From contig JAFWHB010000003.1 of assembly GCA_017512145.1 (NCBI GenBank), positions 7,629 through 71,628 of the forward strand: a stretch of 64,000 nucleotides of DNA, given 5' to 3'. The translations under genes and the position numbers were made by a program. The DNA comes from Mogibacterium sp. GTDB taxonomy: Bacteria; Bacillota; Clostridia; Peptostreptococcales; Anaerovoracaceae. Below are positions 1 through 64,000 of this stretch, in pieces; within the stretch, counting starts at the first letter, position 1, and every line of letters begins with the position of its first letter. A model generated the notes under the pieces. It was given only the letters and a program-made list of their open reading frames with translations, had not been told where the DNA came from and did no database searches.

Positions 1-1
1 T

Positions 2-2104
2 ACCGGTGATATTGAGGACGGAATGTGCGTATACATGGGACTCCTCGCTGATTCCATGCTGAGACACGGAAGAGGCAGAGAGGTCACCAAGGAAGAGGTT
101 TATGAACACCTCAAGAGATGTGAGGACCTTGGATGCGTTCATCAGATCACAACTCTCGAGAATGGCATTTCATTTGCTATCTGTAACTGCCAGCCGCAGA
201 GCTGCATGGCTATCGGCGGTGCATCATATATCGGAGCACCTAACATGGTACGCAGCAACTATGTATCAGAGATCGATACAGAGAAGTGCGTAGCATGCGG
301 ACAGTGCGTTGAGGTTTGTGCTAACAATGCTCTCAGACTCGGACAGAAGATCTGCTCCAAGACGCCTATCGTACACAAGATGGTTGATCTCCCGGATGAT
401 CTTGAGTGGGGTCCTGAGAGACATGATCCTGATTACCGCGATCACAGGAAGAATGTTGTCGAGACAGGTACTTCTCCATGCAAGACAACATGTCCTGCAC
501 ACATCGCTATTCAGGGATATATCAAGCTTGCAGCTCAGGGCAAGTATATGGATGCTCTCGAGCTGATCAAGAAGGAGAACCCATTCCCTGCAGTATGCGG
601 CAGAATCTGCCCTCATAACTGTGAGAATGAGTGTACAAGAGGCGAGATCGACGAGCCTATCGCAATTGATGAGATCAAGAGATTCATCGCAGACAGAGAG
701 CTCGATGCATCACAGAGATTCGTACCTAAGAAGCTCTGGGATCATGACAAGAAGATCGCTGTTATAGGATCCGGTCCTGCCGGACTTTCCTGCGCTTATT
801 ATCTGCAGGCAGGCGGATTCAAGGTAACAGTATTCGAGAAGGAAATGAGACCTGGCGGAATGCTCGTTAACGGCATCCCTGGCTTCAGGCTTGAGAAGGA
901 TGTAGTTGATGCTGAGATAGACGTTCTGAGAACACTTGGTGTCAGGTTCAGATGCGGAGTCGAGGTCGGCAAGGATGTGACCATCCCAGAGCTCCGTGAG
1001 CAGGGCTTTGAGGCATTCTACCTCGGTATCGGACTTCAGAACTGCGGCAAGCTCGGAATCAAGGGCGATGATGCGGCAGGTGTAATGCCAGGCGTTGAGT
1101 TCCTCAAGAGCATCAACCGCGGCAATGATGTAACTGTCAAGGGCAAAGTCGTCGTAATCGGCGGCGGCAGCATCGGAGCTGATGTAGCACGTACAGCAAA
1201 GAGATACGGCGCAGATCAGGTAGATCTGTACTGCATTGAGGCTTATGATGATATGCCTATGGGCGAAGAAGATCAGGCTTACTGCAAGGATGACGGAATC
1301 ATCATCCACGATGGATGGGGCCAGACAGAGATCATCAAGAAGGCAGGCAAGTGCAAAGGTATCAAGTTCCGCAAGTGTCTGTCTGTCAAGAATGAAGAGG
1401 GCAGATTCGATCCTAAGTTCGATGACAGCGTAGTAGAAGAGGCTGCATGCGATACAGTTCTCTACTGCATCGGCCAGAGACCTGACTGGGGAACACTCCT
1501 TGAGGGAACCAAGGTCGAGGTCAATGGAAGAGGTCTTGTTGTAGCAGATCCTCTGACATACCAGACTGCAGAATATGACATCTTCGCAGGCGGAGACATT
1601 TATACAGGACAGAAGTTCTGCATCGATGCTATCGCAGCAGGTAAGCAGGGTGCTATCTCGATCAGCCGTGCTGTATGGGAAGGCCACAGCGTATCCCTTG
1701 CAAGAGACCGCCGCGAGTACATAGCTCTTGACAAGTCAGACCTTGACTTTGACCACATCAGCTATGACAATATCGCAAGACAGGTACCTGGCAAGAACAA
1801 GGCTAAGGCTCACAGCAAGTCCGACGACAGCCTGACATTCACCGAAGAGCAGCTCAAGAAGGAGACTGCAAGATGCCTTGGCTGCGGTGCTACGATCGTC
1901 GATCAGAACCGCTGCATCGGATGCGGACTTTGCACAACAAGATGTAAGTTCGATGCTATCCATCTCATCAAGAAGTTTGACGAGCCAATCCACGGAGTAC
2001 GTTTCCGTAAGAAATTCGTCGAGAACTACCACAAGCAGAGAGAGATGAAGATCCAGGTAAGGAAGTTCCGTGAAGCTGAGAATGCCAAGTTTGGGAGCAA
2101 ATAG
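2..2104 (+). CDS. Fe-S flavoprotein, GltD/NfnB-like NAD(P)H oxidoreductase flanked by 4Fe-4S ferredoxin domains (5' end outside window)
   Basis: The frame is open from nt 2. Motifs seen: CVACGQCVEVC cluster, GltD-type block CKTTCP...CGRICPHNCENEC, GSGPAG and GGGSIG dinucleotide folds, and a C-terminal CLGCG...CIGCGLCTTRC. Confidence 0.8.
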   Translation, partial: TGDIEDGMCVYMGLLADSMLRHGRGREVTKEEVYEHLKRCEDLGCVHQITTLENGISFAICNCQPQSCMAIGGASYIGAPNMVRSNYVSEIDTEKCVACGQCVEVCANNALRLGQKICSKTPIVHKMVDLPDDLEWGPERHDPDYRDHRKNVVETGTSPCKTTCPAHIAIQGYIKLAAQGKYMDALELIKKENPFPAVCGRICPHNCENECTRGEIDEPIAIDEIKRFIADRELDASQRFVPKKLWDHDKKIAVIGSGPAGLSCAYYLQAGGFKVTVFEKEMRPGGMLVNGIPGFRLEKDVVDAEIDVLRTLGVRFRCGVEVGKDVTIPELREQGFEAFYLGIGLQNCGKLGIKGDDAAGVMPGVEFLKSINRGNDVTVKGKVVVIGGGSIGADVARTAKRYGADQVDLYCIEAYDDMPMGEEDQAYCKDDGIIIHDGWGQTEIIKKAGKCKGIKFRKCLSVKNEEGRFDPKFDDSVVEEAACDTVLYCIGQRPDWGTLLEGTKVEVNGRGLVVADPLTYQTAEYDIFAGGDIYTGQKFCIDAIAAGKQGAISISRAVWEGHSVSLARDRREYIALDKSDLDFDHISYDNIARQVPGKNKAKAHSKSDDSLTFTEEQLKKETARCLGCGATIVDQNRCIGCGLCTTRCKFDAIHLIKKFDEPIHGVRFRKKFVENYHKQREMKIQVRKFREAENAKFGSK

Positions 2105-2106
2105 AA

Positions 2107-2472
2107 ATGCATGAACTGACTTTGCTGTTTGGTATAGCAGACAGCGTCGGCAAAGTGGTCAAAGAGAATGATCTCGATCATGTAGATGCTGTTGTAGTTG
2201 ATATCGGTGAGGCAACTGCTGTAGTGCCTGAATTCATGCAGGACGGATATTCAGTGGTATCCGATGAATATGACTTCCTGAGAGGGTCGGAGCTTATCAT
2301 CAACAGGATCAAAGCAATCGGGATATGCCAGAACTGCGGCGAGGAATTCGACATAATGAAATACGAAGGAATCTGCCCGGAGTGCGGCAGCTTCGAGAAG
2401 GAAGTGATCTCCGGATTTGACTTCTATATAAGAGAAGTCAGGGTGTATGAGCATCCGGATCAGACCTCATGA
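2107..2472 (+). CDS. hypA: HypA-like nickel/zinc metallochaperone (hydrogenase maturation factor family)
   Basis: N-terminal MHE motif, about 120 aa, CQNCG...CPECG zinc-ribbon pair. It starts 2 nt after the upstream stop. Confidence 0.7.
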   Translation: MHELTLLFGIADSVGKVVKENDLDHVDAVVVDIGEATAVVPEFMQDGYSVVSDEYDFLRGSELIINRIKAIGICQNCGEEFDIMKYEGICPECGSFEKEVISGFDFYIREVRVYEHPDQTS

Positions 2473-2496
2473 TATCTTAATTCAATAATTACACGG

Positions 2497-2530
2497 GAGA
2501 CCGCAGCATTATTGCCGCGGTCTTTCGCTT
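2497..2530 (+). terminator. Rho-independent terminator after hypA
   Basis: GC-rich hairpin gagaccgc...gcggtct followed by a T-rich tract. Confidence 0.6.
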
Positions 2531-2559
2531 TGTTTGATGAGTTATGGTAAGATAACAGC

Positions 2560-3651
2560 ATGATTGACTATAATTTTGAGCTTAGCGAAACACAATCGAA
2601 TATTCTTGAGAAGTGTCCTGAGTGGAATGAACTGATGAATGTCGTCGAGTTCAGAAATGTGCCGGATGTGAGGGGTGCCGGATACGAGGGCAAAGTGGTC
2701 TTCTATAACAGCCGGCTGATGAGGCAGTATCCTCAGGAGGTCCAGGCCTATCTGATCGCAGAGCAGCTGGTGCATATACAGTTTGCTCATCAGCTGAGAG
2801 GCAAGGGCCTTGAAGGGAAGATCTGGGATGCTGCGTGCAGAGCTGTCGCATGTGAGATGCTTGTATCTGATGGCTTCGAACCACCTGCAGATATGGTCAG
2901 GTACCGGGAGGCTAAGGACCTTGGTGCGGAGGAGATGTACGAGATCCTTCTTGAGCAGGCAGTCAGGGACGAACCACAGCCCGCAGATGATCCATCCGAT
3001 GAACAGCCAATGCAGTATGAAGAGACAGATGTGCTGTATATGCTTAAGAACAGAGATGACAAGCAGCAGGGCGATCTTCAGGGCGCGCAGGACAGAGAGA
3101 TAGAAGATCCGCGTCTTGCCCATGCAGTTGCCGGCCTTTCGGATCTTATGGAACCAAGTCTTCAGGTAGATTATGACTGGTTCCCTGCGGACAGGATCAG
3201 GGATGGAATACTCAAGGAGCAGTTCAAGGCATATCCGGTCCCGCATGCCGAGATACTTCTGGATACGAGTGCGTCTATTGATGAGGATCTCCTGAGAGCA
3301 TTTGTCATGGGCGTCAAGGGTATTCTCAGAGAGGATGCCGTCGTAAAAGTCGGTTGCTTTGACACGGAATTCTATGGATTCCAGGAGATCCATTCTGAGA
3401 AGGATATATCTGAGCTTGAGCTCAAGGGGGCAGGCGGCACGAATTTTGACACTGCAGTCAAAGCCTTCACAGGAGATGCCGAGACCAAGATCATTTTCAC
3501 AGATGGTTATGCAGATATGCCGGGCACAAGGTGTGATGCCATCTGGCTCGTATACAGTGACACGCCGGTGAATCCGCCCGGCGGCAGAGTAATATATGTA
3601 AAGAAACCAGAGGAGATCAAAGACCATGAAATCGATTTTCTTATCACATAA
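2560..3651 (+). CDS. VWA-like domain protein with N-terminal putative metallopeptidase-like domain (DUF2201-type architecture)
   Basis: N-terminal HIQFAH His pair and acidic linker. C-terminal VWA-like block ILLDTSASI...GGTNF...IFTDGY. Overlaps the downstream AAA+ gene by 26 nt. Confidence 0.65.
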   Translation: MIDYNFELSETQSNILEKCPEWNELMNVVEFRNVPDVRGAGYEGKVVFYNSRLMRQYPQEVQAYLIAEQLVHIQFAHQLRGKGLEGKIWDAACRAVACEMLVSDGFEPPADMVRYREAKDLGAEEMYEILLEQAVRDEPQPADDPSDEQPMQYEETDVLYMLKNRDDKQQGDLQGAQDREIEDPRLAHAVAGLSDLMEPSLQVDYDWFPADRIRDGILKEQFKAYPVPHAEILLDTSASIDEDLLRAFVMGVKGILREDAVVKVGCFDTEFYGFQEIHSEKDISELELKGAGGTNFDTAVKAFTGDAETKIIFTDGYADMPGTRCDAIWLVYSDTPVNPPGGRVIYVKKPEEIKDHEIDFLIT

Positions 3652-5260
3652 GCAGCTGTTCGAGAATCCGCTCCAGATATTCAGGTCAGTAGGGAAGACC
3701 GCACAGGCAAGTGACCTCGTTCTTGTGACTATTCCTGATGACGGATTCTCACTTACCGATAATGGTGTCAACTACTTCCTTTCCGGAGACGACTGTGCTG
3801 ACAGATTCGGCAGGGACAACAGGTGCGCAAATTGTGCGGTGAGGCCTGCGATCCTCATGGAGCCGGGCGATGAGAAGCTGCTGAGACATGTCCGCGAGGT
3901 AGGGGATATTGTTACGGTCGAGATGGGAACCTACCCATCCGTCGTGCTCGAGCCGTCGATGCGTGACATGGCAGAGAAACAATACAGGGAAGGGACTCTT
4001 AAGGAGACCGGTTCCAGCTATACTATCGCAGGAGAGGCAAGACCTGTTTACAGACTAGGTGCCAAGAGGATCGTAAGGATCCCGGTCACGGACGAAGCCT
4101 TCAACGGATTTGTCCAGCTTTCAGACGGAACAGCGGTCAGCGTTACTGAGGAGATCTTCATTGAGGTGAGACCTATCCGCTGGTACTATGATGAGCCTAA
4201 CAAGCTGCTGATCTCAGGCAGAGCTCTCTTTGCGGGCCTTGGAAGAGAAGAGGCAGCAGCATATCTTAAGGAAGGATTCCTTGAGGAGCTGCTTGCAGAG
4301 GATGACGGAGAGGACGATTCCGCTGCAGCAGGTACTTCATATCATATAGAAGAACATGATGAGCTTGACCTCATAAGAGCTTTCATCAAGGCGGACATCC
4401 CTGTGTTCATACACGGCCTTACCGGTGACGGCAAGAGTGACCGTGTCAAGGAAATAGATCCTGACGTCCTTGATATTGAACTTGTAAATGAGACACCTGA
4501 GACGATCAACGGCAGGGCGGTATATAACGAGACCAAGGACGAGATCATAGACATCAAGCCGGTCTGGCTTGTCAAGCTCGAGCGTCTCTGCGAGGATGGC
4601 AAGCTGCACATCTTATTCTTCGACGAGCTGACGAATGCCACCAAGCAGACTCAGGCCGTAATATTCAAGATCGTACTTGAGAGATTTGTCAATAACAGAT
4701 GGCCGCTTCCTGCCAATGCACGTATCGTCGCAGCGGGCAATGACCGCAGCGAATCGAGCGTCGCCCATGATCTTGCGGAGCCGCTGTTCGGCAGATTTGC
4801 ACACATATATATCAGGACAACAGTTGAGAACTGGATGCCATGGGCAGTCAGAAAATCAATCAATCCTTATGTCATGGAATTCCTTGCGAATAATGACCTG
4901 TACCTGAGAACAGCATATACAGGTACAGAAGGTTACGCAGACCCGCGCAGATGGGAGATGGTATCGAGAGTTCTCGACAGCTCGGATAATGACTTTGCGC
5001 TGATCGAACCTATCGTCGGACACGAAACAGCCGAAGCCTTCATAAGATTCTTCCGCTCACAGGAAGAAATGGCCGATATTGCAAGATATACAGAAGAAGA
5101 ACTTGCGAGAATGACAGTTGCAAGGAAGTACCAGATAGCACAGCAGTGCCTGTATGCAGCAGCAGCCAAGCCTGCAGAAGCAGAAGAGCTCGTAAGCAAG
5201 CTCGGACCTGAGTTTTCAGCATGGTTCAAGTATGTGCTTGAGAGAAAGAACAGAATCTGA
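3626..5260 (+). CDS. MoxR/AAA_5-type AAA+ ATPase with an unassigned N-terminal domain of about 245 aa
   Basis: Walker A GLTGDGKS, Walker B ILFFDELTNA, sensor region RIVAAGN. GAGGAG RBS upstream of the ATG. Confidence 0.75.
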   Translation: MKSIFLSHKQLFENPLQIFRSVGKTAQASDLVLVTIPDDGFSLTDNGVNYFLSGDDCADRFGRDNRCANCAVRPAILMEPGDEKLLRHVREVGDIVTVEMGTYPSVVLEPSMRDMAEKQYREGTLKETGSSYTIAGEARPVYRLGAKRIVRIPVTDEAFNGFVQLSDGTAVSVTEEIFIEVRPIRWYYDEPNKLLISGRALFAGLGREEAAAYLKEGFLEELLAEDDGEDDSAAAGTSYHIEEHDELDLIRAFIKADIPVFIHGLTGDGKSDRVKEIDPDVLDIELVNETPETINGRAVYNETKDEIIDIKPVWLVKLERLCEDGKLHILFFDELTNATKQTQAVIFKIVLERFVNNRWPLPANARIVAAGNDRSESSVAHDLAEPLFGRFAHIYIRTTVENWMPWAVRKSINPYVMEFLANNDLYLRTAYTGTEGYADPRRWEMVSRVLDSSDNDFALIEPIVGHETAEAFIRFFRSQEEMADIARYTEEELARMTVARKYQIAQQCLYAAAAKPAEAEELVSKLGPEFSAWFKYVLERKNRI

Positions 5261-5280
5261 GCACAATCAAATAGTATGCG

Positions 5281-5309
5281 TTGACTTACCACATGGTCAG
5301 GAATATAAT
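5281..5309 (+). promoter_or_regulatory. Consensus sigma-70-type promoter
   Basis: TTGACT, 17-nt spacer, TATAAT. Confidence 0.7.
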
Positions 5310-5361
5310 GTCTTGGATTGACCAGTTGGCCAATTACAATCACATTATATGGAGGAATTTT

Positions 5362-5672
5362 ATGTTATTTCAGCTTTACAGTGACCATGCCGTAATGCAG
5401 ATCGTCGGCTGGGTACTTGCGTTCTGCGGACTTATTCTCATGAATGAGATCGGCAGGAAGACCAAGATAGGCGGTATGACAGTTCCTCAATGGGAATCCA
5501 CGCTGATCCAAGAGCTCAGGGCGTTGTAGCAATGATGGCTATCGCAGCAAATGTTATCTGCATTGCAGTAATCATCAAGCGCTCCATCGAAATGGGCAAG
5601 AACCCATATTCAAACGAAGTATTCAAGGGAACGAAGGACTTCGAAGAAGCAATGGCAAGAGCCGAGGTTTAA
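5362..5672 (+). pseudogene. Degenerate or frameshifted small membrane-protein gene (two short ORFs in different frames)
   Basis: GGAGGA RBS and ATG at 5362 give a 55-aa ORF with one TM segment ending at 5529. A second hydrophobic ORF (5490-5672) in another frame overlaps it. The unit is bracketed by a consensus promoter and a strong terminator. Confidence 0.4.
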
Positions 5673-5688
5673 TAAGCTTTTCACTATA

Positions 5689-5716
5689 CAGCCGTCCGGC
5701 AGGGCGGCTGTTTTTG
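5689..5716 (+). terminator. Rho-independent terminator
   Basis: cagccgtcc...ggcggctg hairpin followed by TTTTT. Confidence 0.8.
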
Positions 5717-5797
5717 TATATTGTCATAGGAATCGGATATATTGTGGCCGGCTGTGAGTGGTGTTAATATAGAAGCAGTTGATCAGGGAGGTGTGAT

Positions 5798-6994
5798 ATG
5801 AGAGACCTCAGACATATACATTATTATGAAGGACTGCTGGAGCAGACAGATAACGAGCTTGTCCGCAAAGAGAAGGCTGAAGGCGGCATTGCTGCCGGAT
5901 ATACTTGTTATTATGTCCCGGAAGTCCTTTTGAATTGCGGCAAAGCTTTTTCGGTAAGGCTCAGGGCGCCTAATACAGGCTCACTTGATATCAGTCAGTA
6001 TTATATGTCCAGCTTCATCTGCGGCTATACAAGGGCACTCTTCGAGAGAGCCTTTGAGGGCGGCATGAACTTCCTGGACTTCTACGCAAGTTCTGATACA
6101 TGCCAGCAGATGGTCAGAGTCGTTGAGAACATCAGGGATCTTGAGCTGATCAATAATCCGCGCTTTGGCTGGGGCATTATCGATGCACCTCTCAAGATAA
6201 GTCCACACGGAACCAAGCTGTATATCGATCAGATCAGGGAACATATCCTAAGACCGCTGGCAGACAAATACGATATAGATGTATCAGATCAGGCGATCAG
6301 GGCTGCTGTCAGGGAACATAACGAGATGTGCGCTATATTCGAGGAGATATCCGCTTTGCGTAGAGACCTCAATCCGCGCATCACTCCTCGTGAGTTCCAT
6401 ATATTATGCCTTGTCAGCTATGCCTGCCCGACCACGCAGATCCTGCCTTATCTCAGAGAGACGCTGGAAGACCTGAGAACACGTGAGGCAGATCCTGTTT
6501 CAAAATGGAGAGCAAGGGTCATAGTAGTCGGAAGTGAGCTTGACGATTATGATTTCTCAGAGATACTTGAGAACTGCCGCTGCTACATAGCAGCTGACAG
6601 ATATTGCTTTGGCGCATATCCGGGACGCCAGCAGATCCCACTGAATGACGATGAGCCGGCTCTTGATCAGGTTTGCCGCTGGTATCTCGAGACCAATCAG
6701 TGCCCGAGATTCATGTCTCAGGAGAAGATTGCCGACAGACGCGAGACAGTAAAGAAGCTCTGTGATGAGTATCATGCAGACGGCGTTGTCATAGAGCAGG
6801 CCAAATTCTGCGACTTCTGGGGCTATGAACGCACCCTTAATACACAAGTGTTGCGTGATGAATACGGAATCCCGACACTTGGGATCGACAGAGAGTATGT
6901 AGTCCGTGGCTCAGGACAGCTTGCAACGAGGATACAGGCCTTCGTCGAAAGTCTTGAGATCAAGAAGATACAGAAAGGAGGTCCCGGGGCATGA
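5798..6994 (+). CDS. 2-hydroxyacyl-CoA dehydratase / benzoyl-CoA reductase family subunit (smaller, HgdB-like)
   Basis: Family-typical Cys-containing blocks (GYTCYYVP, SSDTCQQM, AKFCDFWGYE) and length. AGGGAGG RBS. ATGA overlap with the next gene. Confidence 0.7.
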   Translation: MRDLRHIHYYEGLLEQTDNELVRKEKAEGGIAAGYTCYYVPEVLLNCGKAFSVRLRAPNTGSLDISQYYMSSFICGYTRALFERAFEGGMNFLDFYASSDTCQQMVRVVENIRDLELINNPRFGWGIIDAPLKISPHGTKLYIDQIREHILRPLADKYDIDVSDQAIRAAVREHNEMCAIFEEISALRRDLNPRITPREFHILCLVSYACPTTQILPYLRETLEDLRTREADPVSKWRARVIVVGSELDDYDFSEILENCRCYIAADRYCFGAYPGRQQIPLNDDEPALDQVCRWYLETNQCPRFMSQEKIADRRETVKKLCDEYHADGVVIEQAKFCDFWGYERTLNTQVLRDEYGIPTLGIDREYVVRGSGQLATRIQAFVESLEIKKIQKGGPGA

Positions 6995-8529
6995 GTAAAG
7001 GCGCAGCCGACAACATGAATAAGGGTACCGGTATCCTTCGCCACCGTGAGTGGAGAGGTCTTCGCGATACAGTTTATGACTATCTTCAGTGGTGCAGACT
7101 CTGGGGTATACTGATCAAGTGGGCTCTGAGTCATCCGGTCCAGAATATCAAGGCTATATTCAGATACCGCTGGATGTTCTCATACCTGACAGTGCCGTCG
7201 TTCTTTGACCGCATCTGCTCGGGGCAGAGAGGAGCAGGGCTGAGGGCAGCCCGCAATAATCTGAACTATCTGGCCAGTGATGTTACAGGAACCCTGACCA
7301 CGATATTCTCCGCAGATATGCATCTTCATCCGGGAAGCAAGAAGGCGGAGGAACTCAACAAGAAAATAATATGTGTGGATGAACTTCTTCCTTCACTTCT
7401 TGGCAAAGGATTCCCGAATTGCAAGACCATCCTCTTCCAGGAGTATCCGATGTATCTTCCGTCGCTTATCAATCAGCACAGTCCGGTCCATTACATAGAG
7501 CAGTCAGAGCTGTATGGACTTCCTGCTGATGTCTGCCCGCTCCCGTCGTTCGAGGCAGGACTTGCTATCGAGGACGATTTTCCTAAGATCGGGTGCTGCA
7601 TGCTGACATCCAACATGCCATGCGACGGCAGCATCATGACAACGATGATACAGGACAGGCGTATAGGTCTTCCTTCCCAGCAGCTGAATGTACCTCTCCG
7701 CTGGAAAGAGGACGAGGTCCAGGAATATGCTGTCGAGGAGATCAAGTCTGCAATAGAATTCCTTGAGAAGTATACAGGTGAGAAATATGACTGGGACGCT
7801 CTCAAGGCAGCATGCGAGATATGGAACGCCCAGAATGAGGCCAAATTCGAGAAGTGGGATATGAACCGCACTGATATCCCGCCTCATACAGGATCCTCGG
7901 CATGGCTTTACAGGATCTTCGAGCATCAGGCAGTCTGCGGTGAGCCTAAGGCTCTTGCCAACGACAGGAAGGTCAATGAAATACTGAGGCGGCAGGTTGC
8001 GGCAGGTAAGTGCCCTAAGACGATCCGTCACCGTGCGATCATCTGGAACACGCCTGCGAACAATTACGCGAATTTCAATAACTGGCTGCTTGAATGCTGG
8101 GGAATAGATTCTGTCTGCGAGATGATCGATATTCACGGTACAGACCTTATCGATACTTCAACCAGAGAGAGCATGCTCTATGGTGTGGCTGATATGTATC
8201 AGACCTCTACAATGAGAGCTCACACCAAGGGCGGTAACGAGGTCATGATAGATGCTCTCTGGGAGAAATATGAAGAATTCAACGCAGATATGATCATCAT
8301 GTTCGATCAGATATCATGCAAAGGAGTCGGTGCGATCAACGGACTCTTCGAAGAGGGAGCTCAGAGAAGAGGCATTCCTATGTGCAGAGTCCGTCAGGAC
8401 CTGATGGATCCTACATCTATTTCAAGAAGAGAGATGAGAGGCGACGTCAACGCATTCATGCAGACTGTAATGAATGAAGAACCACTCGACCCGACACTTG
8501 TGGAATTTGATGATGATAAGAGCTGGTAA
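6991..8529 (+). CDS. 2-hydroxyacyl-CoA dehydratase family subunit (larger, HgdA-like, with an extra N-terminal region of about 100 aa)
   Basis: Blocks DVCPLP, NMPCDGS and FDQISCKG are typical of the family. Translationally coupled to the upstream subunit. Confidence 0.7.
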   Translation: MSKGAADNMNKGTGILRHREWRGLRDTVYDYLQWCRLWGILIKWALSHPVQNIKAIFRYRWMFSYLTVPSFFDRICSGQRGAGLRAARNNLNYLASDVTGTLTTIFSADMHLHPGSKKAEELNKKIICVDELLPSLLGKGFPNCKTILFQEYPMYLPSLINQHSPVHYIEQSELYGLPADVCPLPSFEAGLAIEDDFPKIGCCMLTSNMPCDGSIMTTMIQDRRIGLPSQQLNVPLRWKEDEVQEYAVEEIKSAIEFLEKYTGEKYDWDALKAACEIWNAQNEAKFEKWDMNRTDIPPHTGSSAWLYRIFEHQAVCGEPKALANDRKVNEILRRQVAAGKCPKTIRHRAIIWNTPANNYANFNNWLLECWGIDSVCEMIDIHGTDLIDTSTRESMLYGVADMYQTSTMRAHTKGGNEVMIDALWEKYEEFNADMIIMFDQISCKGVGAINGLFEEGAQRRGIPMCRVRQDLMDPTSISRREMRGDVNAFMQTVMNEEPLDPTLVEFDDDKSW

Positions 8530-8541
8530 GGAGGACATACA

Positions 8542-8697
8542 ATGAAAGCAATCATGATAATACTTATAATACTTGTTGTGCTCTTCCTTCTTACAGTACT
8601 TATCTACTGGTTCAACCTCGACACCAAGATCGTCAAGGCCATAGAGAAGCCGATGATGAAGCACTACGACAGCATTAAGAGAGATAACAGGTTATAG
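8542..8697 (+). CDS. 51-aa single-pass membrane micro-protein (absent from the ORF track)
   Basis: AAGGAGG RBS 5 nt upstream of the ATG. Translation is MKAIMIILIILVVLFLLTVLIYWFNLDTKIVKAIEKPMMKHYDSIKRDNRL. It fills the gap between two genes exactly. Confidence 0.6.
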   Translation: MKAIMIILIILVVLFLLTVLIYWFNLDTKIVKAIEKPMMKHYDSIKRDNRL

Positions 8698-8703
8698 ACA
8701 TTG

Positions 8704-9630
8704 ATGAACTTTGATACACAGCATAAATCAATACAGACAACGGACACTGTTCTTATGGTAGTACCTGCTGCCTTTGGCTACAACGAGGAGACAGCAGTTA
8801 ACAATTCATTCCAGAGCAGGACCTTCGGCGGGGATATCGCTGAGACTGCCATCAAAGAAACAGAAGCCTACATCAGATTACTTAAAGAAAACGGCATCAC
8901 CGTGCTCGTTGCGTATGATACGCCGGAGCCTCGCACCCCTGATGCTGTATTTCCTAACAACTGGTTCAGTACACATGAAGATGGAATACTGGTCATGTAT
9001 CCTATGTTCGCTGAGAACAGAAGGCTCGAGCGTAAGCAATGGCCTCTTGAGGAGATAACTGCAAACTTTGACATCTCAAGGATGGTTGATCTCAGACCAT
9101 ATGAGGAGAAGGGAATGTTCCTTGAAGGTACAGGCTCGCTGGTCCTCGACAGGGTGAATAGGATAGCATACGCGTGCAAGTCTCCAAGGACAAACATGAC
9201 TGTTCTTGACGACTTCTGCAGCCAGCTAGGATATACACCTTGTGTCTTTGAGGCATATGATGAAGTGGGCCTGCAGATATATCATACTAATGTAATGATG
9301 AACGTCGGAACAAGAATAGCGGTGGTCTGCATGGATTCGATCAGAGACCCTGGCCAGAGGGAGCTTGTCAGAGAGACACTTGAGAAGACGGGCAAAGTAA
9401 TCATGGAGATAACTCCGGATCAGATGAATCATTTTGCAGGCAACATGCTCGAGCTTCATAACAGATGCGGTAAGCCATGCCTTGTCATGTCGCAAACAGC
9501 ATATAACAGTCTTACGGACGGGCAGATAAGAATGCTTGAGACCCATATGAAGCTGATAACGCCGGACATCCCTTGCATAGAGCAGATCGGCGGAGGATCA
9601 GCAAGATGCATGCTCGCAGAGATATTCTAA
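8704..9630 (+). CDS. Guanidino-group-modifying enzyme superfamily protein (amidinotransferase / arginine-deiminase-related, CtlX-like)
   Basis: About 308 aa. C-terminal GGGSARCMLAEIF carries the catalytic Cys signature of this superfamily. Confidence 0.65.
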   Translation: MNFDTQHKSIQTTDTVLMVVPAAFGYNEETAVNNSFQSRTFGGDIAETAIKETEAYIRLLKENGITVLVAYDTPEPRTPDAVFPNNWFSTHEDGILVMYPMFAENRRLERKQWPLEEITANFDISRMVDLRPYEEKGMFLEGTGSLVLDRVNRIAYACKSPRTNMTVLDDFCSQLGYTPCVFEAYDEVGLQIYHTNVMMNVGTRIAVVCMDSIRDPGQRELVRETLEKTGKVIMEITPDQMNHFAGNMLELHNRCGKPCLVMSQTAYNSLTDGQIRMLETHMKLITPDIPCIEQIGGGSARCMLAEIF

Positions 9631-9639
9631 GCTCTTCAT

Positions 9640-9661
9640 AGCCCTCACAGGAGGGCTTTTC
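9640..9661 (+). terminator. Rho-independent terminator
   Basis: agccctc acag gagggct followed by TTTT. Confidence 0.75.
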
Positions 9662-9754
9662 TAATCTTAAGAATGTTGTAATAATTACATAAGATGTTTC
9701 TTAATATAATTATTCTAGTATATAGTCAGGGATCGAAAAGGAGGCTAATACATC

Positions 9755-10462
9755 ATGTCCGGTAAGAAACAGACCACAATACTTATAGTCGATGATGACA
9801 AGGCTATTGCAGATGCAGTCGCTTTCTATCTGAAGGGTGAAGGCTACGATACTGTAATGGCATATGACGGTATTGAAGCGCTGAATGCCATGAAGTCATG
9901 CGACATAAGCCTGATCATAATGGACATTATGATGCCGGGTCTCGATGGGATCCAGACCACACTCAGAATCCGTGAGGAACACAATATTCCTATTATCATG
10001 CTCTCTGCGAAGACAGAGGATTATGACAAGATCATGGGACTGAATGTCGGCGCAGATGACTATGTGACCAAACCTTTCAATCCCCTTGAACTTATAGCAA
10101 GGGTCAAATCTCAGCTAAGAAGATACAACTACCTCGGAAGTGCTGCGCCGGTCTCTGACAAAGTATTCAGGACCGGCGGCCTCGAGATCAATGATGATTC
10201 CAGGACGGTAACCATCGATGGTGAGGAGGTGTCGCTTACACCGACTGAGTACGGGATACTCAAGCTTCTCACCGAGAATGCCGGAAGAGTATACAGCATT
10301 GAGCAGATATACGAAGCTGTATGGAATGAAGAGGCATACAATCCAGAGAACACTGTAGCAGTACACATCAGAAGGATAAGGGAGAAGATCGAGATAGACC
10401 CTAAGAATCCGCGTTACCTCAAGGTCGTATGGGGCGTCGGATATAAAGTGGAGAAGGTGTAA
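9755..10462 (+). CDS. OmpR-family response regulator
   Basis: Receiver domain (ILIVDDD...MDIMMPGLDG) plus a winged-helix C-terminus (VWGVGYK). Confidence 0.9.
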   Translation: MSGKKQTTILIVDDDKAIADAVAFYLKGEGYDTVMAYDGIEALNAMKSCDISLIIMDIMMPGLDGIQTTLRIREEHNIPIIMLSAKTEDYDKIMGLNVGADDYVTKPFNPLELIARVKSQLRRYNYLGSAAPVSDKVFRTGGLEINDDSRTVTIDGEEVSLTPTEYGILKLLTENAGRVYSIEQIYEAVWNEEAYNPENTVAVHIRRIREKIEIDPKNPRYLKVVWGVGYKVEKV

Positions 10463-10463
10463 T

Positions 10464-12185
10464 ATGGATATTAAGAAATCAAGAGGATTATACGCGGTCT
10501 GCTCAGTTCTGGCGCCGCTCTCAGGAGCCGCAATAGGGGCACTGGCAGCTATCCTGAGCTGCGTATCGAATATGGCGGATAAGGCACATCTGACCAAGGA
10601 AGAATTCGAGGACCTGTCCAATTATGGCTGGGTAGCAGAATTTACCAGCAGCAGAGCAAGAGCTGAGCTCTGTGAATATCTGCTCTGGGGTATAATAGCG
10701 GCCGGAATCGTCTTCGCTGTTACCTTCATAATGCTGAATATTATGACAGGGAATACAGACCGGAATGAAGACGGATCAATCAGACTGAACTGGTTTGACA
10801 GGATCTGGAGCGAGGTTCATATCGCCGGCGGTATATTTGCTGCTACAATGGCAATCATTCAGGCAGGATATATTCACAGCATTGCAAGGAGTCTTGACTG
10901 GTTCGCAGCATACAAACCAGTCAATCCGAACAATTATGAATTAGGCATACCGAATCAGAGTGCTTTCATCATGCTCTTCATAGGCATGGCAGCGATGATC
11001 TGGGCTGCAGTAGCCTGCTGGCTCTCGCTGGTCAAGAAGATCAAGGCCAGGGAACTTCTTAATAAGTCCTTACTTGGCAAACTCATTATCACAGTATGGA
11101 CCGGAATCAGAAAGGCATGGGATACTCTCCGTGCCGGCTACAGAAGCTTCTCAGTACCAGAGGATGCAGATCAGCGGGCAGCGTTCAAGCTTATTATCAA
11201 GTATTGCCTGATAGCAGCAGCCCTGATATGGGGACCGATAATCTGCAACACGGTATTCTTCGGATTCTCTAGTGGGTTCCTGATCCTACCTGCGTTCATA
11301 TCCACGATACTTGCGGCATATATTATCATTCGCAGGATCGGCAAGATTGCTGAGATAAGGGCAGGGGTCATATCTGTTAAGTCGGGAGACCTTGCTCACC
11401 GTATCACGGTCAACTGCGATATGAATGGTCCTAAGACTGAACTCGACAAGCTCGCATCAGACATCAATCACATCTCTGAGGCAACAGACATAGCTGTTCA
11501 GAATGAGATCAAGAATCAGAGACTCAAGACGGACCTTATCAGCAATGTCTCTCATGATCTCAAGACACCGCTTACCTCGATGATAAGCTATCTGGATATT
11601 CTTGAAAGAGAGGGCCTTGACAGTCCTGATGCAGAAGAACATCTTGCGATAGTCCGCGAGAAGACCGACAGACTGAAGACTTTGACCGAGGAACTCTTCG
11701 AAGCAGCCAAAGCATCAAGCGGCAATATCCCTTGTGAGATCGAAGACATCGACATTGCTGCTCTTGTCGATCAGTCTCTGGCAGAACTTTCAGACAGACT
11801 GTCAGCAAGGAATCTGATCATCAGGAAGAGCATCAGGACAGAGCAAACTATGGTCAGGGCTGACGGCAAGCTGCTGTACAGAGTGTTCGAGAACCTCCTG
11901 AGCAATATCAGCAAGTATGCTCTCGAAGGCAGCCGTGTATATATTGATGTCAATGACATACCTGGCTCAGAGAGAAAGCTCATAGAATTCAAGAATATCT
12001 CGAAGGATGAGCTCAACATCAGTGCAGATGAACTCATGGAGAGGTTCACAAGAGGCGATTCTTCAAGGAATACTGAAGGCAGCGGACTCGGACTTGCGAT
12101 AGCCAGAGACCTCACAACTCTGATGGGCGGTAACTTTGATATCAGCATCGACGGAGACATGTTCAAGGCATCGGTCAGGATCTGA
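10464..12185 (+). CDS. Sensor histidine kinase with multi-TM N-terminal sensor
   Basis: H-box SHDLKTPLTSM, N/G boxes (GSGLGLAI), several N-terminal TM segments. Adjacent to the response regulator. Confidence 0.9.
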   Translation: MDIKKSRGLYAVCSVLAPLSGAAIGALAAILSCVSNMADKAHLTKEEFEDLSNYGWVAEFTSSRARAELCEYLLWGIIAAGIVFAVTFIMLNIMTGNTDRNEDGSIRLNWFDRIWSEVHIAGGIFAATMAIIQAGYIHSIARSLDWFAAYKPVNPNNYELGIPNQSAFIMLFIGMAAMIWAAVACWLSLVKKIKARELLNKSLLGKLIITVWTGIRKAWDTLRAGYRSFSVPEDADQRAAFKLIIKYCLIAAALIWGPIICNTVFFGFSSGFLILPAFISTILAAYIIIRRIGKIAEIRAGVISVKSGDLAHRITVNCDMNGPKTELDKLASDINHISEATDIAVQNEIKNQRLKTDLISNVSHDLKTPLTSMISYLDILEREGLDSPDAEEHLAIVREKTDRLKTLTEELFEAAKASSGNIPCEIEDIDIAALVDQSLAELSDRLSARNLIIRKSIRTEQTMVRADGKLLYRVFENLLSNISKYALEGSRVYIDVNDIPGSERKLIEFKNISKDELNISADELMERFTRGDSSRNTEGSGLGLAIARDLTTLMGGNFDISIDGDMFKASVRI

Positions 12186-12204
12186 TAATCAGATAATCAT
12201 ACGG

Positions 12205-12231
12205 TGGCTCCGGATGTTCCGGGGCCATTTT
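12205..12231 (+). terminator. Rho-independent terminator
   Basis: tggctccgg...ccggggcca followed by TTTT. Confidence 0.75.
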
Positions 12232-12337
12232 GATTTGCATTTCAAATCTAAAGTTCTCTAAATTTTCACATATCCGTGACTTGCTTTTAAACTGGAATTG
12301 TATAATTGACATGTAAGAGAAAACATCATCAGGAGGC

Positions 12338-13330
12338 ATGGTAATGACATATATTAACAGACACAGACGCTATTTATTCATGATAATTGTCGGTATCTTT
12401 ATTGCTGCTATAGCGATCGCTGCGACATCCTGCGGCGATGGTTCAGCAAAGAGAGCAGAGAATGAGGAGCGTGTCATAAGAGCAGTATCAGAATACCCTG
12501 GTGACGGACTTTATGATCCGGTGGTCACTGTACTTGGCGTTGATGTTCCGGCTCCTACCGAAGAAGAGAAGAAGGAAGCCGAAGAACAAGCCGCTGCAGA
12601 GAAGGCAGCCTGGGAGAAGGCTGTCGGAGACTGTTTTGCAGAGGGAATGTTCGAGAACTTCTATGACAAGTGGTACCGGATCCATGTTGTAGGAATAGCA
12701 TATGCACGTAATTTGACCACTGAAGTGACAGAACTCAGTACAGAAGACGATGATGCTTCAGATAATATCGAGCATGTACTGACGAAGATCACTGCAACAG
12801 ACTCCTCCGGAAAGGCTCAGGAATTCGACATGGACTGGATGGTCGTCTTTGACAAAGACGACAAGAGCTTGATACAGAGGATCGAGCTTCAGGACGATGG
12901 CGGATTCTATGAATCAACCAGTGCCCAGTTCGACATCGGCGAAGGACTGACAGTAACAGAGGACGAAGAGAACGACACCAGGACCATAGAGACAGATTAT
13001 TTCACACTGACACTTGGAAGAGCCAGCACCTGGAACTATGAGCAGAATGATCCGGGCAGGATCTCGATTTACAACACAGCAGCTCATGATGCCGGCATTG
13101 GGGGACATATTATGTCAGTACAGGCCTTCGATCCTGAGGATGAATCTTATGACATCATCCCTAATAAGGTAATTGGTGAGAAAGAAGGCAAGAAAATAGT
13201 TGTAACATATGCCTCCGATGTGCAATATAATATTAATGATAATGCTCAATCAGATGATTATATGACCGTCCGCAGAGAGGCGGAGACCATTAAGGAAGGA
13301 GGGGCTGAAGGGCCGCTCAGACTCAAGTAG
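12338..13330 (+). CDS. Hypothetical membrane-anchored or lipoprotein
   Basis: N-terminal TM/signal segment ending AATSC (lipobox-like), then an acidic low-complexity linker. Confidence 0.5.
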   Translation: MVMTYINRHRRYLFMIIVGIFIAAIAIAATSCGDGSAKRAENEERVIRAVSEYPGDGLYDPVVTVLGVDVPAPTEEEKKEAEEQAAAEKAAWEKAVGDCFAEGMFENFYDKWYRIHVVGIAYARNLTTEVTELSTEDDDASDNIEHVLTKITATDSSGKAQEFDMDWMVVFDKDDKSLIQRIELQDDGGFYESTSAQFDIGEGLTVTEDEENDTRTIETDYFTLTLGRASTWNYEQNDPGRISIYNTAAHDAGIGGHIMSVQAFDPEDESYDIIPNKVIGEKEGKKIVVTYASDVQYNINDNAQSDDYMTVRREAETIKEGGAEGPLRLK

Positions 13331-13353
13331 CATTTCGCAAGGAGGAGATAGTA

Positions 13354-14265
13354 ATGAAGAAATACATCAGCATACTGCTCGCACTGATGGTGGTCCTGGC
13401 ATTTTCAGGCTGTGAGCCAAAGAATTCAGGTGATGATGTACCTGCAGATGACGGCCAGAATCCGGTCATGAACTTTGTCGGCAATTATGTGTGCGACAGA
13501 GCATCCATCTTCATCTCTGCAGAGGGAGAGGACGGTGCCAGCGCTATCGTCAGATGGGCAAGCAGTGCATCTGAGAATTCAAGCTGGATGATGAGCGGTA
13601 CATTCGACACAGAAACTCTCAGGTTCGATTACACCAATGGAGTCAGAACAGACTATGTGAATAATGACCAGAGCGAGGAAGACAGTGTAACTGAGGCCTA
13701 TACTGATGGCACCGGTTATATGCAGTTCACAGATGGTGAGAATCTCACACTCGAATGGCATGATGATAAGGAGAATATTGCCGATGGCATGGTCTTCGAA
13801 TATTCATCAGAGATGCCGACTGCCGGAATGACCAATCCATGGCAGACTGCAGACACACTTGCAGCAGCAGCCGAAGGCGCAGGCCTTGACGGCTTTGATA
13901 TTGCTGAGGGCAGCCAGATCAGCCTCGGAGAGATCAAGGCTGAAGAGTACAGATACATGGATGGCCTTGCAGAAGCCCGTATTCCTGCCGCAGCAGTCGA
14001 AATGACCATCCGCAAGGGAACTTCTATGGCAGCAGGACCTGAAGGAGATGTATCCGGTGACTACAATGAGTACAAGTTCAACTGGACACAGAACATCAAG
14101 GGCCTTGAGGTCCAGTGCTACGGCAACCGTGAGGGAGAGGCTACCAAGACAATCTGGTCATCGGGAGATTACTGCTATGCGATCCTCGCATACGGTGCAG
14201 GCGGAGACGATGACTTTGGGCTTAGTGCAGACGATCTGAATTCACTGATCAACGGCATTCAATAA
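13354..14265 (+). CDS. Hypothetical lipoprotein
   Basis: Signal peptide with a canonical lipobox LAFSGC. GGAGG RBS. Confidence 0.6.
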   Translation: MKKYISILLALMVVLAFSGCEPKNSGDDVPADDGQNPVMNFVGNYVCDRASIFISAEGEDGASAIVRWASSASENSSWMMSGTFDTETLRFDYTNGVRTDYVNNDQSEEDSVTEAYTDGTGYMQFTDGENLTLEWHDDKENIADGMVFEYSSEMPTAGMTNPWQTADTLAAAAEGAGLDGFDIAEGSQISLGEIKAEEYRYMDGLAEARIPAAAVEMTIRKGTSMAAGPEGDVSGDYNEYKFNWTQNIKGLEVQCYGNREGEATKTIWSSGDYCYAILAYGAGGDDDFGLSADDLNSLINGIQ

Positions 14266-14288
14266 TACATATTCAGCTGAATAATAAC

Positions 14289-14317
14289 TTGACTTACAAG
14301 TCGTAACGAAATAGAAT
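14289..14317 (+). promoter_or_regulatory. Sigma-70-type promoter upstream of the MATE transporter
   Basis: TTGACT, 17-nt spacer, TAGAAT. Confidence 0.55.
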
Positions 14318-14406
14318 ATTACAGTCATTCAAGAGGATAGCATCTGCGTGGCAGTTGCTATTCTCTTTATAATGAAAGAATTATTACAGGGCAGAGGGGA
14401 TAAGCC

Positions 14407-15780
14407 ATGTGGAAGAAGTTATTTGAACCGGTAGATATGACGCAGGGAGATCCGGTTCGACAGATCGTCAAATTCATGATACCAATGCTGATAGGTAATG
14501 TCTTTCAGCAGCTTTATAATACAGTAGACAGCATCGTAGTCGGCAAATATGTAGGGGATAATGCCCTCGCAGCTGTAGGCAGCGCAGGACCTATACTCAA
14601 TCTGCTGCTGGTTCTTTTCATCGGTATATCTGTCGGTGCCGGAATCATGGTATCGCAGTACTATGGAGCCAAGCAGAGAAAGTCTCTGTCCAAGTCGATC
14701 GGCTGCTGCATTACCATGACATTCCTTTCGTCACTTATAGTCATGGGCATTGCTCCGCTGATCATTATGCCGCTTCTCAAGATGCTCAACACTCCTGCTG
14801 AGATAATCGACTGGTGCAATGGTTATCTGAGAATAGTGTTCCTCGGAATAGCAGGCAGCGCATTCTACAACATTCTCGGTGGTGTACTGAGAGGTCTCGG
14901 AGATTCAATATCCGCACTCTGGTATCTGATCATTGCAACTATCCTCAATATCGTTCTGGATATTTACTTCGTTGCAGGACTCGGAATGGGGGTCAACGGC
15001 GTTGCACTTGCTACAGTCATTGCGCAGGGAGTATCTGCAGTTCTTTCATTCCTCAAGCTCTGCAGGAAGAAGGATTGCTTCGACATGAAGGCTAAATATC
15101 TCAAGCCTGAGAGGAAGTACTTCATGGAGCTCGTAAGACTGGGACTTCCATCCGGCATTACACAGATGATCTTCTCACTTTCGATCGTTATCGTGCAGTC
15201 CCTTACTAACAGCTTTGGCGCTATGTGCATTGCTACTAACGTCATCGTAATGAGGATCGACGGATTCGTAATGATGCCGGCATTCTCATTCGGCTCTGCA
15301 ATGACGACCTTCGCAGGACAGAATATCGGAGCCGGAAGACTTGACCGTGTCCAGGATGGAGCAAAGCGCGGCACTAAGGTCGCTATGGCTACTTCGGCAG
15401 TGATCACTCTGCTGATACTTGTTTTCGGTAAGTATCTGATGGCACTCTTTACCAACACTCAGGAGCTTATCGATCAGAGTTATCATATGATGCTGATACT
15501 TGGCCTGGGATATATTGCTATGGAGGTAACACAGTGCCTTCAGGGAATCATGAGAGGAGCTGGAGACACTATGACTCCGATGTGGCTCTCGATGATTTCA
15601 ACTGTAGTTATCCGTCTGCCACTTGCATATCTGATGACATGGATGACAAGATCCCCGGAGAATCCTCAGGGCGAATTCTATATGATGTTCCTTTCTCTGC
15701 TTATTTCATGGCTCATAGGATCGGCTCTGACATTTATCCTGTATAAGAAAGGAAACTGGAAACGCAAAGCTCTGATTTAG
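14407..15780 (+). CDS. MATE family efflux transporter
   Basis: About 457 aa with 12 predicted TM segments. N-terminal PMLIGNVFQQLYNTVDSIVVG block is typical of MATE/NorM proteins. Confidence 0.85.
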   Translation: MWKKLFEPVDMTQGDPVRQIVKFMIPMLIGNVFQQLYNTVDSIVVGKYVGDNALAAVGSAGPILNLLLVLFIGISVGAGIMVSQYYGAKQRKSLSKSIGCCITMTFLSSLIVMGIAPLIIMPLLKMLNTPAEIIDWCNGYLRIVFLGIAGSAFYNILGGVLRGLGDSISALWYLIIATILNIVLDIYFVAGLGMGVNGVALATVIAQGVSAVLSFLKLCRKKDCFDMKAKYLKPERKYFMELVRLGLPSGITQMIFSLSIVIVQSLTNSFGAMCIATNVIVMRIDGFVMMPAFSFGSAMTTFAGQNIGAGRLDRVQDGAKRGTKVAMATSAVITLLILVFGKYLMALFTNTQELIDQSYHMMLILGLGYIAMEVTQCLQGIMRGAGDTMTPMWLSMISTVVIRLPLAYLMTWMTRSPENPQGEFYMMFLSLLISWLIGSALTFILYKKGNWKRKALI

Positions 15781-15816
15781 CACAAATGCAGACAACTTAA
15801 TAATATAAAGTAACGA

Positions 15817-15848
15817 CCTCGAAATTTGACCAAAATTTCGAGGTTTTT
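15817..15848 (+). terminator. Rho-independent terminator
   Basis: cctcgaaatt...aatttcgagg followed by TTTTT. Confidence 0.85.
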
Positions 15849-15958
15849 ATAAATTATTGAAAGCGAACAAGCGCTGTGGCAATATTTAAATATGAAATCA
15901 GAAGATTTACATGGTATTGTAAATCTTTTTCAGTGTTCACGTGTGGAGGCAATTAATT

Positions 15959-17650
15959 ATGAGCAGTAAAGGGGCAGACAGCCTTAAGAAAAGATTTCTC
16001 ATGATCGATCCTGCAATCGTAGCGGACAGCAATGAAACATATACGATCCAGGAGACATACACTGAGACATATGGCCTTGACAAGCTGGGCTTCAGACCAT
16101 CCGCAGTGCGCCGTAATCTCAGCCCGACTGTACTGATCGAAAAAGCCATCAGAAATCAGGAGGGAATCCTTACGGATACAGGCGCTCTCGCAGTAACGAC
16201 CGGCAAGTTCACAGGCCGTTCACCACATGACAAGTACATTGTTGATACTGATGGTGTACATGATCTGATCAACTGGGGTGATGTTAATCACCCAATAGAC
16301 AGAAAGGTCTTTGACGCGCTTAAGGAAGAAATGATAAACTTCCTTGAAGGACAGGAAATCTATGTGTTTGACGGTTTCGCAGGAGCAGATCCTAATTACA
16401 GACGTAAGTTCCGTGTTATCAACGAGCTGCCATCGCAGAATCTGTTCATTCGCGATCTTCTTATAAGACCTACAGCAGAGGAGCTTGCTAACTTTGGCGA
16501 AGCAGATTACACTATCCTCGTAGCACCGGGATACAAGTGCAATGCCAAGCGTTACGGCATCAACTCAGAGGCTGCGATCATAATCGACTATGAGGCACAC
16601 TTCGCCATCATTGCAGGATCACAGTACTCAGGAGAGATCAAGAAGACTGTATTCTCGATTATGAATTATGTCATGCCGGTCGAGGAGAATGTGCTTCCGA
16701 TGCACTGCTCGTGCAACATGGATCCTAAGACTGGTGATACAGCTGTATTCTTCGGACTTTCGGGAACAGGCAAGACAACTCTTTCAGCAGATCCGGGACG
16801 CGAGCTTATCGGAGATGACGAGCATGGCTGGTCGCCGGAGGGTATCTTCAATTTTGAAGGCGGATGCTATGCTAAGTGCATAGACCTTGAAGAAGAAAAG
16901 GAACCGGAGATATATCACGCTATCCACTTTGGGTCTGTTCTTGAGAATGTCGTAACCGATAGTGATACTAGAATGCCGGATTATACCGACAGATCTCTTA
17001 CCGAGAATACTCGTGTAGGTTATCCAATCGAATTCATTCCTAATGCCAGCAGCAATGGAAGAGGCGGTATACCTAAGGTAGTCCTTTTCCTTACAGCTGA
17101 TGCATTCGGAGTTCTTCCGCCTATATCTAAGCTTTCGAGAAATGCTGCGATCTATCACTTCGTAACAGGCTTTACAGCTAAGCTTGCAGGTACAGAGCGT
17201 GGCGTCAAGGAGCCGCAGCCTACATTCTCTACACTCTTCGGAGAGCCGTTCATGCCTCTGAAGACCGAGAAATATGCAGAAATGTTCGGCGAGAGACTTG
17301 ATGAATACGGAACCAAGGTATATCTTGTCAATACAGGATGGACCGGCGGAGCATTCGGCACAGGAAGCCGTATCAAGCTGAAGTATACAAGAGCAATGGT
17401 AACAGCTGCTCTTAATGGAGAGCTTGAATCCGCAGATTATGTACATGATGACAGATTCAATCTTGAGATCCCTACATCTGTAGAGGGAGTTCCTGAGGAA
17501 CTCATGATCCCTCGCAATGCATGGGAAGATAAGGATGCATACGACAAGCAGGCAGATGAGCTTGCTGATATGTTCATAAAGAACTTTGCTAAGAAGTATC
17601 CTGATATGCCGGAGGCAGTACTGAATGCAGGCCCGGCAAGACAGAATTAG
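15959..17650 (+). CDS. pckA: Phosphoenolpyruvate carboxykinase (ATP)
   Basis: Kinase-1a motif GLSGTGKTTLS and PckA-typical blocks (GRSPHDKY, IGDDEHGW). GGAGG RBS upstream of the ATG at 15959. Confidence 0.9.
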   Translation: MSSKGADSLKKRFLMIDPAIVADSNETYTIQETYTETYGLDKLGFRPSAVRRNLSPTVLIEKAIRNQEGILTDTGALAVTTGKFTGRSPHDKYIVDTDGVHDLINWGDVNHPIDRKVFDALKEEMINFLEGQEIYVFDGFAGADPNYRRKFRVINELPSQNLFIRDLLIRPTAEELANFGEADYTILVAPGYKCNAKRYGINSEAAIIIDYEAHFAIIAGSQYSGEIKKTVFSIMNYVMPVEENVLPMHCSCNMDPKTGDTAVFFGLSGTGKTTLSADPGRELIGDDEHGWSPEGIFNFEGGCYAKCIDLEEEKEPEIYHAIHFGSVLENVVTDSDTRMPDYTDRSLTENTRVGYPIEFIPNASSNGRGGIPKVVLFLTADAFGVLPPISKLSRNAAIYHFVTGFTAKLAGTERGVKEPQPTFSTLFGEPFMPLKTEKYAEMFGERLDEYGTKVYLVNTGWTGGAFGTGSRIKLKYTRAMVTAALNGELESADYVHDDRFNLEIPTSVEGVPEELMIPRNAWEDKDAYDKQADELADMFIKNFAKKYPDMPEAVLNAGPARQN

Positions 17651-17705
17651 TTATAGGAGATCTAATCCGATAATGTGCTAAGTTGACAACAAGAAAGGTA
17701 TAACC

Positions 17706-18134
17706 ATGAAAAACATCGACGAAATGGATATCCAGATCATGAATCTCCTCAAGATGAACGCTCGAATCTCACTCAAAGAGCTTTCAAACGATATCCACCT
17801 TACTACGCCGGCACTTTCTGCACGTATAGACAAGCTCGAGAAGGCTGGCTTTATCAAGGGCTATCATGCAGATGTAGACCTTGAGAAGCTTGGATATAAG
17901 ATCAAGGCTTTCATCCAGATCTCAGTACTTCCGGAAGATCAGCGCAAATTCTATGACTTTGTTCAGAGAGAGGACAATATCCTTGAGTGCGATCACATCA
18001 CAGGTGTATATTCAATGCTCCTCAAGGTAGTTTTCCCATCGACAGCAGATCTTGATGTGTTTATCGGAAGACTTCAGGAATTCGGAAGAACAGAGACACA
18101 GGTAGTATTCTCAACAATACTCGAAAGATTCTAA
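17706..18134 (+). CDS. Lrp/AsnC family transcriptional regulator
   Basis: N-terminal HTH (ISLKELSNDIHLTTPALSARIDKLEKAG) plus a RAM-like C-terminal domain; 142 aa. Confidence 0.85.
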   Translation: MKNIDEMDIQIMNLLKMNARISLKELSNDIHLTTPALSARIDKLEKAGFIKGYHADVDLEKLGYKIKAFIQISVLPEDQRKFYDFVQREDNILECDHITGVYSMLLKVVFPSTADLDVFIGRLQEFGRTETQVVFSTILERF

Positions 18135-18142
18135 AGATTCTA

Positions 18143-19858
18143 ATGAAAAGAAAGAACGTCTGCATTATTTATACTGGCGGGACCATCGGTATGGTTCCGA
18201 CCGAGAACGGATATGCACCGGGCAAGGGCACCTTTGCAAAGCAGCTTGCGGAGATCCGCGATCTGTATTCGCCTGAGATGCCTGCCTGGGATCTTGTTGA
18301 GTTCGATCCGCTGCTCGATTCATCCAATATAACATTCGAGCAGTGGAATCAGATCGCAGAGACGATACGTGATAATTATGACCATTATGACGGATTCGTT
18401 GTCCTGCACGGGACAGACACGATGTCATATACCGCATCAGCTCTCTCTTTCATGCTTGAAGGACTCAGCAAGCCGGTCGTCCTGACCGGTTCGCAGATTC
18501 CGCTCTGCAGACTAAGAAGTGATGGCAAGGACAATCTAATAGCATCTCTCATGATCGCAGGAGAAGGCATTGCGAATGAGGTATGCCTGTACTTTGGCAA
18601 TACCCTGATGAGAGGCAACCGTGCGACCAAGGTGTCAGCTGACGAGCTAATTGCATTCGCATCACCTAATTATCCGGTGCTTGCCAGGGCGGGCATTGAT
18701 ATGGAGTATGATGCAAATTCTCTGAGAACTGCTAATCATGGAGCCAGACTGAGCATTACAAAGCTCCGTGGCTTCAGGATCGGTGTGATCAAGCTCTTCC
18801 CGGGAATACAGTTCGATCTCTTCGAGCCTATGGCGGAGGCAGGCCTCGATGGACTCATTCTCGAGACTTTCGGGGCAGGAAACATTCCTAATAACAGCTC
18901 TATTCCTGCAGTTATTTCCAAGATAGTCTCACATGGGACTATTGTGGTCGTATGCACTCAGTGCCCTCGCGGAAGCGTCAGGCTCGGAGCATATGAGGCA
19001 GGTGCGGCTCTGGCAAAGGCCGGCGCTCTCAGCGGCTTTGACATGACCACTGAGGCCGCTGTCACCAAGCTCACTTATCTTCTGAGCATGGGTACCGGCA
19101 GGGAAGAGATAGCAGCTATGATGGAATACGATCTCAGAGGTGAGATGACGGTTCTTTCTGATCATGAAGAGAGCAAGGCCACAGTCAAGGACCCTGAAGT
19201 CTACAGAGCAGGCAAGCAGACTGTCAATGTTGTATGCTATGGAGATTCCAATACATACGGATTCTGCCCTGAACCTTATGCTTATAGGTATCCTTATGAG
19301 AAGAGATGGACCAGCATACTTGCAGGCAGGCTGGGTGACGGATATTCCGTATCACCTGAGGGCCTTAATGGCAGGACGACTGCATATGACAGATCCGGTG
19401 CTGCATGGAAGAATGGCGTCAGCAGCTTCCTTGCCTGCGTGAATACTCACAAGCCTGTCGATATTCTGGTGATAATGCTCGGAACCAACGACTGCCTTGC
19501 AGATCTTGGACTGACTGCAGAAGAGATATCAGCAGGAATGGAAGAACTGGTAAGTATGGCCGAGAAGATCATGCCGGAGACTCAGGGGTATATCCCTGAG
19601 ATCATAATAGTCGCACCGGGCGCTATCAGGGATGACTACAGGAATGGACCTTTTGCGGCAGAGCTTGACGACTATTCAGTCAGGAAATCTCATGAAATCG
19701 CATCACTCTATGCAGATATCGCCGTAAGACACGGCATCAGATTTGTAGATGCGACATCTGCAGCAGAGGTATCTGATCTCGATGCGATGCATCTTTCCGA
19801 GCAAGGACACAGAGAACTCGCAGAGCTTATCTGTCAGGCGATCCTTGAGATCAGATAG
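18143..19858 (+). CDS. Fusion protein: type I L-asparaginase domain plus C-terminal SGNH/GDSL hydrolase domain
   Basis: N-terminal IIYTGGTIGM and HGTDTM asparaginase motifs (to about aa 340). The C-terminal part has GDSNTYG (block I), GxND (MLGTNDC) and a late D..H (LDAMHL). Confidence 0.75.
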   Translation: MKRKNVCIIYTGGTIGMVPTENGYAPGKGTFAKQLAEIRDLYSPEMPAWDLVEFDPLLDSSNITFEQWNQIAETIRDNYDHYDGFVVLHGTDTMSYTASALSFMLEGLSKPVVLTGSQIPLCRLRSDGKDNLIASLMIAGEGIANEVCLYFGNTLMRGNRATKVSADELIAFASPNYPVLARAGIDMEYDANSLRTANHGARLSITKLRGFRIGVIKLFPGIQFDLFEPMAEAGLDGLILETFGAGNIPNNSSIPAVISKIVSHGTIVVVCTQCPRGSVRLGAYEAGAALAKAGALSGFDMTTEAAVTKLTYLLSMGTGREEIAAMMEYDLRGEMTVLSDHEESKATVKDPEVYRAGKQTVNVVCYGDSNTYGFCPEPYAYRYPYEKRWTSILAGRLGDGYSVSPEGLNGRTTAYDRSGAAWKNGVSSFLACVNTHKPVDILVIMLGTNDCLADLGLTAEEISAGMEELVSMAEKIMPETQGYIPEIIIVAPGAIRDDYRNGPFAAELDDYSVRKSHEIASLYADIAVRHGIRFVDATSAAEVSDLDAMHLSEQGHRELAELICQAILEIR

Positions 19859-19879
19859 AACACGGACCAATACATAACA

Positions 19880-19921
19880 GAACACAGTGTACTCATTTTG
19901 AACAGGCACTGTGTTCTTTTG
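19880..19921 (+). terminator. Rho-independent terminator
   Basis: gaacacagtg...cactgtgttc followed by TTTT. Confidence 0.7.
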
Positions 19922-20019
19922 TTAGTGCAATTTGTCCGTCCATACTGTATGATTGAATCATATAGATGTAGGATCTGCATTTCATTTGATGGGAATACTA
20001 TCGAGGAAAGGAGACAGGA

Positions 20020-21456
20020 ATGGCGAAAGTTAAATGTCAGGTATGTGGGGCTATTTTTGAAGAGGGCGAAGAGAAGTGTCCTGTTTGCGGTGTAAGCAAA
20101 GACAACTTTATACCTGCAGATGAGGCTCCGGTAGACACCGAAGAGAAGAAGATGGTCAAATGTCTGGTGTGCGGTGCTGTCTTTGAAGAGGGAGAGGATG
20201 TATGTCCTGTCTGCGGCGTTGGCAGCGAGAATTTCATGCCGGCAACAGCTTCAAGTACATCTTTCAGACTCGATACAGATGAGAAGTTCGTAATTCTGGG
20301 AGGCGGCCCTGCTGCGAAGAGCGCTGCTGAGGCTATCAGGGACCGCAATAAGAGTGCGATGATCACCATCATCACTCAGGAATCATACCTCCCTTATAAC
20401 CGTCCGATGCTCACCAAGGGAATTGTCAGAGACTTTGGCTACAATGGCCTCGCGATCGAAGGACCTGATTGGTATGAGAGGAATAATGTCTTCTTCATGT
20501 CAGATACTGAAGTAGTCAGAATCGACACCAAGGCAAAGCTGATCGATGTCAGGCTCCAGAATGGCGGACACGGCGGAGTTAAATATGACAAGCTGGTATA
20601 TGCTCTCGGAGCGTACTGCTTCGTACCGCCTATCAAGGGTTCAGACAAATCCCACGTCGTTTCTGTCCGCAGCATTGCTGATACCGAGCGCGTCAAGGCG
20701 ATCATTGCTGAGAGGAAGGCATCCAAGGCTGTCTGCATAGGCGGCGGCGTCATGGGACTTGAAGGTGCGTGGGGCCTCAAGGAAGGCGGCCTCGATGTTA
20801 CTGTTCTGGAGACCGCGCCGGGACTCCTGCCAAAGCAGCTTGATGATCCGGCTTCTGCTATGCTTGAGGATATCTGCAACAGGGAAGGCGTCAGGATCGT
20901 AACCGGTGCTAAGATCACAGAGATCACCGATGATGCGGTAGTCCTGGATGATGGAACCGAGTTCGAGGCTCAGCTTGTAATCATGTCAACAGGTATGAGA
21001 CCATACACCAAGGTTGCAGAGGACAGCGGAATCACAGTAGATAAATGGGTCGTTGCAAATGGCAGAATGGAGACAAATGTCAAAGATGTCTATGCAGCAG
21101 GAGACTGTGCTGTGATCTACGGACAGCCACAGGCATTCTGGGCGCAGGCAATTGAGACAGGAAGGATCGCAGGAGCAAATGCTGCAGGCGAGGCGCTTGA
21201 ATATACTCCGATCGGCAGCTCTCTTGTTATCGAAGCAATGAACACATCTGTATTTGCTCTCGGAACAAATGGCAAGGATCCTGACCGTCAGTTCAAGACA
21301 GTCGAAAGACGTGACGAAGTCAAAGGAACCTATGAGAAGTATTTCTTCGCTGACGGAAGGATAGAGGGCGTTATCCTCCTCGGTGACATCTCCAGGATGG
21401 CAACGATGATGGACAAGATGTCAAGACATGCTTCATACGAAGAGATCTTCGGATAA
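20020..21456 (+). CDS. Two tandem rubredoxin-like CxxC...CPxC modules fused to an FAD-dependent pyridine nucleotide-disulfide oxidoreductase
   Basis: KCQVCG...CPVCG and KCLVCG...CPVCG repeats, then GGGPAA and CIGGGVMG Rossmann motifs, and AAGDCA. Confidence 0.8.
   Translation: MAKVKCQVCGAIFEEGEEKCPVCGVSKDNFIPADEAPVDTEEKKMVKCLVCGAVFEEGEDVCPVCGVGSENFMPATASSTSFRLDTDEKFVILGGGPAAKSAAEAIRDRNKSAMITIITQESYLPYNRPMLTKGIVRDFGYNGLAIEGPDWYERNNVFFMSDTEVVRIDTKAKLIDVRLQNGGHGGVKYDKLVYALGAYCFVPPIKGSDKSHVVSVRSIADTERVKAIIAERKASKAVCIGGGVMGLEGAWGLKEGGLDVTVLETAPGLLPKQLDDPASAMLEDICNREGVRIVTGAKITEITDDAVVLDDGTEFEAQLVIMSTGMRPYTKVAEDSGITVDKWVVANGRMETNVKDVYAAGDCAVIYGQPQAFWAQAIETGRIAGANAAGEALEYTPIGSSLVIEAMNTSVFALGTNGKDPDRQFKTVERRDEVKGTYEKYFFADGRIEGVILLGDISRMATMMDKMSRHASYEEIFG
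20029..20244 (+). repeat. In-gene tandem duplication of a 30-codon rubredoxin-like module (20029-20118 and 20155-20244)
   Basis: 21 of 30 residues are identical between the copies, separated by a 12-codon linker. Confidence 0.8.
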
Positions 21457-21480
21457 GATAAGTACACATACGAGCAACAC

Positions 21481-21510
21481 AAAAAGGCGGGACCGGAAGG
21501 TCCCGCCTTA
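21481..21510. terminator. Hairpin terminator between convergent genes
   Basis: AAAAA ggcgggacc ggaa ggtcccgcc. The A-run supplies a U-tract for the minus-strand transcript. Confidence 0.7.
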
Positions 21511-21531
21511 GTTCTGCCATAAATCAGTTGA

Positions 21532-22338
21532 TCAGAAGCCGCACTTAGCTACATATACTGCATTCGAAGGAAGTCCGAGATCATGCTCAGGAGCATCGAA
21601 ACTCCACTTAGGAGCATTCGCTCTGACAGCAGCCATTACAGCATAGAAGTTGAACATTACGATACCATAGTTGAGGTGAGTATCGTATTCGTTTGTCTCA
21701 GGATCCTCAAGACCTACGAGATAGATCTTAGTATCATCGACGAGGACCTTGTATGGCTGTCTGTTGCCGAATGACTGAGCGTGAGCCATAGCTCTGAGAC
21801 CATACTCAAGCTCTTCATACCACAGTGTTGTATCGACATCTTTTCCGAACTTCTTGCCATCTGTAAGCTCGTCGAGAGACTTCTTAGGAGCCTTCTTCTC
21901 GTCATTATTCTCATCACGGTAACCGAAGGCGATAGCGCATGCAAGAACCATGTCAGTGTCTTCTCCGAGAGCTGCCTTGGTAGCTGCAGCGTCATTGATT
22001 GTCATCCAGCATGCAGAGAGGCCAAGCTCAGTCATCTTAAGAGTGATTCCCTGAGCGAGATATCCGGCATTCTCGAGGAAGTGCTCTGCAGGATCTGAGA
22101 AGAGGAGCATATAAGCCGGAGCCTTAATGCAGTAGCCGTTATAACCAACGCTCTTGCTGAGTGCATCATAAACATTGCCGAAATAGAATTTAAGCTCGGT
22201 CTTGATGCCATCTACAAGATCGCTCTCTTCATCTTCGTAGTATTTCCTGATCTCAACAAGAACATCATCATCGACCTTCTTGCCTGAGAACATTCTGCAG
22301 GAATTTCTTTTCTTGACTATATCATTGTAATATTCCAT
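21532..22338 (-). CDS. Nitroreductase-family protein
   Basis: N-terminal RNSCRMF nitroreductase signature. The RBS favours the internal ATG (MEYYND). Confidence 0.6.
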   Translation of the reverse strand: MEYYNDIVKKRNSCRMFSGKKVDDDVLVEIRKYYEDEESDLVDGIKTELKFYFGNVYDALSKSVGYNGYCIKAPAYMLLFSDPAEHFLENAGYLAQGITLKMTELGLSACWMTINDAAATKAALGEDTDMVLACAIAFGYRDENNDEKKAPKKSLDELTDGKKFGKDVDTTLWYEELEYGLRAMAHAQSFGNRQPYKVLVDDTKIYLVGLEDPETNEYDTHLNYGIVMFNFYAVMAAVRANAPKWSFDAPEHDLGLPSNAVYVAKCGF

Positions 22339-22507
22339 CTTGATTACCCCTATCATAATTCATAGCAGTTGAACAAATTAATTGTTAACAGAAGTATTCT
22401 AACACGCCTTAAGATATTGTTTCAATAATATCGTGTACCAGCCAAGACCATCGTGCTATAATACAGTCGATTTGTTAAAACCCAGGGTATAATAATCGAT
22501 TAATTAA

Positions 22508-23431
22508 ATGAGCAAACTCACTACAGAACCCAAGGCAGAGGCTGCCGGTAAGAAATTTGACATCAAACATTTTCTTCGCAGTGTTGCAATACTGCTTACT
22601 TCCGCATTCTTCGGATCATCCGTACAGATATTCGTAATGATCCCTTGTGGAATGACATCTGGCGGCATGCCGGGAATTGCGAGAATACTGACAGCGATAT
22701 TCCCGTCACTCAGCTATTCTCTTGTCTACTACACCCTTTCGATGGTGATACTCATCATAGTCTTCTTCACGATGGGCAAGGCCGAAGTAGGCAGGATCAT
22801 AGCGCTGGCTTTCACATATCCGGTAATGCTGTTCATATTCGAGAAGATTGATTTCAGTTTACTTAATTCACCTGATCCATTCCTGGCTTCATTGCTGATC
22901 GGAGTATGCTATGGCTTAGCTACCGGCATAGGATATATCGGAGGCTTCTCATCAGGCGGAACTGACTCTCTTGCCAGAGTACTTAAGTTCAAAGTCTTCA
23001 ACTATCTTCGTGTCGGAGATATCCAGATGGCAATGGATGTTACGATTATTCTCATTTCAGCCGTTGTCTTCGACGTGAATGTCGCTCTCTATGCGGTCGT
23101 GAATGCTGTAGTTGCAGCCAAAGTGATTTCGGCTGTTATGGTCGGTTACAGCGGTACATTCATCCAGTTCGACATCATTTCATCCAAGCCTGAAGAGATT
23201 GCTGAATTTATCATGAAAGATGTGAACAGAGCTGTAACATCCCATATTTCAAGAGGCGAGTATAGCAAGGAAGAGCGCAGGACTTTGACTTGCATCTGCA
23301 CTCCGGGCGAGAGCATCAAGATCAAGAAATTCGTTGCAGAAGTTGATCCGACTGCATTTGCGACTATCATGCCGATAACAACAGTCTGGGGCAAGAGATT
23401 CTCAAATATAAGCGAGGTCGACAATATCTGA
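22508..23431 (+). CDS. YitT-family membrane protein (with DUF2179-like C-terminal domain)
   Basis: Multi-TM N-terminal region with GGFSSGGTD block and a soluble C-terminal domain of about 80 aa. Confidence 0.7.
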   Translation: MSKLTTEPKAEAAGKKFDIKHFLRSVAILLTSAFFGSSVQIFVMIPCGMTSGGMPGIARILTAIFPSLSYSLVYYTLSMVILIIVFFTMGKAEVGRIIALAFTYPVMLFIFEKIDFSLLNSPDPFLASLLIGVCYGLATGIGYIGGFSSGGTDSLARVLKFKVFNYLRVGDIQMAMDVTIILISAVVFDVNVALYAVVNAVVAAKVISAVMVGYSGTFIQFDIISSKPEEIAEFIMKDVNRAVTSHISRGEYSKEERRTLTCICTPGESIKIKKFVAEVDPTAFATIMPITTVWGKRFSNISEVDNI

Positions 23432-23512
23432 AAAAAGTACAAGACTTTAGCACTTTAAAGCACGAAAATACAATCTCCATATAGTATAATAGTCTCCTGA
23501 GGAGGTTGCGAT

Positions 23513-23806
23513 ATGATAACTGACAAGGACCGTAAGAATTTTAAACAGTTCTATCAGGCTGTGCTTTCACTTGAGACTGAAGAAGAGTGCAGAATGTTCT
23601 TTGATGATGTAGCAACGATCAAGGAATTACTTGATTTGTCTGCAAGGCTGGAAGTCGCCAGAATGCTCGACAGCGGGAGCGTCTTCAGCGAGATAAGTAA
23701 GGAGACAGGAGCTAGTTCTGCAACCATCAGCCGCGTCAATAAGTGCTTTACCTATGGAGAAGGCGGATACAAGACTGTCCTTGAGAGAATCAACAAGGAC
23801 GAATAA
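23513..23806 (+). CDS. YerC/YecD-family TrpR-like protein
   Basis: 97 aa. The HTH ETGASSATISRVNKC is typical of this family. Confidence 0.75.
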   Translation: MITDKDRKNFKQFYQAVLSLETEEECRMFFDDVATIKELLDLSARLEVARMLDSGSVFSEISKETGASSATISRVNKCFTYGEGGYKTVLERINKDE

Positions 23807-23855
23807 TGCGTGTATTCATCAGATAAATGACGGATCTCATTAAGGTAATATAATA

Positions 23856-23890
23856 ACAGCCGGAAACTCAACGTTATCCGGCTGTTTTTC
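23856..23890 (+). terminator. Rho-independent terminator
   Basis: acagccgga...tccggctgt followed by TTTTT. Confidence 0.8.
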
Positions 23891-23940
23891 AATGCAAAAA
23901 ACTGTGCTGAAATGATATGCGGAAAAGATGTATCGTTATA

Positions 23941-24678
23941 CTAACCCTCGTACTTGAAGCAATCCATAAATCTGAGCTTGAACAGATTCTTCTCGTGGAG
24001 ATAGTCGATTCTCTTCTTGGTCTCAGGATCGTCGATCTCGCCTGTCCTGATGTATCTGTCGAGAACCTCATATGTGAAGCCGAGTTTGTCTTCGTCTGAC
24101 ATTCCTGAAAGTCCGTCTGAAGGAACCTTCTCGATCAGTACTGAAGGAAGACCGAGAACTCTGCCGATAGCTCTGATCTCAGCAGTGGTGAAGAATGACA
24201 TAGGGCTGAAATCACCTGCCGAGTCGCCGTATCTTGTCGAGTAGCCTACCCAGTCTTCTGAGAGGTTGCAGGTGTTGACGACTCTTCCGTTCTTGCTCTG
24301 GCCGACTGCATAGAGTGTTGACATTCTCAGTCTTGGAGGAAGATTGATGATGGAATCCTTGCTGATCTCGATTCCTGCACCACTTATCTGGTCACACAGA
24401 GAGTCGAAAGCTCCCTGAATGTTGATTATATAATGCTCGATTCCGAGGTGGTCAACGAGAAGCTTTGCCATGTCGATATCTGACTGCTCGCCATTAGGCA
24501 TCAGAACACCGATAACACGGTCCTTGCCAAGTGCCTCTACGCAGAGCGCTGCAGCTATAGAGCTGTCCTTGCCGCCGCTGATTCCGACTATAGCATTACA
24601 TCCCGGGCCGTTCTTCTCAAACCACTGGGAAATCCATTCTACTGTTGCCTTGGTTGCTTTGACTGCATCAAATTCCAT
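23941..24678 (-). CDS. nadE: Ammonia-dependent NAD+ synthetase
   Basis: PP-loop SGGKDSS. GGAGG RBS upstream of MEFDAV. Confidence 0.85.
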   Translation of the reverse strand: MEFDAVKATKATVEWISQWFEKNGPGCNAIVGISGGKDSSIAAALCVEALGKDRVIGVLMPNGEQSDIDMAKLLVDHLGIEHYIINIQGAFDSLCDQISGAGIEISKDSIINLPPRLRMSTLYAVGQSKNGRVVNTCNLSEDWVGYSTRYGDSAGDFSPMSFFTTAEIRAIGRVLGLPSVLIEKVPSDGLSGMSDEDKLGFTYEVLDRYIRTGEIDDPETKKRIDYLHEKNLFKLRFMDCFKYEG

Positions 24679-24816
24679 AATTACCTCCCCATAATGTACT
24701 AGAGATTTCACCAGTCAATTATAACACAGAGGCAGGCTGTGTGGTATACTACTGAATGTATCTGAACCAGATGGAGAAGATATTACCAAATAGCAAACAA
24801 GGAGTTTAATAAATAA

Positions 24817-25782
24817 ATGAAACCTTACTATATCAAAGACCTTAAGCCGGACGACAATCACCACCTCGAAGACAGATTCCTTGTCAGGAATGCTGATATC
24901 AGAGACGGGAACAATGGCAAGCGCCACCTGTATATGACACTTGCAGACGCAACCGGCGATATACAGGCCGTCAAATGGACTCTTACACCTGATGAGATCG
25001 CATCGTACAGCAAGATCCGTACAGGAATGATCATTACCGTAGCTGCAAGATGCAAGGAATATCAGGGCAAGAATCAGCTTGTCATTGATGTCATCAAGGG
25101 AAGAGCCAAGGACGATACATACGACAGAGCGGATTTTTTCAAGGCTGCTCCTGAGTCACCTGAGGGGATGTATGAATATATCCTCAGCAGGATCAATGCC
25201 TTCGAAGACGAAGACCTCAGAGATCTCTGCCTCAGCTTCTATGAAGACGAGAAGGACAGACTCATGTATTATCCTGCTGCAATGAGCAATCATCATGCTG
25301 AGTATGCAGGACTTCTGTATCACGTCAAGAGAATGATGATGATGGGGGAGAGAGCATGCGAAGTATACACATTCCTGAACAAGGACCTGCTGCTCGCAGG
25401 CGTGGCTCTGCATGACATCGAGAAGCTGAACGAACTTAATTCTGACGAGAACGGAGTCGTTCCTGACTACACTCTTGAGGGCAAAATGCTCGGACACCTT
25501 GTCATGGGCGTTGCTGCGATTGGTGAGAGATGCAGGGACCTCGGGCTTGACGAAGAGAAGTGCCTCATGATGCAGCATATGGCTCTGAGCCATCATTATG
25601 AACCTGAATACGGCAGCCCTAAGAAGCCTCTGTTCCCTGAGGCTGAGATGCTCCACTATCTGGACATGACAGATGCCAAGATGTTCGACATGGAGGAAGC
25701 CCTCGAGAATGTTGAACCGGGAGAATTCAGCGACAAGGTATACACCCTTGACAACAGAAAACTTTACAAGAGAACATTCTGA
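24817..25782 (+). CDS. yhaM: 3'-5' exoribonuclease YhaM-like (OB-fold plus HD domain)
   Basis: N-terminal OB-fold region, then an HD domain (HHAEYAGLLYH...LHDIEK). Confidence 0.75.
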   Translation: MKPYYIKDLKPDDNHHLEDRFLVRNADIRDGNNGKRHLYMTLADATGDIQAVKWTLTPDEIASYSKIRTGMIITVAARCKEYQGKNQLVIDVIKGRAKDDTYDRADFFKAAPESPEGMYEYILSRINAFEDEDLRDLCLSFYEDEKDRLMYYPAAMSNHHAEYAGLLYHVKRMMMMGERACEVYTFLNKDLLLAGVALHDIEKLNELNSDENGVVPDYTLEGKMLGHLVMGVAAIGERCRDLGLDEEKCLMMQHMALSHHYEPEYGSPKKPLFPEAEMLHYLDMTDAKMFDMEEALENVEPGEFSDKVYTLDNRKLYKRTF

Positions 25783-25792
25783 CAGGTAACTG

Positions 25793-28024
25793 ATGCAGAG
25801 GGAAGGTAAGCTTAGCAGAATAATATTCAACAATGCAGAGAACGGCTATACAGTTGCAGTCTTCGATACTGAAGAAGGCTCATTCAGAATAGCCGGCTCT
25901 TTTGCTGAACCGAGAATCGGAGCCAAATACAGGCTTGAAGGCAAATTTACCATACATGCCAGATATGGCGAGCAATTCAGCTTCTCAAGTTACGAGGAGC
26001 TCCTGCCTGAAGGTGAGGACGCTATACTTGAATTCCTTTCAGCCGGCAATATCAGGGGCATAGGACCTAAGACCGCAAAGACTATCGTGGAGACCTTCGG
26101 AGAAGAATCCCTCGAAGTAATTGAGAAGACTCCTGAGAAGCTCCTGAGCATCAGCGGCATCGGCCCTAAGTCGCTTGCTAAGATCGCAGAGTCATTCGGT
26201 GAATCAAGAGAATTCGCCAGCGTCTCGATCGAGCTGAGAGAGCTTGGGATCGAAATGTCTGATGCGGTCAGGATTTATAAGATCTACGGCAGCGACTCTG
26301 TAAGTATTGTAAAGGAGAATCCTTATATCCTTGTTGAAGACATTCGCGGGATAACTTTTCCTAAGGCTGATAGTATAGCTGCCAGACTCGGCTTCGAGCC
26401 GGGCAGCACGTTCAGGATCGAGAGCGGGATCAGATATGCCCTGAGATCATGGGCTTCGAGCGGCAGCACTCTTATGCCTGAGGAGCTTCTTGTGGAGAAG
26501 GTAGCAGAGCTTCTTGATATTACAAGAGAGGAAGTCGCTGATTCACTCAGGGATCTTGTGTTCAACGGGGAACTCGAAGAAGACAGGATAGATGATATTC
26601 CTGTCATATATCTGTACGGATACTATCAGGCGGAGCAGAGAGTAGCCTTCAATATCGGGAGGATCCACGATGCTCCTGTCAGGCAGATTCCGGCATCTAT
26701 CGAGGACCTTATCAGTGATGCGGAGGCGGGCCTTGCTGCTGACGGCATGAGCTATGTAACGCTTTCCGAGGAACAGGAGAACGCTGTCCGTGCAAGTCTA
26801 CTGACGAACATCTCCATCATCACCGGAGGTCCGGGAACAGGTAAGACAACGATTATAAATATATTAGTCAGGATATTCAGAAGACTGGGCCTTGAAGTGG
26901 CGCTGGCCGCACCGACCGGAAGAGCCGCCAAGAGAATGGAAGAGGCATCCGGCGAGCCTGCGATGACGATCCACCGCCTTCTTGAATACGTATACTCTGA
27001 GGACGAGGAAACTCTCAACTTTGGCAGGGACGAAGAGAACCCGCTCGAACAGGACGTTATCATCGTAGATGAGGCGTCCATGATCGACATAATGCTGATG
27101 GATGGACTTCTTAATGCTGTCAAGAGCGGCACTGTGCTGATTTTCACAGGAGACGCCGACCAGCTGCCTTCTGTCGGAGCAGGCAATGTTCTGAGAGATA
27201 TGATAGCAAGTGAATATATCCATACCACAAGGCTCAGAGAGATTTTCCGTCAGGCCGGCGGCAGCAAGATAATAACCAATTCGCACCTTATCAACAATGG
27301 AGAGTACCCGGAGCAGGGGCTCAGCGGGGATGATTTCTTCATACTCCGCAAGGACAGCGAGAACGAGATCCTTGACACCATCAGAGAAATGGTCGAAGGC
27401 AGGATAGCAAAGGGCTTTGAATTCATAAGCTCTGCCTCGGATATCCAGATCCTGACGCCGACTAAGAGAGGAGCTCTCGGGGCTCCAAGCCTGAACAGCG
27501 TTCTTCAGGATGTCATCAATCCGGCGGAAGAGGGCGACCCTGAGCTCAGAATAGGCAGCAAGGTCTTCAGGACCGGCGACAAAGTCATGCAGCTGAGGAA
27601 CAACTACGGCGCAGAGTGGAGAGACGAACTCACATGGGCTGAGGGAGAGGGCATCTTCAATGGTGACATGGGAACAGTTGAGAGCATCAACCTTCATGAC
27701 AAGAGCATGATCGTAAAGTCTGACGACAGGCTGATAACATATTCGGGCGACATGTTCGATGAGATCGATTTTGCGTATGCGATCACAGTTCACAAGAGTC
27801 AGGGTACAGAGTTCCCGGCAGTTATCATACCTGCATGGAGATTCCCTCCGATGCTGATGACAAGGAATCTACTGTACACAGCTGTGACAAGAGGCAAGAA
27901 GCTCGTTCTGATAATAGGTGACCCTCGCTGCGTTCAGATGATGATAGACAATAACCGTGCTGACGGAAGGTATACAGGACTGAGAGCCCGCCTTCAGCAG
28001 CTCGATACACCTGCTTTTTTCTAG
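25793..28024 (+). CDS. recD2: RecD2-type ATP-dependent DNA helicase
   Basis: Walker A GGPGTGKTT, Walker B IIVDEASM, HhH-like repeats (GIGPKTA, GIGPKSLA), and a C-terminal SH3-like/2B region. Confidence 0.9.
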   Translation: MQREGKLSRIIFNNAENGYTVAVFDTEEGSFRIAGSFAEPRIGAKYRLEGKFTIHARYGEQFSFSSYEELLPEGEDAILEFLSAGNIRGIGPKTAKTIVETFGEESLEVIEKTPEKLLSISGIGPKSLAKIAESFGESREFASVSIELRELGIEMSDAVRIYKIYGSDSVSIVKENPYILVEDIRGITFPKADSIAARLGFEPGSTFRIESGIRYALRSWASSGSTLMPEELLVEKVAELLDITREEVADSLRDLVFNGELEEDRIDDIPVIYLYGYYQAEQRVAFNIGRIHDAPVRQIPASIEDLISDAEAGLAADGMSYVTLSEEQENAVRASLLTNISIITGGPGTGKTTIINILVRIFRRLGLEVALAAPTGRAAKRMEEASGEPAMTIHRLLEYVYSEDEETLNFGRDEENPLEQDVIIVDEASMIDIMLMDGLLNAVKSGTVLIFTGDADQLPSVGAGNVLRDMIASEYIHTTRLREIFRQAGGSKIITNSHLINNGEYPEQGLSGDDFFILRKDSENEILDTIREMVEGRIAKGFEFISSASDIQILTPTKRGALGAPSLNSVLQDVINPAEEGDPELRIGSKVFRTGDKVMQLRNNYGAEWRDELTWAEGEGIFNGDMGTVESINLHDKSMIVKSDDRLITYSGDMFDEIDFAYAITVHKSQGTEFPAVIIPAWRFPPMLMTRNLLYTAVTRGKKLVLIIGDPRCVQMMIDNNRADGRYTGLRARLQQLDTPAFF

Positions 28025-28028
28025 AACC

Positions 28029-28796
28029 ATGGAATTAATAAGAGCTTTATTCAAAGAGACGCTGGATCTTATATATCCTCCGTCTCTTTACTGCATTTGC
28101 TGCGGTAAGATAATAGACCAGACAAGAACATACAGACTCTGCAATGACTGCATGGACGGCCTCAAATGGATAGGGGACAGGACATGCAGGAAATGCGGCA
28201 AACGCCTCTCATCTGTCAATCCGGGGGAGGTTTGTTTTAACTGCAGAGAACACGGGCACTCCTTTGATTTCGGTTATACCTGCACAGAATACGGAACTCA
28301 TGAGAGGGCGATGGTGTTCTCTCTTAAATATGACGGCAGAACCGACATCGCGGATACGATCGGAGAGATCATGTACGACAGGATGGCGGCAGAATTCGGC
28401 AGCGATGGACTTGCATCGAATTACGACATCATCGTGCCTGTTCCGGTGCACCGCAGCAAGCGGGAAACAAGAGGCTTCAACCAGGCGATGCTCATCGCAT
28501 GCAGCTTCTGCAGAAGGGCCGGCCTCAGGGCGGATGATGACATTCTGGTCAGAGTCAGGCAGACACATATCATGAGATCCCTCGGACCTGATGAAAGACG
28601 CGAGAACATAAGAGGAGCCTTTGAGATCAGAAAGAGAAGGATCCCAGACATCCAGGGCAAGAGGATACTCATCATAGACGACATCTACACGACAGGCGCG
28701 ACAGCCGATGAGATCGCGGCACTTCTCAAATCCGGCGGAGCTGCTTCTGTAGATATACTTTCCTTCGCAGCCGGAGCAGACATGGTCAAATCCTGA
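28029..28796 (+). CDS. comFC: ComF-family phosphoribosyltransferase-like protein
   Basis: N-terminal CxxC x4 zinc-finger region and PRTase motif ILIIDDIYTTGAT. Confidence 0.85.
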   Translation: MELIRALFKETLDLIYPPSLYCICCGKIIDQTRTYRLCNDCMDGLKWIGDRTCRKCGKRLSSVNPGEVCFNCREHGHSFDFGYTCTEYGTHERAMVFSLKYDGRTDIADTIGEIMYDRMAAEFGSDGLASNYDIIVPVPVHRSKRETRGFNQAMLIACSFCRRAGLRADDDILVRVRQTHIMRSLGPDERRENIRGAFEIRKRRIPDIQGKRILIIDDIYTTGATADEIAALLKSGGAASVDILSFAAGADMVKS

Positions 28797-28821
28797 CAGG
28801 ATGTTCCCTTGTCAGGTTTTT
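28792..28821 (+). terminator. Rho-independent terminator overlapping the comFC stop
   Basis: cctgacagg / ccttgtcagg 9-bp stem (one G-U, which specifies the plus strand) followed by TTTTT. Confidence 0.8.
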
Positions 28822-28829
28822 GTGGTAGA

Positions 28830-29015
28830 ATAGGTGGTGATCGGGCGGGCATGTTCGTGGTTGAAAGTCCAGGCCAGATACGGGCAAAGGGATCCACGTA
28901 AGCAGTCAGCAGGAAGCGGCTGTGATCATGGCGTATCTTAGAAGTAAGTCCTCCGGAAACCGGGTTAAGGCAAGTGTGGGGTCAAAGACCAGGTCGAGTG
29001 CCCCGCCGGATCGGC
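28830..29015 (+). ncRNA. GC-rich structured RNA candidate; its position after comFC and before hpf matches the raiA-motif RNA class
   Basis: Long-range closing helix 28839-28849 / 29002-29012. Nested helices cgtgg/ccacg (28856-60/28894-98), cagc/gctg and ccgg-aaa-ccgg. No plausible ORF or RBS. Flanking DNA is AT-rich. Confidence 0.5.
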
Positions 29016-29047
29016 TCTATTGTGTGAAATATTAGCGAAGAACAGAT

Positions 29048-29079
29048 ACATTTATTGACAGAGAAATGTCAATAAATGT
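29048..29079. promoter_or_regulatory. Perfect 13-bp inverted repeat (operator candidate) overlapping a TTGACA -35 box
   Basis: ACATTTATTGACA gagaaa TGTCAATAAATGT, followed by TATTAT as a -10 candidate. Confidence 0.55.
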
Positions 29080-29147
29080 ATTATTAATATAACAAGAATT
29101 AGACCGCGGTCTAAAATCAAGTCCAACACTTTCCATAACAATCAGAA

Positions 29148-30059
29148 ATGCACGCAATTACAAATATTCAGAAGTATTCAATACACGATGGCGATGGCAT
29201 CAGGACAACTGTTTTCTTCAAGGGTTGTCACCTCAGATGCCAGTGGTGCCACAATCCCGAGACGCAGAGATTCGAGCCGGAGCTTCAGGTAGATATTCCT
29301 AAGTGCACCGGATGCGGAAGATGCGTCAAAGTTTGCCCTCAGGGCGCAATCAGTATCTCAGCCGAAGGCAAGTCAGTAACCGACAGAGATAAATGTATCA
29401 TCTGCGGTAAGTGCGTCAATGCATGTCTCGGCAATTACCGTACTGTCGTAGGACAGGAATATACTGTTAAGGAACTCGTGAAGAAGTGCCTTCAGGATCA
29501 GATGTTCTATGAAGAATCAGGCGGAGGCGTTACTCTCTCAGGCGGTGAAGTCATGGCCATGGATACAGAGTACATTCAGGCTTTGTGCAAGGCTCTTCAC
29601 AGAGAGGGAATATCCGTAACCATAGATACGTGCGGACAGGCGCCTTACAGCAACTATGAGGCGATAATCCCTTATGTAGACACCTGGCTGTACGATGTGA
29701 AGGTCATGGATGACGATCTCCACAAGAAGTACATGGGTATGGGCAACAAGCTCATACTGGAGAACCTTGTCAGACTTGCGAAGACAGGTGCGAGAATATA
29801 CATACGCATCCCTGTGGTCAAGGAGGTCAACGGCAACTGGGAATCAATGGCGGACATCATTGACTTCCTCAAGAAGAACGACATAAGACCGCCGCAGGTC
29901 AATCTCCTGCCTTATCACAGCACAGGTTCCCACAAGTATGGCAAACTCGGAATGGAGTATCCGGGACAGCTTCTTACAACCCCGACAGATGAGGAGATGC
30001 AGGACTTTGTCAGACAGTGGAACGAAGCAGGCTTCTCAAATGTCAAGATAGGCGGATAA
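29148..30059 (+). CDS. Glycyl-radical enzyme activating protein (radical SAM, with extra ferredoxin-like clusters)
   Basis: CHLRCQWCHNPE radical-SAM motif, plus CTGCGRCVKVCP and CIICGKCVNAC. Confidence 0.9.
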   Translation: MHAITNIQKYSIHDGDGIRTTVFFKGCHLRCQWCHNPETQRFEPELQVDIPKCTGCGRCVKVCPQGAISISAEGKSVTDRDKCIICGKCVNACLGNYRTVVGQEYTVKELVKKCLQDQMFYEESGGGVTLSGGEVMAMDTEYIQALCKALHREGISVTIDTCGQAPYSNYEAIIPYVDTWLYDVKVMDDDLHKKYMGMGNKLILENLVRLAKTGARIYIRIPVVKEVNGNWESMADIIDFLKKNDIRPPQVNLLPYHSTGSHKYGKLGMEYPGQLLTTPTDEEMQDFVRQWNEAGFSNVKIGG

Positions 30060-30130
30060 TTACAAGCTAAGCTTGAAGGAATATAACAACAAATATCTAA
30101 TATATCACCTTACATTCACGGAGGAATATC

Positions 30131-32503
30131 ATGGAAGAACGCGGAATGAATGCAAGAATCAAGGCGCTTCGCAAGGTCAGCATGGAGACACAGCCACACA
30201 TCGACCTCGAGAGAGCAAAGATCGAAACAGAAGTTTATAAGGAATGGGAAGACAAGGTTTCTCTGCCTGTTCTCAGAGCACTCGTTCTTAAGGAGTACTT
30301 CAGCAAGAAGACTCTTTATCTTGGCGAGGGAGAGCTGATCGTAGGCGAGAAGGGTAAGGATCCGCAGTCCTCACCTACATTCCCTGAACTTACATGTCAT
30401 ACACTTGAAGATATGCACATCATGAACGACAGAGCAGTTGTTAACTACACTGTCACTGAGCAGGATCTCAAGGATCAGGAAGAGATCATCATCCCTTACT
30501 GGAAGGGTAAGTCAATGAGAGACAAGCTGCTCGCAAGCATGACAGACGAGTGGAAGGAATGCTATGCTGCAGGAATGTTCACAGAGTTCATGGAGCAGAG
30601 AGGTCCTGGACATACTTGCGGAGGCAAGAATGTATTCATCAAGGGCTATGCTGATTACAAGATCGAGATCCAGGAAGCAATCGATGCACTCGATTTCATG
30701 AATGACCCTGAAGCTCTTGCTAAGAAGGACGAGCTCGAAGCTATGCTCATCGACTGCGATGCAGTAATGATCCTCGGCCAGAGATATCATGACCTCCTCA
30801 AGGAAGAGGCTGCAAAGTGCGAAGATCCTGTCCGCAAGGCTGAACTCGAGCAGATGGCTGCAAACCTTGAAGTCGTTCCTGCTCACAAGCCACAGACATA
30901 CTGGCAGGCAATCCAGCTTTACTGGTTTACACACCTTGCTGTAACAACAGAGCTCAACCCATGGGATGCTTTCAGCCCGGGAAGACTCGACCAGCATCTG
31001 TTCCCATACTATGAGAAGGACGTAGAAGACGGCATCCTTGATGACGAGAGAGCTCTTGAACTTCTCGAGTGCCTCTGGGTCAAGTTCAACAACCAGCCTG
31101 CACCAGTCAAGGTAGGCGTAACACTCAAGGAGAGCGGAACCTACACTGACTTTGCCAACATCAACACAGGCGGAATCAAAGAAGACGGAACTAACGGCGT
31201 TAACGCTGTCAGCTATCTTATCCTCGACTGCATGGATGAGATGAAGCTCGTTCAGCCTAACTCCAACGTTCAGATCAGCAAGAAGACTCCTCAGAAGTTC
31301 CTCAAGAGAGCTTGTGAGATTTCAAGAAAAGGCTGGGGACAGCCGGCATTCTACAACACTGATGAGATCGTACAGGAGCTCCTCAACGCAGGTAAGACTC
31401 TTGACGACGCAAGACAGGGCGGTTCATCAGGCTGTGTAGAGACTGGTTCATGGGGCAACGAGGCATACATCCTGACAGGATACCTCAACATCCCTAAGAT
31501 CTTCCAGCTCACAATGTACAATGGCTTTGACAATCAGTCCGGCAAGCAGCTCGGTCTCAAGACTGGCGATGTAAGGGACTTCAAGTCATATGATGAGCTC
31601 TGGGATGCTTTCAAGAAGCAGCTCCACCACATGGTAGACATCAAGGTTCGCGGCAACAATGTGATCGAGAAGCTTTACGCTAATTACATGCCGGCACCAT
31701 GCCTGTCGATCGTTACTAACGACTGTATCAAGAAGGGCAAGGACTACAACAATGGCGGATCAAGATACAACACCAGATATATCCAGGGTGTAGGTATCGG
31801 AACCATCACAGACTGCCTCAGCGCAATCAAGTACAATGTATTTGACAACAAGAACTTCACCATGGAAGAGCTTGTCAAGGCTATGGATGACAACTTCGAA
31901 GGACACGAAGAGATCTTCAACATGGTATGCAACAAGACTCCTAAGTATGGTAACGATGATGACTATGCTGATGACATCATGCAGGATGTATTCAAGCTCT
32001 ACAGAGACGAAGTAACAGGCCGTCCTACAATGAGCGGCGGACAGTATCATGTAGACATGCTTCCTACAACATGCCACATCTACTTCGGAGAGGTCATCGG
32101 AGCAACAGCTAACGGCAGACTTGCTAATAAGCCTGTTTCGGAAGGTATCTCACCTGAGAAGTTCGCTGATACAAACGGCCCTACAGCTGTAATCAAGTCC
32201 TGCGCTAAGATGGACCACTGCTCAACAGGCGGAACTCTTCTTAACCAGAAGTTCACACCGAGCGCTATCGCTGGCGAGACAGGCCTTGACAACCTTGCAA
32301 GCCTTATCCGTACATACTTTGCAATGGATGGACACCACATCCAGTTCAACGTATTCGATAAGGAGACACTGCTCGAGGCACAGAAGCATCCGGATGATTA
32401 CAAGGATCTCATCGTCCGTGTAGCAGGTTACTCTGACTACTTCAGGAACCTCGATGAGGAGCTCCAGAACGAGATCATCAACCGTACAGCTCAGAGCTTC
32501 TAA
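30131..32503 (+). CDS. Glycyl radical enzyme, PFL2/glycerol-dehydratase clade (790 aa; candidate hydroxyproline-dehydratase-like)
   Basis: C-terminal glycyl-radical motif VRVAGYSDYF and catalytic-Cys loop GGSSGCVETG. The length fits HypD-type enzymes. Substrate cannot be established from sequence alone. Confidence 0.85.
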   Translation: MEERGMNARIKALRKVSMETQPHIDLERAKIETEVYKEWEDKVSLPVLRALVLKEYFSKKTLYLGEGELIVGEKGKDPQSSPTFPELTCHTLEDMHIMNDRAVVNYTVTEQDLKDQEEIIIPYWKGKSMRDKLLASMTDEWKECYAAGMFTEFMEQRGPGHTCGGKNVFIKGYADYKIEIQEAIDALDFMNDPEALAKKDELEAMLIDCDAVMILGQRYHDLLKEEAAKCEDPVRKAELEQMAANLEVVPAHKPQTYWQAIQLYWFTHLAVTTELNPWDAFSPGRLDQHLFPYYEKDVEDGILDDERALELLECLWVKFNNQPAPVKVGVTLKESGTYTDFANINTGGIKEDGTNGVNAVSYLILDCMDEMKLVQPNSNVQISKKTPQKFLKRACEISRKGWGQPAFYNTDEIVQELLNAGKTLDDARQGGSSGCVETGSWGNEAYILTGYLNIPKIFQLTMYNGFDNQSGKQLGLKTGDVRDFKSYDELWDAFKKQLHHMVDIKVRGNNVIEKLYANYMPAPCLSIVTNDCIKKGKDYNNGGSRYNTRYIQGVGIGTITDCLSAIKYNVFDNKNFTMEELVKAMDDNFEGHEEIFNMVCNKTPKYGNDDDYADDIMQDVFKLYRDEVTGRPTMSGGQYHVDMLPTTCHIYFGEVIGATANGRLANKPVSEGISPEKFADTNGPTAVIKSCAKMDHCSTGGTLLNQKFTPSAIAGETGLDNLASLIRTYFAMDGHHIQFNVFDKETLLEAQKHPDDYKDLIVRVAGYSDYFRNLDEELQNEIINRTAQSF

Positions 32504-32520
32504 TAATATAAATTAAGTGA

Positions 32521-32545
32521 AAGGGGCATTCGTGCCCCTTTTTAT
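32521..32545 (+). terminator. Rho-independent terminator
   Basis: aggggca ttcg tgcccct followed by TTTTT. Confidence 0.85.
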
Positions 32546-32702
32546 ATTTGTTTAATAATTGACACCTGGTACACACATTTGGACTCCTTTGTATGCTATA
32601 ATAAATGTGAGCAAATATCGCCGCCCTGATGAGAGCGGATTACCGTCTCGATGGACCGGCGGTATGATAGGCTCTAGACTATATAATGAGGAGGTCCAGG
32701 AT

Positions 32703-33236
32703 ATGAAGATCCAGATTTCGGCTAAGAATTACCCAATGAGCGACAAGCTCAGCACCTACATCGAGAAGAAACTTGGCAAACTCGACAAATACTTCAACGA
32801 AGATGTAACAGCCAATGTAGTAGTATCCAAGCTTAGAGAGACACCTAAGTTCGAGGCAACGATCAATGCTAAACAGGCTGTTTTCAGAGCTGAGATGGCT
32901 AATGACAGCATCTATGATGCAGTAGATATGGCCACAGACAAGCTCGCCAACCAGATGTCCAAGCTCAAGGGCAAGCTGGAGGCAAGATATAAAGAGAACA
33001 AGGCCCTCAAACTCGAATTCGTTCCAGAACCTGAATCAGAAGAACTCGAAGATGAGATGGTCATCGTAAGAAGGAAGGAAGTAGAACTTGAGCCTATGGT
33101 AGCAGAAGAGGCTATTCTCCAGATGGAGATGCTCGGACATGACTTCTTCGTCTTCCTGGATATGGATACAGACGCAGTAAGCGTTGTTTACAGACGTAAG
33201 GGCAATGCATACGGCCTGATTGAGACAGACAGATAA
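32703..33236 (+). CDS. hpf: Ribosome hibernation promoting factor (long HPF / RaiA family)
   Basis: MKIQISAKN start, S30AE fold region and long-HPF C-terminal dimerisation domain (DFFVFLD...VVYRRKGNAYGLIE). GAGGAGG RBS. Confidence 0.9.
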   Translation: MKIQISAKNYPMSDKLSTYIEKKLGKLDKYFNEDVTANVVVSKLRETPKFEATINAKQAVFRAEMANDSIYDAVDMATDKLANQMSKLKGKLEARYKENKALKLEFVPEPESEELEDEMVIVRRKEVELEPMVAEEAILQMEMLGHDFFVFLDMDTDAVSVVYRRKGNAYGLIETDR

Positions 33237-33272
33237 TTCTATATTTAATAACTAGTTAAAGGGGATCAAAGT

Positions 33273-34895
33273 ATGGGTCAGAAGGACTGGGATCCGGATG
33301 ATCTTCTGGATTTTGACTACGGACATCCTGTAGGCAGAGACAAGGCTCAGAAGAGCCAGGGAGGATCACAGAGATCAAGTCAGGATTACAGAGGCGGACA
33401 GAGTAACTCAGACAGACACTACGAAGAACTGAGACAATACGAAGCATTAAGACACAGCGATAAACAGGCTGAGGCTCAGCCTGTTTATTCGAGTGCGTCA
33501 TACTCTGGTGCGCCGGAAGAGATTGGTAAGTCTCGCAAGGCTGCGAAGGCAGCTGCCAAGAGAAAGAAGAAGAAGTCAGCTGCCGAAGGACAGGCTGCTG
33601 TCAGGGCTTCACAGGCAAGACGTACTCCTGAAGAGGCAGCTGCTCTCAAGCAAGCTCAGCAAGAGGCTTATGACAGATATCGCAGCACTTACTCCAAGAA
33701 CACAATGAAGAAGGCCAGACGCAAGAAGGCCAGCATCCTCACAAGAGGGCTTTCTATCATATATCTGATAGCAGCTGCTGTTTTCCTTGCAGTCATGACT
33801 ATCATGGATATCATTCCGTTCGGAGTGCTGGCGGCTCTCTATGGAGTGCTGGGACTGCTGAGCCTTATCATTGTTATTCAGCTTCGCAAGCCTAATGTCA
33901 GGAGATGGGTCAGGTCGCTGGCCACTCTTACAGCTCTCGCGCTGATAGCTGTATACGGAGTAGGGTCAGCCTATGCAATGGGAACTCTTTCGTTCCTCGA
34001 TTTCACTTCTGTAGCTAATGACAAGAAGGTCGCTTCTGTTACCAAGCAGCCATTCAATGTCTGCATAACAGGAATGGACGTTAAGGGCAAGATCGATACA
34101 GAGGGAAGATCCGATGTCAATATGATAGTAACGGTCAACCCTAAGACATATCAGATTCTTATGACATCTATTCCAAGAGACTATCAGATCTACATGCCTG
34201 ACAAGGACTATGCTATGGACAAGCTGACACATACCGGTTTCTATGGTGTCGGAACAACCATAGGAGCAGAGGAAGACCTGCTTGACACGAGTATCAACTA
34301 CTTTGTCAAAGTCAACTTCTCCACAGTCCAGAAGTTCATCGATGCAATAGGCGGTGTCGATGTCTATTCAGAATATGAATTCACTCCTGTCAAGCTCAAG
34401 TCCTGGACAGTACAGGAGGGAATGAACCACATGAACGGCAAACAGGCTCTTGCTTTCGCAAGAGAGAGAAAAGCCTTCGTGTCCGGAGACAACCAGAGAA
34501 TCAAGAACCAGCAGGCTGTATTCGAGGCCATGATCAAGAAGGCAACGAGCAGCAAGACAATGGTTCTCAGCTACAACAAGATCATCTCCAGTCTCAAGGA
34601 CTATTTCCAGATGAGCGTCAGCTCCGCAGAATTCAGATCGCTGATTAAGCTGCAGCTCGGTAAGAATCCTGACTGGAAGATATACAAGAATGCTCTTGTC
34701 GGAGACAATGGATCCGAGAGGACATACTCCACAGGCAATGCATATGCATATGTAATGCTCCAGGATCAGGAGAGCATAGATAACGCCAAGGCACTGATAA
34801 ATGCTGTCATGAACGGCGACACGCTTGACAAGGACGAGGACGGCAATGTTTACGTTGTCAATGCTGAGGGCGAATCAGAATCAACAGACGAATAA
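33273..34895 (+). CDS. LCP (LytR-CpsA-Psr) family protein with a long disordered basic N-terminus
   Basis: TM segment followed by the LCP core (TSIPRD...KLTH...FARERK). Confidence 0.8.
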   Translation: MGQKDWDPDDLLDFDYGHPVGRDKAQKSQGGSQRSSQDYRGGQSNSDRHYEELRQYEALRHSDKQAEAQPVYSSASYSGAPEEIGKSRKAAKAAAKRKKKKSAAEGQAAVRASQARRTPEEAAALKQAQQEAYDRYRSTYSKNTMKKARRKKASILTRGLSIIYLIAAAVFLAVMTIMDIIPFGVLAALYGVLGLLSLIIVIQLRKPNVRRWVRSLATLTALALIAVYGVGSAYAMGTLSFLDFTSVANDKKVASVTKQPFNVCITGMDVKGKIDTEGRSDVNMIVTVNPKTYQILMTSIPRDYQIYMPDKDYAMDKLTHTGFYGVGTTIGAEEDLLDTSINYFVKVNFSTVQKFIDAIGGVDVYSEYEFTPVKLKSWTVQEGMNHMNGKQALAFARERKAFVSGDNQRIKNQQAVFEAMIKKATSSKTMVLSYNKIISSLKDYFQMSVSSAEFRSLIKLQLGKNPDWKIYKNALVGDNGSERTYSTGNAYAYVMLQDQESIDNAKALINAVMNGDTLDKDEDGNVYVVNAEGESESTDE

Positions 34896-34926
34896 TATAC
34901 ATACGAATAATTTATAGGGAAGACAC

Positions 34927-35766
34927 ATGATCGACAATTTGACAGGACTGCTAATGAGTATCAAGATAACCGATGTCATAGACATCGTTATCGTAGCATT
35001 TCTCCTGTACAAGCTGTTTGGCTTCATCAAAGAGACAAGAGCACAGCAGCTTCTCAGGGGCGTGCTTTTGATTGTCGGCATATTCCTTATGTCAGAAATC
35101 CTTGATCTGAGTCTTCTGAACTGGCTCCTTACAAGGCTCATCACCGTAGGTCTCATTGCTGTGGTAATTCTGTTCCAGCCTGAGATAAGAAGGGGACTCG
35201 AGCAGATCGGCCGGAGAGGCGTACTTACAAGTACATTCAGAGATATCGGTAAGGAGGAATCCTTCGCTACCGTGCACAAGATCGTCGATGCCGTTGATGA
35301 TTTCTCATCGACCAGGACAGGCGCTCTTATGGCCATCGAGAGAGAGACCATGCTCACGGATATTGTTGAGACCGGCGTAGTTATTGACGGAGAAATCTCA
35401 GTAAGACTTCTCGGCAATCTGTTCTATGAAGGTTCTCCGCTCCATGACGGAGCCGTAATCATCAGAGGAACCAAGATTTACGCAGCGAGTTGCGTGCTTC
35501 CTCTCACAAGCCGCACAAGTATCGGCAAGAACCTCGGAACAAGACACAGAGCAGGTGTCGGACTTAGCGAGGTTTCAGATGCATTTGTCATAATCGTTTC
35601 GGAGGAGACAGGAGCGATCTCGGTTGCTCAGAATGGTACTCTGAGGAGATTCCTTGACCTCAAGACTCTTGAGAAGATGCTCCTCGATGTGTATATGCCT
35701 TCAGGTGAAGACACAGATATCCTTTCAAGAATCCTGAAAGGAGGTGGACTCTTTGGCAGAAAATAA
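34927..35766 (+). CDS. cdaA: Diadenylate cyclase CdaA
   Basis: Three N-terminal TM segments plus a DAC domain (DGAVIIRG, TRHRAG, IIVSEETG). Confidence 0.9.
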   Translation: MIDNLTGLLMSIKITDVIDIVIVAFLLYKLFGFIKETRAQQLLRGVLLIVGIFLMSEILDLSLLNWLLTRLITVGLIAVVILFQPEIRRGLEQIGRRGVLTSTFRDIGKEESFATVHKIVDAVDDFSSTRTGALMAIERETMLTDIVETGVVIDGEISVRLLGNLFYEGSPLHDGAVIIRGTKIYAASCVLPLTSRTSIGKNLGTRHRAGVGLSEVSDAFVIIVSEETGAISVAQNGTLRRFLDLKTLEKMLLDVYMPSGEDTDILSRILKGGGLFGRK

Positions 35767-36751
35767 CCACACCTTTCTTAAATCATTAGTAGCTCTTCTG
35801 ATTGCAACCTGCGCATGGGCATTTGTTGTTTACAACTATGACCCGACAACAAGAGTGACATATACCAACGTTCCGGTTACTTTCATCGGAGAGGACACAC
35901 TTGCCGATAAGGGCTACGGAGTCGTCAGCGCAAGTTATGAGTCGATATATGTCGAACTCGAACAGAAGAGAGTCGAATCAACGAAGATATCAGCAGATAA
36001 TATTTCTGTCATTGCAGATGTAAGCAGTGCCGTCGAAGGCAAGAACGGAATAACCCTTGACATCTCGGGCCCTGATGGAACTCAGGTCATTGACAGCGAA
36101 GTGAGGTCGATTGCCGTAGATGTAGAGAGGGCAGAGCGAGTAGAGGTAGATATCGCAATACAATACAGGGATACCGGTGAAACAGCTGCAGAGCCGATCG
36201 CTACAAGACTGACTTCGACCAAAGCTACTGTAATCGGTGCCAAATCTCTTGCTGAGAATGCCGACAAGGCTATCGCTTATCTCGATATCACTGACACCAA
36301 TGCCGGAGCAGGAACCTTTACAAGGGACCTTGTAGCGGTAGATTCATCCGGCGAAATCATTCCGCATACGGTCATCTATCCGGGATCAGTCAACTTCAGT
36401 GCGTCGCTTGGATATACCAAGTCAGTCAACGTCAATCTCAAGACCACTGATGAATCCAATGACAGCTATCTGAGATCCACCAGCAATCCTGTGAGGATCA
36501 ACATCAAGGGTGCTCCTGATGCCATAGCTGCTATCAACAGCATAGATACGGAGAACATCGATCTTACATATATTTATGAGGATACTGAGATCGAACTCAA
36601 ATACGTTCTTCCTGAAGGAATAACTCTGGCAAATGGATACGGTAGTGAGACAATTAAGGTTACCGTGACCAGGAAGCCTGAACCTGAAGAAGAGGAAGAC
36701 AAATCCGACACGGAGACATCCGAAGACAATAAGGCTGATCACGCCAACTAG
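35753..36751 (+). CDS. cdaR: YbbR-domain protein (CdaR, CdaA regulator)
   Basis: Immediately downstream of and overlapping cdaA. N-terminal TM, repeated beta-rich YbbR-like modules, acidic tail. The start is uncertain (TTG 35753 or GTG 35744). Confidence 0.7.
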   Translation: MAENNHTFLKSLVALLIATCAWAFVVYNYDPTTRVTYTNVPVTFIGEDTLADKGYGVVSASYESIYVELEQKRVESTKISADNISVIADVSSAVEGKNGITLDISGPDGTQVIDSEVRSIAVDVERAERVEVDIAIQYRDTGETAAEPIATRLTSTKATVIGAKSLAENADKAIAYLDITDTNAGAGTFTRDLVAVDSSGEIIPHTVIYPGSVNFSASLGYTKSVNVNLKTTDESNDSYLRSTSNPVRINIKGAPDAIAAINSIDTENIDLTYIYEDTEIELKYVLPEGITLANGYGSETIKVTVTRKPEPEEEEDKSDTETSEDNKADHAN

Positions 36752-36765
36752 AACTTTAACGAAGA

Positions 36766-36796
36766 AAGAGCTGCACGACCTGGTGCAGCTCTTTTC
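36766..36796. terminator. Bidirectional hairpin terminator
   Basis: aagagctgcac gacctg gtgcagctctt with an A-rich 5' flank and a T-rich 3' flank, between convergent genes. Confidence 0.8.
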
Positions 36797-36829
36797 TGAT
36801 GATCTGATATTGCAGTAATGCTCCGGGGA

Positions 36830-37738
36830 TTAGTCCCAAAGCATTACCGGATAGGTGCCGTCTGCCTTGAGGGCAGCGAATTTGGCAACTACTTCAGGCT
36901 TGTCTTCCTTGTAGGTAACTCCGAACCATTTATCTGATGATGTCAGAACTTCATATGTGGCAGTTCCTTCGCTGATCTGCTCGTTGATAGGAGTCTGAAT
37001 GTAATATTCTCCCTTCATAGGGTTCTCAGCCATGATCCTGTCAAGAGCTTTGACAAATCCTGACTTGAGTGATTCCATGTATTCAGCTGAAAATCCCCAG
37101 AGGTTCATGGAAACAGGTGCGTCAGACGGGATCTCAATCTTGCTTCCGTCCGCAAGTGTGTCGGTGATCCTTCCGTCCGGCTCTTTGCCGACCTTGAGGT
37201 GCTCGGTGATATTAGTCAGGCATCCGTTTGATGCTTCGCAGATTCCTCTTGAAACAGTTCCGTTCTCAGACAGAGTGTTCTCGATCTCGAATCCTACCAT
37301 GCAGTTGTGAGATGCGTCAGCCTTGGTTGTCAGGAAGTCATATATCTTGACAAAGCCTTCTTTGCCATAGTAGTCGTCCGCATTGATAACAGCGAATGGG
37401 GCATCGATGATATCTCTTGCTGCAAGTACAGCCTGGCCTGTTCCCCAAGGCTTGGTGCGGCCCTCAGGAAGAGTATATCCTGCAGGGAGATCGTCAAGCT
37501 CCTGGAAAGCATAATGAACTTCGTATTTCTTGCCGGCGCCCTTCTCAATATGCCCTCTGAAAACCTCCTCGAAGTCATGCTTGATGATGAAGCATACTCT
37601 TCTGAATCCTGCCATATAAGCATCATAAAGGCTGAAATCCATGATGATATCGCCTTGCTCTGTGATCGGGTCGAGCTGTTTATTGCCGCCGTATCTGCTG
37701 CCCATTCCTGCAGCCATAATTACAAGAATCGGTTCCAA
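36830..37738 (-). CDS. Sugar-phosphate nucleotidyltransferase family protein
   Basis: N-terminal MAAGMGSRYGG signature of NTP-transferases. Confidence 0.7.
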   Translation of the reverse strand: MEPILVIMAAGMGSRYGGNKQLDPITEQGDIIMDFSLYDAYMAGFRRVCFIIKHDFEEVFRGHIEKGAGKKYEVHYAFQELDDLPAGYTLPEGRTKPWGTGQAVLAARDIIDAPFAVINADDYYGKEGFVKIYDFLTTKADASHNCMVGFEIENTLSENGTVSRGICEASNGCLTNITEHLKVGKEPDGRITDTLADGSKIEIPSDAPVSMNLWGFSAEYMESLKSGFVKALDRIMAENPMKGEYYIQTPINEQISEGTATYEVLTSSDKWFGVTYKEDKPEVVAKFAALKADGTYPVMLWD

Positions 37739-37777
37739 CTGTTCTTTCCTCCTTGCACATTGTTTAAAATAAGTCTG

Positions 37778-39445
37778 TTAAATTCTGGCGCTAAGTCTCT
37801 CGCGCACTTTGTCCTCGCCCATGATCTGCTGGATAGCCCAGACATCAGGGGAAGTGGCTCTTCCCATAAGAGCGATCCTGATAACAGTGCTGACATGTCC
37901 GACATGTCCCTTGTATTCTTCAGGATGCTTCTTGAAATCCTTAGGCTTTGCTGCGTAGCCAAGATCTACAGCGATCTGTCTGATCTTGCCGAACCATGCC
38001 TCATTATCATCGGAATGATCATATGAATCAAGGTATGCCTTAAGGATGGCCTCGGCATCTGCAGCAGCCTCAGCAGGATATTCGTCTTCGATTTTAAATG
38101 CCTCATCGAAGAAGTATCCGATGTAATCCATGATCTGTCTTGCATAAACAAGGTCAGCTCTAGGTCTTGCATCATGTCTTCCGAGATCAAGAATCTGAGC
38201 GAGATGATCCATGTCTGCGAAGACATAACCATATTCAGGTGCGAATTCATCTGACCAGCTCTTCAGCCATGCTGCAAGCTCAGCTGCATCTATATGAAGC
38301 AGGGTGTTCTTGCTGACATCGTTCAGCTTGTCAAGATCGAAGAGCGCTCCGCTGCTTGACATCTTCTCAGTCGTGAATTCGAAATCTTCAGCAGGTGCGT
38401 CCGGATTAGCGATACGCCACTCCTCATAGTTGGAGTTAAGGATGGTCAGAAGATACTCTCTGACAGCTGCAGGGTGATAGCCCTGGCTCCTGTAGTAATC
38501 GAGCGAAAGCTCAGGATCCTTACGCTTTGACAGCTTGCGCTTGTTGCCGTCCTCGCCGATCTTCATCAGCTGTGCGGTATGGCAGTAGATCGGCAGTTCC
38601 CATCCGAGATCCTCGAAGAGCTCGATATGGATCGGAAGGGAAGGCAGCCACTCTTCGCCTCTGACAACATGTGTCGTTCTCATCAGGTGGTCATCTACGA
38701 CATGTGCAAAGTGATATGTCGGGATACCGGTCTGCTTGATTATGACGACATCCTGGAAGTTGTCAGGAACAGACAGCTCTCCTCTGATCGCATCAATGAC
38801 ATTGTGTCTTGAAGTCTCCTCGGCTGTAGCGTTAGGAACACCCTTGGACTTAAGTCTGATGACGAAAGGCTCTCCGGCCTTGATTCTTGCTACGACATCT
38901 GCCTCAAGCTCAGGATCCTTGTCCCAGTCTCTGAACTTTGACCAGCCTGCGTAGATACCAGGGGAGACCTTGGCAGCCTCCTGCTGCTCTCTGATCTGGG
39001 TGATCTCATCCTCTGAAAGGAAGCATGGATAAGCAAGTCCCTGCTCGAGCAGCTTCTTGGCGAAGGTCCTGTAGATCTCACCTCTGTGGCTCTGTGTGTA
39101 ATCGCCGTATGCGCCTATATCGCCATTCTCTGTGACACCCTCGTCAAAACTGATTCCGAAGAATGCGAGTGAAGTGATGATGGTCTCTACAGCGTTCTCG
39201 ACAAATCTCTTGTCGTCAGTATCCTCTATACGGAGGAAGAAAGTACCGCCGCTCTGATGAGCGAGTCTCTCATCTACAAATGCTCCGTACAGATTGCCGA
39301 GATGGATGAATCCTGTAGGGCTCGGTCCGAGTCTTGTGACCTTAGCGCCGGCAGGAAGATTTCTGGCAGGATACATAGCTTCATATTCCTCTGGAGTGTG
39401 AGGAAGAGAAGGATATATAAGATCAGCTAATTCTCTGTAATTCAT
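37778..39445 (-). CDS. gltX: Glutamate--tRNA ligase (class I, GlxRS family)
   Basis: HIGH-type motif PSPTGFIHLGN and KMSKS-type KLSKRK. Confidence 0.8.
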   Translation of the reverse strand: MNYRELADLIYPSLPHTPEEYEAMYPARNLPAGAKVTRLGPSPTGFIHLGNLYGAFVDERLAHQSGGTFFLRIEDTDDKRFVENAVETIITSLAFFGISFDEGVTENGDIGAYGDYTQSHRGEIYRTFAKKLLEQGLAYPCFLSEDEITQIREQQEAAKVSPGIYAGWSKFRDWDKDPELEADVVARIKAGEPFVIRLKSKGVPNATAEETSRHNVIDAIRGELSVPDNFQDVVIIKQTGIPTYHFAHVVDDHLMRTTHVVRGEEWLPSLPIHIELFEDLGWELPIYCHTAQLMKIGEDGNKRKLSKRKDPELSLDYYRSQGYHPAAVREYLLTILNSNYEEWRIANPDAPAEDFEFTTEKMSSSGALFDLDKLNDVSKNTLLHIDAAELAAWLKSWSDEFAPEYGYVFADMDHLAQILDLGRHDARPRADLVYARQIMDYIGYFFDEAFKIEDEYPAEAAADAEAILKAYLDSYDHSDDNEAWFGKIRQIAVDLGYAAKPKDFKKHPEEYKGHVGHVSTVIRIALMGRATSPDVWAIQQIMGEDKVRERLSARI

Positions 39446-39552
39446 GCATATTCTCCTTATTTATAATCAATCGTACTATTATAACTTATAGGAGCATGGT
39501 TTTTCAATTGGAGGGAGTATGCTATAGTTATATATGAAGATGGAGGTGCAGA

Positions 39553-40401
39553 ATGGATCACAATACACAGAGAATCTGGCTAATATCTAAACTCAAGGCA
39601 GAATCCCCGGGATTCGCACGCATCAGGGTGCCTTCGGATGAGCAGGGACAGAAGGATCTTCTCAGGTCCCTGATGAACATCAGGATGCCGGACCCGATCA
39701 GCGAAGAATTCCTCCAGGAGCAGGATGCCTATCTCAGGAGAGAGAGCATAATGAAGGGCATCGTGGATGAGAGGACGCTGACACCATGCGATACCGATCC
39801 GAGACTCTATCTCTGGCAGGGAGATATTACAAGACTCAAGGCAGATGCGATCGTCAATGCGGCAAACAGCGGAATGACTGGATGCTATCAGCCGCTTCAC
39901 AACTGCATCGATAACTGCATTCATTCAGCTGCCGGAATACGTCTGAGGCTCGAGTGTGCGAGTATAATGAGACGTCAGGGACATGATGAACCGACAGGAC
40001 AGGCCAAGATCACCGGAGGCTACTGCCTGCCGGCTAAGCATGTCATCCATACAGTCGGCCCGATAGTCTATGGCGAGCTTACAGATGAGCACAGGAATCT
40101 TCTCCGGTCGTCATACAGATCCTGCCTCAGGATCGCTGAAGAGAACAGGCTTGAGAGCATAGCGTTCTGCTGCATTTCGACGGGAGTTTTCATGTTCCCG
40201 CCTGAGGAAGCTGCGAAGATCGCTGTCGGAACAGTCAAGGAGTATCTTGACGATCAGGCGGAGAGATATGGAGAGATTGGTTCGATGATCACATCCGGTG
40301 AAGGCGAGACTGCCAAAGTCTACAAAGGTGTAGAGCGAGTCATTTTCAATGTTTTCTCTGACCGTGACAGAATGATTTATGAGGATTTGCTCTGGAAGTA
40401 A
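39553..40401 (+). CDS. Macro-domain protein (protein-ADP-ribose hydrolase-like)
   Basis: GDITRLKADAIVNAAN and ISTGVF macro-domain motifs, preceded by an N-terminal helical extension. Confidence 0.75.
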   Translation: MDHNTQRIWLISKLKAESPGFARIRVPSDEQGQKDLLRSLMNIRMPDPISEEFLQEQDAYLRRESIMKGIVDERTLTPCDTDPRLYLWQGDITRLKADAIVNAANSGMTGCYQPLHNCIDNCIHSAAGIRLRLECASIMRRQGHDEPTGQAKITGGYCLPAKHVIHTVGPIVYGELTDEHRNLLRSSYRSCLRIAEENRLESIAFCCISTGVFMFPPEEAAKIAVGTVKEYLDDQAERYGEIGSMITSGEGETAKVYKGVERVIFNVFSDRDRMIYEDLLWK

Positions 40402-40523
40402 TCAGTAGTTATTATCTGTGTCAATAATTCCCATAATAGCCTTTTTGTGTCCAATAATTGCATTTTGTGCAGAATGTGTGTAATATAGCTATTGCAACAA
40501 TTAACAATCTCAGGAGGCTGCCG

Positions 40524-41660
40524 GTGGGAGATAGAGTTCAAATTAAAGAAGTAACAAGCAAAGCGGAGCGGAGGATCTTTGTTGATTTTCCTAACCGCTT
40601 TTATCGTGATATACCGGAATTCGTTCCGGCTTTCTATGGCGATGACATGGCGGACTGGGACCCTGACAAGAACCCTGCTTTCGCATATTGCGAGGCAAAG
40701 TCATTCCTCGCTTATAAGGGTGATGAAGTTGTTGGCAGGATAGGCGCTATCCTCAGCCACAAGGCGAATGAGAAGTGGGGAACGAAGAGAATGAGGTTCT
40801 CGCAGGTCGACTTCATCGACGACCGTGAAGTCTCGGCTGCACTCTTTGGCGCTGTAGAGGACTGGGCCAGAGAGAAGGGCATGAATGAGGTCCACGGACC
40901 TCTCGGATTCTGTGATCTCGACAGGGAAGGCATGCTCGTTGATGGCTTTGACAAGAGAAGCATGTTCATCACTTACTATAACCATCCTTACTATCTGGAT
41001 CATCTTACTGCACTCGGATATGTTAAGGATACGGACTGGATCGAGCATCTTATTCCGCTCGAAGGATGGGACGATCCTAATTACAAGAGACTCAAGAGGA
41101 TCTCAGATGCAATGCTCAGGCGCACCGGTTTCCATAAGGCGGATGTCAAGAAGAAGTCAGATTTCAAGCCGTATATCCGCAAGGTTTTCGAGCTTGTCAA
41201 CATCGCATATGCACCGCTGTACGGTGTTGTCGAACTCACCGAGGAGCAGATCGACAAATACACTAACAAATTCCTGCCGCTCGTAGACCCTGATTTCTGC
41301 TGCCTCATAGTAGACGACAATGACGACCTGATGGGATTTGGCGTAGGCGCACCATCTGTATCTGAGGCAATGAAGAAATGCCATGGCAGACTCTTCCCGT
41401 TCGGATGGGCCGGCGTTCTGAGGGCTCTTAAGAAGAATGACACACTCGATCTGTTCCTGATCGCTGTAAGACCGGAGCTTCAGAAGACCGGTCTGAATGG
41501 AGTCATCATGGAGCATCTCTTCACAGGATGCAACAAGCATGGCATCAGACACGCTGAGACAGGTCCGCAGCTCGAGACGAATACCAAGGTCCACAGCCAG
41601 TGGAAGATGTTCGGAATTGAGCCTCACAAGAGACGCAGATGCTTCATAAAGCAGCTATAG
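40524..41660 (+). CDS. GNAT-like N-acetyltransferase family protein (uncertain)
   Basis: GTG start with an AGGAGG RBS. Overall resemblance to N-acetyltransferase-annotated proteins of about 380 aa; C-terminal LQKTGLNGV acyl-CoA-binding-like motif. Confidence 0.45.
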   Translation: MGDRVQIKEVTSKAERRIFVDFPNRFYRDIPEFVPAFYGDDMADWDPDKNPAFAYCEAKSFLAYKGDEVVGRIGAILSHKANEKWGTKRMRFSQVDFIDDREVSAALFGAVEDWAREKGMNEVHGPLGFCDLDREGMLVDGFDKRSMFITYYNHPYYLDHLTALGYVKDTDWIEHLIPLEGWDDPNYKRLKRISDAMLRRTGFHKADVKKKSDFKPYIRKVFELVNIAYAPLYGVVELTEEQIDKYTNKFLPLVDPDFCCLIVDDNDDLMGFGVGAPSVSEAMKKCHGRLFPFGWAGVLRALKKNDTLDLFLIAVRPELQKTGLNGVIMEHLFTGCNKHGIRHAETGPQLETNTKVHSQWKMFGIEPHKRRRCFIKQL

Positions 41661-41760
41661 CAAGGCATTGAATTAACTTATATATATGCTATAATTGTTC
41701 GGTCGGGTGATAAGCCCGGCCGATTATTATATTGTATGTACTAATTTGAAGGATAAGATC

Positions 41761-42648
41761 ATGACACACGACAATGGTGATTATATAGTAAGAGCGACCG
41801 CTGCAAATGAGACCGTAAGGGCATTTGCAATAAGGTCTACAGAGATGGCTGCTACAGCAAGGGAGACACACAGAACTTTGCCGGTAGTAACTGCTGCTCT
41901 CGGAAGACTTCTATCCGCAGGAGCAATGATGGGCTCAATGATGAAGGGTGAGAAGGACAAGCTCACTCTCCAGATGAAGGGCGACGGACCGATTGGACAG
42001 CTGACTGTAACAGCTGACAGCCACGGTAATGTAAAGGGCTTCCCGGCAAATCCTGCAGTAGACATCCCGAGGAAGTATGCAGGCAAGCTCGATGTCGGCG
42101 GTGCGATTGGAAAGGGCATCCTCACTGTTATCATGGATCTCGGTCTCAGAGAGCCGTACAATGGACAGGTCGAGATACAGACAGGTGAGATCGGAGATGA
42201 TCTTGCATATTACTTCACAGTCAGCGAGCAGACTCCGTCAGCTGTAGGCCTTGGAGTAATGGTAGATACTGACAGTTCAGTCAAGCATTCCGGTGGATTC
42301 ATCATTCAGGTGATGCCGGATGCAGCTGAAGAGACGATCGATGCGATCGAGGCTAAGGTATCCGGGGCTAAGTCTGTTACTGCTATGATGGAAGATGGCA
42401 TGACACCGGAGGATATTCTGGACTATTACCTCGGTGATCTTGATCTCGTCATAACAGAGAAGCAGCCTGTAAGATTCTACTGCGACTGCTCCAAGGAAAG
42501 AGTCGGAAGAGCACTTGCCACGATCAGCACCAAGGATCTTGAGGATATCATCAATGATGGTGAAGAAATAGAAGTAAAGTGTTATTTCTGCAATTCCGCA
42601 TACACATTCGGTATAGATGAGCTCAGAGAGATCATGAAGAACAGGTAG
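41761..42648 (+). CDS. hslO: Hsp33 redox-regulated chaperone
   Basis: C-terminal zinc centre CDCS...CYFC and typical Hsp33 N-terminal blocks. Confidence 0.9.
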   Translation: MTHDNGDYIVRATAANETVRAFAIRSTEMAATARETHRTLPVVTAALGRLLSAGAMMGSMMKGEKDKLTLQMKGDGPIGQLTVTADSHGNVKGFPANPAVDIPRKYAGKLDVGGAIGKGILTVIMDLGLREPYNGQVEIQTGEIGDDLAYYFTVSEQTPSAVGLGVMVDTDSSVKHSGGFIIQVMPDAAEETIDAIEAKVSGAKSVTAMMEDGMTPEDILDYYLGDLDLVITEKQPVRFYCDCSKERVGRALATISTKDLEDIINDGEEIEVKCYFCNSAYTFGIDELREIMKNR

Positions 42649-42663
42649 GCAAGAGGTACCGGG

Positions 42664-43542
42664 ATGGAGATCAACAAGAAGACTTTATACAGAGTAGGGA
42701 TGATAATACTTGGCAACCTTACATATTCTATGGGTGTCAACCTAATGATCAACCCTATACACTTATACAGCGGCGGCTTCACGGGTATTGCGCAGCTGAT
42801 CAGAACTTTCATGCTGGAGATCCTTCATATTCCACAGATCGGGCCGATCGACTATATGGGAATCATATATTTCCTGCTGAACGTTCCGTTCTTCATCATG
42901 GCATACAAGGTAATGGGCCGCAAGTTCTGTATAACTACACTGATTTCGATCGCTATGGCTTCAGCTTTCCTTGCTATTATCCCTGTACCGGCAACTCCGA
43001 TCGTAGATGACAGGATCCTGGCATCGATTGTGGGAGGTCTTGGCTCAGGATTCGGCGCCGGGCTTGTACTGAGGGCAGGCAGCTCGCAGGGCGGGCAGGA
43101 CCTTATCGGTGTGTGCCTTGCCAAGACTCATCCGGACTTCAAGGTAGGCGCGATCGGTATCGTTATAAGCGTATGCATCTATACGATATGCCTGTTCATG
43201 TATGATGTTCAGACTGTCCTGTACTCGATCATCTTTGCCGTTATGACAGGAATCTTCATCGACAAAGTCCATGTTCAGAATATCAAGATCGAATGCATGA
43301 TATTCACCAAGAAGGATGGAATGGCGCAGGCTATTCTGGATGAGATGAACAGGGGAGCAACTACCTGGGAAGGCATGGGAGCTTATACCAGAGAAGACTC
43401 ACATGTAATCGTGACAGTTATCTCAAAGTATGAGGAGCCGCATCTCCGTGAGGTGATCGCAAGCATCGATCCGGATGCATTCATGATAATCACTGACAAC
43501 GCAAGAGTTGCAGGTAACTTCCAGAAGAGATTTACAGAATAA
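42664..43542 (+). CDS. YitT-family membrane protein (second paralog)
   Basis: Same architecture as 22508-23431 (multi-TM region plus a DUF2179-like C-terminus). Confidence 0.7.
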   Translation: MEINKKTLYRVGMIILGNLTYSMGVNLMINPIHLYSGGFTGIAQLIRTFMLEILHIPQIGPIDYMGIIYFLLNVPFFIMAYKVMGRKFCITTLISIAMASAFLAIIPVPATPIVDDRILASIVGGLGSGFGAGLVLRAGSSQGGQDLIGVCLAKTHPDFKVGAIGIVISVCIYTICLFMYDVQTVLYSIIFAVMTGIFIDKVHVQNIKIECMIFTKKDGMAQAILDEMNRGATTWEGMGAYTREDSHVIVTVISKYEEPHLREVIASIDPDAFMIITDNARVAGNFQKRFTE

Positions 43543-43547
43543 CAAAT

Positions 43548-43582
43548 CAGCCGCCCGGCAATATCGCCGGACGGCTGTTTTT
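43548..43582 (+). terminator. Rho-independent terminator
   Basis: cagccgcccggc...gccggacggctg followed by TTTTT. Confidence 0.85.
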
Positions 43583-43602
43583 AATTGTATAAGGCAGAGG
43601 CC

Positions 43603-44361
43603 TCAGATGTTCAGATATAGTTCTACCGGGCAGTGGTCGCTGCCGTAGATGTCCGTCAGGATCCTCGCATCTTCAAGCTTGTCGCGAAGGCGGTCGGAGA
43701 TTATGAAATAATCTATGCGCCACCCGGTGTTCTTCTCTCTGGCTTTGAATCTGTATGACCACCAGGAGTAGGTGACCTGCTCGGGATAGAGATAACGGAA
43801 TGTGTCGGTAAAGCCGGCATCGAGGAGCTCTGTCATCTTGCCGCGCTCCTCATCTGAAAAACCTGCATTGCCTCTGTTGCTCTTAGGATTCTTGAGGTCG
43901 ATCTCATTGTGGGCGACATTGAGGTCGCCGCAGTATATTACAGGCTTGACAGCATCGAGCTCCTGCATGTATTCCCGCATAGCATCCTCGAACTCGCATC
44001 TGTAGTCGATCCTGAGAAGGCCATCCTTGGCATTAGGGACATAACAGCATATCAGGTAGAATTCAGGATATTCAAGAGTTATGACACGGCCCTCATCATC
44101 ATGATCGCCATGGATGCCATAAGCTACAGAGAGCGGCTCTCCAAGAGATTTCTTTGCAAAGACCGCAGTTCCGGAATATCCTTTCTTCTCTGCGTAATTG
44201 TAGAATTCATAATAGCCATCAGGGTGGAAGTTCGCCTGACCTTCCTGCATCTTGGTTTCCTGCAGACAGAAGAAATCCGCATCAGATGATGCGAATACTT
44301 CTTCAAATCCCTTGGTCAGAACAGCCCTGAATCCGTTTACATTCCAGCTGACAAATTTCAT
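43603..44361 (-). CDS. xth: Exodeoxyribonuclease III
   Basis: MKFVSWNVNG start, SDHCP C-terminal motif, 252 aa. Confidence 0.9.
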   Translation of the reverse strand: MKFVSWNVNGFRAVLTKGFEEVFASSDADFFCLQETKMQEGQANFHPDGYYEFYNYAEKKGYSGTAVFAKKSLGEPLSVAYGIHGDHDDEGRVITLEYPEFYLICCYVPNAKDGLLRIDYRCEFEDAMREYMQELDAVKPVIYCGDLNVAHNEIDLKNPKSNRGNAGFSDEERGKMTELLDAGFTDTFRYLYPEQVTYSWWSYRFKAREKNTGWRIDYFIISDRLRDKLEDARILTDIYGSDHCPVELYLNI

Positions 44362-44378
44362 TATTGATTAAACTCTCC

Positions 44379-45572
44379 TTATTCTATTTCGAATGGGACC
44401 ATCATCCAGTTCTTATATAGTCCTATGCCGCGGATCATAATATAACCTGTTCCCGGCTGAGTATTGCGTACTACGGTCAGAATGTAGTCGCGGCCTTCCT
44501 TGAGACCTTTGCCCTCGTAGGTGATGCCGAGCTTAGGGTTAGCGCGTCCTCTCTTGAGCTTGGTCACACTGCGCTGGAAGGCGACACGGCAGTTGCCGAT
44601 AGATATTCTTCTCTTCTCTTTGACTCCTGCAGCCCTTGTCTTATATACCTTATTAGGCTCTACATACCAGAAGTCGTGATCGACATTACCTTCGATTCCG
44701 CCGACTACGCCCTCGTCAGAGCACTGCCAGAACATATAGTCAGCATCAAGGCCTGCCTTCTTATTGTATCTTGCGAGCCAGATGGTTGCCGAATCATCAA
44801 GAAGGTCGGCCTGCATATAATTGGTGAGCATGTCACGGTTAGCATATATGGCGGATTCATATCCGGCTTCATGTACTGCATTGCAGAAGGCAAGTACTAT
44901 GTCATGGTAGAGCGATGCCGCATAGAGCTCGCCGGCCTGGATCTTCTGATCAAGGCGGCCGCCTTCGTAAATCTCAAAGTCTATTGCGAGCGGCATGGTT
45001 ATGTCTTTCTTCTTGACAAGTTCGAGCAGGAAGTAGGCTTCTTCCTGGGCCTCCTGAGGAGTAAGAGCCTGCGAGTAGAAGTAAGCGCCGGTCATGATGC
45101 CTGCCTTGGCAGCACCCTTGACATTCTTCTCGAAGGTCTCGTCTATGTGAAGCGTTCCGTCATCTGCTGCACGGTACCCGGCTCTTATGAAAGCAAAATC
45201 GACGCCGCTTGACTTGACCTTCTTCCACTTGATATCACCGGAATTATGCGCTGAAACATCTATCCCCTGAAGAACAGCGCAATTTGCGAATTTGTCAGAA
45301 TGCTTAAAGCCTTCGTCTGTGAGAATGATATCTGTAGAAGACTGAATGCGGTCAACGATCCTGCTGATTATTACAATTGCAAAAATAAGAACAATAACAG
45401 CAGCCGCAATGCGTATGGCCCATTTGCGGTTTACAGGTTTGCGCTTCTTGCGTCTCCCCGGAGGCAGTCCGGACGCCTTATTGGCTGAGGCCTGCTGCTG
45501 GAGCTTGCTCCTGCGTTCTTCTATCTTGCGGTCCCGTCTTGAGGTGCTTCCACCTTGAGGAATATCTGCCAT
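44379..45572 (-). CDS. Membrane-anchored GH25 muramidase (lysozyme) with extra C-terminal domain
   Basis: Basic N-terminus and TM segment, then the GH25 block GIDVSAHNG-like (GIDVSAHNSGDIKW...DFAFIRAG). Confidence 0.75.
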   Translation of the reverse strand: MADIPQGGSTSRRDRKIEERRSKLQQQASANKASGLPPGRRKKRKPVNRKWAIRIAAAVIVLIFAIVIISRIVDRIQSSTDIILTDEGFKHSDKFANCAVLQGIDVSAHNSGDIKWKKVKSSGVDFAFIRAGYRAADDGTLHIDETFEKNVKGAAKAGIMTGAYFYSQALTPQEAQEEAYFLLELVKKKDITMPLAIDFEIYEGGRLDQKIQAGELYAASLYHDIVLAFCNAVHEAGYESAIYANRDMLTNYMQADLLDDSATIWLARYNKKAGLDADYMFWQCSDEGVVGGIEGNVDHDFWYVEPNKVYKTRAAGVKEKRRISIGNCRVAFQRSVTKLKRGRANPKLGITYEGKGLKEGRDYILTVVRNTQPGTGYIMIRGIGLYKNWMMVPFEIE

Positions 45573-45764
45573 GTCCACTCCTTTGTAGATAAAACAAAAT
45601 AATACCACAATATATTGTAGTTCTGACTAATTGTATCATAGGTTTATTAAATTGTTGCAAATAAATACTATATTATACACACAGATAATGTTATAATTTA
45701 GACAAACAAACTGCACAGTAGGTACAGGGTGTTATTCAAAGAAGGTAACAAAGGAGATATAGCT

Positions 45765-46961
45765 ATGGTAAATGAGAAGTATTACGGCTATGGCACAGCG
45801 CCAAGCATCATTCGTGAACTGTTCGCCTACGGACTGGAGCAGGCAAAGAAAATCGGCAAGGAAAATGTCTATGACTATTCCCTGGGGAACCCGAGTATAC
45901 CTGCTCCTGAAAAAGTAAACGAGACAATCAAGAAGCTCGTTGACGAAGAAAGTTCCATTCTGCTTCACGGTTATTCAATGGCACCTGGATTTGAAGGCGC
46001 TCGTGAAGCTATCGCAGCAAATCTCAGAGAAAGATTCACAACTAACGCACAGGCAAGCGAGATTTTCATGACTTGCGGATGCGCACCTGCACTTGTATCA
46101 GTTGCTAAGGCACTCACGACCAAGCCAGAAGACAACTTTGTCTGCATCGCACCTTACTTCCCTGAATACAACGTATTCTTCACAGCAGGCGGCGGCAAAG
46201 TCAAAGTCGTAGAGGCTGACGTTCCTGATTTCCAGATCAACCTCGAAGCACTCGAGGCAACAGTAGACGAGAATTCAGTTGCTGTTGTTATCAACTCACC
46301 TAACAACCCGTCCGGAGTAGTTTACACAAAGGAAACACTCGAGAAGATCGGCGCATTCCTCAAAGAGAAAGAAGCTGAGTACGGACATCCTATCTACATC
46401 GTCGCAGACGAGCCTTACAGAGAACTCGTATACGGCGATGCTAAGGTAACATTCATCCCTGAAGTTTATGACAACACTATCGTATGCTACTCCTGGTCAA
46501 AGAGCCTGTCTCTGCCTGGTGAGCGTATCGGTTATGTATATGTACCTGCAAAGTGCGAAGACAGCAAGGCTGTTTATGCTGCAGTAGCAGGCGCTGCAAG
46601 AGAAATCGGTTCAGTTTGCCCTCCGACACTCATCCAGAGAGTCGTTCAGGAGTGCGTAGGCTGCATGCCAGACCTTGTTGCATATGACGAGAACAGAAAT
46701 GACCTCTACAATGGCCTCACAGCTATGGGCTATGAGTGCGCTAAGCCAGACGGTGCATTCTATCTCTTCATGAAGGCTCCTAACGGAGATGACATGGCAT
46801 TCTCAGAGGCTGCTAAGCTCGAAGAGAACATCCTGATCGTACCTGGAACAGGATTCCACTGCCCTGGATACCTCAGACTTTCATACTGCGTATCCAACAA
46901 GATGATCAAGGATTCACTGCCAGGATTCAAGAGACTCATAGACAAATACGGCAATAAGTAA
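45765..46961 (+). CDS. Class I/II PLP-dependent aminotransferase (aspartate/aromatic type)
   Basis: SWSKSLSLPGERIGY PLP-lysine block and NSPNNPSG motif. Confidence 0.85.
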   Translation: MVNEKYYGYGTAPSIIRELFAYGLEQAKKIGKENVYDYSLGNPSIPAPEKVNETIKKLVDEESSILLHGYSMAPGFEGAREAIAANLRERFTTNAQASEIFMTCGCAPALVSVAKALTTKPEDNFVCIAPYFPEYNVFFTAGGGKVKVVEADVPDFQINLEALEATVDENSVAVVINSPNNPSGVVYTKETLEKIGAFLKEKEAEYGHPIYIVADEPYRELVYGDAKVTFIPEVYDNTIVCYSWSKSLSLPGERIGYVYVPAKCEDSKAVYAAVAGAAREIGSVCPPTLIQRVVQECVGCMPDLVAYDENRNDLYNGLTAMGYECAKPDGAFYLFMKAPNGDDMAFSEAAKLEENILIVPGTGFHCPGYLRLSYCVSNKMIKDSLPGFKRLIDKYGNK

Positions 46962-47002
46962 TTCCATCAGGACATCCGGATTATTGAATTGATCAATTAC
47001 TT

Positions 47003-47040
47003 GGGATTTGTGCATAAATATTGCACAAATCCCTTGTTTT
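47003..47040 (+). terminator. Rho-independent terminator
   Basis: Perfect 12-bp stem gggatttgtgca / tgcacaaatccc followed by a T-rich tail. Confidence 0.85.
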
Positions 47041-47107
47041 CTTATGGCGCATATCGTATAATAGCCGTTGCGAATTAATACATTAGAAATGAAAGTGGGG
47101 TATATTA

Positions 47108-47371
47108 ATGGCAAATATTAAATCCGCAAAGAAGAGAATCCGCGTTATCGACAAGAAGACTGCTCGCAACATCAGAGTAAGAAACCACGTCAAGGAAGCT
47201 GAGAAGGCATTCCTCGCAGCTATCGAGGCTGGCGACGTTGCTGAAGCTGAAAAGACTTTCAAGCACGCTGAGAAGAAGCTCATGCAGGCAGCAGCTAAGG
47301 GAACATATCACAAGAATACTGTTTCCAGAAAGATTGGCAGATTCGAGAGAAAGCTTAACGCTATTAAGTAA
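47108..47371 (+). CDS. rpsT: 30S ribosomal protein S20
   Basis: MANIKSAKKR start; 87 aa; basic. Confidence 0.95.
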   Translation: MANIKSAKKRIRVIDKKTARNIRVRNHVKEAEKAFLAAIEAGDVAEAEKTFKHAEKKLMQAAAKGTYHKNTVSRKIGRFERKLNAIK

Positions 47372-47411
47372 TCTCACCCGTCCCCACACCGCGTATAAGT
47401 TAAATACGCTT

Positions 47412-47440
47412 ACAGCCGGAGTGTCTCCCGGCTGTTTTGT
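47412..47440 (+). terminator. Rho-independent terminator
   Basis: acagccgg...ccggctgt followed by TTTTGTTTT. Confidence 0.8.
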
Positions 47441-47524
47441 TTTGTCATGACTTACTATCTTTGACATTTAAGCAGTGTCCATGTAATAATAACTATGTAT
47501 GACACTTACTACTGTGAGGTTGAA

Positions 47525-49333
47525 ATGAGCTATCTGGATAATATAAGAAATTTCAGCATTATTGCCCACATCGATCACGGCAAATCTACTCTTGCAGACC
47601 GTCTTATTGAGAAGACAGGTCTGGTCGAGAAGCGTGATATGAAGGAGCAATATCTTGATAACATGGATATTGAGCGTGAGAGAGGAATCACGATCAAGCT
47701 CCAGACAACAAGACTTAAGTATAAAGCTAATAACGGAGAGGAGTACATCCTCAACCTGATCGATACTCCGGGACATGTAGACTTCAACTATGAAGTATCA
47801 CGTTCTCTTGCGGCATGTGACGGAGCTGTTCTTGTAGTTGATGCAACACAGGGCGTCGAGGCGCAGACCCTCGGCAATGTATATCTTGCGCTTGATGAAG
47901 ATCTGGAGATCCTGCCTGTTCTCAACAAGATGGATCTTGATTCGGCAAGGCCTGAGGATGCAAGAGCTGAGATCGAGGACATCATAGGACTGGATGCGTC
48001 TGAGGCTCCTGAGATCTCTGCTAAGACAGGCATGGGAATTGACGAGATGCTCGAGAAGCTCATCGAGGTAATTCCTGCACCTGAGGGAGATCCGGACGGC
48101 AAGCTCAAGGCTCTTATATTCGATTCATATTATGACAGCTACAAGGGCGTTGTCATCTATACAAGGATCTTCGATGGCAGGGTCAAGAAGGGCGACATCA
48201 TCAAGATGATGAACACAGGCAAGAGCTACGAGGTAACTGAAGTAGGCTACTGCATACCTGGTACAGTGCCATCTGACGAGCTCAAGGCAGGAGAGGTAGG
48301 CTATATCTGCGGCAGCATCAAGCAGGTCGCTGATGCCAGAGTCGGAGATACAATTACCCTTGCGTCAAATCCTACAGATGCACCACTCAAGGGTTATAAG
48401 AAGGCTCAGTCAATGGTTTACTGCGGCATTTTCCCTGCAGAGGGCGAGAAGTACGAGAACGTCAAGGATGCCCTTGAGAAGTTGCAGGTAAATGATGCTG
48501 CATTCAACTTCGAGCCTGAGAATTCGGCAGCTCTTGGATATGGTTTCAGATGCGGATTCCTCGGACTTCTGCACATGGATGTCATCACTGAGAGACTTGC
48601 AAGAGAGTTCGACCTTGACGTAATAACGACTTTGCCTTCAGTTGTATATAAGGTAGTCATGAAGGATGGATCGGTCCTGGATATCCAGAACCCGTCGAAT
48701 CTGCCTGATCCGACTCTGATCGCACATATCGAGGAGCCGATCGTCAAGGCTGACATCATGACACCTAATGAATATGTAGGCAGCATCATGTCGCTTTGTC
48801 AGAACAGACGAGGCAACATGATCCACATGGAATATCTGACCAAGACAAGGGTCCAGCTCCATTATGAGATCCCTCTGAACGAGGTCATCTATGATTTCTT
48901 CGATGCTCTTAAGTCCCGCACGAGGGGATACGCATCGCTCGACTACGAGTTCCTGAGATATCAGACGGCAAGGCTGGTCAAGCTCGATATTCTTCTTAAC
49001 CGTGAGCAGATCGACGCTCTCAGCACCATCGTTCCGGAAGAGGAAGCTATGGCCAAGGGCAGAGGCATCTGTGAGAAGCTCAAGGATATTATCCCAAGAC
49101 ATCAGTTCGAGGTTCCGATCCAGGCGGCTATCGGTCAGAAGATCATCGCGCGTGAGACCGTAAGAGCTTACCGCAAGGACGTTCTGGCAAAGTGCTATGG
49201 CGGAGATATCACCCGTAAGAAGAAGCTCCTCGAGAAACAGAAAGCCGGCAAGAAGAGAATGCGTCAGTTCGGTACTGTAACGGTTCCGCAGGAGGCATTC
49301 ACAGAGGTACTCAAGCTCGACGACGGCAGATAA
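47525..49333 (+). CDS. lepA: Translation elongation factor 4 (LepA)
   Basis: [17 protein letters not shown]1 motif, DTPGH, NKMD, and the LepA-specific C-terminus. Confidence 0.95.
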
Positions 49334-49336
49334 TAA

Positions 49337-49987
49337 ATGAAGAAAAGCAGATCAAGGATCGTTCTGAATATACTGATAGCTTTATGCTCGATCGGTGCAT
49401 GGCTTGTAATGGTTTTTCATAGTGAGGGCATGCTGACAGACACAGGACTCAGAAGCCTTAAGTATTTTACAGTGCTCTCGAATCTTTTCGAGGGCACTGC
49501 CTGCATTATCTGGCTGTTTGCTAAGGGGGAAGCAGTAGCCAGAGCAGAGAAGATCAAATATGCCGGGACAGTATCTGTAGCGCTTACTTTCCTGACCGTC
49601 ATGTTCTTCCTCGGACCTCTGTATGGATATATTTCAATGCTGTCAGGTGTGAATCTGTTCCTGCATCTGCTGGTGCCTGTTGCAGCGCTGGCGGAATGCA
49701 TTTTCCTTTCGAGGACCATATACAGCAGGAAGGACAATCTGCTGTCGGTGGTTCCGATGCTTGTATACGGAACATTCTATCTTGGTAATAATCTCATCAA
49801 CGGGACCGGAGAATGGCCTGCTACCAATGACTGGTACAGTTTTCTCTACTGGGGATATCCGATAGGAATCGGTATATTCGCAGTTCTGTGCCTTGTCACC
49901 TATGGTGCAGGCGCTGTTATCAGAATAGTCAATAATTATTACGACAGGAAGGCCTCCGGCCTCCGGGAAGGTGAAGTAATTGAATAA
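49337..49987 (+). CDS. Hypothetical integral membrane protein
   Basis: Six hydrophobic segments. Sits between lepA and hemW. Confidence 0.5.
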   Translation: MKKSRSRIVLNILIALCSIGAWLVMVFHSEGMLTDTGLRSLKYFTVLSNLFEGTACIIWLFAKGEAVARAEKIKYAGTVSVALTFLTVMFFLGPLYGYISMLSGVNLFLHLLVPVAALAECIFLSRTIYSRKDNLLSVVPMLVYGTFYLGNNLINGTGEWPATNDWYSFLYWGYPIGIGIFAVLCLVTYGAGAVIRIVNNYYDRKASGLREGEVIE

Positions 49988-51179
49988 GGCAACTGGTATT
50001 TATATACATTTTCCATTCTGCGTGAAGAAGTGCAATTATTGCGCTTTTCTTTCTTTTAATGCAGATGAGAGTGTAAGAAGAGAGTACGCTAATGCTCTTA
50101 TGAAGGAAATCGAGCTCGCAGGCAGATCGTTCAGCGGGCAGATCAGCACGGTATATCTTGGAGGCGGAACTCCATCTGTAATGGATGTTGCGCTTCTTTC
50201 TCTTATAATGAAGAAAATAAGGAGCTGCTTTGATGTAAAGCCTGATGCGGAGATCACTATCGAGGCAAATCCTGCTACACTTGGTATCAAGGACAGGGTG
50301 GTCAGAGCCAAGCTTACCGCATACAAATACATGGGCATCAACCGTCTGTCGATGGGTGTTCAGTCCATGGATAATAACAGGCTGACATTTCTTGGCAGGA
50401 TCCATACGGCGGAGAATGTTGAGAGAGACTTTGCGATAGCAAGGGAGATGGGATTTGATAACATCAATCTGGATCTTATCTTCTCAGTGCCGGGTGAATC
50501 CACATCTGATGCTCTCGCAGATGCACGCAGGATCATTGACCTTGGACCTGAGCATATTTCCTGCTACAGTCTGCAGCTTGAGGAGGGAACGCCTTTCTAC
50601 AGGATGGCAGAGGCAGGAGAGATCCGCGAGATTTCTGATGAAGAGGATCGGAAGACATATCACGAGGTCGTAAGACTTCTCAGAGCAGCGGGATATGAAC
50701 ATTATGAGATAAGTAATTTTGCCCGCGATGGCAAGAGATCGAGGCACAACTCGCTGTACTGGAACATGTCTGACTACATCGGGCTCGGACTTGGCGCGAG
50801 CGGATTTGTAAATGGCACGAGATACCGCAACCTGACGGATCTCGATGAATATATGAAGGCTGTTTCCGAAGAGAAGCTGCCGGTCATGGAGGAGCATGTA
50901 AACAGTGCCTTCGATAATATCAGCGAGGCGGTATTCACAGGCCTCAGAAGGATAGAGGGCATCAGCTACAGTGATGCTGTCAGTGTGTACAGAGCATCTG
51001 ACGGAGCAGAAGATATTAAGGGAAATGATGAAGAGGTCTTCTGGACCATCTTCAAGGATGCCAGGGAAGAGGCTGAGAAATTTTCGGAGCAGGGACTATT
51101 GATAATTGATGGTGAAGGACTTAGACTTACATCAGAAGGAATAGACATAAGCAACACGATCATGTCTTGCTTTGTATAG
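49980..51179 (+). CDS. hemW: Radical SAM heme chaperone HemW (HemN-like, oxygen-independent coproporphyrinogen oxidase family)
   Basis: IHFPFCVKKCNYC radical-SAM motif and lepA-linked synteny. TTG start with a GGAAGGTG RBS. Confidence 0.85.
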   Translation: MNKATGIYIHFPFCVKKCNYCAFLSFNADESVRREYANALMKEIELAGRSFSGQISTVYLGGGTPSVMDVALLSLIMKKIRSCFDVKPDAEITIEANPATLGIKDRVVRAKLTAYKYMGINRLSMGVQSMDNNRLTFLGRIHTAENVERDFAIAREMGFDNINLDLIFSVPGESTSDALADARRIIDLGPEHISCYSLQLEEGTPFYRMAEAGEIREISDEEDRKTYHEVVRLLRAAGYEHYEISNFARDGKRSRHNSLYWNMSDYIGLGLGASGFVNGTRYRNLTDLDEYMKAVSEEKLPVMEEHVNSAFDNISEAVFTGLRRIEGISYSDAVSVYRASDGAEDIKGNDEEVFWTIFKDAREEAEKFSEQGLLIIDGEGLRLTSEGIDISNTIMSCFV

Positions 51180-51197
51180 AGCGGAAGGAGAATTTGC

Positions 51198-52682
51198 ATG
51201 AAGCATTACATCATGGCGCTTGACCAGGGCACTACAAGCTCAAGAACTATAATCTATGACAAGAACGGCAGCATCATCTCTGTAGTCCAGAGAGAGTTCA
51301 CACAGATATTCCCGCACGAGGGATGGGTAGAGCATGATCCGATGGAGATCTGGGCTTCTCAGATGGGAACAGCTCAGGAGGCTCTTCTCAAGGCCGGACT
51401 TACGTATAAGAATATTGCGGCTATCGGTATCACCAACCAGAGAGAGACAACTGTTGTCTGGGACAAGAATACCGGAGAGCCTGTATATAACGCTATCGTA
51501 TGGCAGTGCAGAAGAACTGCAGACTATGCGGCAAGACTCAAGCCACATGAAGAGATGATCAGAGCCAAGACAGGACTTCTTGCTGACCCGTATTTCAGCG
51601 GAACCAAGCTTGCGTGGATCCTTGACAATGTTCCGGGTGTAAGAGCAAGAGCTGAGAAGGGAGACCTCCTTTTCGGTACTGTTGAATCATGGCTTATCTG
51701 GAAGATGACAGGCGGCGAGGTACATGTATCCGATTACTCCAACGCATGCAGAACAATGCTCTTTGATATCAACACTCTCAAGTGGGACGAAGAGCTCTGC
51801 GATCTTCTGAATATTCCTATGTGCATGCTGCCTGAGCCTGTTGAATGCTCAGCACACTACGGCGACACTATCAGCGAGCTCTTTGGCGGACCAATTCCTA
51901 TCACAGGATCGGCCGGAGATCAGCAGGCTGCACTCTTCGGAGAGGCTTGCTTCAATGAAGGCGATGTCAAGAGCACATACGGAACAGGTAACTTCCTGCT
52001 CCTCAACACAGGAGACAAGCCTGTAACATCCAGGAACGGACTTCTGACAACTATCGCATGGGGCCTTGACGGCAAGGTCACTTATGCTCTCGAAGGTTCG
52101 GTATTCGTATGCGGAGCTGCTGTTCAGTGGCTGAGAGATCAGATGAAGTTCTTCAGGAGTGCTCCTGAATCAGAAGAGATAGCAGCTTCTGTTCCTGATG
52201 CAGGCGGAGTATATGTAGTACCTGCATTCGTAGGACTCGGAGCTCCTTACTGGGACCCTGAGGCAAGAGGTGCAATGTTCGGAATCACAAGAGGAACTAC
52301 AAGAGAGCACATCGTAAGAGCTACTCTTCAGTCCCTGGTATATCAGAATGAGGACCTGCTTGCAGCCATGGAAGGCGACACAGGCAAGAAGATCACCACT
52401 CTTAAGGTAGACGGAGGAGCTGCACTCAATAATCTTCTGATGCAGTTCCAGGCAGATATCTCCGATGTAGATATCGTCAGATACGCATCTATCGAATCCA
52501 CATCACTCGGAGCAGCATATCTTGCAGGACTTGCAGTCGGTTACTATGATGGCCTTGCAGACATCGTAGCAAGCAAGGAGATCGCAAGGACATTCAAGGC
52601 ATCCCTTGGTGAGAAAGAAAGAAAAGAGAAACTCGCCGGATGGCACAGAGCAGTCAAAGCTACCATGGCATTCCACGAATAG
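51198..52682 (+). CDS. glpK: Glycerol kinase
   Basis: [10 protein letters not shown] start region and typical FGGY kinase blocks; 494 aa. Confidence 0.95.
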
Positions 52683-52712
52683 AATTCGCTTTGTACTAAT
52701 TTAAAAAAGTGC

Positions 52713-52741
52713 TGGACAAACCCATCAGTATCCGCTATAAT
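52713..52741 (+). promoter_or_regulatory. Sigma-70-type promoter for the tRNA gene
   Basis: TGGACA, 17-nt spacer, TATAAT, about 30 nt upstream of the tRNA 5' end. Confidence 0.55.
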
Positions 52742-52773
52742 ACCAATTGCGCACGAAAAAGTGTAAACAATAT

Positions 52774-52848
52774 GGCGCATTGGTCAAGCGGTTAAGACGT
52801 CGCCCTCTCACGGCGGAATCTGGGGTTCGATTCCCCAATGCGCTACCA
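52774..52848 (+). tRNA. tRNA-Glu (anticodon CUC), CCA encoded
   Basis: Hand-folded cloverleaf: 7-bp acceptor stem GGCGCAT/ATGCGCT, anticodon stem TCGCC/GGCGG with loop CTCTCAC, T-arm TGGGG-TTCGATT-CCCCA, 3' ACCA. Confidence 0.85.
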
Positions 52849-52852
52849 AGAC

Positions 52853-52880
52853 AAGCCCTTGGATATCCAAGGGCTTTTTG
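52853..52880 (+). terminator. Rho-independent terminator after the tRNA
   Basis: aagcccttgg atat ccaagggctt followed by TTTTT. Confidence 0.9.
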
Positions 52881-52922
52881 TTATGCTAGAATAAATAATA
52901 AACGAAAAAGGGGGAACTAAGA

Positions 52923-53567
52923 ATGAGCCTTGAGGTCAGATGCTTCTCTAAAGCAATACAGAACGAGAATACATATGTGATCACCGACAGATATACCGGT
53001 TACAAGGCTGTGATCGATCCGGGTTATTATGGCGAGGATGTAAGAACAGAAATATCCGATATAGACTCACTCAAATACATACTCCTTACGCATGGACATT
53101 ATGACCACTTCGCGGCAGCCCAGGAGTATATAGACGAATATCCTTCTGCTGTATTCGCTGCTCCTCTGAAGGAGGAATATCTTCTTCATGGAGGCAGAGA
53201 CAACAAGTGGCTGGCGCTTGGACATGGTTCACCGGTCTGTCCTGATGCAGACCTGAGGCTAAAGGCAGGCGATACGATAACACTTGGCGGGACAGTTCTG
53301 AAAGTTATTGAAACACCAGGCCATACAGAGGGAGGAATATGCTTTTGCACCGATTCAGAGGTGTTCACCGGTGATACTCTGTTCAGGATGTCAATAGGCA
53401 ATTATTCACTTGAGACAGGAAACTTGGACGAACTGGTCAGCTCCATACAGACCAGGCTGTATTCAATGGATGATGATGTCATCGTCTGGCCGGGACATGG
53501 ACCTGCGACCACCATCGGATATGAGAAGAGAAACAATCCATTCGTGCAGGGAGAAGAATTCATCTGA
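52923..53567 (+). CDS. MBL-fold metallo-hydrolase
   Basis: LLTHGHYDH metal-binding motif and later TPGHT. Confidence 0.85.
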   Translation: MSLEVRCFSKAIQNENTYVITDRYTGYKAVIDPGYYGEDVRTEISDIDSLKYILLTHGHYDHFAAAQEYIDEYPSAVFAAPLKEEYLLHGGRDNKWLALGHGSPVCPDADLRLKAGDTITLGGTVLKVIETPGHTEGGICFCTDSEVFTGDTLFRMSIGNYSLETGNLDELVSSIQTRLYSMDDDVIVWPGHGPATTIGYEKRNNPFVQGEEFI

Positions 53568-53589
53568 GAAGATCAGGAGGGGGACGATT

Positions 53590-54027
53590 ATGAGTATGCG
53601 GAATAATGTGCTTGAAATATCTGAGGATTCAGTGAGCATCAGCAGCAGATCCTATTCCGGCAGGAATGATTTTACTGAAGTGATCATACCGGAAGGTGTG
53701 ACTGACATAGGCGTCGGAGCATTTGCAGACTGCACGGCTCTTGAGAAAATCGTTCTTCCGGCGGGTATGGAGAGGATCAGGAAAGAACTGTTTTCGGGAT
53801 GCACTTCTCTTAAGGAAATCGTAATACCGGAAAGCGTCAGAACTATCGGAGAGTGGGCTTTCAGGAACTGCAGATCGCTCGAAACTGTGATTATCCCTGA
53901 AAGTGTGACAGACATTGCGGCAGAAGCTTTTCTGTCATGTCCGGAGGTGACAATTTATGCGGAGCCGGGATCGTATGCGGGGCGATTTGCCCGCAAATAC
54001 AATATTCCTTTGGGAAGAATATTGTAA
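53590..54027 (+). CDS. Small leucine-rich-repeat (BspA-type) protein
   Basis: Three to four repeats of the IPEGVTxIGxxAFxxCxxL type. AGGAGG RBS upstream of the ATG at 53590. No signal peptide. Confidence 0.65.
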   Translation: MSMRNNVLEISEDSVSISSRSYSGRNDFTEVIIPEGVTDIGVGAFADCTALEKIVLPAGMERIRKELFSGCTSLKEIVIPESVRTIGEWAFRNCRSLETVIIPESVTDIAAEAFLSCPEVTIYAEPGSYAGRFARKYNIPLGRIL

Positions 54028-54155
54028 AATATTTATAGATTATTTCGATTCACTCTAACAATGTATTCAAAAAACACATAAAAAGCATTGAAATAATTAC
54101 CCAATATTGATATTCTCTTAACAAGAAATAGGGGCCAATTAAATAAAGGGCTTAT

Positions 54156-54305
54156 TCCTTCCGAGAGAGAATCATCCGGTGCATTTATTTAGATGCTATC
54201 TCGTAATCACATGGCATGACACTGAAGGATGATCGCTGAAGAGGCAAATTCCTGTTAACTGGCACTGACTGGAACGAAACTTTCAAGCAAAAGGACCGGA
54301 ACGGA
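54156..54305 (+). promoter_or_regulatory. Glycine-riboswitch-like aptamer (apparently a single aptamer with a long P2 insertion)
   Basis: CGAGAGAG (compare GGAGAG), CGCTGAAGAGGCAA (compare CACCGAAGGGGCAA) and CAAGCAAAAGGACCGG (compare CAGGCAAAAGGAC). P1 is tccttccg / cggaacgga and P2 is atcatcc / ggatgat. Confidence 0.55.
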
Positions 54306-54340
54306 TACCTATTTCTGGATCTTTAATAACATTGAAACAG

Positions 54341-54386
54341 AGAGAATGCTGTACGCGTTTTTGCGCGTGGCATTCTCTTTTTTATT
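54341..54386 (+). terminator. Expression-platform terminator directly abutting the grdX RBS
   Basis: agagaatgc...gcattctct extended hairpin followed by TTTTTTATTTT. Confidence 0.75.
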
Positions 54387-54398
54387 TTGGAGAACGAG

Positions 54399-54794
54399 AT
54401 GAAGTACTACATCTTGACAAATAATCCACTGGCAGCTGAAGAGTTCGGAAAGACTCACGACGTGCGTACGGTAGATGGGAAGCTCATAGATGTTCTGATT
54501 GCTGCAAGAGATCAGATCAGCCGGGGCGCAGTTCTGCTGAATCACCCGCTGTATGGCAGTGTCAAACCGAATGAGACCCCGTTCAGATCTCTTCTGCTGC
54601 AGCAAGGTAAGTCCGCGTCCGGAGATGCTCCGGCAATGCCTGATCCTGAATCAGTGAGACTTATCGGGAACGCAGTCAGTGCGTTCGAAAAATTCACAGG
54701 TAAGAAGGAGGTTGCCGATCGCCGGCTTCTCGATGACTTTATGGTCGTAGACTTGAGTCTTCTGAGGAGTGCTGTCGAGTCAGCAGACCGGTAA
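54399..54794 (+). CDS. grdX: GrdX-like protein (glycine/sarcosine/betaine reductase operon leader gene)
   Basis: About 130 aa; MKYYILTNNP start and position upstream of grdE. Recognised from memory of GrdX proteins, so moderate confidence. Confidence 0.6.
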   Translation: MKYYILTNNPLAAEEFGKTHDVRTVDGKLIDVLIAARDQISRGAVLLNHPLYGSVKPNETPFRSLLLQQGKSASGDAPAMPDPESVRLIGNAVSAFEKFTGKKEVADRRLLDDFMVVDLSLLRSAVESADR

Positions 54795-54901
54795 CTCTCC
54801 ATCTTATAAGGAGTTCTGAGCCGCGCTGCCCCTATGCGCGGCCGGGCTCCGGCAAATAATTAATATCTGCATTTCTATTATAGCAAAGGAGGCGATCAGA
54901 A

Positions 54902-56182
54902 ATGAGATTGGAAATCGGAAAAATCAACATCACTGATATCCGGTTTGCGGAAGAATCCAAGATCGAGAAGGGTATCCTCTATGTCAATCCTGAGGACCTG
55001 AAGCCTGTAGTGCTCGAAGATGAAAAGCTTGTAGACGTCGTTTTCGACATTGCAAAGCCGGGTGAGTCAGTAAGAATCACTCCGGTCAAGGATGTCATCG
55101 AGCCTAGGGTCAAGGTTGAAGGAAAGGGTGGAATTTTTCCTGGAGTGATAGCCAAGGTAGACACTGTAGGCTCCGGCAAGACACTTGCTCTCAAGGGCAT
55201 GGCTGTAGTAACGGCAGGTAGAATTGTCGGATTCCAGGAAGGAATCATCGATATGACCGGAGTCGGTGCACAGTACACACCATTCTCCAAGACTCTGAAT
55301 CTCTGCATGGTCTGCGAACCTGCACCAGACCTCAAACAGCATGATTATGAGAAAGCTGTCAGAATGGCCGGCTTCAGAGTCGCAACAAAGATCGGAGAAC
55401 TCGCAAGAGGAATCGAGCCTGACGAAACATGTGTATATGAGACACTGGGAATCAAAGAAGGTATCGAAAAGTATCCGGATCTGCCTAGAGTAGGATATGT
55501 ATCGATGCTTCAGACACAGGGACTTCTGCACGATACATATGTATATGGTGTTGATGCCAAGAAGATCATCCCTACAATCATCAGCCCGACTGAAGCTATG
55601 GACGGAGCAATCGTATCCGGCAACTGCGTATCCGCATGCGACAAGAATCCGACCTATATCCACCAGAACAACCCTGTTATCGAAGACCTCTTTGCACAGC
55701 ACGGCAAGACTCTGAATTTTGTCTGCCAGATCATTACCAATGAGAACGTATATCTGGCTGATAAAGAGAGATCTTCAAATATGACAGCTAAGCTCTGCCG
55801 TATGCTCGATCTCGATGGCGTTATCGTAACTCAGGAAGGCTTCGGTAACCCGGATACAGACCTGATCATGAACTGCAAGAAGATCGAAGCTGAAGGTGTC
55901 AAGACTGTAATCGTTACAGACGAATATGCCGGAAGAGACGGAAAGTCGCAGTCTCTCGCAGATGCAGACGCAGCAGCTGATGCAGTAGTAACAGGTGGAA
56001 ATGCCAATGAAGTAGTTATCCTGCCTAAACTTGACAAGGTCATCGGAATGATGGATTACGTCAACAAGATCGCAGGTGCAAGCGAAGACACACTCAGAGA
56101 AGACGGAACACTCGAGGTAGAGCTCCAGGTAATCACAGGCGCTACCAATGAGATGGGATTCGGTCTGCTGAGCGCAAGATAA
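54902..56182 (+). CDS. grdE: Glycine (or sarcosine) reductase component B proprotein, GrdE type (alpha/beta subunits)
   Basis: 426 aa. Asn241-Cys242 (SGN|CVSAC) sits at the position of the known self-cleavage/pyruvoyl-forming site. AAGGAGG RBS. Confidence 0.8.
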   Translation: MRLEIGKINITDIRFAEESKIEKGILYVNPEDLKPVVLEDEKLVDVVFDIAKPGESVRITPVKDVIEPRVKVEGKGGIFPGVIAKVDTVGSGKTLALKGMAVVTAGRIVGFQEGIIDMTGVGAQYTPFSKTLNLCMVCEPAPDLKQHDYEKAVRMAGFRVATKIGELARGIEPDETCVYETLGIKEGIEKYPDLPRVGYVSMLQTQGLLHDTYVYGVDAKKIIPTIISPTEAMDGAIVSGNCVSACDKNPTYIHQNNPVIEDLFAQHGKTLNFVCQIITNENVYLADKERSSNMTAKLCRMLDLDGVIVTQEGFGNPDTDLIMNCKKIEAEGVKTVIVTDEYAGRDGKSQSLADADAAADAVVTGGNANEVVILPKLDKVIGMMDYVNKIAGASEDTLREDGTLEVELQVITGATNEMGFGLLSAR

Positions 56183-56206
56183 GAGCGGGGAAAGGAGGAG
56201 AAAACA

Positions 56207-57520
56207 ATGGCTAAGATCAAAGTGGTTCACTATATCAACCAGTTCTTCGCCGGAATCGGCGGAGAAGAAAAAGCCGACATCCCTGCTGAACTCCACAAGG
56301 CTGAGGTCATAGGACCGGGAATGGCGTTCAACACCGGATTTGGTGATGAAGCAGAGATCATCGCTACTATCATCTGCGGTGATTCATACTTCAATGAAAA
56401 CATAGATGCTGTCAAGGCAGAGATCCTCGGATGGGTCAAAGAACTTGCACCAGACCTGTTCATCGCAGGACCTGCATTCAATGCAGGCCGTTACGGAGTT
56501 GCATGCGGTACGATCGCAGCAGCAGTTCAGGAGGAGCTGGGCATCAAGTCAATGACAGGAATGTATGTTGAGAACCCTGGTGCAGATATGTACAAGGACA
56601 AGACATACATCCTCGAGACCAAGGACAGTGCTGCAGGTATGAGAGCTGCAGTCAAGAAGATGACAGCATTCGCTCTCAAGTATGCAAAGGGCGAGAAAAT
56701 CGGCGCATCCTGCGAAGAGGGTTACATGAATCAGGGCATAAGAGTCAACTTCTTCGAGAAGGAAAGAGGCTCTAAGAGAGCGGTAGATATGCTGATCGCA
56801 AAGCTTAACGATAAGCCGTTCGTAACAGAATATCCAATGCCTGACTTTGACAGAGTTGAACCAAATCCTGCAGTCAAGGATATGGCACACGCAACGATAG
56901 CTCTCGTAACTTCCGGTGGTATCGTACCTAAGGGCAACCCTGACCACATCGAAAGCTCAAGTGCTTCTAAGTTCGGCGAATACAGCCTTGCAGGCGTAAC
57001 CGATCTCGATGCTGACACATTTGAAACAGCTCACGGCGGATATGACCCTGTATATGCGAATGAAGATGCAGACAGAGTTCTGCCTGTGGATATCATGCGC
57101 GAACTCGAGAAGGAAGGCGTCATCGGCAAACTTCACGAGAAATACTATGCAACTGTAGGTAACGGCACAGCTGTTGCAAGTGCCAAGAAGTACGGTGCAG
57201 AAATAGGCAAGAGACTGGTGGCTGACGGAGTAGACGCAGTTATACTCACCTCCACGTGAGGAACCTGCACTCGTTGCGGCGCAACGATGGTTAAAGAGCT
57301 CGAAAGAGCCGGACTCCCTGTTGTTCACGTATGCACAGTAACACCTATTTCTATGACAGTAGGCGCTAACAGGATCGTACCTGCTATCGCTATCCCGCAT
57401 CCTCTGGGCAATCCTGCTCTTGATAAGGATGAGGAGAAGAAGCTTCGCCGCAAACTCGTAGTGAAGGCTCTCGGAGCACTTCAGACCGAGGTTGACGGAC
57501 AGAAGGTTTTTGAAGATTAG
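56207..57520 (+). CDS. grdB: Selenoprotein B (component B gamma subunit), GrdB type, with in-frame UGA = Sec at codon 351
   Basis: ORFs 56207-57259 and 57287-57520 are in the same frame. The junction reads LTST-U-GTCTRCGATMV, the UxxCxxC motif. A SECIS-like hairpin follows. Confidence 0.85.
57262..57292 (+). promoter_or_regulatory. SECIS-like hairpin 3 nt downstream of the grdB UGA
   Basis: AACC tgcac TCGTTGC ggc GCAACGA t GGTT. 38 of 40 nt are identical to the equivalent region of the second module. Confidence 0.7.
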
Positions 57521-57588
57521 TAAATTCAATATCATGTCATGCGGTTTCTGATTAACGCATGGCTAACTGATCCTCAAGAAGGGACCCA

Positions 57589-58146
57589 ATGCCAGAAATA
57601 ACAGTTTGGACCAAACAGAATGCAGCGGTCATTGACCAGCTTGAGACAGCGGGAAGATTTATAGCGGATGAACGGTATATACACATGGATCTAGAAGACA
57701 CGGCCGACATCATGCTGTTTATCTACCGCTGGCTCTCTGATCACATGCCTGCTGTTTCTGTAAGGCCTCCGGATGTCTTATTTCCGGTTTGGGTCTCCTT
57801 TAACAAGGAGGCAACTATGAGACCTGAGAACGGGTTTGCTGTTCTCGAGCTCAGAGTCCGGGAGGAGCTTGTGACTCCGGTCAACATTGAGAAGTGGACA
57901 CGGATAACCAACTACTCATACATAGCGCTCGATGAAGAGGATGCAGCTGAGCATAACAGCCTTCTCAGGAACATGGGAATAAACAATGCTCAGGCTGTAA
58001 TGACAGATTTCTATCCGGAAATAAAGAGAAAGATAATCGCAAGCTGGGACAGGCTTTTTGACGATAACGTAAAGGCAGGAAACAGCAATGCTTACGGACT
58101 GATGTGGGAGGTCAGAAGAGAATGGGTACAGAATGTGACCGTATAA
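57589..58146 (+). CDS. Uncharacterised protein, paralog 1 of 3 (size and shape reminiscent of DUF3841; not verifiable here)
   Basis: Shares FPVW, FYPEIKRKIIASW and WEVRREW blocks with the two neighbouring ORFs. Lies 68 nt downstream of grdB with no terminator. Confidence 0.6.
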   Translation: MPEITVWTKQNAAVIDQLETAGRFIADERYIHMDLEDTADIMLFIYRWLSDHMPAVSVRPPDVLFPVWVSFNKEATMRPENGFAVLELRVREELVTPVNIEKWTRITNYSYIALDEEDAAEHNSLLRNMGINNAQAVMTDFYPEIKRKIIASWDRLFDDNVKAGNSNAYGLMWEVRREWVQNVTV

Positions 58147-58718
58147 TACTCTATTCACCTCAGGCTGAACCTGTATGGGATGCTGTCATGAATGACGGTA
58201 CAGCATACTCCCGGAGAGAATACATATATAAGAAATACGAAGAAAGTGCAGGAATATTCCTCACTGCTTATGACGCATATATTCGTGAAGCAGACAAGAT
58301 AGTACCGAGGCCTGAGCCATGGGCATATCCGTACTGGGCATTTGCTTCAATGCAGCAGGTCGATCTGTCGGGCGGCGGCAGGGTCATGAAGCTGTCTGTT
58401 CCGGTGGATGAAACGGTTTTGTTCGATCAGTACGACTGGTACAAAGTTCTCCGGCTTTCATACATCGGAAGCAATGCCAAGGATGAAGCGGAATTCAGGC
58501 GTGAACTCGAGAGGAGAGGTATCAAGGATCCCTCTGAGGCGGTACTCAGACCTTTTTATCCGGATATTAAAAGGAAGATAACAGATAGCTGGAAGAAAAT
58601 CTTCCGGTATGACGAAGAAATAAAGAAGGCCATCGTGAGCGGCAGAAATCCTGATGCCGGAGGAGTAAGAGCAATTCAGGCAGGACTCTGGTGCATCAAA
58701 AAAGAGTGGCTTATATAA
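58122..58718 (+). CDS. Uncharacterised protein, paralog 2 of 3
   Basis: YPYW, FYPDIKRKITDSW and WCIKKEWLI blocks. GGGAGG RBS 10 nt upstream of the ATG at 58122. Overlaps paralog 1 by 25 nt. Confidence 0.6.
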   Translation: MGTECDRIILYSPQAEPVWDAVMNDGTAYSRREYIYKKYEESAGIFLTAYDAYIREADKIVPRPEPWAYPYWAFASMQQVDLSGGGRVMKLSVPVDETVLFDQYDWYKVLRLSYIGSNAKDEAEFRRELERRGIKDPSEAVLRPFYPDIKRKITDSWKKIFRYDEEIKKAIVSGRNPDAGGVRAIQAGLWCIKKEWLI

Positions 58719-58725
58719 GCCACTC
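58704..58725. repeat. Perfect 22-bp palindrome GAGTGGCTTATATAAGCCACTC at the convergent gene ends
   Basis: Read on either strand it encodes E-W-L-I-stop. The two convergent paralogs overlap by 8 nt inside it. Confidence 0.95.
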
Positions 58726-59256
58726 TGCATGAAGCTCCCAGCAAAGGCCAACGATCCTGGACGGATCCTGAGGCCTGACAGTATATATTCCTTCCCAGCT
58801 TCTGAGAACTTTCTGCTTAAGAAGAGGGTAGAAGTTGCCGGCACTGCCGTTTATAAGAGAAGCCGGATTCGATATCCCGTATCTTGCAAGCTCGGCTTCG
58901 TGGGCGAGCTCATCTGATTCATCGGCCGGATAGTATATGTGATTGATCATATGCTCCCAGACTTCATCGTTGGCGAGTATGTAACTGCCGGCGGGAATAT
59001 CCAGTCTGAGGAAAACAGAATCGGACGACTCGGGAATAGCATCTGTACCCTCAGGACTCAGCCATACAGGATACAGAAGACCGTCCGGAATGCTGATCCT
59101 GGACTTCGCCATTGAGGTCAGAAGACGGTACAGAGACGCATAGTGATCAGTGATAGTTGTGTATTTCTGACGGACGAAGTCTTCGCGGACTGTGTACACA
59201 CCCTTAGTGCGAAGATCCTCGAGGACCTGAGGATCCTGCCTGGTTACAAAAATCAT
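58711..59256 (-). CDS. Uncharacterised protein, paralog 3 of 3
   Basis: YPVW, FYPLLKQKVLRSW and WELHAEWLI blocks. Its ATG overlaps the TGA of the upstream TetR gene (ATGA). Confidence 0.6.
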   Translation of the reverse strand: MIFVTRQDPQVLEDLRTKGVYTVREDFVRQKYTTITDHYASLYRLLTSMAKSRISIPDGLLYPVWLSPEGTDAIPESSDSVFLRLDIPAGSYILANDEVWEHMINHIYYPADESDELAHEAELARYGISNPASLINGSAGNFYPLLKQKVLRSWEGIYTVRPQDPSRIVGLCWELHAEWLI

Positions 59257-59924
59257 ATTAATGCCACCTTCCTGCATGCATCGAGCATTCGTGCAGTCTG
59301 AGACTCCGGAGTGACACCGCGGTCATTGCCCAGTAGCTGGGTCAGAAGGGCATAGAAGAATGCAACAGTCATGTCATTGCTAAGAATGATGTCGTTATCA
59401 GGTACACGGCCTTCAAGAAGAGGCACGAGCAGCATAAGGTTTCTGTCCTGCAGGCTTGTTGCTCTGAACATAGCTTCAAGAAAGACGTCAGATGAGGTGT
59501 CTCTTTCAGGAGGAAACAGGTCTAAATATTCCTTGAGGACGGAAGGAAGATCCTCACTGTGACGACTGAAGAAAAGAATGTTGAATTCATCAGGATTTGA
59601 AAAAGCATGCTTGCAGAAAATCTCCCACGACAGCATGTATATGTCCGCATCGTAGGATTCATCAGTGTCAGGATCCATATGACTGGATGAATTGACCATG
59701 TCGTTTGTATATTCCTGAAGCGCATGCACGCACGCAAACAGAACCACTTCATCTATGTCTCTGAAATAACGATAGATGAGAGCGCTGTTCATACCGACAC
59801 GGCTTCCGAGAGATCTTGCCGATACGGACGGGATGCCGGATTCATGAATCATTTCCATTGCACACTGAATCAGAGATATTTTGTTGTTTCTTATAGTCTC
59901 TGCGGACATAGATGGTCTGCCCAT
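59253..59924 (-). CDS. grdR: TetR-family transcriptional regulator (GrdR-like, divergent from grdI)
   Basis: N-terminal TetR HTH (SVSARSLGSRVGMNSALIYRYF). Divergent arrangement with the betaine-type module. Confidence 0.75.
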   Translation of the reverse strand: MGRPSMSAETIRNNKISLIQCAMEMIHESGIPSVSARSLGSRVGMNSALIYRYFRDIDEVVLFACVHALQEYTNDMVNSSSHMDPDTDESYDADIYMLSWEIFCKHAFSNPDEFNILFFSRHSEDLPSVLKEYLDLFPPERDTSSDVFLEAMFRATSLQDRNLMLLVPLLEGRVPDNDIILSNDMTVAFFYALLTQLLGNDRGVTPESQTARMLDACRKVALI

Positions 59925-60032
59925 ATTTACACACCTTCCATATGCATTTGGTCTATTAAGTACAGTTTAACAACTCTCGTATGTTTGTTACAAGTATTTA
60001 ATGCCTGTTAATTAAACTTGTTAAAAAAATAC

Positions 60033-60061
60033 TTTACAGTTCAATAGTTTTTTTCTATAAT
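60033..60061 (+). promoter_or_regulatory. Sigma-70-type promoter for the grdI operon
   Basis: TTTACA, 17-nt spacer, TATAAT. Confidence 0.5.
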
Positions 60062-60119
60062 TCACGTAAAGAAAACGCGTTTAATAAACAAGTTTTCAAT
60101 TAATGTAGCTACATAAACC

Positions 60120-60150
60120 ATACATCGCTATCTCTAACGTACATCGCTAT
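60120..60150 (+). repeat. 12-nt perfect direct repeat TACATCGCTATC x2 in the grdI leader
   Basis: Copies at 60120-60131 and 60139-60150, just upstream of the RBS. Confidence 0.9.
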
Positions 60151-60186
60151 CGCTTTTAAGTATTTCAGCAAGAAAGGAGTACGTAA

Positions 60187-61515
60187 ATGAAACTCAAGAT
60201 CGGCAACATCCAGGTCAAGGATGTAGTTCTTGGCGCTCAGGACAGCTTTGCTGATGGCATTCTTACCATCAATAAGCAGGCAGCAATCGACTATCTTATG
60301 GACTTGGACGATCATATTACAAGTCTCGATATAGTTATCGCTCACCCTGGTGACGACACAAGAATCGTTCCTGTAATTGAGACAATCGAACCAAGAATGA
60401 GAGTTGACGGAAGAACTCTCTTCCCGGGAGTAACTGACGAAGTAGTACCTGCAGGTGACGGAGAACTCAAGGCTCTTAAGGGCTGCTGTGTAACAGTAGT
60501 TGGCGGAACATGGGGTTCCTTCGGTGACGGAGTCATCGACATGGGCGGTGAAGGTGCAAAGCACACTTACTGGTCCAAGCTCATCAACATCTGCCTCGTA
60601 GGTGAGACTGACGAAGAGTTCGAACGTTATGAACAGCAGAAGATGAACCATGCTCTCAGATGGGCAGGCCACAGATTTGCTGAGTATCTCGGAAAAATCG
60701 CTAAATCTGTAGCTGCAGAAGACTTCGAAGAGTATGAATTTGAACCTGTAGCAGACAGAGCTAAGAAGAACAATGGTCTTCCTAATGTAGCCATCGTACT
60801 GCAGCCACAGTCACAGATGGAGGCACTTGGATACAACGACCTCTGGTACGGATGGGACCTGAACAAGTTCCTGCCTACATTCGTAAGCCCTACAGAAGTT
60901 CTCGATGGCGCTATGATCTCCGGATCATTCATGCCGGCATCCTCAAAGTGGTCAACATATGAGATGCAGAACTTCCCGACAATCAAGGAACTCTTCGCAG
61001 AAGACGGCAAGAGCCTGAACTTCGTAGGAGTCATCCTCTCGATGCTCAACGTAGCACTCGATCAGAAGGAAAGAGCTGCAATCATGGTAAGAAGCATGGC
61101 ACTCAACCTCGGCGTTGACTACGCTATCGTAACCGAAGAAGGATACGGCAACCCGGATGCAGACTATGTACGCTGCCAGGTCATCCTCGAAGATGCAGGC
61201 ATCCCTGTAGTAGGTATTTCCAACGAGTGTACAGGCCGTGACGGATTCTCACAGCCGCTTGTAACACTCGATTCAAAGATGAATGCACTTGTTTCCTCAG
61301 GAAATGTATCTCAGCTTTCTGATCTTCCTGCTTGCAAGACAGTTATCGGATGTCTTGAAGCTATGAACAGAGACGGCATGTCCGGCAGCTGGGGCTATGA
61401 TGAGAAGCTCGGTAAGTCTGCAAGAGACGACGGCTCAATCATCATGGAAGACAACAACTGGTTCTGCGGAGACCACATCAGCGGATTCTCAGTTAAGACA
61501 ATGAAGGAATTTTAG
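60187..61515 (+). CDS. grdI: Component B large subunit, GrdI type (betaine reductase-like; lacks the self-cleavage Cys)
   Basis: Paralog of grdE. The aligned site reads SGSFMPAS instead of SGNCVSAC. Lies between a TetR regulator and a BCCT transporter. Confidence 0.7.
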   Translation: MKLKIGNIQVKDVVLGAQDSFADGILTINKQAAIDYLMDLDDHITSLDIVIAHPGDDTRIVPVIETIEPRMRVDGRTLFPGVTDEVVPAGDGELKALKGCCVTVVGGTWGSFGDGVIDMGGEGAKHTYWSKLINICLVGETDEEFERYEQQKMNHALRWAGHRFAEYLGKIAKSVAAEDFEEYEFEPVADRAKKNNGLPNVAIVLQPQSQMEALGYNDLWYGWDLNKFLPTFVSPTEVLDGAMISGSFMPASSKWSTYEMQNFPTIKELFAEDGKSLNFVGVILSMLNVALDQKERAAIMVRSMALNLGVDYAIVTEEGYGNPDADYVRCQVILEDAGIPVVGISNECTGRDGFSQPLVTLDSKMNALVSSGNVSQLSDLPACKTVIGCLEAMNRDGMSGSWGYDEKLGKSARDDGSIIMEDNNWFCGDHISGFSVKTMKEF

Positions 61516-61533
61516 AGGAAGGGAGGCAGATCA

Positions 61534-62850
61534 ATGAAGAAAGTAATTTGTTACGTCAACCAGTTCTTCGGCGGAATCGGCGGAGAAGACAAGGCTGACC
61601 AGGAACCATACATCGTTGAAGGCGTTGTAGGTCCTACAATGGCGATCAATGCAGCCCTCAAGGATGCAGAGGTTACTCATACTGTAGTATGCGGTGACAA
61701 CTTCATGGGATCCAATACTGAAGAAGCTCTTTCGAGAATCATGGGATTCCTCGAAGGCAAAGAGATGGATCTCTTCATCGCAGGTCCTGCTTTCCAGGCC
61801 GGACGTTATGGCGTTGCATGCGGTAATGTCTGCAAAGCAGTTAAGGAAAAGTTCGGAGTTCCTGTACTCACATCAATGAATGGTGAGAACCCGGGAGCTG
61901 ACATGTTCAAGAAAGACGTAATCATCTTCAAGGGCGGCACAGGCGCTGTAAAGATGAGACAGGACGTCAAAGTTCTGACCAACTTCGCTAATAAGCTTCT
62001 TGCCGGCGAGCCTAACCTCGGATGCGAAGCAGAAGGTTATTTCGAAAGAGGATGCAGACACGAAGTATTCCTTGAGGACATCAGAGAGAACACCGCTGCT
62101 TACAGAGGCATTCAGATGCTCAAGAAGAAGATGGCAGGCGAGCCTTATCAGACAGAGCTTATTATCCCTGAGAAGGATCTCGTTCCTATCGCACCTGCAA
62201 TTGAACTTAAGGACGCTGTAGTTGCTCTCGTAACTACATCCGGCTGCGTACCTGTAGAGAACCCTGACAGAATTCAGTCAGCATCCGCTACAAGATGGGG
62301 CAGATACAGCATCAAGGATATGGACAGACTCGAAGCTGGCGTATTCAAGACAATCCATGCTGGTTATGACCCTGCAGCAGGTAATGCAGACCCTAACGTA
62401 CTCGTTCCGCTCGATGCTGTAAGAGCATATGAGAAGGAAGGCAAGTTCGCAAGACTGCATGACTACTTCTACACAACAGTAGGTACCGGTACAACAGAAG
62501 CTGAAGCTACAAGAATGGCAGAGGAAATGGTTCCTTATCTCCGCGAAGATGGGGTTAACGCTATTATCCTCGGCTCAACCTGAGGAACCTGTACTCGTTG
62601 CGGCGCAACGATGGTTAAGGCTCTTGAGAGAGCAGGCTTCAACGTTGTACATATGTGCAACCTGATCCCAGTATCGATGACAGTCGGAGCTAACAGAATC
62701 GTTCCTACTATCTCGATCCCATATCCTCTCGGCGATCCTAATACACCGAAGGAAGAACAGTGGAAGCTGCGTTATCACAGAGTAGGTGTTGCTCTTGATG
62801 CAATCGCCACTGACGTTACAGAACAGACTGTTTTCAAGGTAAGAATCTAG
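61534..62850 (+). CDS. grdH: Selenoprotein B paralog, GrdH type, with in-frame UGA = Sec at codon 350
   Basis: ORFs 61534-62583 and 62611-62850 are in the same frame. The junction reads ILGST-U-GTCTRCGATMV. Confidence 0.8.
62586..62616 (+). promoter_or_regulatory. SECIS-like hairpin downstream of the grdH UGA
   Basis: Same hairpin as at 57262-57292 with a single C/T difference. Confidence 0.7.
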
Positions 62851-62863
62851 TAGGTGACATGCC

Positions 62864-64000
62864 ATGAAAGGGACAAAGAGCAACATGGTGTTCATTATCT
62901 CGGTCGTACTGACTCTGGCAATTTGCCTGTGGGGAATCATTCTCCCGGACAGTTTCGGAGTCGCAGCAACCGGCAGCATGAACTTCCTGACCACTAATTT
63001 TGGCTGGTTCTACGCAGTTGCAATGACAGCTTTCGTGGCGTTCTGTATCTGGATAGGGTTCTTCAGCAAATACAAAAATGTTCGTTTGGGACCTGATGAT
63101 TCGACGCCTGACTACAGCGACCTGTCATGGTTCGCAATGCTGTTTTCTGCCGGCATGGGCGTAGGTTTGGTGTTCTGGGGTGTAGCAGAACCTCTGAACT
63201 ACTACCTCGCTCCTATAGGGGGGCTGGAATCAGCTTCAGACGAAGCAATGAGAATGGCTTTCACAAAGTCATTCCTGCACTGGGGCATTCACCCGTGGGC
63301 GAATTACTCAGTTCTCGCTCTTGCACTTGCATACATGCAGTTCCGCAAGGGCAAACCGGCTCTGGTGAGCTCGGTATTCATTCCTCTGATCGGAGAGAAG
63401 AGAACGAACGGATGGATCGGTAAAGTTATCGACATCCTCGCGATCTTCGCAACAGCAGGAGGAGTGGCAACTTCACTGGGACTCGGTGTCCTTCAGATCA
63501 ATTCAGGAATGAATTTCCTCGGAGGAATACCTGAGAACCACATGGTACAGCTCATCCTGATCGTTGTACTTGGTGTTATCTACACCATCACAGCGGTCAT
63601 GGGAGTAGAAAAAGGTATCAGCAAAGTCTGTGACCTCAACATAAGAATCGCGATAGGCGTTATGCTCCTGCTGTTCATCATCGGTCCGACAGTTCCGATT
63701 CTGAACAACCTGACAGAAGGACTCGGAGCTTATATCAGCGGCATCATTTCCAACACCTTTGAAGTAGGTGCTTTCGGAGACGCTGACTGGTACAAGTCCT
63801 GGACAACCTTCTACTGGGCATGGTGGATCGCCTGGGCACCATTCACTGGTTCCTTTATCGCGAGAATATCGAGAGGCAGGACAATAGGACAGTTCGTCAA
63901 GGGAGTAATGTTCATCCCGGCCGGATTCTCAATAATCTGGTTTGCGATCTACGGAACTCTCGGAATGAAGTGTGATCTGTCTGTAATTGAAGAGGCAGTT
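62864..64000 (+). CDS. BCCT-family (betaine/carnitine/choline) transporter, 3' end outside window
   Basis: Hand translation from the ATG at 62864 stays open to the window end. It contains SWFAMLFSAGMGVGLVFWGVAEP, a BCCT hallmark. Absent from the ORF track because no stop lies in the window. Confidence 0.85.
   Translation, partial: MKGTKSNMVFIISVVLTLAICLWGIILPDSFGVAATGSMNFLTTNFGWFYAVAMTAFVAFCIWIGFFSKYKNVRLGPDDSTPDYSDLSWFAMLFSAGMGVGLVFWGVAEPLNYYLAPIGGLESASDEAMRMAFTKSFLHWGIHPWANYSVLALALAYMQFRKGKPALVSSVFIPLIGEKRTNGWIGKVIDILAIFATAGGVATSLGLGVLQINSGMNFLGGIPENHMVQLILIVVLGVIYTITAVMGVEKGISKVCDLNIRIAIGVMLLLFIIGPTVPILNNLTEGLGAYISGIISNTFEVGAFGDADWYKSWTTFYWAWWIAWAPFTGSFIARISRGRTIGQFVKGVMFIPAGFSIIWFAIYGTLGMKCDLSVIEEAV

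Follow-up and report, generated by a model that had tools for sequence, protein, structure and literature searches.

A probable satellite reductase module with a conserved 51-aa membrane peptide and a species-specific CtlX neighbour in Mogibacterium sp.

In the window, a 64,000-nt stretch of a Mogibacterium sp. contig, two translationally coupled genes encoding relatives of radical 2-hydroxyacyl-CoA dehydratases and benzoyl-CoA reductases (subunits A and B) are followed by a micro-membrane protein and a CtlX-type enzyme, which raises the question of what kind of enzyme the pair forms and whether its neighbours belong to the same system. The original prediction of an apparent four-gene operon was borne out by the open reading frames on the + strand, the ATGA overlap and the hairpins at both ends (Table 1). 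The A/B overlap is visible as gggGCATGAgt with AAAGGAGG upstream of it, a GGAGG lies 7 nt 5′ of the peptide ATG, and all four genes stand between one terminator pair with gaps of 3-12 nt, the CtlX start falling just 3-6 nt past the peptide stop codon. As also predicted, no activase, CoA-transferase or 2-hydroxyacid dehydrogenase was found in the scanned neighbour genes (window positions 1-17650).

Table 1 Features of the A/B/peptide/CtlX operon (positions in the window).
Feature	Position	Strand	Remarks
Terminator-like hairpin	5688..5711	+	10-pair stem, 7 GC pairs, then TTTTTGTAT; closes the upstream unit, operon 5′ boundary
Possible extended -10 promoter	5742..5770	+	TTGTGG-17-TGtTAATAT; tentative, found by eye, below the consensus-scan threshold
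Subunit A gene, 398 aa	5798..6994	+	BzdN/HadC-type; predicted [8Fe-9S] double-cubane carrier
Subunit B gene, 512 aa	6991..8529	+	BzdO/HadB/DCCP-type catalytic subunit; conserved helical N-terminal extension (~residues 20-110)
51-aa single-pass membrane peptide gene	8542..8697	+	Conserved partner of the A/B pair
CtlX-type putative citrullinase gene, 309 aa	8701..9630	+	Same operon; species-specific passenger
Terminator-like hairpin, operon end	9640..9657	+	7-pair stem, 5 GC pairs, then TTTTCT

The fourth gene product scored 404 bits against the NCBIfam CtlX model NF046062 (cut-off 334) and 339 bits against PF19420, and its C-terminus reads GGGSARCMLAEIF, with the catalytic Cys within GGGSARC. 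The earlier description as CtlX-like with this catalytic Cys holds, but the label "guanidino-modifying" does not, as the protein contains FPNN and HTN motifs with Asn in place of the guanidino-binding Asp, the marks of a ureido (citrulline) hydrolase (PMC9007349). CtlX was absent from all of the 83 related loci that form our comparison set, even from the nine whose B is 83-89% identical, and was found in only one of 24 congeners searched, where it does not adjoin any pair; orthologues of the window pair occur in six of these congeners, none having CtlX. Beyond the window, the gene was seen 3′ of the pair in just two metagenome contigs, which are near-identical and belong to the strain or a sister species (L100 and L103; CtlX identity 93% and 98%). 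Three independent assemblies of this or sister species keep the CtlX-bearing operon. The closest CtlX besides these (69% identity) is accompanied by a PLP enzyme, a transporter and CbiMQO, and sister species carry at the CtlX position a D-serine ammonia-lyase, an OYE/BaiCD-like flavoenzyme or an aldehyde:ferredoxin oxidoreductase (AFOR). Ornithine cyclodeaminase was not found in this genome.

These observations bear on the functional pairing that was originally proposed, which puts A/B and CtlX in a shared pathway where a radical enzyme, dehydratase or reductase, would use a 2-hydroxy acid derived from arginine or citrulline, or some other compound with a ureido or guanidino group. The shared terminators and short gaps, the arrangement kept in the two further contigs, and the nitrogen-releasing enzymes in or near the operon of sister species (D-serine ammonia-lyase, amidohydrolase) speak for it, the last leaving room for an amino-acid-derived substrate of the clade. 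Yet what follows the peptide varies from one sister species to the next without a unifying chemistry, neither a CoA-transferase nor a 2-hydroxyacid dehydrogenase lies nearby, and the pairing failed the test of neighbourhood conservation in the related loci and the lone CtlX-bearing congener, making the one-pathway reading very improbable. CtlX is a neighbour of the module only in this species, probably a species-specific passenger, and an adjacency so restricted does not indicate a new arginine or citrulline pathway, although its retention in the three assemblies means that co-expression may have some local selective value.

The family assignment of the pair was confirmed by PF06050 (HGD-D), which matches A at 275 bits and B at 141 bits over residues 167-491 (cut-off 28.4). 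The closest solved relative of A is BzdN (8s02_B, E = 1.7e-16), and its Cys37/75/102/270/302/338, invariant in 81/81 homologues, align with BzdN Cys36/73/100/263/293/327, the listed [8Fe-9S] ligands (PMC11971306). Cys182/211/443 of B are invariant in 87/87 sequences and align, via MbdO and DCCP, with the catalytic [4Fe-4S] ligand positions (PMC11971306). [quoted passage not shown] An AlphaFold2 model of B (pLDDT 77.9, pTM 0.83) found its best Foldseek matches in BzdO, MbdO, DCCP and HadB (E ~1e-12). The extra N-terminal region of about 100 aa noted earlier in B does exist, but its size is better given as ~90 aa relative to BzdO/MbdO, or ~165 aa before the start of the Pfam match; its modelled helices (24-108) have pLDDT 76-95, mostly >85, and its motifs REWRG..DT.YDY..W and RYRWM..YL show little or no variation across paralogues.

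Could the pair nevertheless be an ordinary (R)-2-hydroxyacyl-CoA dehydratase of the Hgd/Had/Fld/Lcd type whose activator, CoA-transferase and dehydrogenase are encoded elsewhere? The PF06050 matches, the presence of both HadB and HadC among the solved relatives, and spare activases in the genome are consistent with this. The NCBIfam scores, in contrast, lie far under every equivalog cut-off (HadC 64.7 vs 700; BzdN 57 vs 453.8; DCCP 107 vs 350), the top match of both A and B being NF040772 (DCCP), with scores of 107 and 39 bits. The aligned HadC has no counterpart of Cys37 and Cys270 of A, and the dehydratases are described as having lost the [8Fe-9S] cluster (PMC11971306), so that the "ketyl-radical dehydratase" of the original prediction is probably the wrong chemistry. 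The partners of this family, namely the peptide, a CooC-like ATPase and a mini-ACS, are not known from dehydratases, and the genome already encodes, together with a dedicated activase, an HgdAB-like pair of the classical kind (C19:145055-148360). An ordinary dehydratase is thus very improbable.

The pair is an orphan within the window, as first stated, but not genome-wide. The genome encodes three activases as separate proteins and a further protein in which two activase domains are fused. It holds five copies of this probable ATP-driven iron-sulfur reductase, which is widespread in gut and rumen bacteria, the window module being one of them; the five A/B pairs share one architecture, at identities to the window pair of 44-50% for A and 35-40% for B. 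One of them (C31:151180-154235) sits in a full operon of a CooC-like ATPase, A, B, a BcrAD activase, a 60-aa homologue of the peptide, and a mini acetyl-CoA synthase (mini-ACS), the last a 245-aa CdhC (PF03598) fragment. A search for a CO dehydrogenase in the genome, which is 95.7% complete, found none, indicating that the CooC-like and mini-ACS genes serve no Wood-Ljungdahl enzyme.

The proposed link between the pair and the micro-membrane protein turned out to be far stronger than the window could show. A homologue of the peptide lies 3′ of the pair or of its activase in ~73 of the 83 related loci and, within this genome, at three of the five A/B pairs, in nearly all loci 0-45 nt downstream of B or the activase, and it is conserved across partners with B 46-89% identical to window B; it was undetected in four loci with enough downstream DNA (L029, L032, L033 and L059). 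The peptide consensus consists of a TM helix followed by IY[WF]FNLDxKL...H-YD...RD..L, which no Pfam or NCBIfam model matches. Judged by this conservation, the peptide is a subunit-like partner across the whole A/B subfamily.

Two types of locus were distinguished among the 83, a minimal A-B-peptide type and a full CooC-A-B-activase-peptide-miniACS type, with the minimal loci forming a single clade (26 rows, SH-aLRT 100) nested among full-locus lineages. In the genus survey, B was present in 23 and the mini-ACS in 21 of 24 genomes, counts that come from related genomes rather than independent samples; one 97%-complete congener lacks both, and two congeners with B and no detected mini-ACS are 71-79% complete. 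Minimal-locus genomes from other lineages encode a mini-ACS elsewhere in four of five cases, the exception being G043, in which the pair is present and a mini-ACS was undetected. That the window copy is a redundant or decaying paralogue without a function of its own, with no helpers after duplication, would fit its being one of five, the lack of an activase, CooC-like gene or mini-ACS in cis and the orthologue's occurrence in just six congeners, but is scarcely credible with three intact ORFs, all predicted ligands present, and minimal-type orthologues maintained across several families (66-89% identity), each time accompanied by the peptide and with coupled starts, which indicates purifying selection.

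Taking these observations together, we consider it likely that A, B and the peptide make up a satellite catalytic module belonging to an ATP-driven, low-potential iron-sulfur reductase of the BCR/HAD superfamily, with its helpers in trans and CtlX as a passenger. In such a module, the double cubane of A would receive and store electrons, and catalysis would take place at the [4Fe-4S] cluster of B, which also has the family-specific helical N-terminal domain. The conserved basic cytoplasmic tail of the peptide most likely binds A/B, which would keep the enzyme at the membrane. The activase, CooC-like ATPase and mini-ACS that the window module lacks would all be supplied by the C31 master cluster, which may also serve the other paralogous pairs, as the co-occurrence among related genomes suggests. 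CtlX would be an independent citrulline hydrolase (citrulline to ornithine) appended to the operon only in this species, sharing the transcript of the module and not its pathway.

We found no paper describing this A/B/peptide system, and it is best placed by comparison with its relatives. The window CtlX resembles the CtlX putative citrullinase (NF046062; Price et al. 2022, PMC9007349), for whose activity the support is solely genetic, in exceeding the equivalog cut-off and in its FPNN, HTN and C-terminal catalytic Cys, but, unlike the studied Proteobacteria CtlX, it does not lie beside ocd or aruFG. The Bzd/Mbd class I benzoyl-CoA reductases (BzdNO, MbdON; PDB 8S02, 9G87/9GAI; PMC11971306) are likewise heterodimers of two HGD-D-fold subunits, with six [8Fe-9S] Cys in the small and three catalytic [4Fe-4S] Cys in the large subunit and a BcrAD/BadFG-type ATPase as driver, the one here reaching 164-193 bits with the BcrA and BzdQ models; BzdN is the top sequence match of A and BzdO the top fold match of B. 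By contrast, the B model is only 12-20% identical to BzdO/MbdO (Foldseek), NCBIfam scores reach ~1/10 of the equivalog cut-offs, a single activase gene replaces the BzdPQ pair, B has the additional helical domain, no benzoyl-CoA pathway genes lie near the window pair, and the membrane peptide, CooC-like ATPase and mini-ACS are lacking in BCRs. The (R)-2-hydroxyacyl-CoA dehydratases (HadBC 3O3M, HgdAB, FldBC, LcdAB) have in common with the present system the superfamily and fold, one homodimeric-type activase gene and the three Cys ligands of the catalytic [4Fe-4S], but differ in the lost double cubane, all six ligands of which are retained in A, in the equivalog scores, and in the CoA-transferase and 2-hydroxyacid dehydrogenase that are missing nearby here. 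DCCP and DCCP-R (PDB 6ENO, 7YYL; PMC9351452) also rely on an activase-type ATPase to drive reduction, have no assigned physiological substrate, as here, and include the top sequence match of the B profile, whereas DCCP pairs two identical subunits, each holding a double cubane, and the present system has the six Cys in A only and three in B. The plasmalogen synthase PlsA/PlsR and the glycerol ester reductase Ger (PMC13159169) are, by description, set apart as large fusions with a DUF2229 domain and without a separate peptide, CooC or mini-ACS; the genome has its own PlsA/Ger-type candidate, a 1470-aa open frame (C19:112541-117250). PlsA/PlsR and Ger combine BcrAD with HGD-D and work at the membrane, where their substrates are not CoA esters, so membrane association has a precedent in this superfamily.

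The four co-directional ORFs in the window form the apparent operon of the original prediction, as confirmed by ORF calls, the ATGA overlap, family matches and bracketing terminator-like hairpins. The small (A) and large (B) HGD-D subunits meet at the junction GCATGAGT, with AAAGGAGG read immediately 5′ of it, and are followed by a single-pass membrane peptide and by ctlX, which starts 3–6 nt past the peptide stop codon. Upstream, a near-consensus promoter (TTGACT-17-TATAAT, 5281–5309) precedes two short out-of-frame hydrophobic ORFs (5362–5529 and 5490–5672, within 5281–5716), which resemble the remains of a disrupted gene for a small membrane protein and beyond which the first of the two hairpins lies.

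Features of the four-gene operon in the window and of the complete paralogous operon on contig C31 of the same genome
Feature	Position	Strand	Basis or content
Subunit A, 398 aa	5798–6994	+	ORF call
Subunit B, 512 aa	6991–8529	+	ORF call
Membrane peptide, 51 aa	8542–8697	+	ORF call; GGAGG 7 nt 5′ of ATG
CtlX gene, 309 aa	8701–9630	+	ORF call
Terminator-like hairpins bracketing the four genes	5688–5711 and 9640–9657		
Complete operon on C31	C31:149000–155023		CooC/MinD-like P-loop ATPase, 253 aa; A; B; BcrAD activase, 263 aa (C31:150111–150902); peptide, 60 aa; mini-ACS, 245 aa

Both subunits matched the HGD-D profile PF06050 (gathering cut-off 28.4 bits), A with 275 bits and B with 141 bits, the match in B spanning residues 167–491 only. 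All solved relatives were remote, being BzdN (E = 1.7e-16) and then HadC, the double-cubane cluster protein (DCCP) and MbdN for A, and, in order, DCCP, MbdO, HadB and BzdO for the B profile, and every NCBIfam equivalog score of the pair fell far under its cut-off. In a phmmer alignment, Cys37/75/102/270/302/338 of A fall exactly on Cys36/73/100/263/293/327 of BzdN, the ligands of its [8Fe-9S] cluster (PMC11971306), and these six are the sole invariant cysteines of A in 81 of 81 family members. When A is aligned with HadC, Cys37 and Cys270 are left with no aligned Cys, and 2-hydroxyacyl-CoA dehydratases (HADs) have lost the [8Fe-9S] double cubane (PMC11971306). B carries exactly three invariant cysteines, 182, 211 and 443 (87/87 sequences), at the cysteine positions of MbdO and DCCP; the catalytic [4Fe-4S] cluster of BzdO is held by Cys95/128/380 (PMC11971306). 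For BzdNO, a shoulder at 660 nm is reported and assigned to the double cubane after reduction by two electrons (PMC11971306).

An AlphaFold2 model of B (pLDDT 77.9, pTM 0.83) fits the superfamily fold of two α/β domains and a helical bundle, with BzdO, MbdO, DCCP and HadB as the best Foldseek matches (target-normalised TM-score 0.62–0.78). All of these matches have E of about 1e-12, so the fold search does not separate a benzoyl-CoA reductase (BCR)-like from a dehydratase-like protein, leaving the cysteine pattern of A as the informative feature. By this predicted cofactor pattern, A/B looks more like a BzdNO-type two-cluster reductase than a dehydratase. The N-terminal, family-specific region of B is modelled as confident helices over residues 24–108 and bears the invariant Trp/Arg-rich motifs REWRG..DT.YDY..W and RYRWM. 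About 110 extra N-terminal residues are present in the B subunit that adjoins the activase on C31.

The fourth gene had been taken for a guanidino-modifying enzyme and joined, speculatively, with the dehydratase pair in one arginine- or citrulline-based pathway, and neither proposal found support. CtlX scored 404 bits against NF046062 (equivalog cut-off 334), and its translation carries the catalytic Cys together with the FPNN and HTN motifs, which distinguish putative citrullinase from guanidino-group enzymes (PMC9007349). The motifs and the score together point to a putative ureido hydrolase of the citrullinase type, not a guanidino-modifying enzyme; in reference organisms, the citrulline hydrolase activity of CtlX is supported by genetics only (PMC9007349). 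No CtlX homologue occurred in the 83 related loci, including nine with B at 83–89% identity, and only one of the 24 congeners searched (genome G008) has CtlX, located away from any A/B pair. Six congeners carry an orthologue of the window's pair (at least 77% identity), none of them with CtlX. Two metagenome contigs, both syntenic with the window, were the only places where the adjacency was seen, their CtlX identities being 98% and 93%; the closest CtlX after these, from Mogibacterium sp. (69% identity), has a PLP enzyme, a transporter and CbiMQO as its neighbours. The original prediction had named a lack of conserved adjacency in other genomes as one refutation of itself, and by that standard the absence of the adjacency from related loci and congeners refutes the link.

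The most plausible view of CtlX is that of a passenger whose gene became joined to the operon in a single species, a species-specific link that probably has no metabolic meaning, and the arginine/citrulline radical pathway can be set aside. Neither arginine deiminase (PF02274) nor ornithine cyclodeaminase (PF02423) was found in the source genome, which has a single carbamoyltransferase-family gene (C14:23947) and in which CtlX stands without any partner gene described for Proteobacterial CtlX.

By contrast with the CtlX link, that between the pair and the micro-membrane protein proved real and general, with a peptide homologue in about 73 of the 83 related loci and at three sites in the genome, two of which a motif search placed directly after the pair on contig C17 and after the C31 activase. 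Most related loci without the peptide are contigs that end too early, and four with enough sequence have no detectable homologue. The gap from the preceding gene is 0–45 nt in nearly all loci, and the consensus, comprising an N-terminal TM helix, IY[W/F]FNLDxKL, about ten further residues and H-YD...RD..L, is kept across partners whose B is 46–89% identical to the window's B; no Pfam or NCBIfam model covers it. Because the tail is basic, it should face the cytoplasm, where A and B reside, and a membrane tether would be the simplest role for the peptide. A second peptide–CtlX link, suggested by a 52-aa ORF 5′ of the PLP enzyme near the Mogibacterium CtlX (L101, L102), was rejected, the ORF being unrelated to the peptide and the PLP enzymes of that comparison being unrelated to each other.

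The pair had been described as an orphan, which holds for the flanking genes scanned (window 1–17650), among which there was no activase, CoA-transferase or 2-hydroxyacid dehydrogenase, but not for the genome (2.36 Mb, 95.7% complete, with the window at C2:7629–71628), where the proposed search for an activator returned five PF01869 matches, including one immediately after a paralogous pair, and a full helper cluster on C31. PF06050 had fifteen matches genome-wide, and five A/B pairs share the architecture of the window's pair (about 400 aa plus 512–621 aa), the paralogues being 44–50% identical to it in A and 35–40% in B. Three of the five are grouped on C31, one within the complete operon (see table), the 245-aa mini-ACS product of which matches the CdhC profile PF03598 over the acetyl-CoA synthase region N-terminal to the A-cluster domain; CO dehydrogenase (Prismane family, PF03063) was not found in the genome at its 95.7% completeness. 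The supercluster of three pairs and helpers extends over C31:149000–165131, outside the window, and its pairs are interspersed with genes for HtpG (638 aa), for a His-rich protein of 138 aa and for an aldo-keto reductase that bears a 4Fe-4S dicluster domain.

Elsewhere in the genome, an open frame of 1470 aa (C19:112541–117250) contains two BcrAD_BadFG domains and is possibly an ether-lipid enzyme of the plasmalogen synthase/glycerol ester reductase (PlsA/Ger) type. On C17, an HGD-D match adjoining an activase (C17:167742–168512) is split over two adjacent frames (C17:168898–169934; profile positions 1–206 and 206–342), which may reflect a frameshift, a pseudogene or the presence of two genes. 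AAA+/VWA-type gene pairs adjoin two of the five A/B loci, comprising, in the window (2560–5260), a DUF2201 protein and a protein of 544 aa that matches AAA weakly, and MoxR AAA_3 and a 386-aa protein at C17:27761–29928. These genes were dropped as candidate A/B partners, as nothing equivalent to the window's AAA/VWA pair was present in the 20 closest of the related loci, which were those compared, and the proximity is probably a coincidence.

The related loci are of two types, a full one (CooC-A-B-activase-peptide-mini-ACS), often followed by a methyltransferase, and a minimal one (A-B-peptide). In the B tree, the minimal loci group together in a single 26-row clade (SH-aLRT 100) that includes the window's copy and is nested among lineages with full loci. 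The apparent absence of A from many loci, and of B from L017, was traced to overlapping or antisense long ORFs, and broken genes or recoding were discarded as explanations. Of the 24 genomes of the genus, B was found in 23 and mini-ACS in 21; both are missing from one congener that is 97% complete, and two that have B and no mini-ACS are 71–79% complete. Four of five genomes of other lineages with a minimal locus have mini-ACS elsewhere, and B and mini-ACS are both absent from sixteen genomes that represent other families of the order. These counts are descriptive, not a statistical test, the genomes being related to one another, and the co-occurrence of B with mini-ACS supports helper service in trans to the window's module, as we infer it. 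The A-B-peptide set of the window would then be a satellite head dependent on the helpers of C31.

The C31 activase is 82–85% identical to those of loci L048–L096 (labelled Acutalibacteraceae, Oscillospiraceae or Ca. Fimenecus), whereas in the same comparison A reaches about 60%, B 46%, CooC 61% and mini-ACS about 41%. Either unusually strong constraint or recent transfer of the activase would account for this, and a conserved activase with divergent A/B fits one shared 'engine' serving diverging 'heads'. Extending this, we tentatively speculate, while regarding it as less likely than not, on a low-potential reductase of 'one engine, many heads', in which several interchangeable A/B modules would be matured or energised by a single, highly conserved activase acting together with a CooC-like ATPase and a fragment of acetyl-CoA synthase, each module tethered to the membrane by its own 51-aa peptide and each with a different substrate, possibly a lipophilic non-CoA-ester; the helpers may deliver nickel or another metal, and the window's locus would be a detachable head, movable between genomes and fusible to unrelated catabolic genes.

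Other genes also follow the module in relatives. In two sister species (L018:11552–13070 and L023), an equivalog-level D-serine ammonia-lyase lies directly after the peptide gene, and in L018 its ORF shares 17 nt with the 3′ end of the peptide ORF. Here too, an unrelated gene of amino-acid catabolism has become attached to the module, making this the second such case. In four close relatives (L019, L021, L022 and L024), the gene after the module encodes a fusion, of roughly 1000 aa, of an OYE/BaiCD/bilirubin-reductase-like flavoenzyme with an SDR, and tocopherol-cyclase-like, Fe-ADH, amidohydrolase and AFOR genes come next, a stretch (e.g. L022:11795–20796) that may be a reductive catabolic island; in L028, AFOR comes after the peptide. 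The recurrent neighbours in the minimal clade are reductive enzymes (enoate-reductase-like, AFOR and Fe-ADH), and neither a CoA-transferase nor a CoA-ligase was among the neighbours scanned.

Reductions catalysed by known members of this superfamily, for example the Birch-type reduction of benzoyl-CoA, are among the most difficult in biology. The locus cleanly exemplifies a large and so far unstudied branch of ATP-driven iron-sulfur reductases, with B relatives encoded in at least 592 stretches of species-representative genomes, mostly of gut and rumen Clostridia, and full-text literature searches found no paper describing this gene combination. Together with its micro-membrane protein, the catalytic pair makes up a self-contained unit able to travel without helpers, and five of these units can coexist in one genome with only one helper cluster. 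As the unit acquires unrelated passenger genes, annotation through guilt by association can mislead, and identifying its substrate would reveal new reductive metabolism in gut and rumen bacteria.

As an enzyme system, A/B represents a novel variant of the BCR/HAD superfamily, which it resembles in the HGD-D profile match of both subunits and in the three predicted catalytic [4Fe-4S] cysteines of B. The BcrAD/BadFG-type ATPase of that superfamily is encoded in cis at the related full loci and elsewhere in the genome in the present case, where we infer that it serves the window's pair. From the (R)-2-hydroxyacyl-CoA dehydratases (Hgd/Had/Fld/Lcd), the pair is set apart by a HadC score (NF052456) of 64.7 bits against a cut-off of 700, by the absence of a CoA-transferase and a 2-hydroxyacid dehydrogenase from the window genes (1–17650) and the related-locus neighbours scanned, and by A, which by sequence has all six [8Fe-9S] cysteines, whereas the dehydratase small subunit holds a single cubane remnant ([4Fe-4S]/[4Fe-5S]). 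These six cysteines are the likeness to the N-type subunit of class I benzoyl-CoA reductase of the Bzd type (BzdNOPQ), but the Bzd/Bcr equivalog scores are far lower than their cut-offs (TIGR03190, 57 against 453.8; TIGR02263, 50.9 against 421), BzdNOPQ has two ATPase subunits, P and Q, whereas the full loci have a single activase gene, and no dienoyl-CoA pathway genes were among the neighbours scanned. DCCP (NF040772, cut-off 350 bits, reached by A and B with 107 and 39 bits only) is a homodimer with six cysteines per subunit, whereas B has only three invariant ligand cysteines. The superfamily members PlsA and Ger act at the membrane on non-CoA-ester substrates (PMC13159169). Compared with the CooC/A/B/activase/peptide/mini-ACS system, the window's operon is without the CooC-like ATPase, activase and mini-ACS, hence its 'minimal' form, and it shares with that system the A/B pair with the N-terminal domain of B and the FNLDxKL peptide.

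Follow-up and report, generated by a model that had tools for sequence, protein, structure and literature searches.

What occupies the space between comFC and the genes that follow it is the question raised by this locus. In the 64,000-nt stretch of Mogibacterium sp. DNA analysed here (the window), the initial annotation, which was made without database searches, had noticed a structured, GC-rich segment of about 185 nt after the comFC terminator, and had proposed that it corresponds to a raiA-motif RNA located between comFC and hpf or, failing this, to an unassigned structured RNA. A raiA RNA at this position raises the further question of whether it acts on the genes standing downstream, which are here those of a hydroxyproline dehydratase, or in its own right.

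A single raiA RNA copy downstream of comFC

The whole window was scanned against 4227 Rfam families (cmscan), as had been suggested in the initial annotation, and the sole match in the comFC-downstream region is RF03072 (raiA RNA), at 28844-29007 on the + strand, with a score of 124.7 bits that exceeds the gathering score of 101.3 (E 3.2e-30). The match spans model positions 1-209, is not truncated and is found on the + strand only. A search of the 2.36-Mb genome with the RF03072 model yields no second raiA RNA copy and gives the same result as the window scan for the copy analysed here. The alignment to the model evidences a large deletion in the P6 region, where 7 + 8 nt replace 15 + 43 model positions, and this accounts for a score below the 170-190 bits of the longer forms (200-218 nt), a large P6-P8 domain being expected by the model. 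Given this match the fallback of an unassigned structured RNA is not needed, and the raiA-motif proposal is borne out by the RF03072 score together with the covariation and gene context described below. The element is a single genomic copy of the raiA-motif (ModT) RNA, of the short subtype lacking P2 and P8; as such it is ordinary, the family having been described and its structure solved, and the genus being already known to carry raiA RNA:

28844-29007, + strand: raiA motif (ModT) RNA, short subtype, assigned from the RF03072 match, the cryo-EM-mapped pairs, covariation and identity to the M. pumilum RNA.

The element measures 164 nt as the Rfam match, or ~176 nt (28838-29013) when an extension of helix P1 is included, which means that it stands where it had been placed and is slightly shorter than first estimated. 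Its GC content is 57.3% (28844-29007), against 46.8% in the upstream spacer, 31.1% in the downstream spacer and 47.8% in the whole window, thus clearly higher than in the spacers, as had been noticed, and modestly higher than in the flanking coding DNA (49-50%). A coding role for 28844-29007 was rejected, as the open reading frames inside the element are mechanical only (28-37 aa) and carry no coding sign, which agrees with the absence of an ORF noted initially; a 70-aa minus-strand ORF enters the element from comFC.

An RF03072 match is present in 22 of the 24 other genomes sampled from the genus, the matches above the cut-off being all ~160-167 nt long and a further one, in genome G011, falling below the cut-off, and also in 9 of the 16 genomes taken from the order's other families, in which it takes the longer 200-218-nt forms with 170-190 bits. 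A degenerate 51-nt pattern of the core finds 64 further exact-match loci in named genomes, many from rumen and gut metagenomes and including M. pumilum ATCC 700696, M. timidum ATCC 33093 and M. diversum. Nearly all of these are titled Mogibacterium, Anaerovoracaceae, Clostridiales/Eubacteriales/Clostridia or Candidatus Crickella, the exceptions being one titled Sphaerochaetaceae and one only 'bacterium'. The Mogibacterium/Anaerovoracaceae host itself lies within the range expected for raiA (Bacillota including Clostridia, or Actinomycetota).

The test for covariation among relatives, which had also been suggested, was carried out on a 30-copy alignment and shows that the fold covaries. In this alignment 79 columns are invariant and the share of cells with standard pairs is 89%, falling to 35-44% once the 3' partners are shifted by 1-3 columns; none of 500 shuffles attains the observed covariation score. 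Within the 30 sequences PK1 is paired in 100% of cells, with changes on both sides at 4 of its 6 pairs (e.g. A-U to C-G or U-G), and compensatory changes occur too in P1b (U-A/C-G and C-G/U-A), P5 and P7. P3a and P3b are likewise 100% paired and PK2 is 96.7% paired, invariant and without covariation; P1c, P4, P6 and PK2 are invariant in this set, and as such speak neither for nor against the fold. A single-sequence fold, with an MFE of -63.8 kcal/mol, is not significant alone (z = -1.62, 16 of 200 shuffles being as stable), as expected because the RNA is pseudoknotted: MFE folding cannot model pseudoknots and mis-draws the core, and was left out of the evidence. The support for the fold is provided by the covariance model and the comparative data, not by thermodynamics. 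The weak z-score would suit a GC-rich spacer in which inverted repeats have arisen by accident, against which stand an E value of 3e-30 to a curated model, the 64 further exact matches to the degenerate pattern, and the invariant columns with compensatory changes across 30 genomes; a chance origin, whose probability we regard as practically nil, is excluded by the RF03072 match, the invariant columns and the covariation.

The fold mapped on the solved structures

An explicit 164-nt structure was drawn from the descriptions in PMC12968392 and PMC10861870, with index 1 corresponding to window position 28844. The features which the published cryo-EM structures define all find a place on 28844-29007 with standard pairs (51 of 51 mapped pairs), P2 and P8 being absent from the mapped structure, which places it in the short subtype. 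This short (small-hairpin) variant makes up 32% of the raiA family (PMC10861870). The elements are the following, all on the + strand:

P1a (+): index 1-9 / 155-164, window 28844-52/28998-29007, nine pairs with one bulged C.
GU bulge between P1a and P1b (+): index 10-11, window 28853-54, present.
P1b (+): index 12-14 / 152-154, window 28855-57/28995-97, three pairs.
GGU bulge separating P1b from P1c (+): index 149-151, window 28992-94, present.
P1c (+): index 15-18 / 145-148, window 28858-61/28988-91, four pairs.
GAAA junction after P1c (+): index 20-23, window 28863-28866, tetraloop-like as judged at the sequence level.
P3a (+): index 24-27 / 47-50, window 28867-70/28890-93, mapped pairs.
Internal loop joining P3a to P3b (+): asymmetric and A-rich, AG opposite AAAG.
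P3b (+): index 30-32 / 40-42, window 28873-75/28883-85, mapped pairs.
PK1 (+): index 34-39 / 89-94, window 28877-28882 / 28932-28937, GAUACG of the P3b apical loop with CGUAUC after P5, six pairs.
P4 (+): index 51-54 / 133-136, window 28894-97/28976-79, mapped pairs.
P5 (+): index 55-84, window 28898-28927, mapped pairs.
PK2 (+): index 86-87 / 140-141, the U and G at 28929-28930 forming U86-A141 and G87-C140 (A28984, C28983), inside AUGG and GGUCAAAG.
Exposed 10-nt linker UUAGAAGUAA from PK1 to P6 (+): index 95-104, window 28938-28947, proposed KhpA-KhpB site.
P6 (+): index 107-109 / 125-127, within P6-P7 at window 28950-28970, mapped pairs.
P7 (+): index 110-113 / 117-120, within P6-P7 at window 28950-28970, mapped pairs.
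Bulge in place of P8 (+): after P7, 4 nt.
8-nt linker GGUCAAAG from P4 to P1c (+): window 28980-28987, holding the PK2 partners.

The mapping of PK2 follows PMC12968392. The bases of the G-G-C triple, which is a feature of the three-dimensional structure, are present at the sequence level (G10, G14, C152), and evidence of the same kind places A142 in the linker, under the same number as in Mp-raiA. The exposed linker UUAGAAGUAA matches the published UUAGA(C/A)GUAA (PMC12968392) and is nearly invariant in the 30-copy alignment. The structure line of RF03072 was discarded in favour of the cryo-EM description, as it draws PK1 as a nested helix of the ordinary kind and retains pairs of the old model (U50-G88, C51-G87 and a stem of three pairs at 28-30/132-134) which conflict with cryo-EM. 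Rfam also types the family as 'Cis-reg; riboswitch', the 2024-2026 literature describing a trans-acting RNA with a revised fold.

The closest known system is Mp-raiA from M. pumilum ATCC 700696, a 163-nt RNA whose cryo-EM structure is available as PDB 9E75 (He et al. 2026, PMC12968392). The two RNAs share 84% identity (163 vs 164 nt), both lack P2 and P8 and have a short P6-P7 bulge, and their cores are identical in the GAAA junction, the AAAG loop, P4, PK2, the UUAGAAGUAA linker and the GGU bulge, with the same numbering of G20/A21/A22/A142. Differences are found in PK1, where C-G of M. pumilum is replaced by A-U in a compensatory manner; in P5, longer by 2 nt in the window RNA and with compensatory differences; and in P7, shorter by 2 nt. 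P1a differs in sequence with its pairing kept, and the bulge after P7 has 4 nt instead of 5. Also, a HypD cassette follows the window RNA. In respect to the RF03072 family at large (Weinberg et al. 2017, PMC5737381; Soares et al. 2024, PMC10861870), the full-length match, the upstream comFC and the Clostridia host are shared, whereas the window RNA scores below the 200-218-nt forms and hpf does not stand next to it. In Clostridioides difficile, ModT (Lence et al. 2024, PMC11706538) belongs to the same family and is also intergenic, with a sigma-A-type promoter as expected here, but has 215/260 nt in two 3' isoforms and contains P8, unlike the short form of the window; its expression, stability and phenotypes have been measured.

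Gene neighbourhood and the HypD cassette

The genes around the RNA are as follows:

24817-25782, + strand: gene for an OB/HD-domain protein, part of the upstream gene run.
25793-28024, + strand: RecD2 helicase gene, part of the upstream gene run.
28029-28796, + strand: comFC-like gene (ComF family), with Pfam DZR_2 (2.6e-11) and Pribosyltran (1.7e-7).
29148-30059, + strand: radical-SAM activase of trans-4-hydroxy-L-proline dehydratase, NCBIfam NF043069, 439.8 bits (cut-off 425).
30131-32503, + strand: HypD (trans-4-hydroxy-L-proline dehydratase), a 790-aa glycyl-radical enzyme, NF043068, 1463.7 bits (cut-off 1100).
32559-33236, + strand: hpf, long form, the gene behind the name of the motif, Pfam Ribosomal_S30AE and S30AE_C, TIGR00741 72.1 bits (cut-off 40.9).

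The comFC product combines a double zinc ribbon with a phosphoribosyltransferase domain, and its score against NCBIfam TIGR00201 (ComF family) is 98.6 bits, below the cut-off of 233.55; the gene ends 47 nt upstream of the RNA. The order is comFC, RNA, HypD activase, HypD and hpf, the latter being the third gene downstream of the RNA. With its TTG start and 225 aa, the longest hpf ORF probably extends too far at the N-terminus, the true start being predicted near 32703 because the S30AE domain begins at residue 49-51 and relatives align from ~44-49. In the literature comFC precedes the motif in 74% of genomes (PMC10861870), and raiA/hpf is found downstream in 66%; the usual comFC/hpf neighbourhood is found here, being typical of the family and not defining it.

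The HypD pair comes after the RNA in 4 of 21 loci of the genus and in 9 of the 64 named loci, and in these named loci, provided that the locus is long enough, hpf is met ~3.8 kb after the RNA. In most other loci hpf lies within 100-900 nt of the RNA, directly or after a short ORF: the initial annotation had considered hpf the next conserved gene once the glycyl-radical enzyme cassette is ignored, and this is confirmed by relatives, most of which lack the cassette and have hpf close by. The cassette is not part of the RNA and, as judged from this distribution, looks like a clade-limited insertion at the comFC-RNA-hpf junction, which in a minority of species shows the RNA staying with comFC, and not with hpf, when the junction is split. 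The loci with the HypD pair between RNA and hpf are those of the window, L019, L024 and L027, and 9 of the loci L031-L094. A rearranged synteny is observed in L032, L048, L084, L068, L075 and L079, where the order is hpf (minus strand), comFC and raiA RNA, and recD2 is found on the minus strand after the raiA RNA in L032, L048 and L084; in this inverted neighbourhood the RNA stays with comFC. Elsewhere in the window, the Rfam matches above threshold are SECIS_4 at 57260-57297 and 62584-62621, a glycine riboswitch at 54152-54308 and a tRNA at 52774-52845, and the presence of two SECIS_4 elements and a glycine riboswitch in the same window as the HypD cassette fits a Stickland-type amino-acid metabolism.

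Predicted transcript ends, P1 extension and probable mode of action

A long-range helix with 10 of 11 pairs had initially been drawn as closing the RNA, and its arms lie exactly there: 10 of the 11 positions of GATCGGGCGGG (28839-28849) and CCCGCCGGATC (29002-29012) are paired, the exception being a G.G mismatch at 28843/29008, and the helix runs 5 nt past the Rfam match on each side. The features outside the match are:

28792-28821, + strand: terminator-like hairpin and T run at the comFC end, the hairpin at 28792-28816 having a 9-pair stem with 5 G-C pairs, followed by TTTTTG.
28821-28831, + strand: putative extended -10 promoter TGTGGTAGAAT, with the hexamer TAGAAT at 28826-28831, 12 nt upstream of the match.
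28838-28843, + strand: 5' strand of the P1 extension, 28838-28842 pairing with 29009-29013 and G28843/G29008 being mismatched.
29008-29013, + strand: 3' strand of the P1 extension, partner of 28838-28843.

We have analysed the flanks by taking 12 nt on either side of each RNA and comparing the duplex energy of each locus with that of flanks mixed across loci. Own flanks average -5.4 kcal/mol and mixed flanks -2.9 kcal/mol (67 distinct loci, Mann-Whitney p ~2e-15, a value which is overstated as the loci are related), with energies of -8.9 kcal/mol here, -9.6 in M. pumilum and -9.8 in M. timidum. The MAFFT alignment is unreliable at the outer P1a and the flanks, where the sequences are unrelated; because MAFFT cannot align the flanks, the low pairing of outer P1a and the 53% obtained in the 30-copy alignment for the four extra pairs of the closing helix are uninformative. 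In the Mogibacterium clade a mismatch or small loop is followed by ~5 further P1 pairs, which lie outside the Rfam and cryo-EM boundaries, and in this extension the pairing is conserved and the sequence is not. The 163-nt cryo-EM construct of Mp-raiA does not include it, the helix beyond P1a being conserved across this Anaerovoracaceae clade.

On the 5' side, the comFC terminator that had been placed before the element is recovered as the terminator-like hairpin at 28792-28816 and its T run. No good -35 box is present upstream of the RNA, for which reason a scan for two-hexamer promoters missed the upstream promoter, and the extended -10 box was found by aligning relatives. Of 84 related loci, 29 have the strict form TGnTA[ACT]AAT with its end 7-17 nt ahead of the RNA, where ~0.005 would be expected per locus. 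Transcription is predicted from the position of the box to start at ~28837-28839, 6-8 nt past it, which is the first base of the extended helix. In five loci (L014, L021, L025, L029, L030) the extended -10 box (GATGTGaTAAAAT) falls inside the last comFC codons (...A D V I K ...), and therefore the same bases encode the promoter and the ComFC C-terminus. The extended -10 box is lacking in 45 of the 84 related loci, most of which carry AAGTGAATAG directly against the RNA 5' end. Loci with a different upstream gene and the AAGTGAATAG box directly before the RNA are L012, L013, L015-L018, L020, L022, L023, L026 and many of L031-L094; in those of this subgroup that were examined, GTGCTAATCA stands directly 3' of the RNA, a small ORF (MSIMIDPTMNIP...) with a strong RBS lies ~25 nt downstream, before hpf, and no terminator is found between RNA and small ORF.

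The 3' side varies among relatives. Four have a clean intrinsic terminator directly after the RNA; L014 has the RBS and start of hpf itself within ~25 nt and no terminator, and such an arrangement in some relatives leaves room for co-transcription with the downstream gene there. No canonical intrinsic terminator is found on the + strand after the RNA in the window's genome. The spacer to the next start codon is AT-rich and 141 nt long, and holds a promoter-like site TTGACA-18-TATTAT at 29055-29084 (11 of 12 matches), whose -35 box is overlapped by a perfect AT-rich palindrome at 29046-29081. This palindrome was rejected as a terminator of the RNA, given this overlap with the HypD -35 box and the fact that similar repeats accompany the cassette in relatives: in L027 and L024 similar AT-rich inverted repeats surround the TTGACA box upstream of the cassette, and L024 has a separate RNA terminator. 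A second palindrome, TTAGACCGCGGTCTAA at 29099-29114, is nearly unchanged in L027 and more diverged, and partly read, in L024. The palindromes upstream of the HypD cassette suggest an operator travelling with it.

These signals bear on two readings in which the RNA would be part of a longer transcript. In one of them it is a cis-acting leader or riboswitch, whose sensing of a ligand controls the downstream gene (the HypD operon here, hpf in most relatives), in line with the 'Cis-reg; riboswitch' label of Rfam, with the location of the RNA on the same strand as the downstream genes and with the occurrence in several relatives of an RBS and start codon within ~25 nt and no terminator (hpf in L014, the small ORF in a large subgroup). 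However, in the window the 141-nt spacer with its own promoter-like site intervenes before the next start codon, and a separate promoter-like site and palindrome before the cassette argue against control of the latter by the RNA; there is also no terminator/antiterminator alternative or RBS-sequestering helix with P1, and no + strand terminator after P1. Further, the downstream gene varies among relatives (hpf, small ORF, HypD activase, inverted recD2), four of which have the clean terminator directly after the RNA, and published deletions were complemented in trans, the authors arguing against a riboswitch-like placement (PMC10861870, PMC11706538). We therefore hold control in cis to be most improbable: the raiA RNA is no leader of the downstream hydroxyproline dehydratase genes.

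The second of these readings has the RNA cut from a longer transcript, either comFC read-through or a downstream mRNA, with the extended P1 serving as the site of a double-strand-specific RNase. The conservation of the P1 extension in pairing and not in sequence speaks for this reading, and the lack of a terminator after the RNA in the window's genome, as well as the 45 of 84 loci without an extended -10, mostly with AAGTGAATAG at the 5' end and, in the subgroup examined, GTGCTAATCA 3' and a near ORF, point in the same direction; against this, a terminator-like hairpin closes comFC, the -10 box is so placed that transcription could start where the extended helix begins, and the C. difficile RNA has its own single sigma-A start and two termination sites (PMC11706538). 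On balance we find such processing unlikely for this RNA, maturation at P1 being possible especially in the subgroup without the -10 box. The conserved helix beyond P1a, together with the many relatives whose RNA directly abuts a downstream ORF or hpf and has no terminator, could also mean that the RNA is cut out at the extended P1 of a transcript common to it and hpf, an unlikely reading which, if true, would physically couple RNA production to the expression of the ribosome-hibernation factor. As to a self-standing ribozyme with the conserved core as its active site, the ~50 near-invariant nucleotides and the compact pseudoknotted core recall the speculation of the discoverers on large conserved bacterial RNAs (PMC10861870), but no activity has been reported, nothing in the window bears on catalysis, and in the cryo-EM papers the fold is described as stable, no pocket or substrate being identified. 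Catalysis is pure speculation, and very improbable.

We consider it very probable that the window encodes a raiA RNA which would have a promoter of its own and a triangular fold and would act in trans, most probably via KhpA-KhpB, and not as a HypD leader. From its sequence, the RNA would be transcribed from the extended -10 sigma-A-type promoter at 28821-28831, starting near 28838, and would fold into a compact triangular core (P3a/P3b, P4, PK1, PK2) from which the P1 arm protrudes. By analogy with its homologues it may accumulate as a stable and abundant RNA acting in trans, whose exposed linker UUAGAAGUAA most probably binds the KhpA-KhpB KH-domain heterodimer, and in this way it would influence the passage from growth into stationary phase as part of a ribonucleoprotein, an influence known from Clostridioides difficile and Clostridium acetobutylicum. 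In the literature, raiA/ModT RNAs count among the most abundant and most stable RNAs of the cell and act in trans, their loss delaying the transition to stationary phase and impairing sporulation and aggregation (PMC10861870, PMC11706538); in C. difficile the effect of ModT loss is exerted via c-di-GMP levels, ModT has its own single sigma-A start site and two termination sites, and modT has been exchanged for other orthologues (PMC11706538). KhpA-KhpB binds raiA RNAs including Mp-raiA, probably at the exposed linker, with a Kd of ~2 uM, a weak (micromolar) binding measured with C. acetobutylicum proteins (PMC12968392). An abundant trans-acting RNA that binds KhpA-KhpB is, on these analogies, the most likely role here.

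The raiA/ModT RNAs are among the most widespread bacterial structured RNAs of still-unknown biochemical function, and their correct annotation is therefore useful. The window copy adds no new kind of element; what it contributes beyond the family is minor, namely that P1 runs on past its published boundaries, that an extended -10 box is conserved upstream and that a HypD cassette stands at the comFC-RNA-hpf junction in a minority of species, details which may aid construct design and the mapping of transcript ends in culturable Mogibacterium.

As in the ModT system, KhpA, KhpB and c-di-GMP enzymes are encoded in the window's genome: KhpA (77 aa) in rpsP-khpA-rimM, KhpB/Jag with Jag_N, KH and R3H domains, and 7 GGDEF domain matches, from which c-di-GMP signalling is taken to be present. 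Mogibacterium is described as non-spore-forming, and a Spo0A_C match of 58 bits is found at G000:C19:40993-41289, in a 177-aa open frame.

Follow-up and report, generated by a model that had tools for sequence, protein, structure and literature searches.

Paired DUF3841 genes as recurrent, non-universal neighbours of betaine and glycine reductase gene clusters

Microbes form trimethylamine, the precursor of TMAO, by three main routes; one of them is betaine reductase (GrdHI), which is also a major energy pathway of amino-acid fermenters in the rumen and gut. In the 64,000-nucleotide stretch of DNA analysed here (hereafter the window), which comes from a rumen Mogibacterium-like member of the Anaerovoracaceae, three small genes (P1, P2 and P3) sit between a grdX-E-B module, equipped with a glycine riboswitch and a SECIS element, and a grdR/grdI-H-BCCT module with a SECIS element of its own. 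The locus thus raises the question of what these genes encode and whether they belong to the reductase systems around them.

All three products are full-length members of Pfam PF12952 (DUF3841), an uncharacterised bacterial family whose description does not include the A/B subtypes, obligate pairing and grd linkage reported below. The family has neither an NCBIfam model nor a solved structure, and the NCBIfam collection gave no meaningful match with the three proteins. As no paper in the literature searched mentions DUF3841 or PF12952, the mechanism proposed below is one that we infer. The paper of Rath et al. on grdH mentions neither synteny nor the taxa of this analysis.

Gene content and junctions of the locus

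The relevant features of the window are listed in order of position:

54152..54308, + strand: glycine riboswitch aptamer, 5' of grdX (Rfam RF00504, 41.3 bits against a gathering score of 32)
54387..54794, + strand: grdX (NCBIfam NF038093 GrdX, E 1.2e-30)
54902..56182, + strand: grdE-type component B alpha proprotein (best NCBIfam match GrdG/GrdE-like, E 7.5e-193)
56207..57520, + strand: grdB, glycine reductase selenoprotein B (TIGR01917, full length on read-through)
57589..58146, + strand: P1, DUF3841, A-type (P1 subtype), 185 aa (PF12952, E 8.5e-56)
58122..58718, + strand: P2, DUF3841, B-type, 198 aa from ATG (PF12952, E 7e-52)
58703..58726, both strands: perfect 10-bp palindromic hairpin (terminator scan and folding energy)
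58711..59256, - strand: P3, DUF3841, A-type (P3 subtype), 181 aa (PF12952, E 1e-40)
59253..59924, - strand: TetR-family regulator, grdR-like, divergent from grdI (TetR_N, E 6.7e-07)
60033..60061, + strand: promoter-like site 5' of grdI, TTTACA-17-TATAAT (11/12 consensus matches; a consensus match only)
60187..61515, + strand: grdI-type component B subunit of the betaine module (NCBIfam and Pfam Gly_reductase family)
61534..62850, + strand: grdH, betaine reductase selenoprotein B (NF040795 betaine_GrdH, 776.4 bits against a cut-off of 775)
62864..64000, + strand: BCCT-family (betaine/carnitine/choline) transporter, partial at the window end (by likeness to a gene of the related locus L004)

The flanking modules were assigned by profile matching, which bore out the view of a preliminary description of this DNA that grdX-E-B is glycine-type and grdI-H betaine-type (NF038093, TIGR01917, NF040795, SECIS_4 and riboswitch RF00504). 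Relatives of the grdE-type ORF carry Pfam Gly_reductase. GrdB, read through an in-frame TGA (Sec) at 57257-57259 that is followed by a SECIS element at 57260-57297 (SECIS_4, 62.4 bits), reached 695.9 bits against a TIGR01917 cut-off of 602.2. Assignment of this module to sarcosine reductase was considered and rejected, since the GrdF cut-off was missed and the GrdB model TIGR01917 was passed. In the betaine module, the grdI-type product is 37% identical to GrdE, and GrdH, which clears its own cut-off narrowly, has its Sec TGA at 62581-62583 and its SECIS element at 62584-62621 (SECIS_4, 59.2 bits). The truncated transporter ORF shares 92% identity with the Pfam-BCCT gene of L004 over a stretch of 379 aa. 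The TetR-family regulator gave weak BetI-like NCBIfam matches, and its orthologues adjoin grdI-H in many loci.

The three intervening ORFs scored 188.9, 176.1 and 139.8 bits against PF12952, far above the Pfam gathering threshold of 27, with each alignment running end to end (model positions 1-177 or 4-177 of 178). Pairwise identities are 26.4%, 27.2% and 22.3% (tblastn E 3e-18 to 2e-10), and 26 alignment columns are invariant, PxW, FYPxxKxK...SW and W...EW among them; homology among the three proteins far exceeds chance. Three related ORFs with common motifs were thus rightly recognised in the preliminary description, and its guess at a DUF3841-type family was correct, as all three match PF12952 in a profile search (E 1e-40 to 8.5e-56). 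The 64,000-nt window holds no further DUF3841 copy. P2 is 100% identical to an NCBI entry named 'DUF3841 domain-containing protein [Mogibacterium sp.]'.

The grdB stop codon and the start of P1 are 68 nt apart, and a terminator scan found no terminator-like site in this gap. The P2 ORF opens at GTG 58104; with ATG 58122 taken as its start, P2 shares 25 nt with the end of P1, and the motif GGGAGG stands before this ATG. The gap and the overlap, both as initially described, suggest operon coupling of grdB, P1 and P2, and the riboswitch at 54152..54308 is the likely control point of a grdX-E-B-P1-P2 transcript, of which P1-P2 would form the tail. The start codon of P3 shares an ATGA with the TGA of the TetR gene, again as described and also found in relatives, so that P3 would be produced together with the regulator GrdR; the earlier picture is corrected in that both genes lie on the minus strand, in an operon divergent from grdI. 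P2 and P3 converge, and the 8-nt overlap of their stop codons is covered by the hairpin at 58703..58726, which encodes E-W-L-I-stop on either strand and has folding energies of -17.0 kcal/mol (+ strand) and -20.6 kcal/mol (- strand). Because a T-run follows it 3' on the minus strand, the hairpin is terminator-like for the grdR-P3 transcript.

Subtypes, pairing and predicted fold

Across the family, P1- and P3-like proteins form two A-type subfamilies, and P2-like proteins constitute the B-type. At every pair-bearing locus examined, an A-type gene is followed by a B-type gene on the same strand; a 25-nt A/B overlap is typical of P1-type pairs and recurs in relatives, and a natural A-B fusion of 376 aa has three members. 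The functional unit of DUF3841 is the tandem A-to-B pair. Judged by their sequences, P1, P2 and P3 belong to subtypes that separated long ago, and each of them has orthologues of its own elsewhere. A recent local triplication, as originally proposed, was rejected on the grounds of 22-29% identity and separate orthologues for each subtype.

Residue conservation was counted over 102 non-redundant domains (25 P1-type, 32 P3-type and 45 B-type). Four positions, in P1 numbering, separate the subtypes:

Position 9: K/R in 24/25 P1-type and 32/32 P3-type; A/P/S in B-type
Position 70: S in 25/25 P1-type and 18/32 P3-type; F/Y in B-type
Position 122: H in 21/25 P1-type and 31/32 P3-type; F in 42/45 B-type
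Position 174: E in 25/25 P1-type and 30/32 P3-type; E (13), C (11) or R (8) among the 45 B-type

P1 carries K9, S70, H122 and E174, P3 has R, S, H and E at these positions, and P2 has P, F, F and C in their place. Aromatic residues predominate among those that A and B share without exception (Y46, W68, W103, Y111, Y142, W153, W173 and W179). The best reading of this pattern is that A and B form a heteromer of an active and a degenerate subunit. P1 and P3 would be the A-type subunits, in which K/R9, S70, H122 and E174 are predicted catalytic or ligand-binding residues, and P2 the B-type subunit, a degenerate paralogue devoid of the A-type polar residues; the translationally coupled A-to-B gene pair would supply both partners.

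Fusions to other domains also occur. A GNAT domain is fused to one P1-type pair, and a LysR-type HTH is joined to a P3-type DUF3841 in a fusion that has 17 cluster members, occurs on 86 contigs and is followed by a further A-B pair. In the latter fusion, DUF3841 stands where LysR-type proteins usually have the effector-binding domain. Together with the translational coupling of P3 to GrdR, this HTH fusion lends the family a regulatory flavour.

Structure prediction and a Foldseek search, as proposed at the outset, yielded confident AF2 models (pLDDT 91 for P1 and 90 for P3) with six main strands and, separating strand 4 from strand 5, a helical insertion about 55 residues long. The match lists of both models were headed by the ADP-ribosyltransferase (ART) clan, namely DarT, TreTu, Tpt1/KptA, pertussis and cholera toxins, RES, DUF952 and DUF2441, but no PDB match was significant at E <= 0.001, the best E values being 0.038 for P1 and 0.18 for P3, and full-length ART matches reached TM scores of 0.25-0.36. 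A viral structure library returned PolyVal ART and DarT, its best match (E 6.4e-5) being unnamed. At the sequence level, not even a weak ART-clan Pfam match was found among 81 diverse DUF3841 members at E <= 10, and phmmer and profile searches for PDB relatives gave chance matches only. DUF3841 is likewise absent from the ART-clan families named in PMC7955679.

The models thus weakly suggest an ART-like fold for DUF3841. On them, the A-type K/R9, S70 and E174 map on or just after strands 1, 2 and 5, which would correspond to the R-S-E order of ARTs. The family would resemble the ART superfamily (CL0084) in its ART-led Foldseek lists, its six main strands and the putative K/R-S-E order of its A-types, but differs from it in having no significant match, no sequence or profile link and a helical insert. 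In addition, position 9 of P1-type members is frequently K in place of R, which is atypical of R-S-E ARTs. Among the top 25 neighbour families listed for each of the two neighbour scans, no macrodomain or ADP-ribosylhydrolase (ARH) partner was found.

Distribution with and without grd genes

PF12952 is rare, with 792 clusters at 50% identity among 1.8 billion representatives. Its genomic context was surveyed from both sides. The DUF3841-anchored genome sample was retrieved with patterns from the alignment of the three paralogues and is skewed towards relatives of the window proteins, because these patterns derive from those very proteins; a homologue search with a diverse profile again retrieved mostly P1-type proteins and is not an unbiased sample of the family either. 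The GrdH-anchored scan covered metagenome loci, with clusters made at 95% GrdH identity and considered well flanked if they had >=6 kb on both sides.

The whole arrangement of the window is kept across Anaerovoracaceae/Mogibacterium MAGs and metagenome contigs. Since it persists at 57-84% P1 identity, the three genes are not passengers, in agreement with the preliminary description. At two loci (L009 and L019), P1-P2 is intact between grdB and grdA though the betaine module is gone. Within the lineage represented by L011-L026, GrdI and GrdH are 93-100% identical, far above P1 (60-84%), P2 (67-79%), P3 (67-93%) and TetR (57-86%), which marks DUF3841 as accessory and not core.

Beyond this lineage, the gene order in Catonella morbi ATCC 51271 is TetR< A> B> grdI> grdH> BCCT> trxB> trxA> grdA> grdC> grdD, so that the A-B pair makes up genes 1 and 2 of the betaine operon. 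Pairs beside grdI-grdH, BCCT or a regulator also occur in Aequitasia, Oscillospiraceae and Oscillibacter MAGs. On megaplasmids of Enterococcus gilvus and E. raffinosus, grdCD-grdI-grdH-BCCT is followed by an A-B pair; in E. gilvus, the annotation places a GntR regulator between the two.

In the GrdH-anchored scan, DUF3841 was present at 19 of 80 metagenome loci, corresponding to 14 of 52 clusters, and always within 5 kb of grdH. More than half (11/19) of the well-flanked gut/rumen-type clusters sampled carry these uncharacterised, conserved genes. The other eight, among them hypersaline clusters and one of 14 members from the human gut, have no DUF3841 within their flanks. A core Grd subunit was rejected as an assignment, many grdH clusters having no DUF3841 nearby. 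At least eight different gene orders place DUF3841 near grdH, in Anaerovoracaceae, Lachnospiraceae, Oscillospiraceae and Enterococcus megaplasmids, that is, in Clostridia and Bacilli. DUF3841 hence accompanies grd genes in lineages that are not related to one another and in different gene orders, and the enrichment near grd anticipated for other genomes was seen both around DUF3841-anchored pairs and around grdH. The link is real but not universal, and DUF3841 is at most an accessory of Grd clusters.

Apart from Grd families themselves, only BCCT and TetR recur among the neighbour families listed, and a TetR or GntR regulator adjoins the pair in most grd-linked loci. The tie to component B put forward initially therefore holds as regards grd, but not for component B in general: it is mainly to the betaine-type module, the BCCT transporter and a regulator, and it is not obligatory. 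Of the candidate roles suggested there, namely assembly, maturation or regulation of component B, these observations favour none over the others.

The regulators beside these pairs suggest another explanation, according to which the A/B pair, or P3 alone, is not an enzyme but a ligand-sensing co-regulator of GrdR or other HTH regulators of grdI-H and BCCT. Its ligand might be betaine or another pathway metabolite, possibly bound through the invariant Trp and Tyr residues. The ATGA coupling of P3 to the TetR gene, the regulator next to most grd-linked pairs, the recurrent LysR-type fusion with DUF3841 in the effector-domain place, and the mostly aromatic character of the residues common to A and B are all in keeping with such a function. 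However, TetR and GntR proteins have ligand-binding domains of their own, the regulator in grd loci also adjoins grdI, so that its adjacency to the pair may be indirect, and many DUF3841 pairs have no adjacent regulator. Moreover, the loss in B of the A-specific K/R, S, H and E is more suggestive of an active site than of a shared pocket. We consider a co-regulator possible though unlikely.

Away from grd, ten P1-type pairs outside the lineage of the window (in other Firmicutes, Brachyspira and an actinobacterial MAG) stand beside unrelated, non-recurrent genes such as AraC with a sugar ABC transporter, an SBF transporter, citrate-lyase ligase with GNAT, and BipA. No recurrent partner emerged near 15 pair-bearing loci without grdI-H, where 123 ORFs gave 170 Pfam families, each found at most three times. 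DUF3841 is present in Brachyspira, Solirubrobacterales and Atopobiaceae MAGs. As the grd link is not universal, the module is not strictly Grd-dependent.

These pairs could also mean that DUF3841 is a general two-gene module with a Grd-independent target, perhaps a small molecule or a common cellular component, which was captured repeatedly near grd, BCCT or regulator genes and has no specific Stickland role. The ten P1-type pairs (one of them GNAT-fused) with no recurrent neighbour family, the presence of the family in the Brachyspira, Solirubrobacterales and Atopobiaceae MAGs, and the 8/19 well-flanked GrdH clusters without DUF3841 are what this explanation would predict. Yet so rare a family is found within 5 kb of grdH in 11/19 clusters and in >=8 gene orders across Clostridia and Bacilli, and that the genes were kept together time and again despite rearrangement is difficult to account for unless selection favours their linkage. 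The Catonella pair, moreover, opens the betaine operon, and P1-P2 stayed intact in a grd operon after loss of the betaine module. A general module without a specific Stickland role is accordingly rather improbable in our view.

A toxin-antitoxin-like or conflict module, in which A would be an ART-like toxin and B its paralogous inactive antidote, was weighed on the same distribution. The overlapping two-gene unit, the variable context of P1-type pairs, the degenerate partner, the Enterococcus megaplasmids and the nearest structural neighbours, which are toxins (DarT, TreTu, RES and pertussis toxin), would all fit. Nevertheless, PADLOC gave no match and PHROG no meaningful one, 50,697 phage records contained 0 homologues, and plasmid matches were confined to four records, all of them megaplasmids or chromosome-sized replicons, so that neither a known-family match nor an association with mobile elements placed DUF3841 among toxin-antitoxin or anti-phage defence systems. 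A position stably inherited across a whole family-level lineage, recurrent linkage specific to one metabolic pathway, and GNAT and HTH fusions, atypical of such modules, make this explanation very improbable.

Proposed role

With family membership, A/B pairing and recurrent grd linkage established by these observations, the reading we favour, with a probability of about 0.5, is that DUF3841 forms an accessory A/B heteromer of the Grd regulon, probably a small ART-like, nucleotide-binding or group-transferring enzyme or a sensor, in which heteromer, division into active and degenerate subunits, chemistry and target are all proposed. The module would be a non-core accessory of the Stickland glycine/betaine reductase regulon, tied most strongly to grdI-grdH, BCCT transporter and regulator of the betaine branch. 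Its most likely role would be to modify or sense a pathway component or metabolite, not to take part in catalysis.

Accessory genes of this kind have precedents in GrdX and GrdR, known non-catalytic genes of grd clusters. DUF3841 is likewise small, probably non-catalytic and restricted to some clusters, and P3 is apparently co-translated with GrdR. In contrast to both, DUF3841 is also found away from grd, and it has no sequence relationship to GrdX, which matches NF038093 and PF28011, not PF12952.

A bolder version of the proposal, which we regard as distinctly unlikely, holds that DUF3841 is a divergent branch of the ART fold whose active-A/pseudo-B heterodimer post-translationally controls, or senses, the selenium-dependent betaine/glycine reductase. 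A conceptual parallel would be the DraT/DraG system, in which an ART controls a metabolic enzyme, nitrogenase, by modifying it reversibly. The likeness is conceptual only, in that a small ART-type enzyme would act on a redox enzyme complex whose genes lie beside its own, and it differs in that no hydrolase partner is among the neighbour families listed for DUF3841. If true, this version would add a DraT-like regulatory layer to the Stickland reductase and hence to trimethylamine production in the gut and rumen.

More generally, should the pair turn out to regulate, maintain or feed the reductase, it would supply a part that the pathway lacks at present and perhaps a handle on trimethylamine formation. 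Independently of grd, the ART-like fold, the active/degenerate heteromer and the HTH and GNAT fusions provide a first structural and functional hypothesis for DUF3841. Among cultured organisms, the arrangement is present in Catonella morbi ATCC 51271 and in Enterococcus raffinosus and E. gilvus, both of which are genetically accessible.

Three DUF3841 genes between the grd modules

The three related open reading frames claimed in the preliminary description to lie between a glycine-type grdX-E-B and a betaine-type grdI-H module are present in the ORF list and were verified in the nucleotide sequence itself; they are termed P1, P2 and P3. The relevant features are as follows.

54152-54308, glycine riboswitch aptamer, directly upstream of grdX, then grdE
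57589-58146, + strand, P1, 185 aa
58122-58718, + strand, P2, 198 aa counted from the ATG
59256-58711, - strand, P3, 181 aa
59924-59253, - strand, TetR gene (grdR-like), upstream of P3

All three matched Pfam family PF12952 (DUF3841) at full length, with E-values of 8.5e-56 (P1), 7e-52 (P2) and 1e-40 (P3), so the observation is real, far beyond chance, and the initial suspicion of a DUF3841 family was correct. The NCBI entry identical to P2 is 'DUF3841 domain-containing protein [Mogibacterium sp.]', and the closest loci belong to rumen Anaerovoracaceae/Mogibacterium MAGs. The literature searched contained no paper mentioning the family.

The flanking modules were as first described. Downstream of grdE lies grdB, which has a SECIS element and whose read-through product scores above the TIGR01917 cut-off and below that of GrdF. 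The other flank carries the TetR gene, grdI and grdH, followed by a second SECIS; the read-through GrdH scored barely above the NF040795 cut-off, and the window ends within a partial gene for a BCCT (betaine/carnitine/choline) transporter. Distant from the DUF3841 genes, positions 28844-29007 match the raiA RNA motif (Rfam RF03072) with 124.7 bits.

A terminator scan of the 68-nt gap between grdB and P1 returned no terminator-like site; the riboswitch would then place grdX-E-B and P1-P2 together under glycine control. P2 starts at an ATG that is preceded by GGGAGG and located 25 nt before P1 ends, and the TGA of the TetR gene overlaps the ATG of P3 as ATGA. P2 and P3 converge with an 8-nt overlap, also present in relatives L004 and L007, within a perfect 10-bp palindrome (58703-58726, GAGTGGCTTATATAAGCCACTC) that encodes the conserved C-terminal E-W-L-I-stop on either strand. 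The corresponding hairpin (folding energy -17 kcal/mol for the plus and -20.6 kcal/mol for the minus strand) is followed on the minus strand by a T-run and resembles a terminator there.

The order grdX-E-B / P1-P2 / P3<-TetR / grdI-H-BCCT-grdA-trxB-trxA-grdC was retained down to 60% P1 identity; together with the junctions, this bears out the view that the genes are wired into the operons rather than passengers. In relatives lacking the betaine module, P1-P2 remained intact between grdB and grdA. A 66-aa P3 remnant was found between P2 and grdA in L009 (11144-11341) and L010, and a short BCCT fragment in the same interval in L010 and L019 (11174-11323), the L010 remnants of P3 and BCCT being at 3309-3506 and 3495-3737. 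These deletion scars show that possession of both modules is the ancestral state of the lineage. Within it, the DUF3841 and TetR proteins share 57-93% identity, whereas GrdI and GrdH share 93-100%; the former thus evolve much faster, which would be compatible with an accessory or regulatory role.

Pairing and divergence of A- and B-type domains

All DUF3841 domains from the fetched loci were typed by their best match to P1, P2 or P3, with P1-like and P3-like domains designated A-type and P2-like ones B-type. Every pair consisted of an A-type gene followed by a B-type gene on the same strand, usually with a 25-nt overlap in P1-type pairs, as in the window. The window thus contains a single full pair, of P1 type, and an A gene of P3 type that lacks a B partner. 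P3-type genes of other lineages are paired with a B gene of their own, Coprococcus contig L028 carries A3-B-A1-B in succession, and a natural 376-aa protein that joins a P1-like to a P2-like half occurs on several contigs. The proposed local triplication was not upheld: with pairwise identities of 22-29%, P1, P2 and P3 are, judged from their sequences, anciently diverged subtypes. In Oscillospiraceae locus L036, a third, very divergent copy (13826-14356; 25% identity to P3) lies ~2.7 kb past the A-B pair, between betaine and glycine modules.

Comparison of 102 non-redundant domains (P1 numbering) revealed Q10, Y46, W68, W103, N108, Y111, D118, FYP141-143, S152-W153, R155, W173 and E178-W179 as common to both types. 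The types are separated by four positions.

Residues separating A- and B-type domains
Position 9: A-type K/R (R in 32/32 P3-types); B-type A/P/S
Position 70: A-type S; B-type F/Y
Position 122: A-type H; B-type F
Position 174: A-type E (25/25 and 30/32); B-type E/C/R mix

In the window, the A-type set K/R, S, H, E is present in P1 and P3, and the corresponding residues of P2 are P, F, F and C, a pattern that would be expected of an active subunit and a degenerate paralogue.

Two further fusions were found. A GNAT acetyltransferase is joined to a P1-type domain in a 393-aa protein (cluster P0128, 52 members; L135 8001-9739), followed by a B-type gene with the usual 25-nt overlap. A LysR-type HTH is joined to a P3-type domain (17 members, on 86 contigs) and followed by a further A-B pair (L133 8001-10009, also L134), the trio being flanked by an EamA transporter and a beta-lactamase-fold protein. 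This layout parallels the GrdR-coupled P3 plus P1-P2 of the window, and a regulator-attached A3 beside an A/B pair in both settings lends the family a regulatory flavour. The reading of DUF3841 as a ligand-sensing co-regulator is considered rather unlikely.

Predicted fold

Structure prediction with AF2 yielded confident models (P1, pLDDT 91 and pTM 0.83; P3, pLDDT 90 and pTM 0.81), with a predicted alpha/beta domain of six main strands plus a helical insertion, but Foldseek searches of both against the PDB gave no significant match. For P1, ~20 of the top 24 chains belonged to the ADP-ribosyltransferase (ART) clan, none significantly (E 0.04-0.8, TM ~0.3), including DarT, TreTu, Tpt1/KptA, NatR-T, pertussis and cholera toxins, DUF952 (2o0q) and DUF2441 (2aua); for P3, DarT provided the top three matches, also not significant (E 0.18-0.77). 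In a viral library, the best match was unnamed (E 6e-5), followed by several phage G proteins, a PolyVal ART and DarT. DUF3841 is absent from the ART-clan families named in PMC7955679, and no member had even a weak Pfam match to the clan. In the models, A-type K/R9, S70 and E174 would be located on strands 1, 2 and 5 or directly beside them, in the R-S-E order of the catalytic triad of cholera- and pertussis-type ARTs. An ART-like fold is considered plausible, and ART-type chemistry is a tentative proposal judged less likely than not. PADLOC, PHROG and a phage collection returned no DUF3841 match and plasmid matches were confined to megaplasmids, which argues against a defence or toxin-antitoxin module; a toxin-antitoxin-like pair is accordingly very improbable.

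Linkage to betaine reductase across lineages

Outside the lineage, a DUF3841-anchored sample was used, which is biased because its search motifs derive from P1, P2 and P3 themselves. In it, 7/14 P3-type loci were grd-linked: Catonella morbi ATCC 51271, a second Catonella, Aequitasia, an Oscillospiraceae MAG, Oscillibacter and two further Clostridia. The Catonella operon opens with the pair (TetR< A> B> grdI> grdH> BCCT> trxB> trxA> grdA> grdC> grdD). Megaplasmids of Enterococcus gilvus and E. raffinosus carry grdCD-grdI-grdH-BCCT and then an A-B pair, which in E. gilvus is separated from BCCT by an annotated GntR regulator; the order is trxB-trxA-grdA-grdC-grdD-grdI-grdH-BCCT in E. raffinosus p1_Er676 (L052), and E. 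gilvus pCR1A (L051) has grdC onward, with grdC at the limit of the retrieved sequence. These carriers offer a tractable experimental host. A selenoprotein betaine-reductase cluster on ~0.9-1.1 Mb Enterococcus megaplasmids was unexpected for Lactobacillales.

A GrdH-anchored scan of 80 metagenome loci with the DUF3841 HMM, free of the motif bias, detected the family in 19/80 loci (14/52 clusters at 95% GrdH identity). Homologues proved enriched near grd genes: of 19 clusters flanked by 6 kb or more on each side, 11 carried DUF3841, always within 5 kb of grdH. Since the family is rare (792 clusters at 50% identity, of 1.8 billion representatives), this recurrent proximity indicates linkage beyond chance. 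Placements vary (3' of grdH, 3' of BCCT in either orientation, 5' of grdI, or past the TetR gene), and among the neighbour families listed for grd-linked loci, BCCT and TetR alone recur besides the Grd proteins.

In the other 8/19 clusters, no DUF3841 was found within the flanks; among them are a human-gut cluster of 14 members (grdE-B-I-H type) and clusters of hypersaline origin. Ten P1-type pairs lie beside unrelated genes in other Firmicutes, Brachyspira and a Solirubrobacterales MAG. Around 15 loci that bear a pair but lack grdI-H, the 123 neighbour ORFs represented 170 Pfam families, none occurring more than three times. The module is thus accessory and can work without Grd. A general module independent of Grd is considered rather unlikely. 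The initial interpretation is partly supported: P1-P3 are accessories of the Grd regulon, with the strongest ties to the betaine branch rather than, as first suggested, to component B. As a package, we favour, with a probability of about 0.5, a heteromer of an active A and a degenerate B subunit with a weakly ART-like fold that would modify or sense a pathway component. DUF3841 adds an accessory element, new and open to testing, to a known pathway relevant to trimethylamine production.

Two tandem TetR<-grdI-grdH modules with ~64-67% GrdH identity and no DUF3841 nearby were observed in L083, L093 and L100 (Ga01029xx, Ga0209414 and Ga0306868 metagenome contigs). TusA-family sulfurtransferase genes, which may be linked to sulfur or selenium handling, occur in two distant grd-linked loci (among L036-L045).
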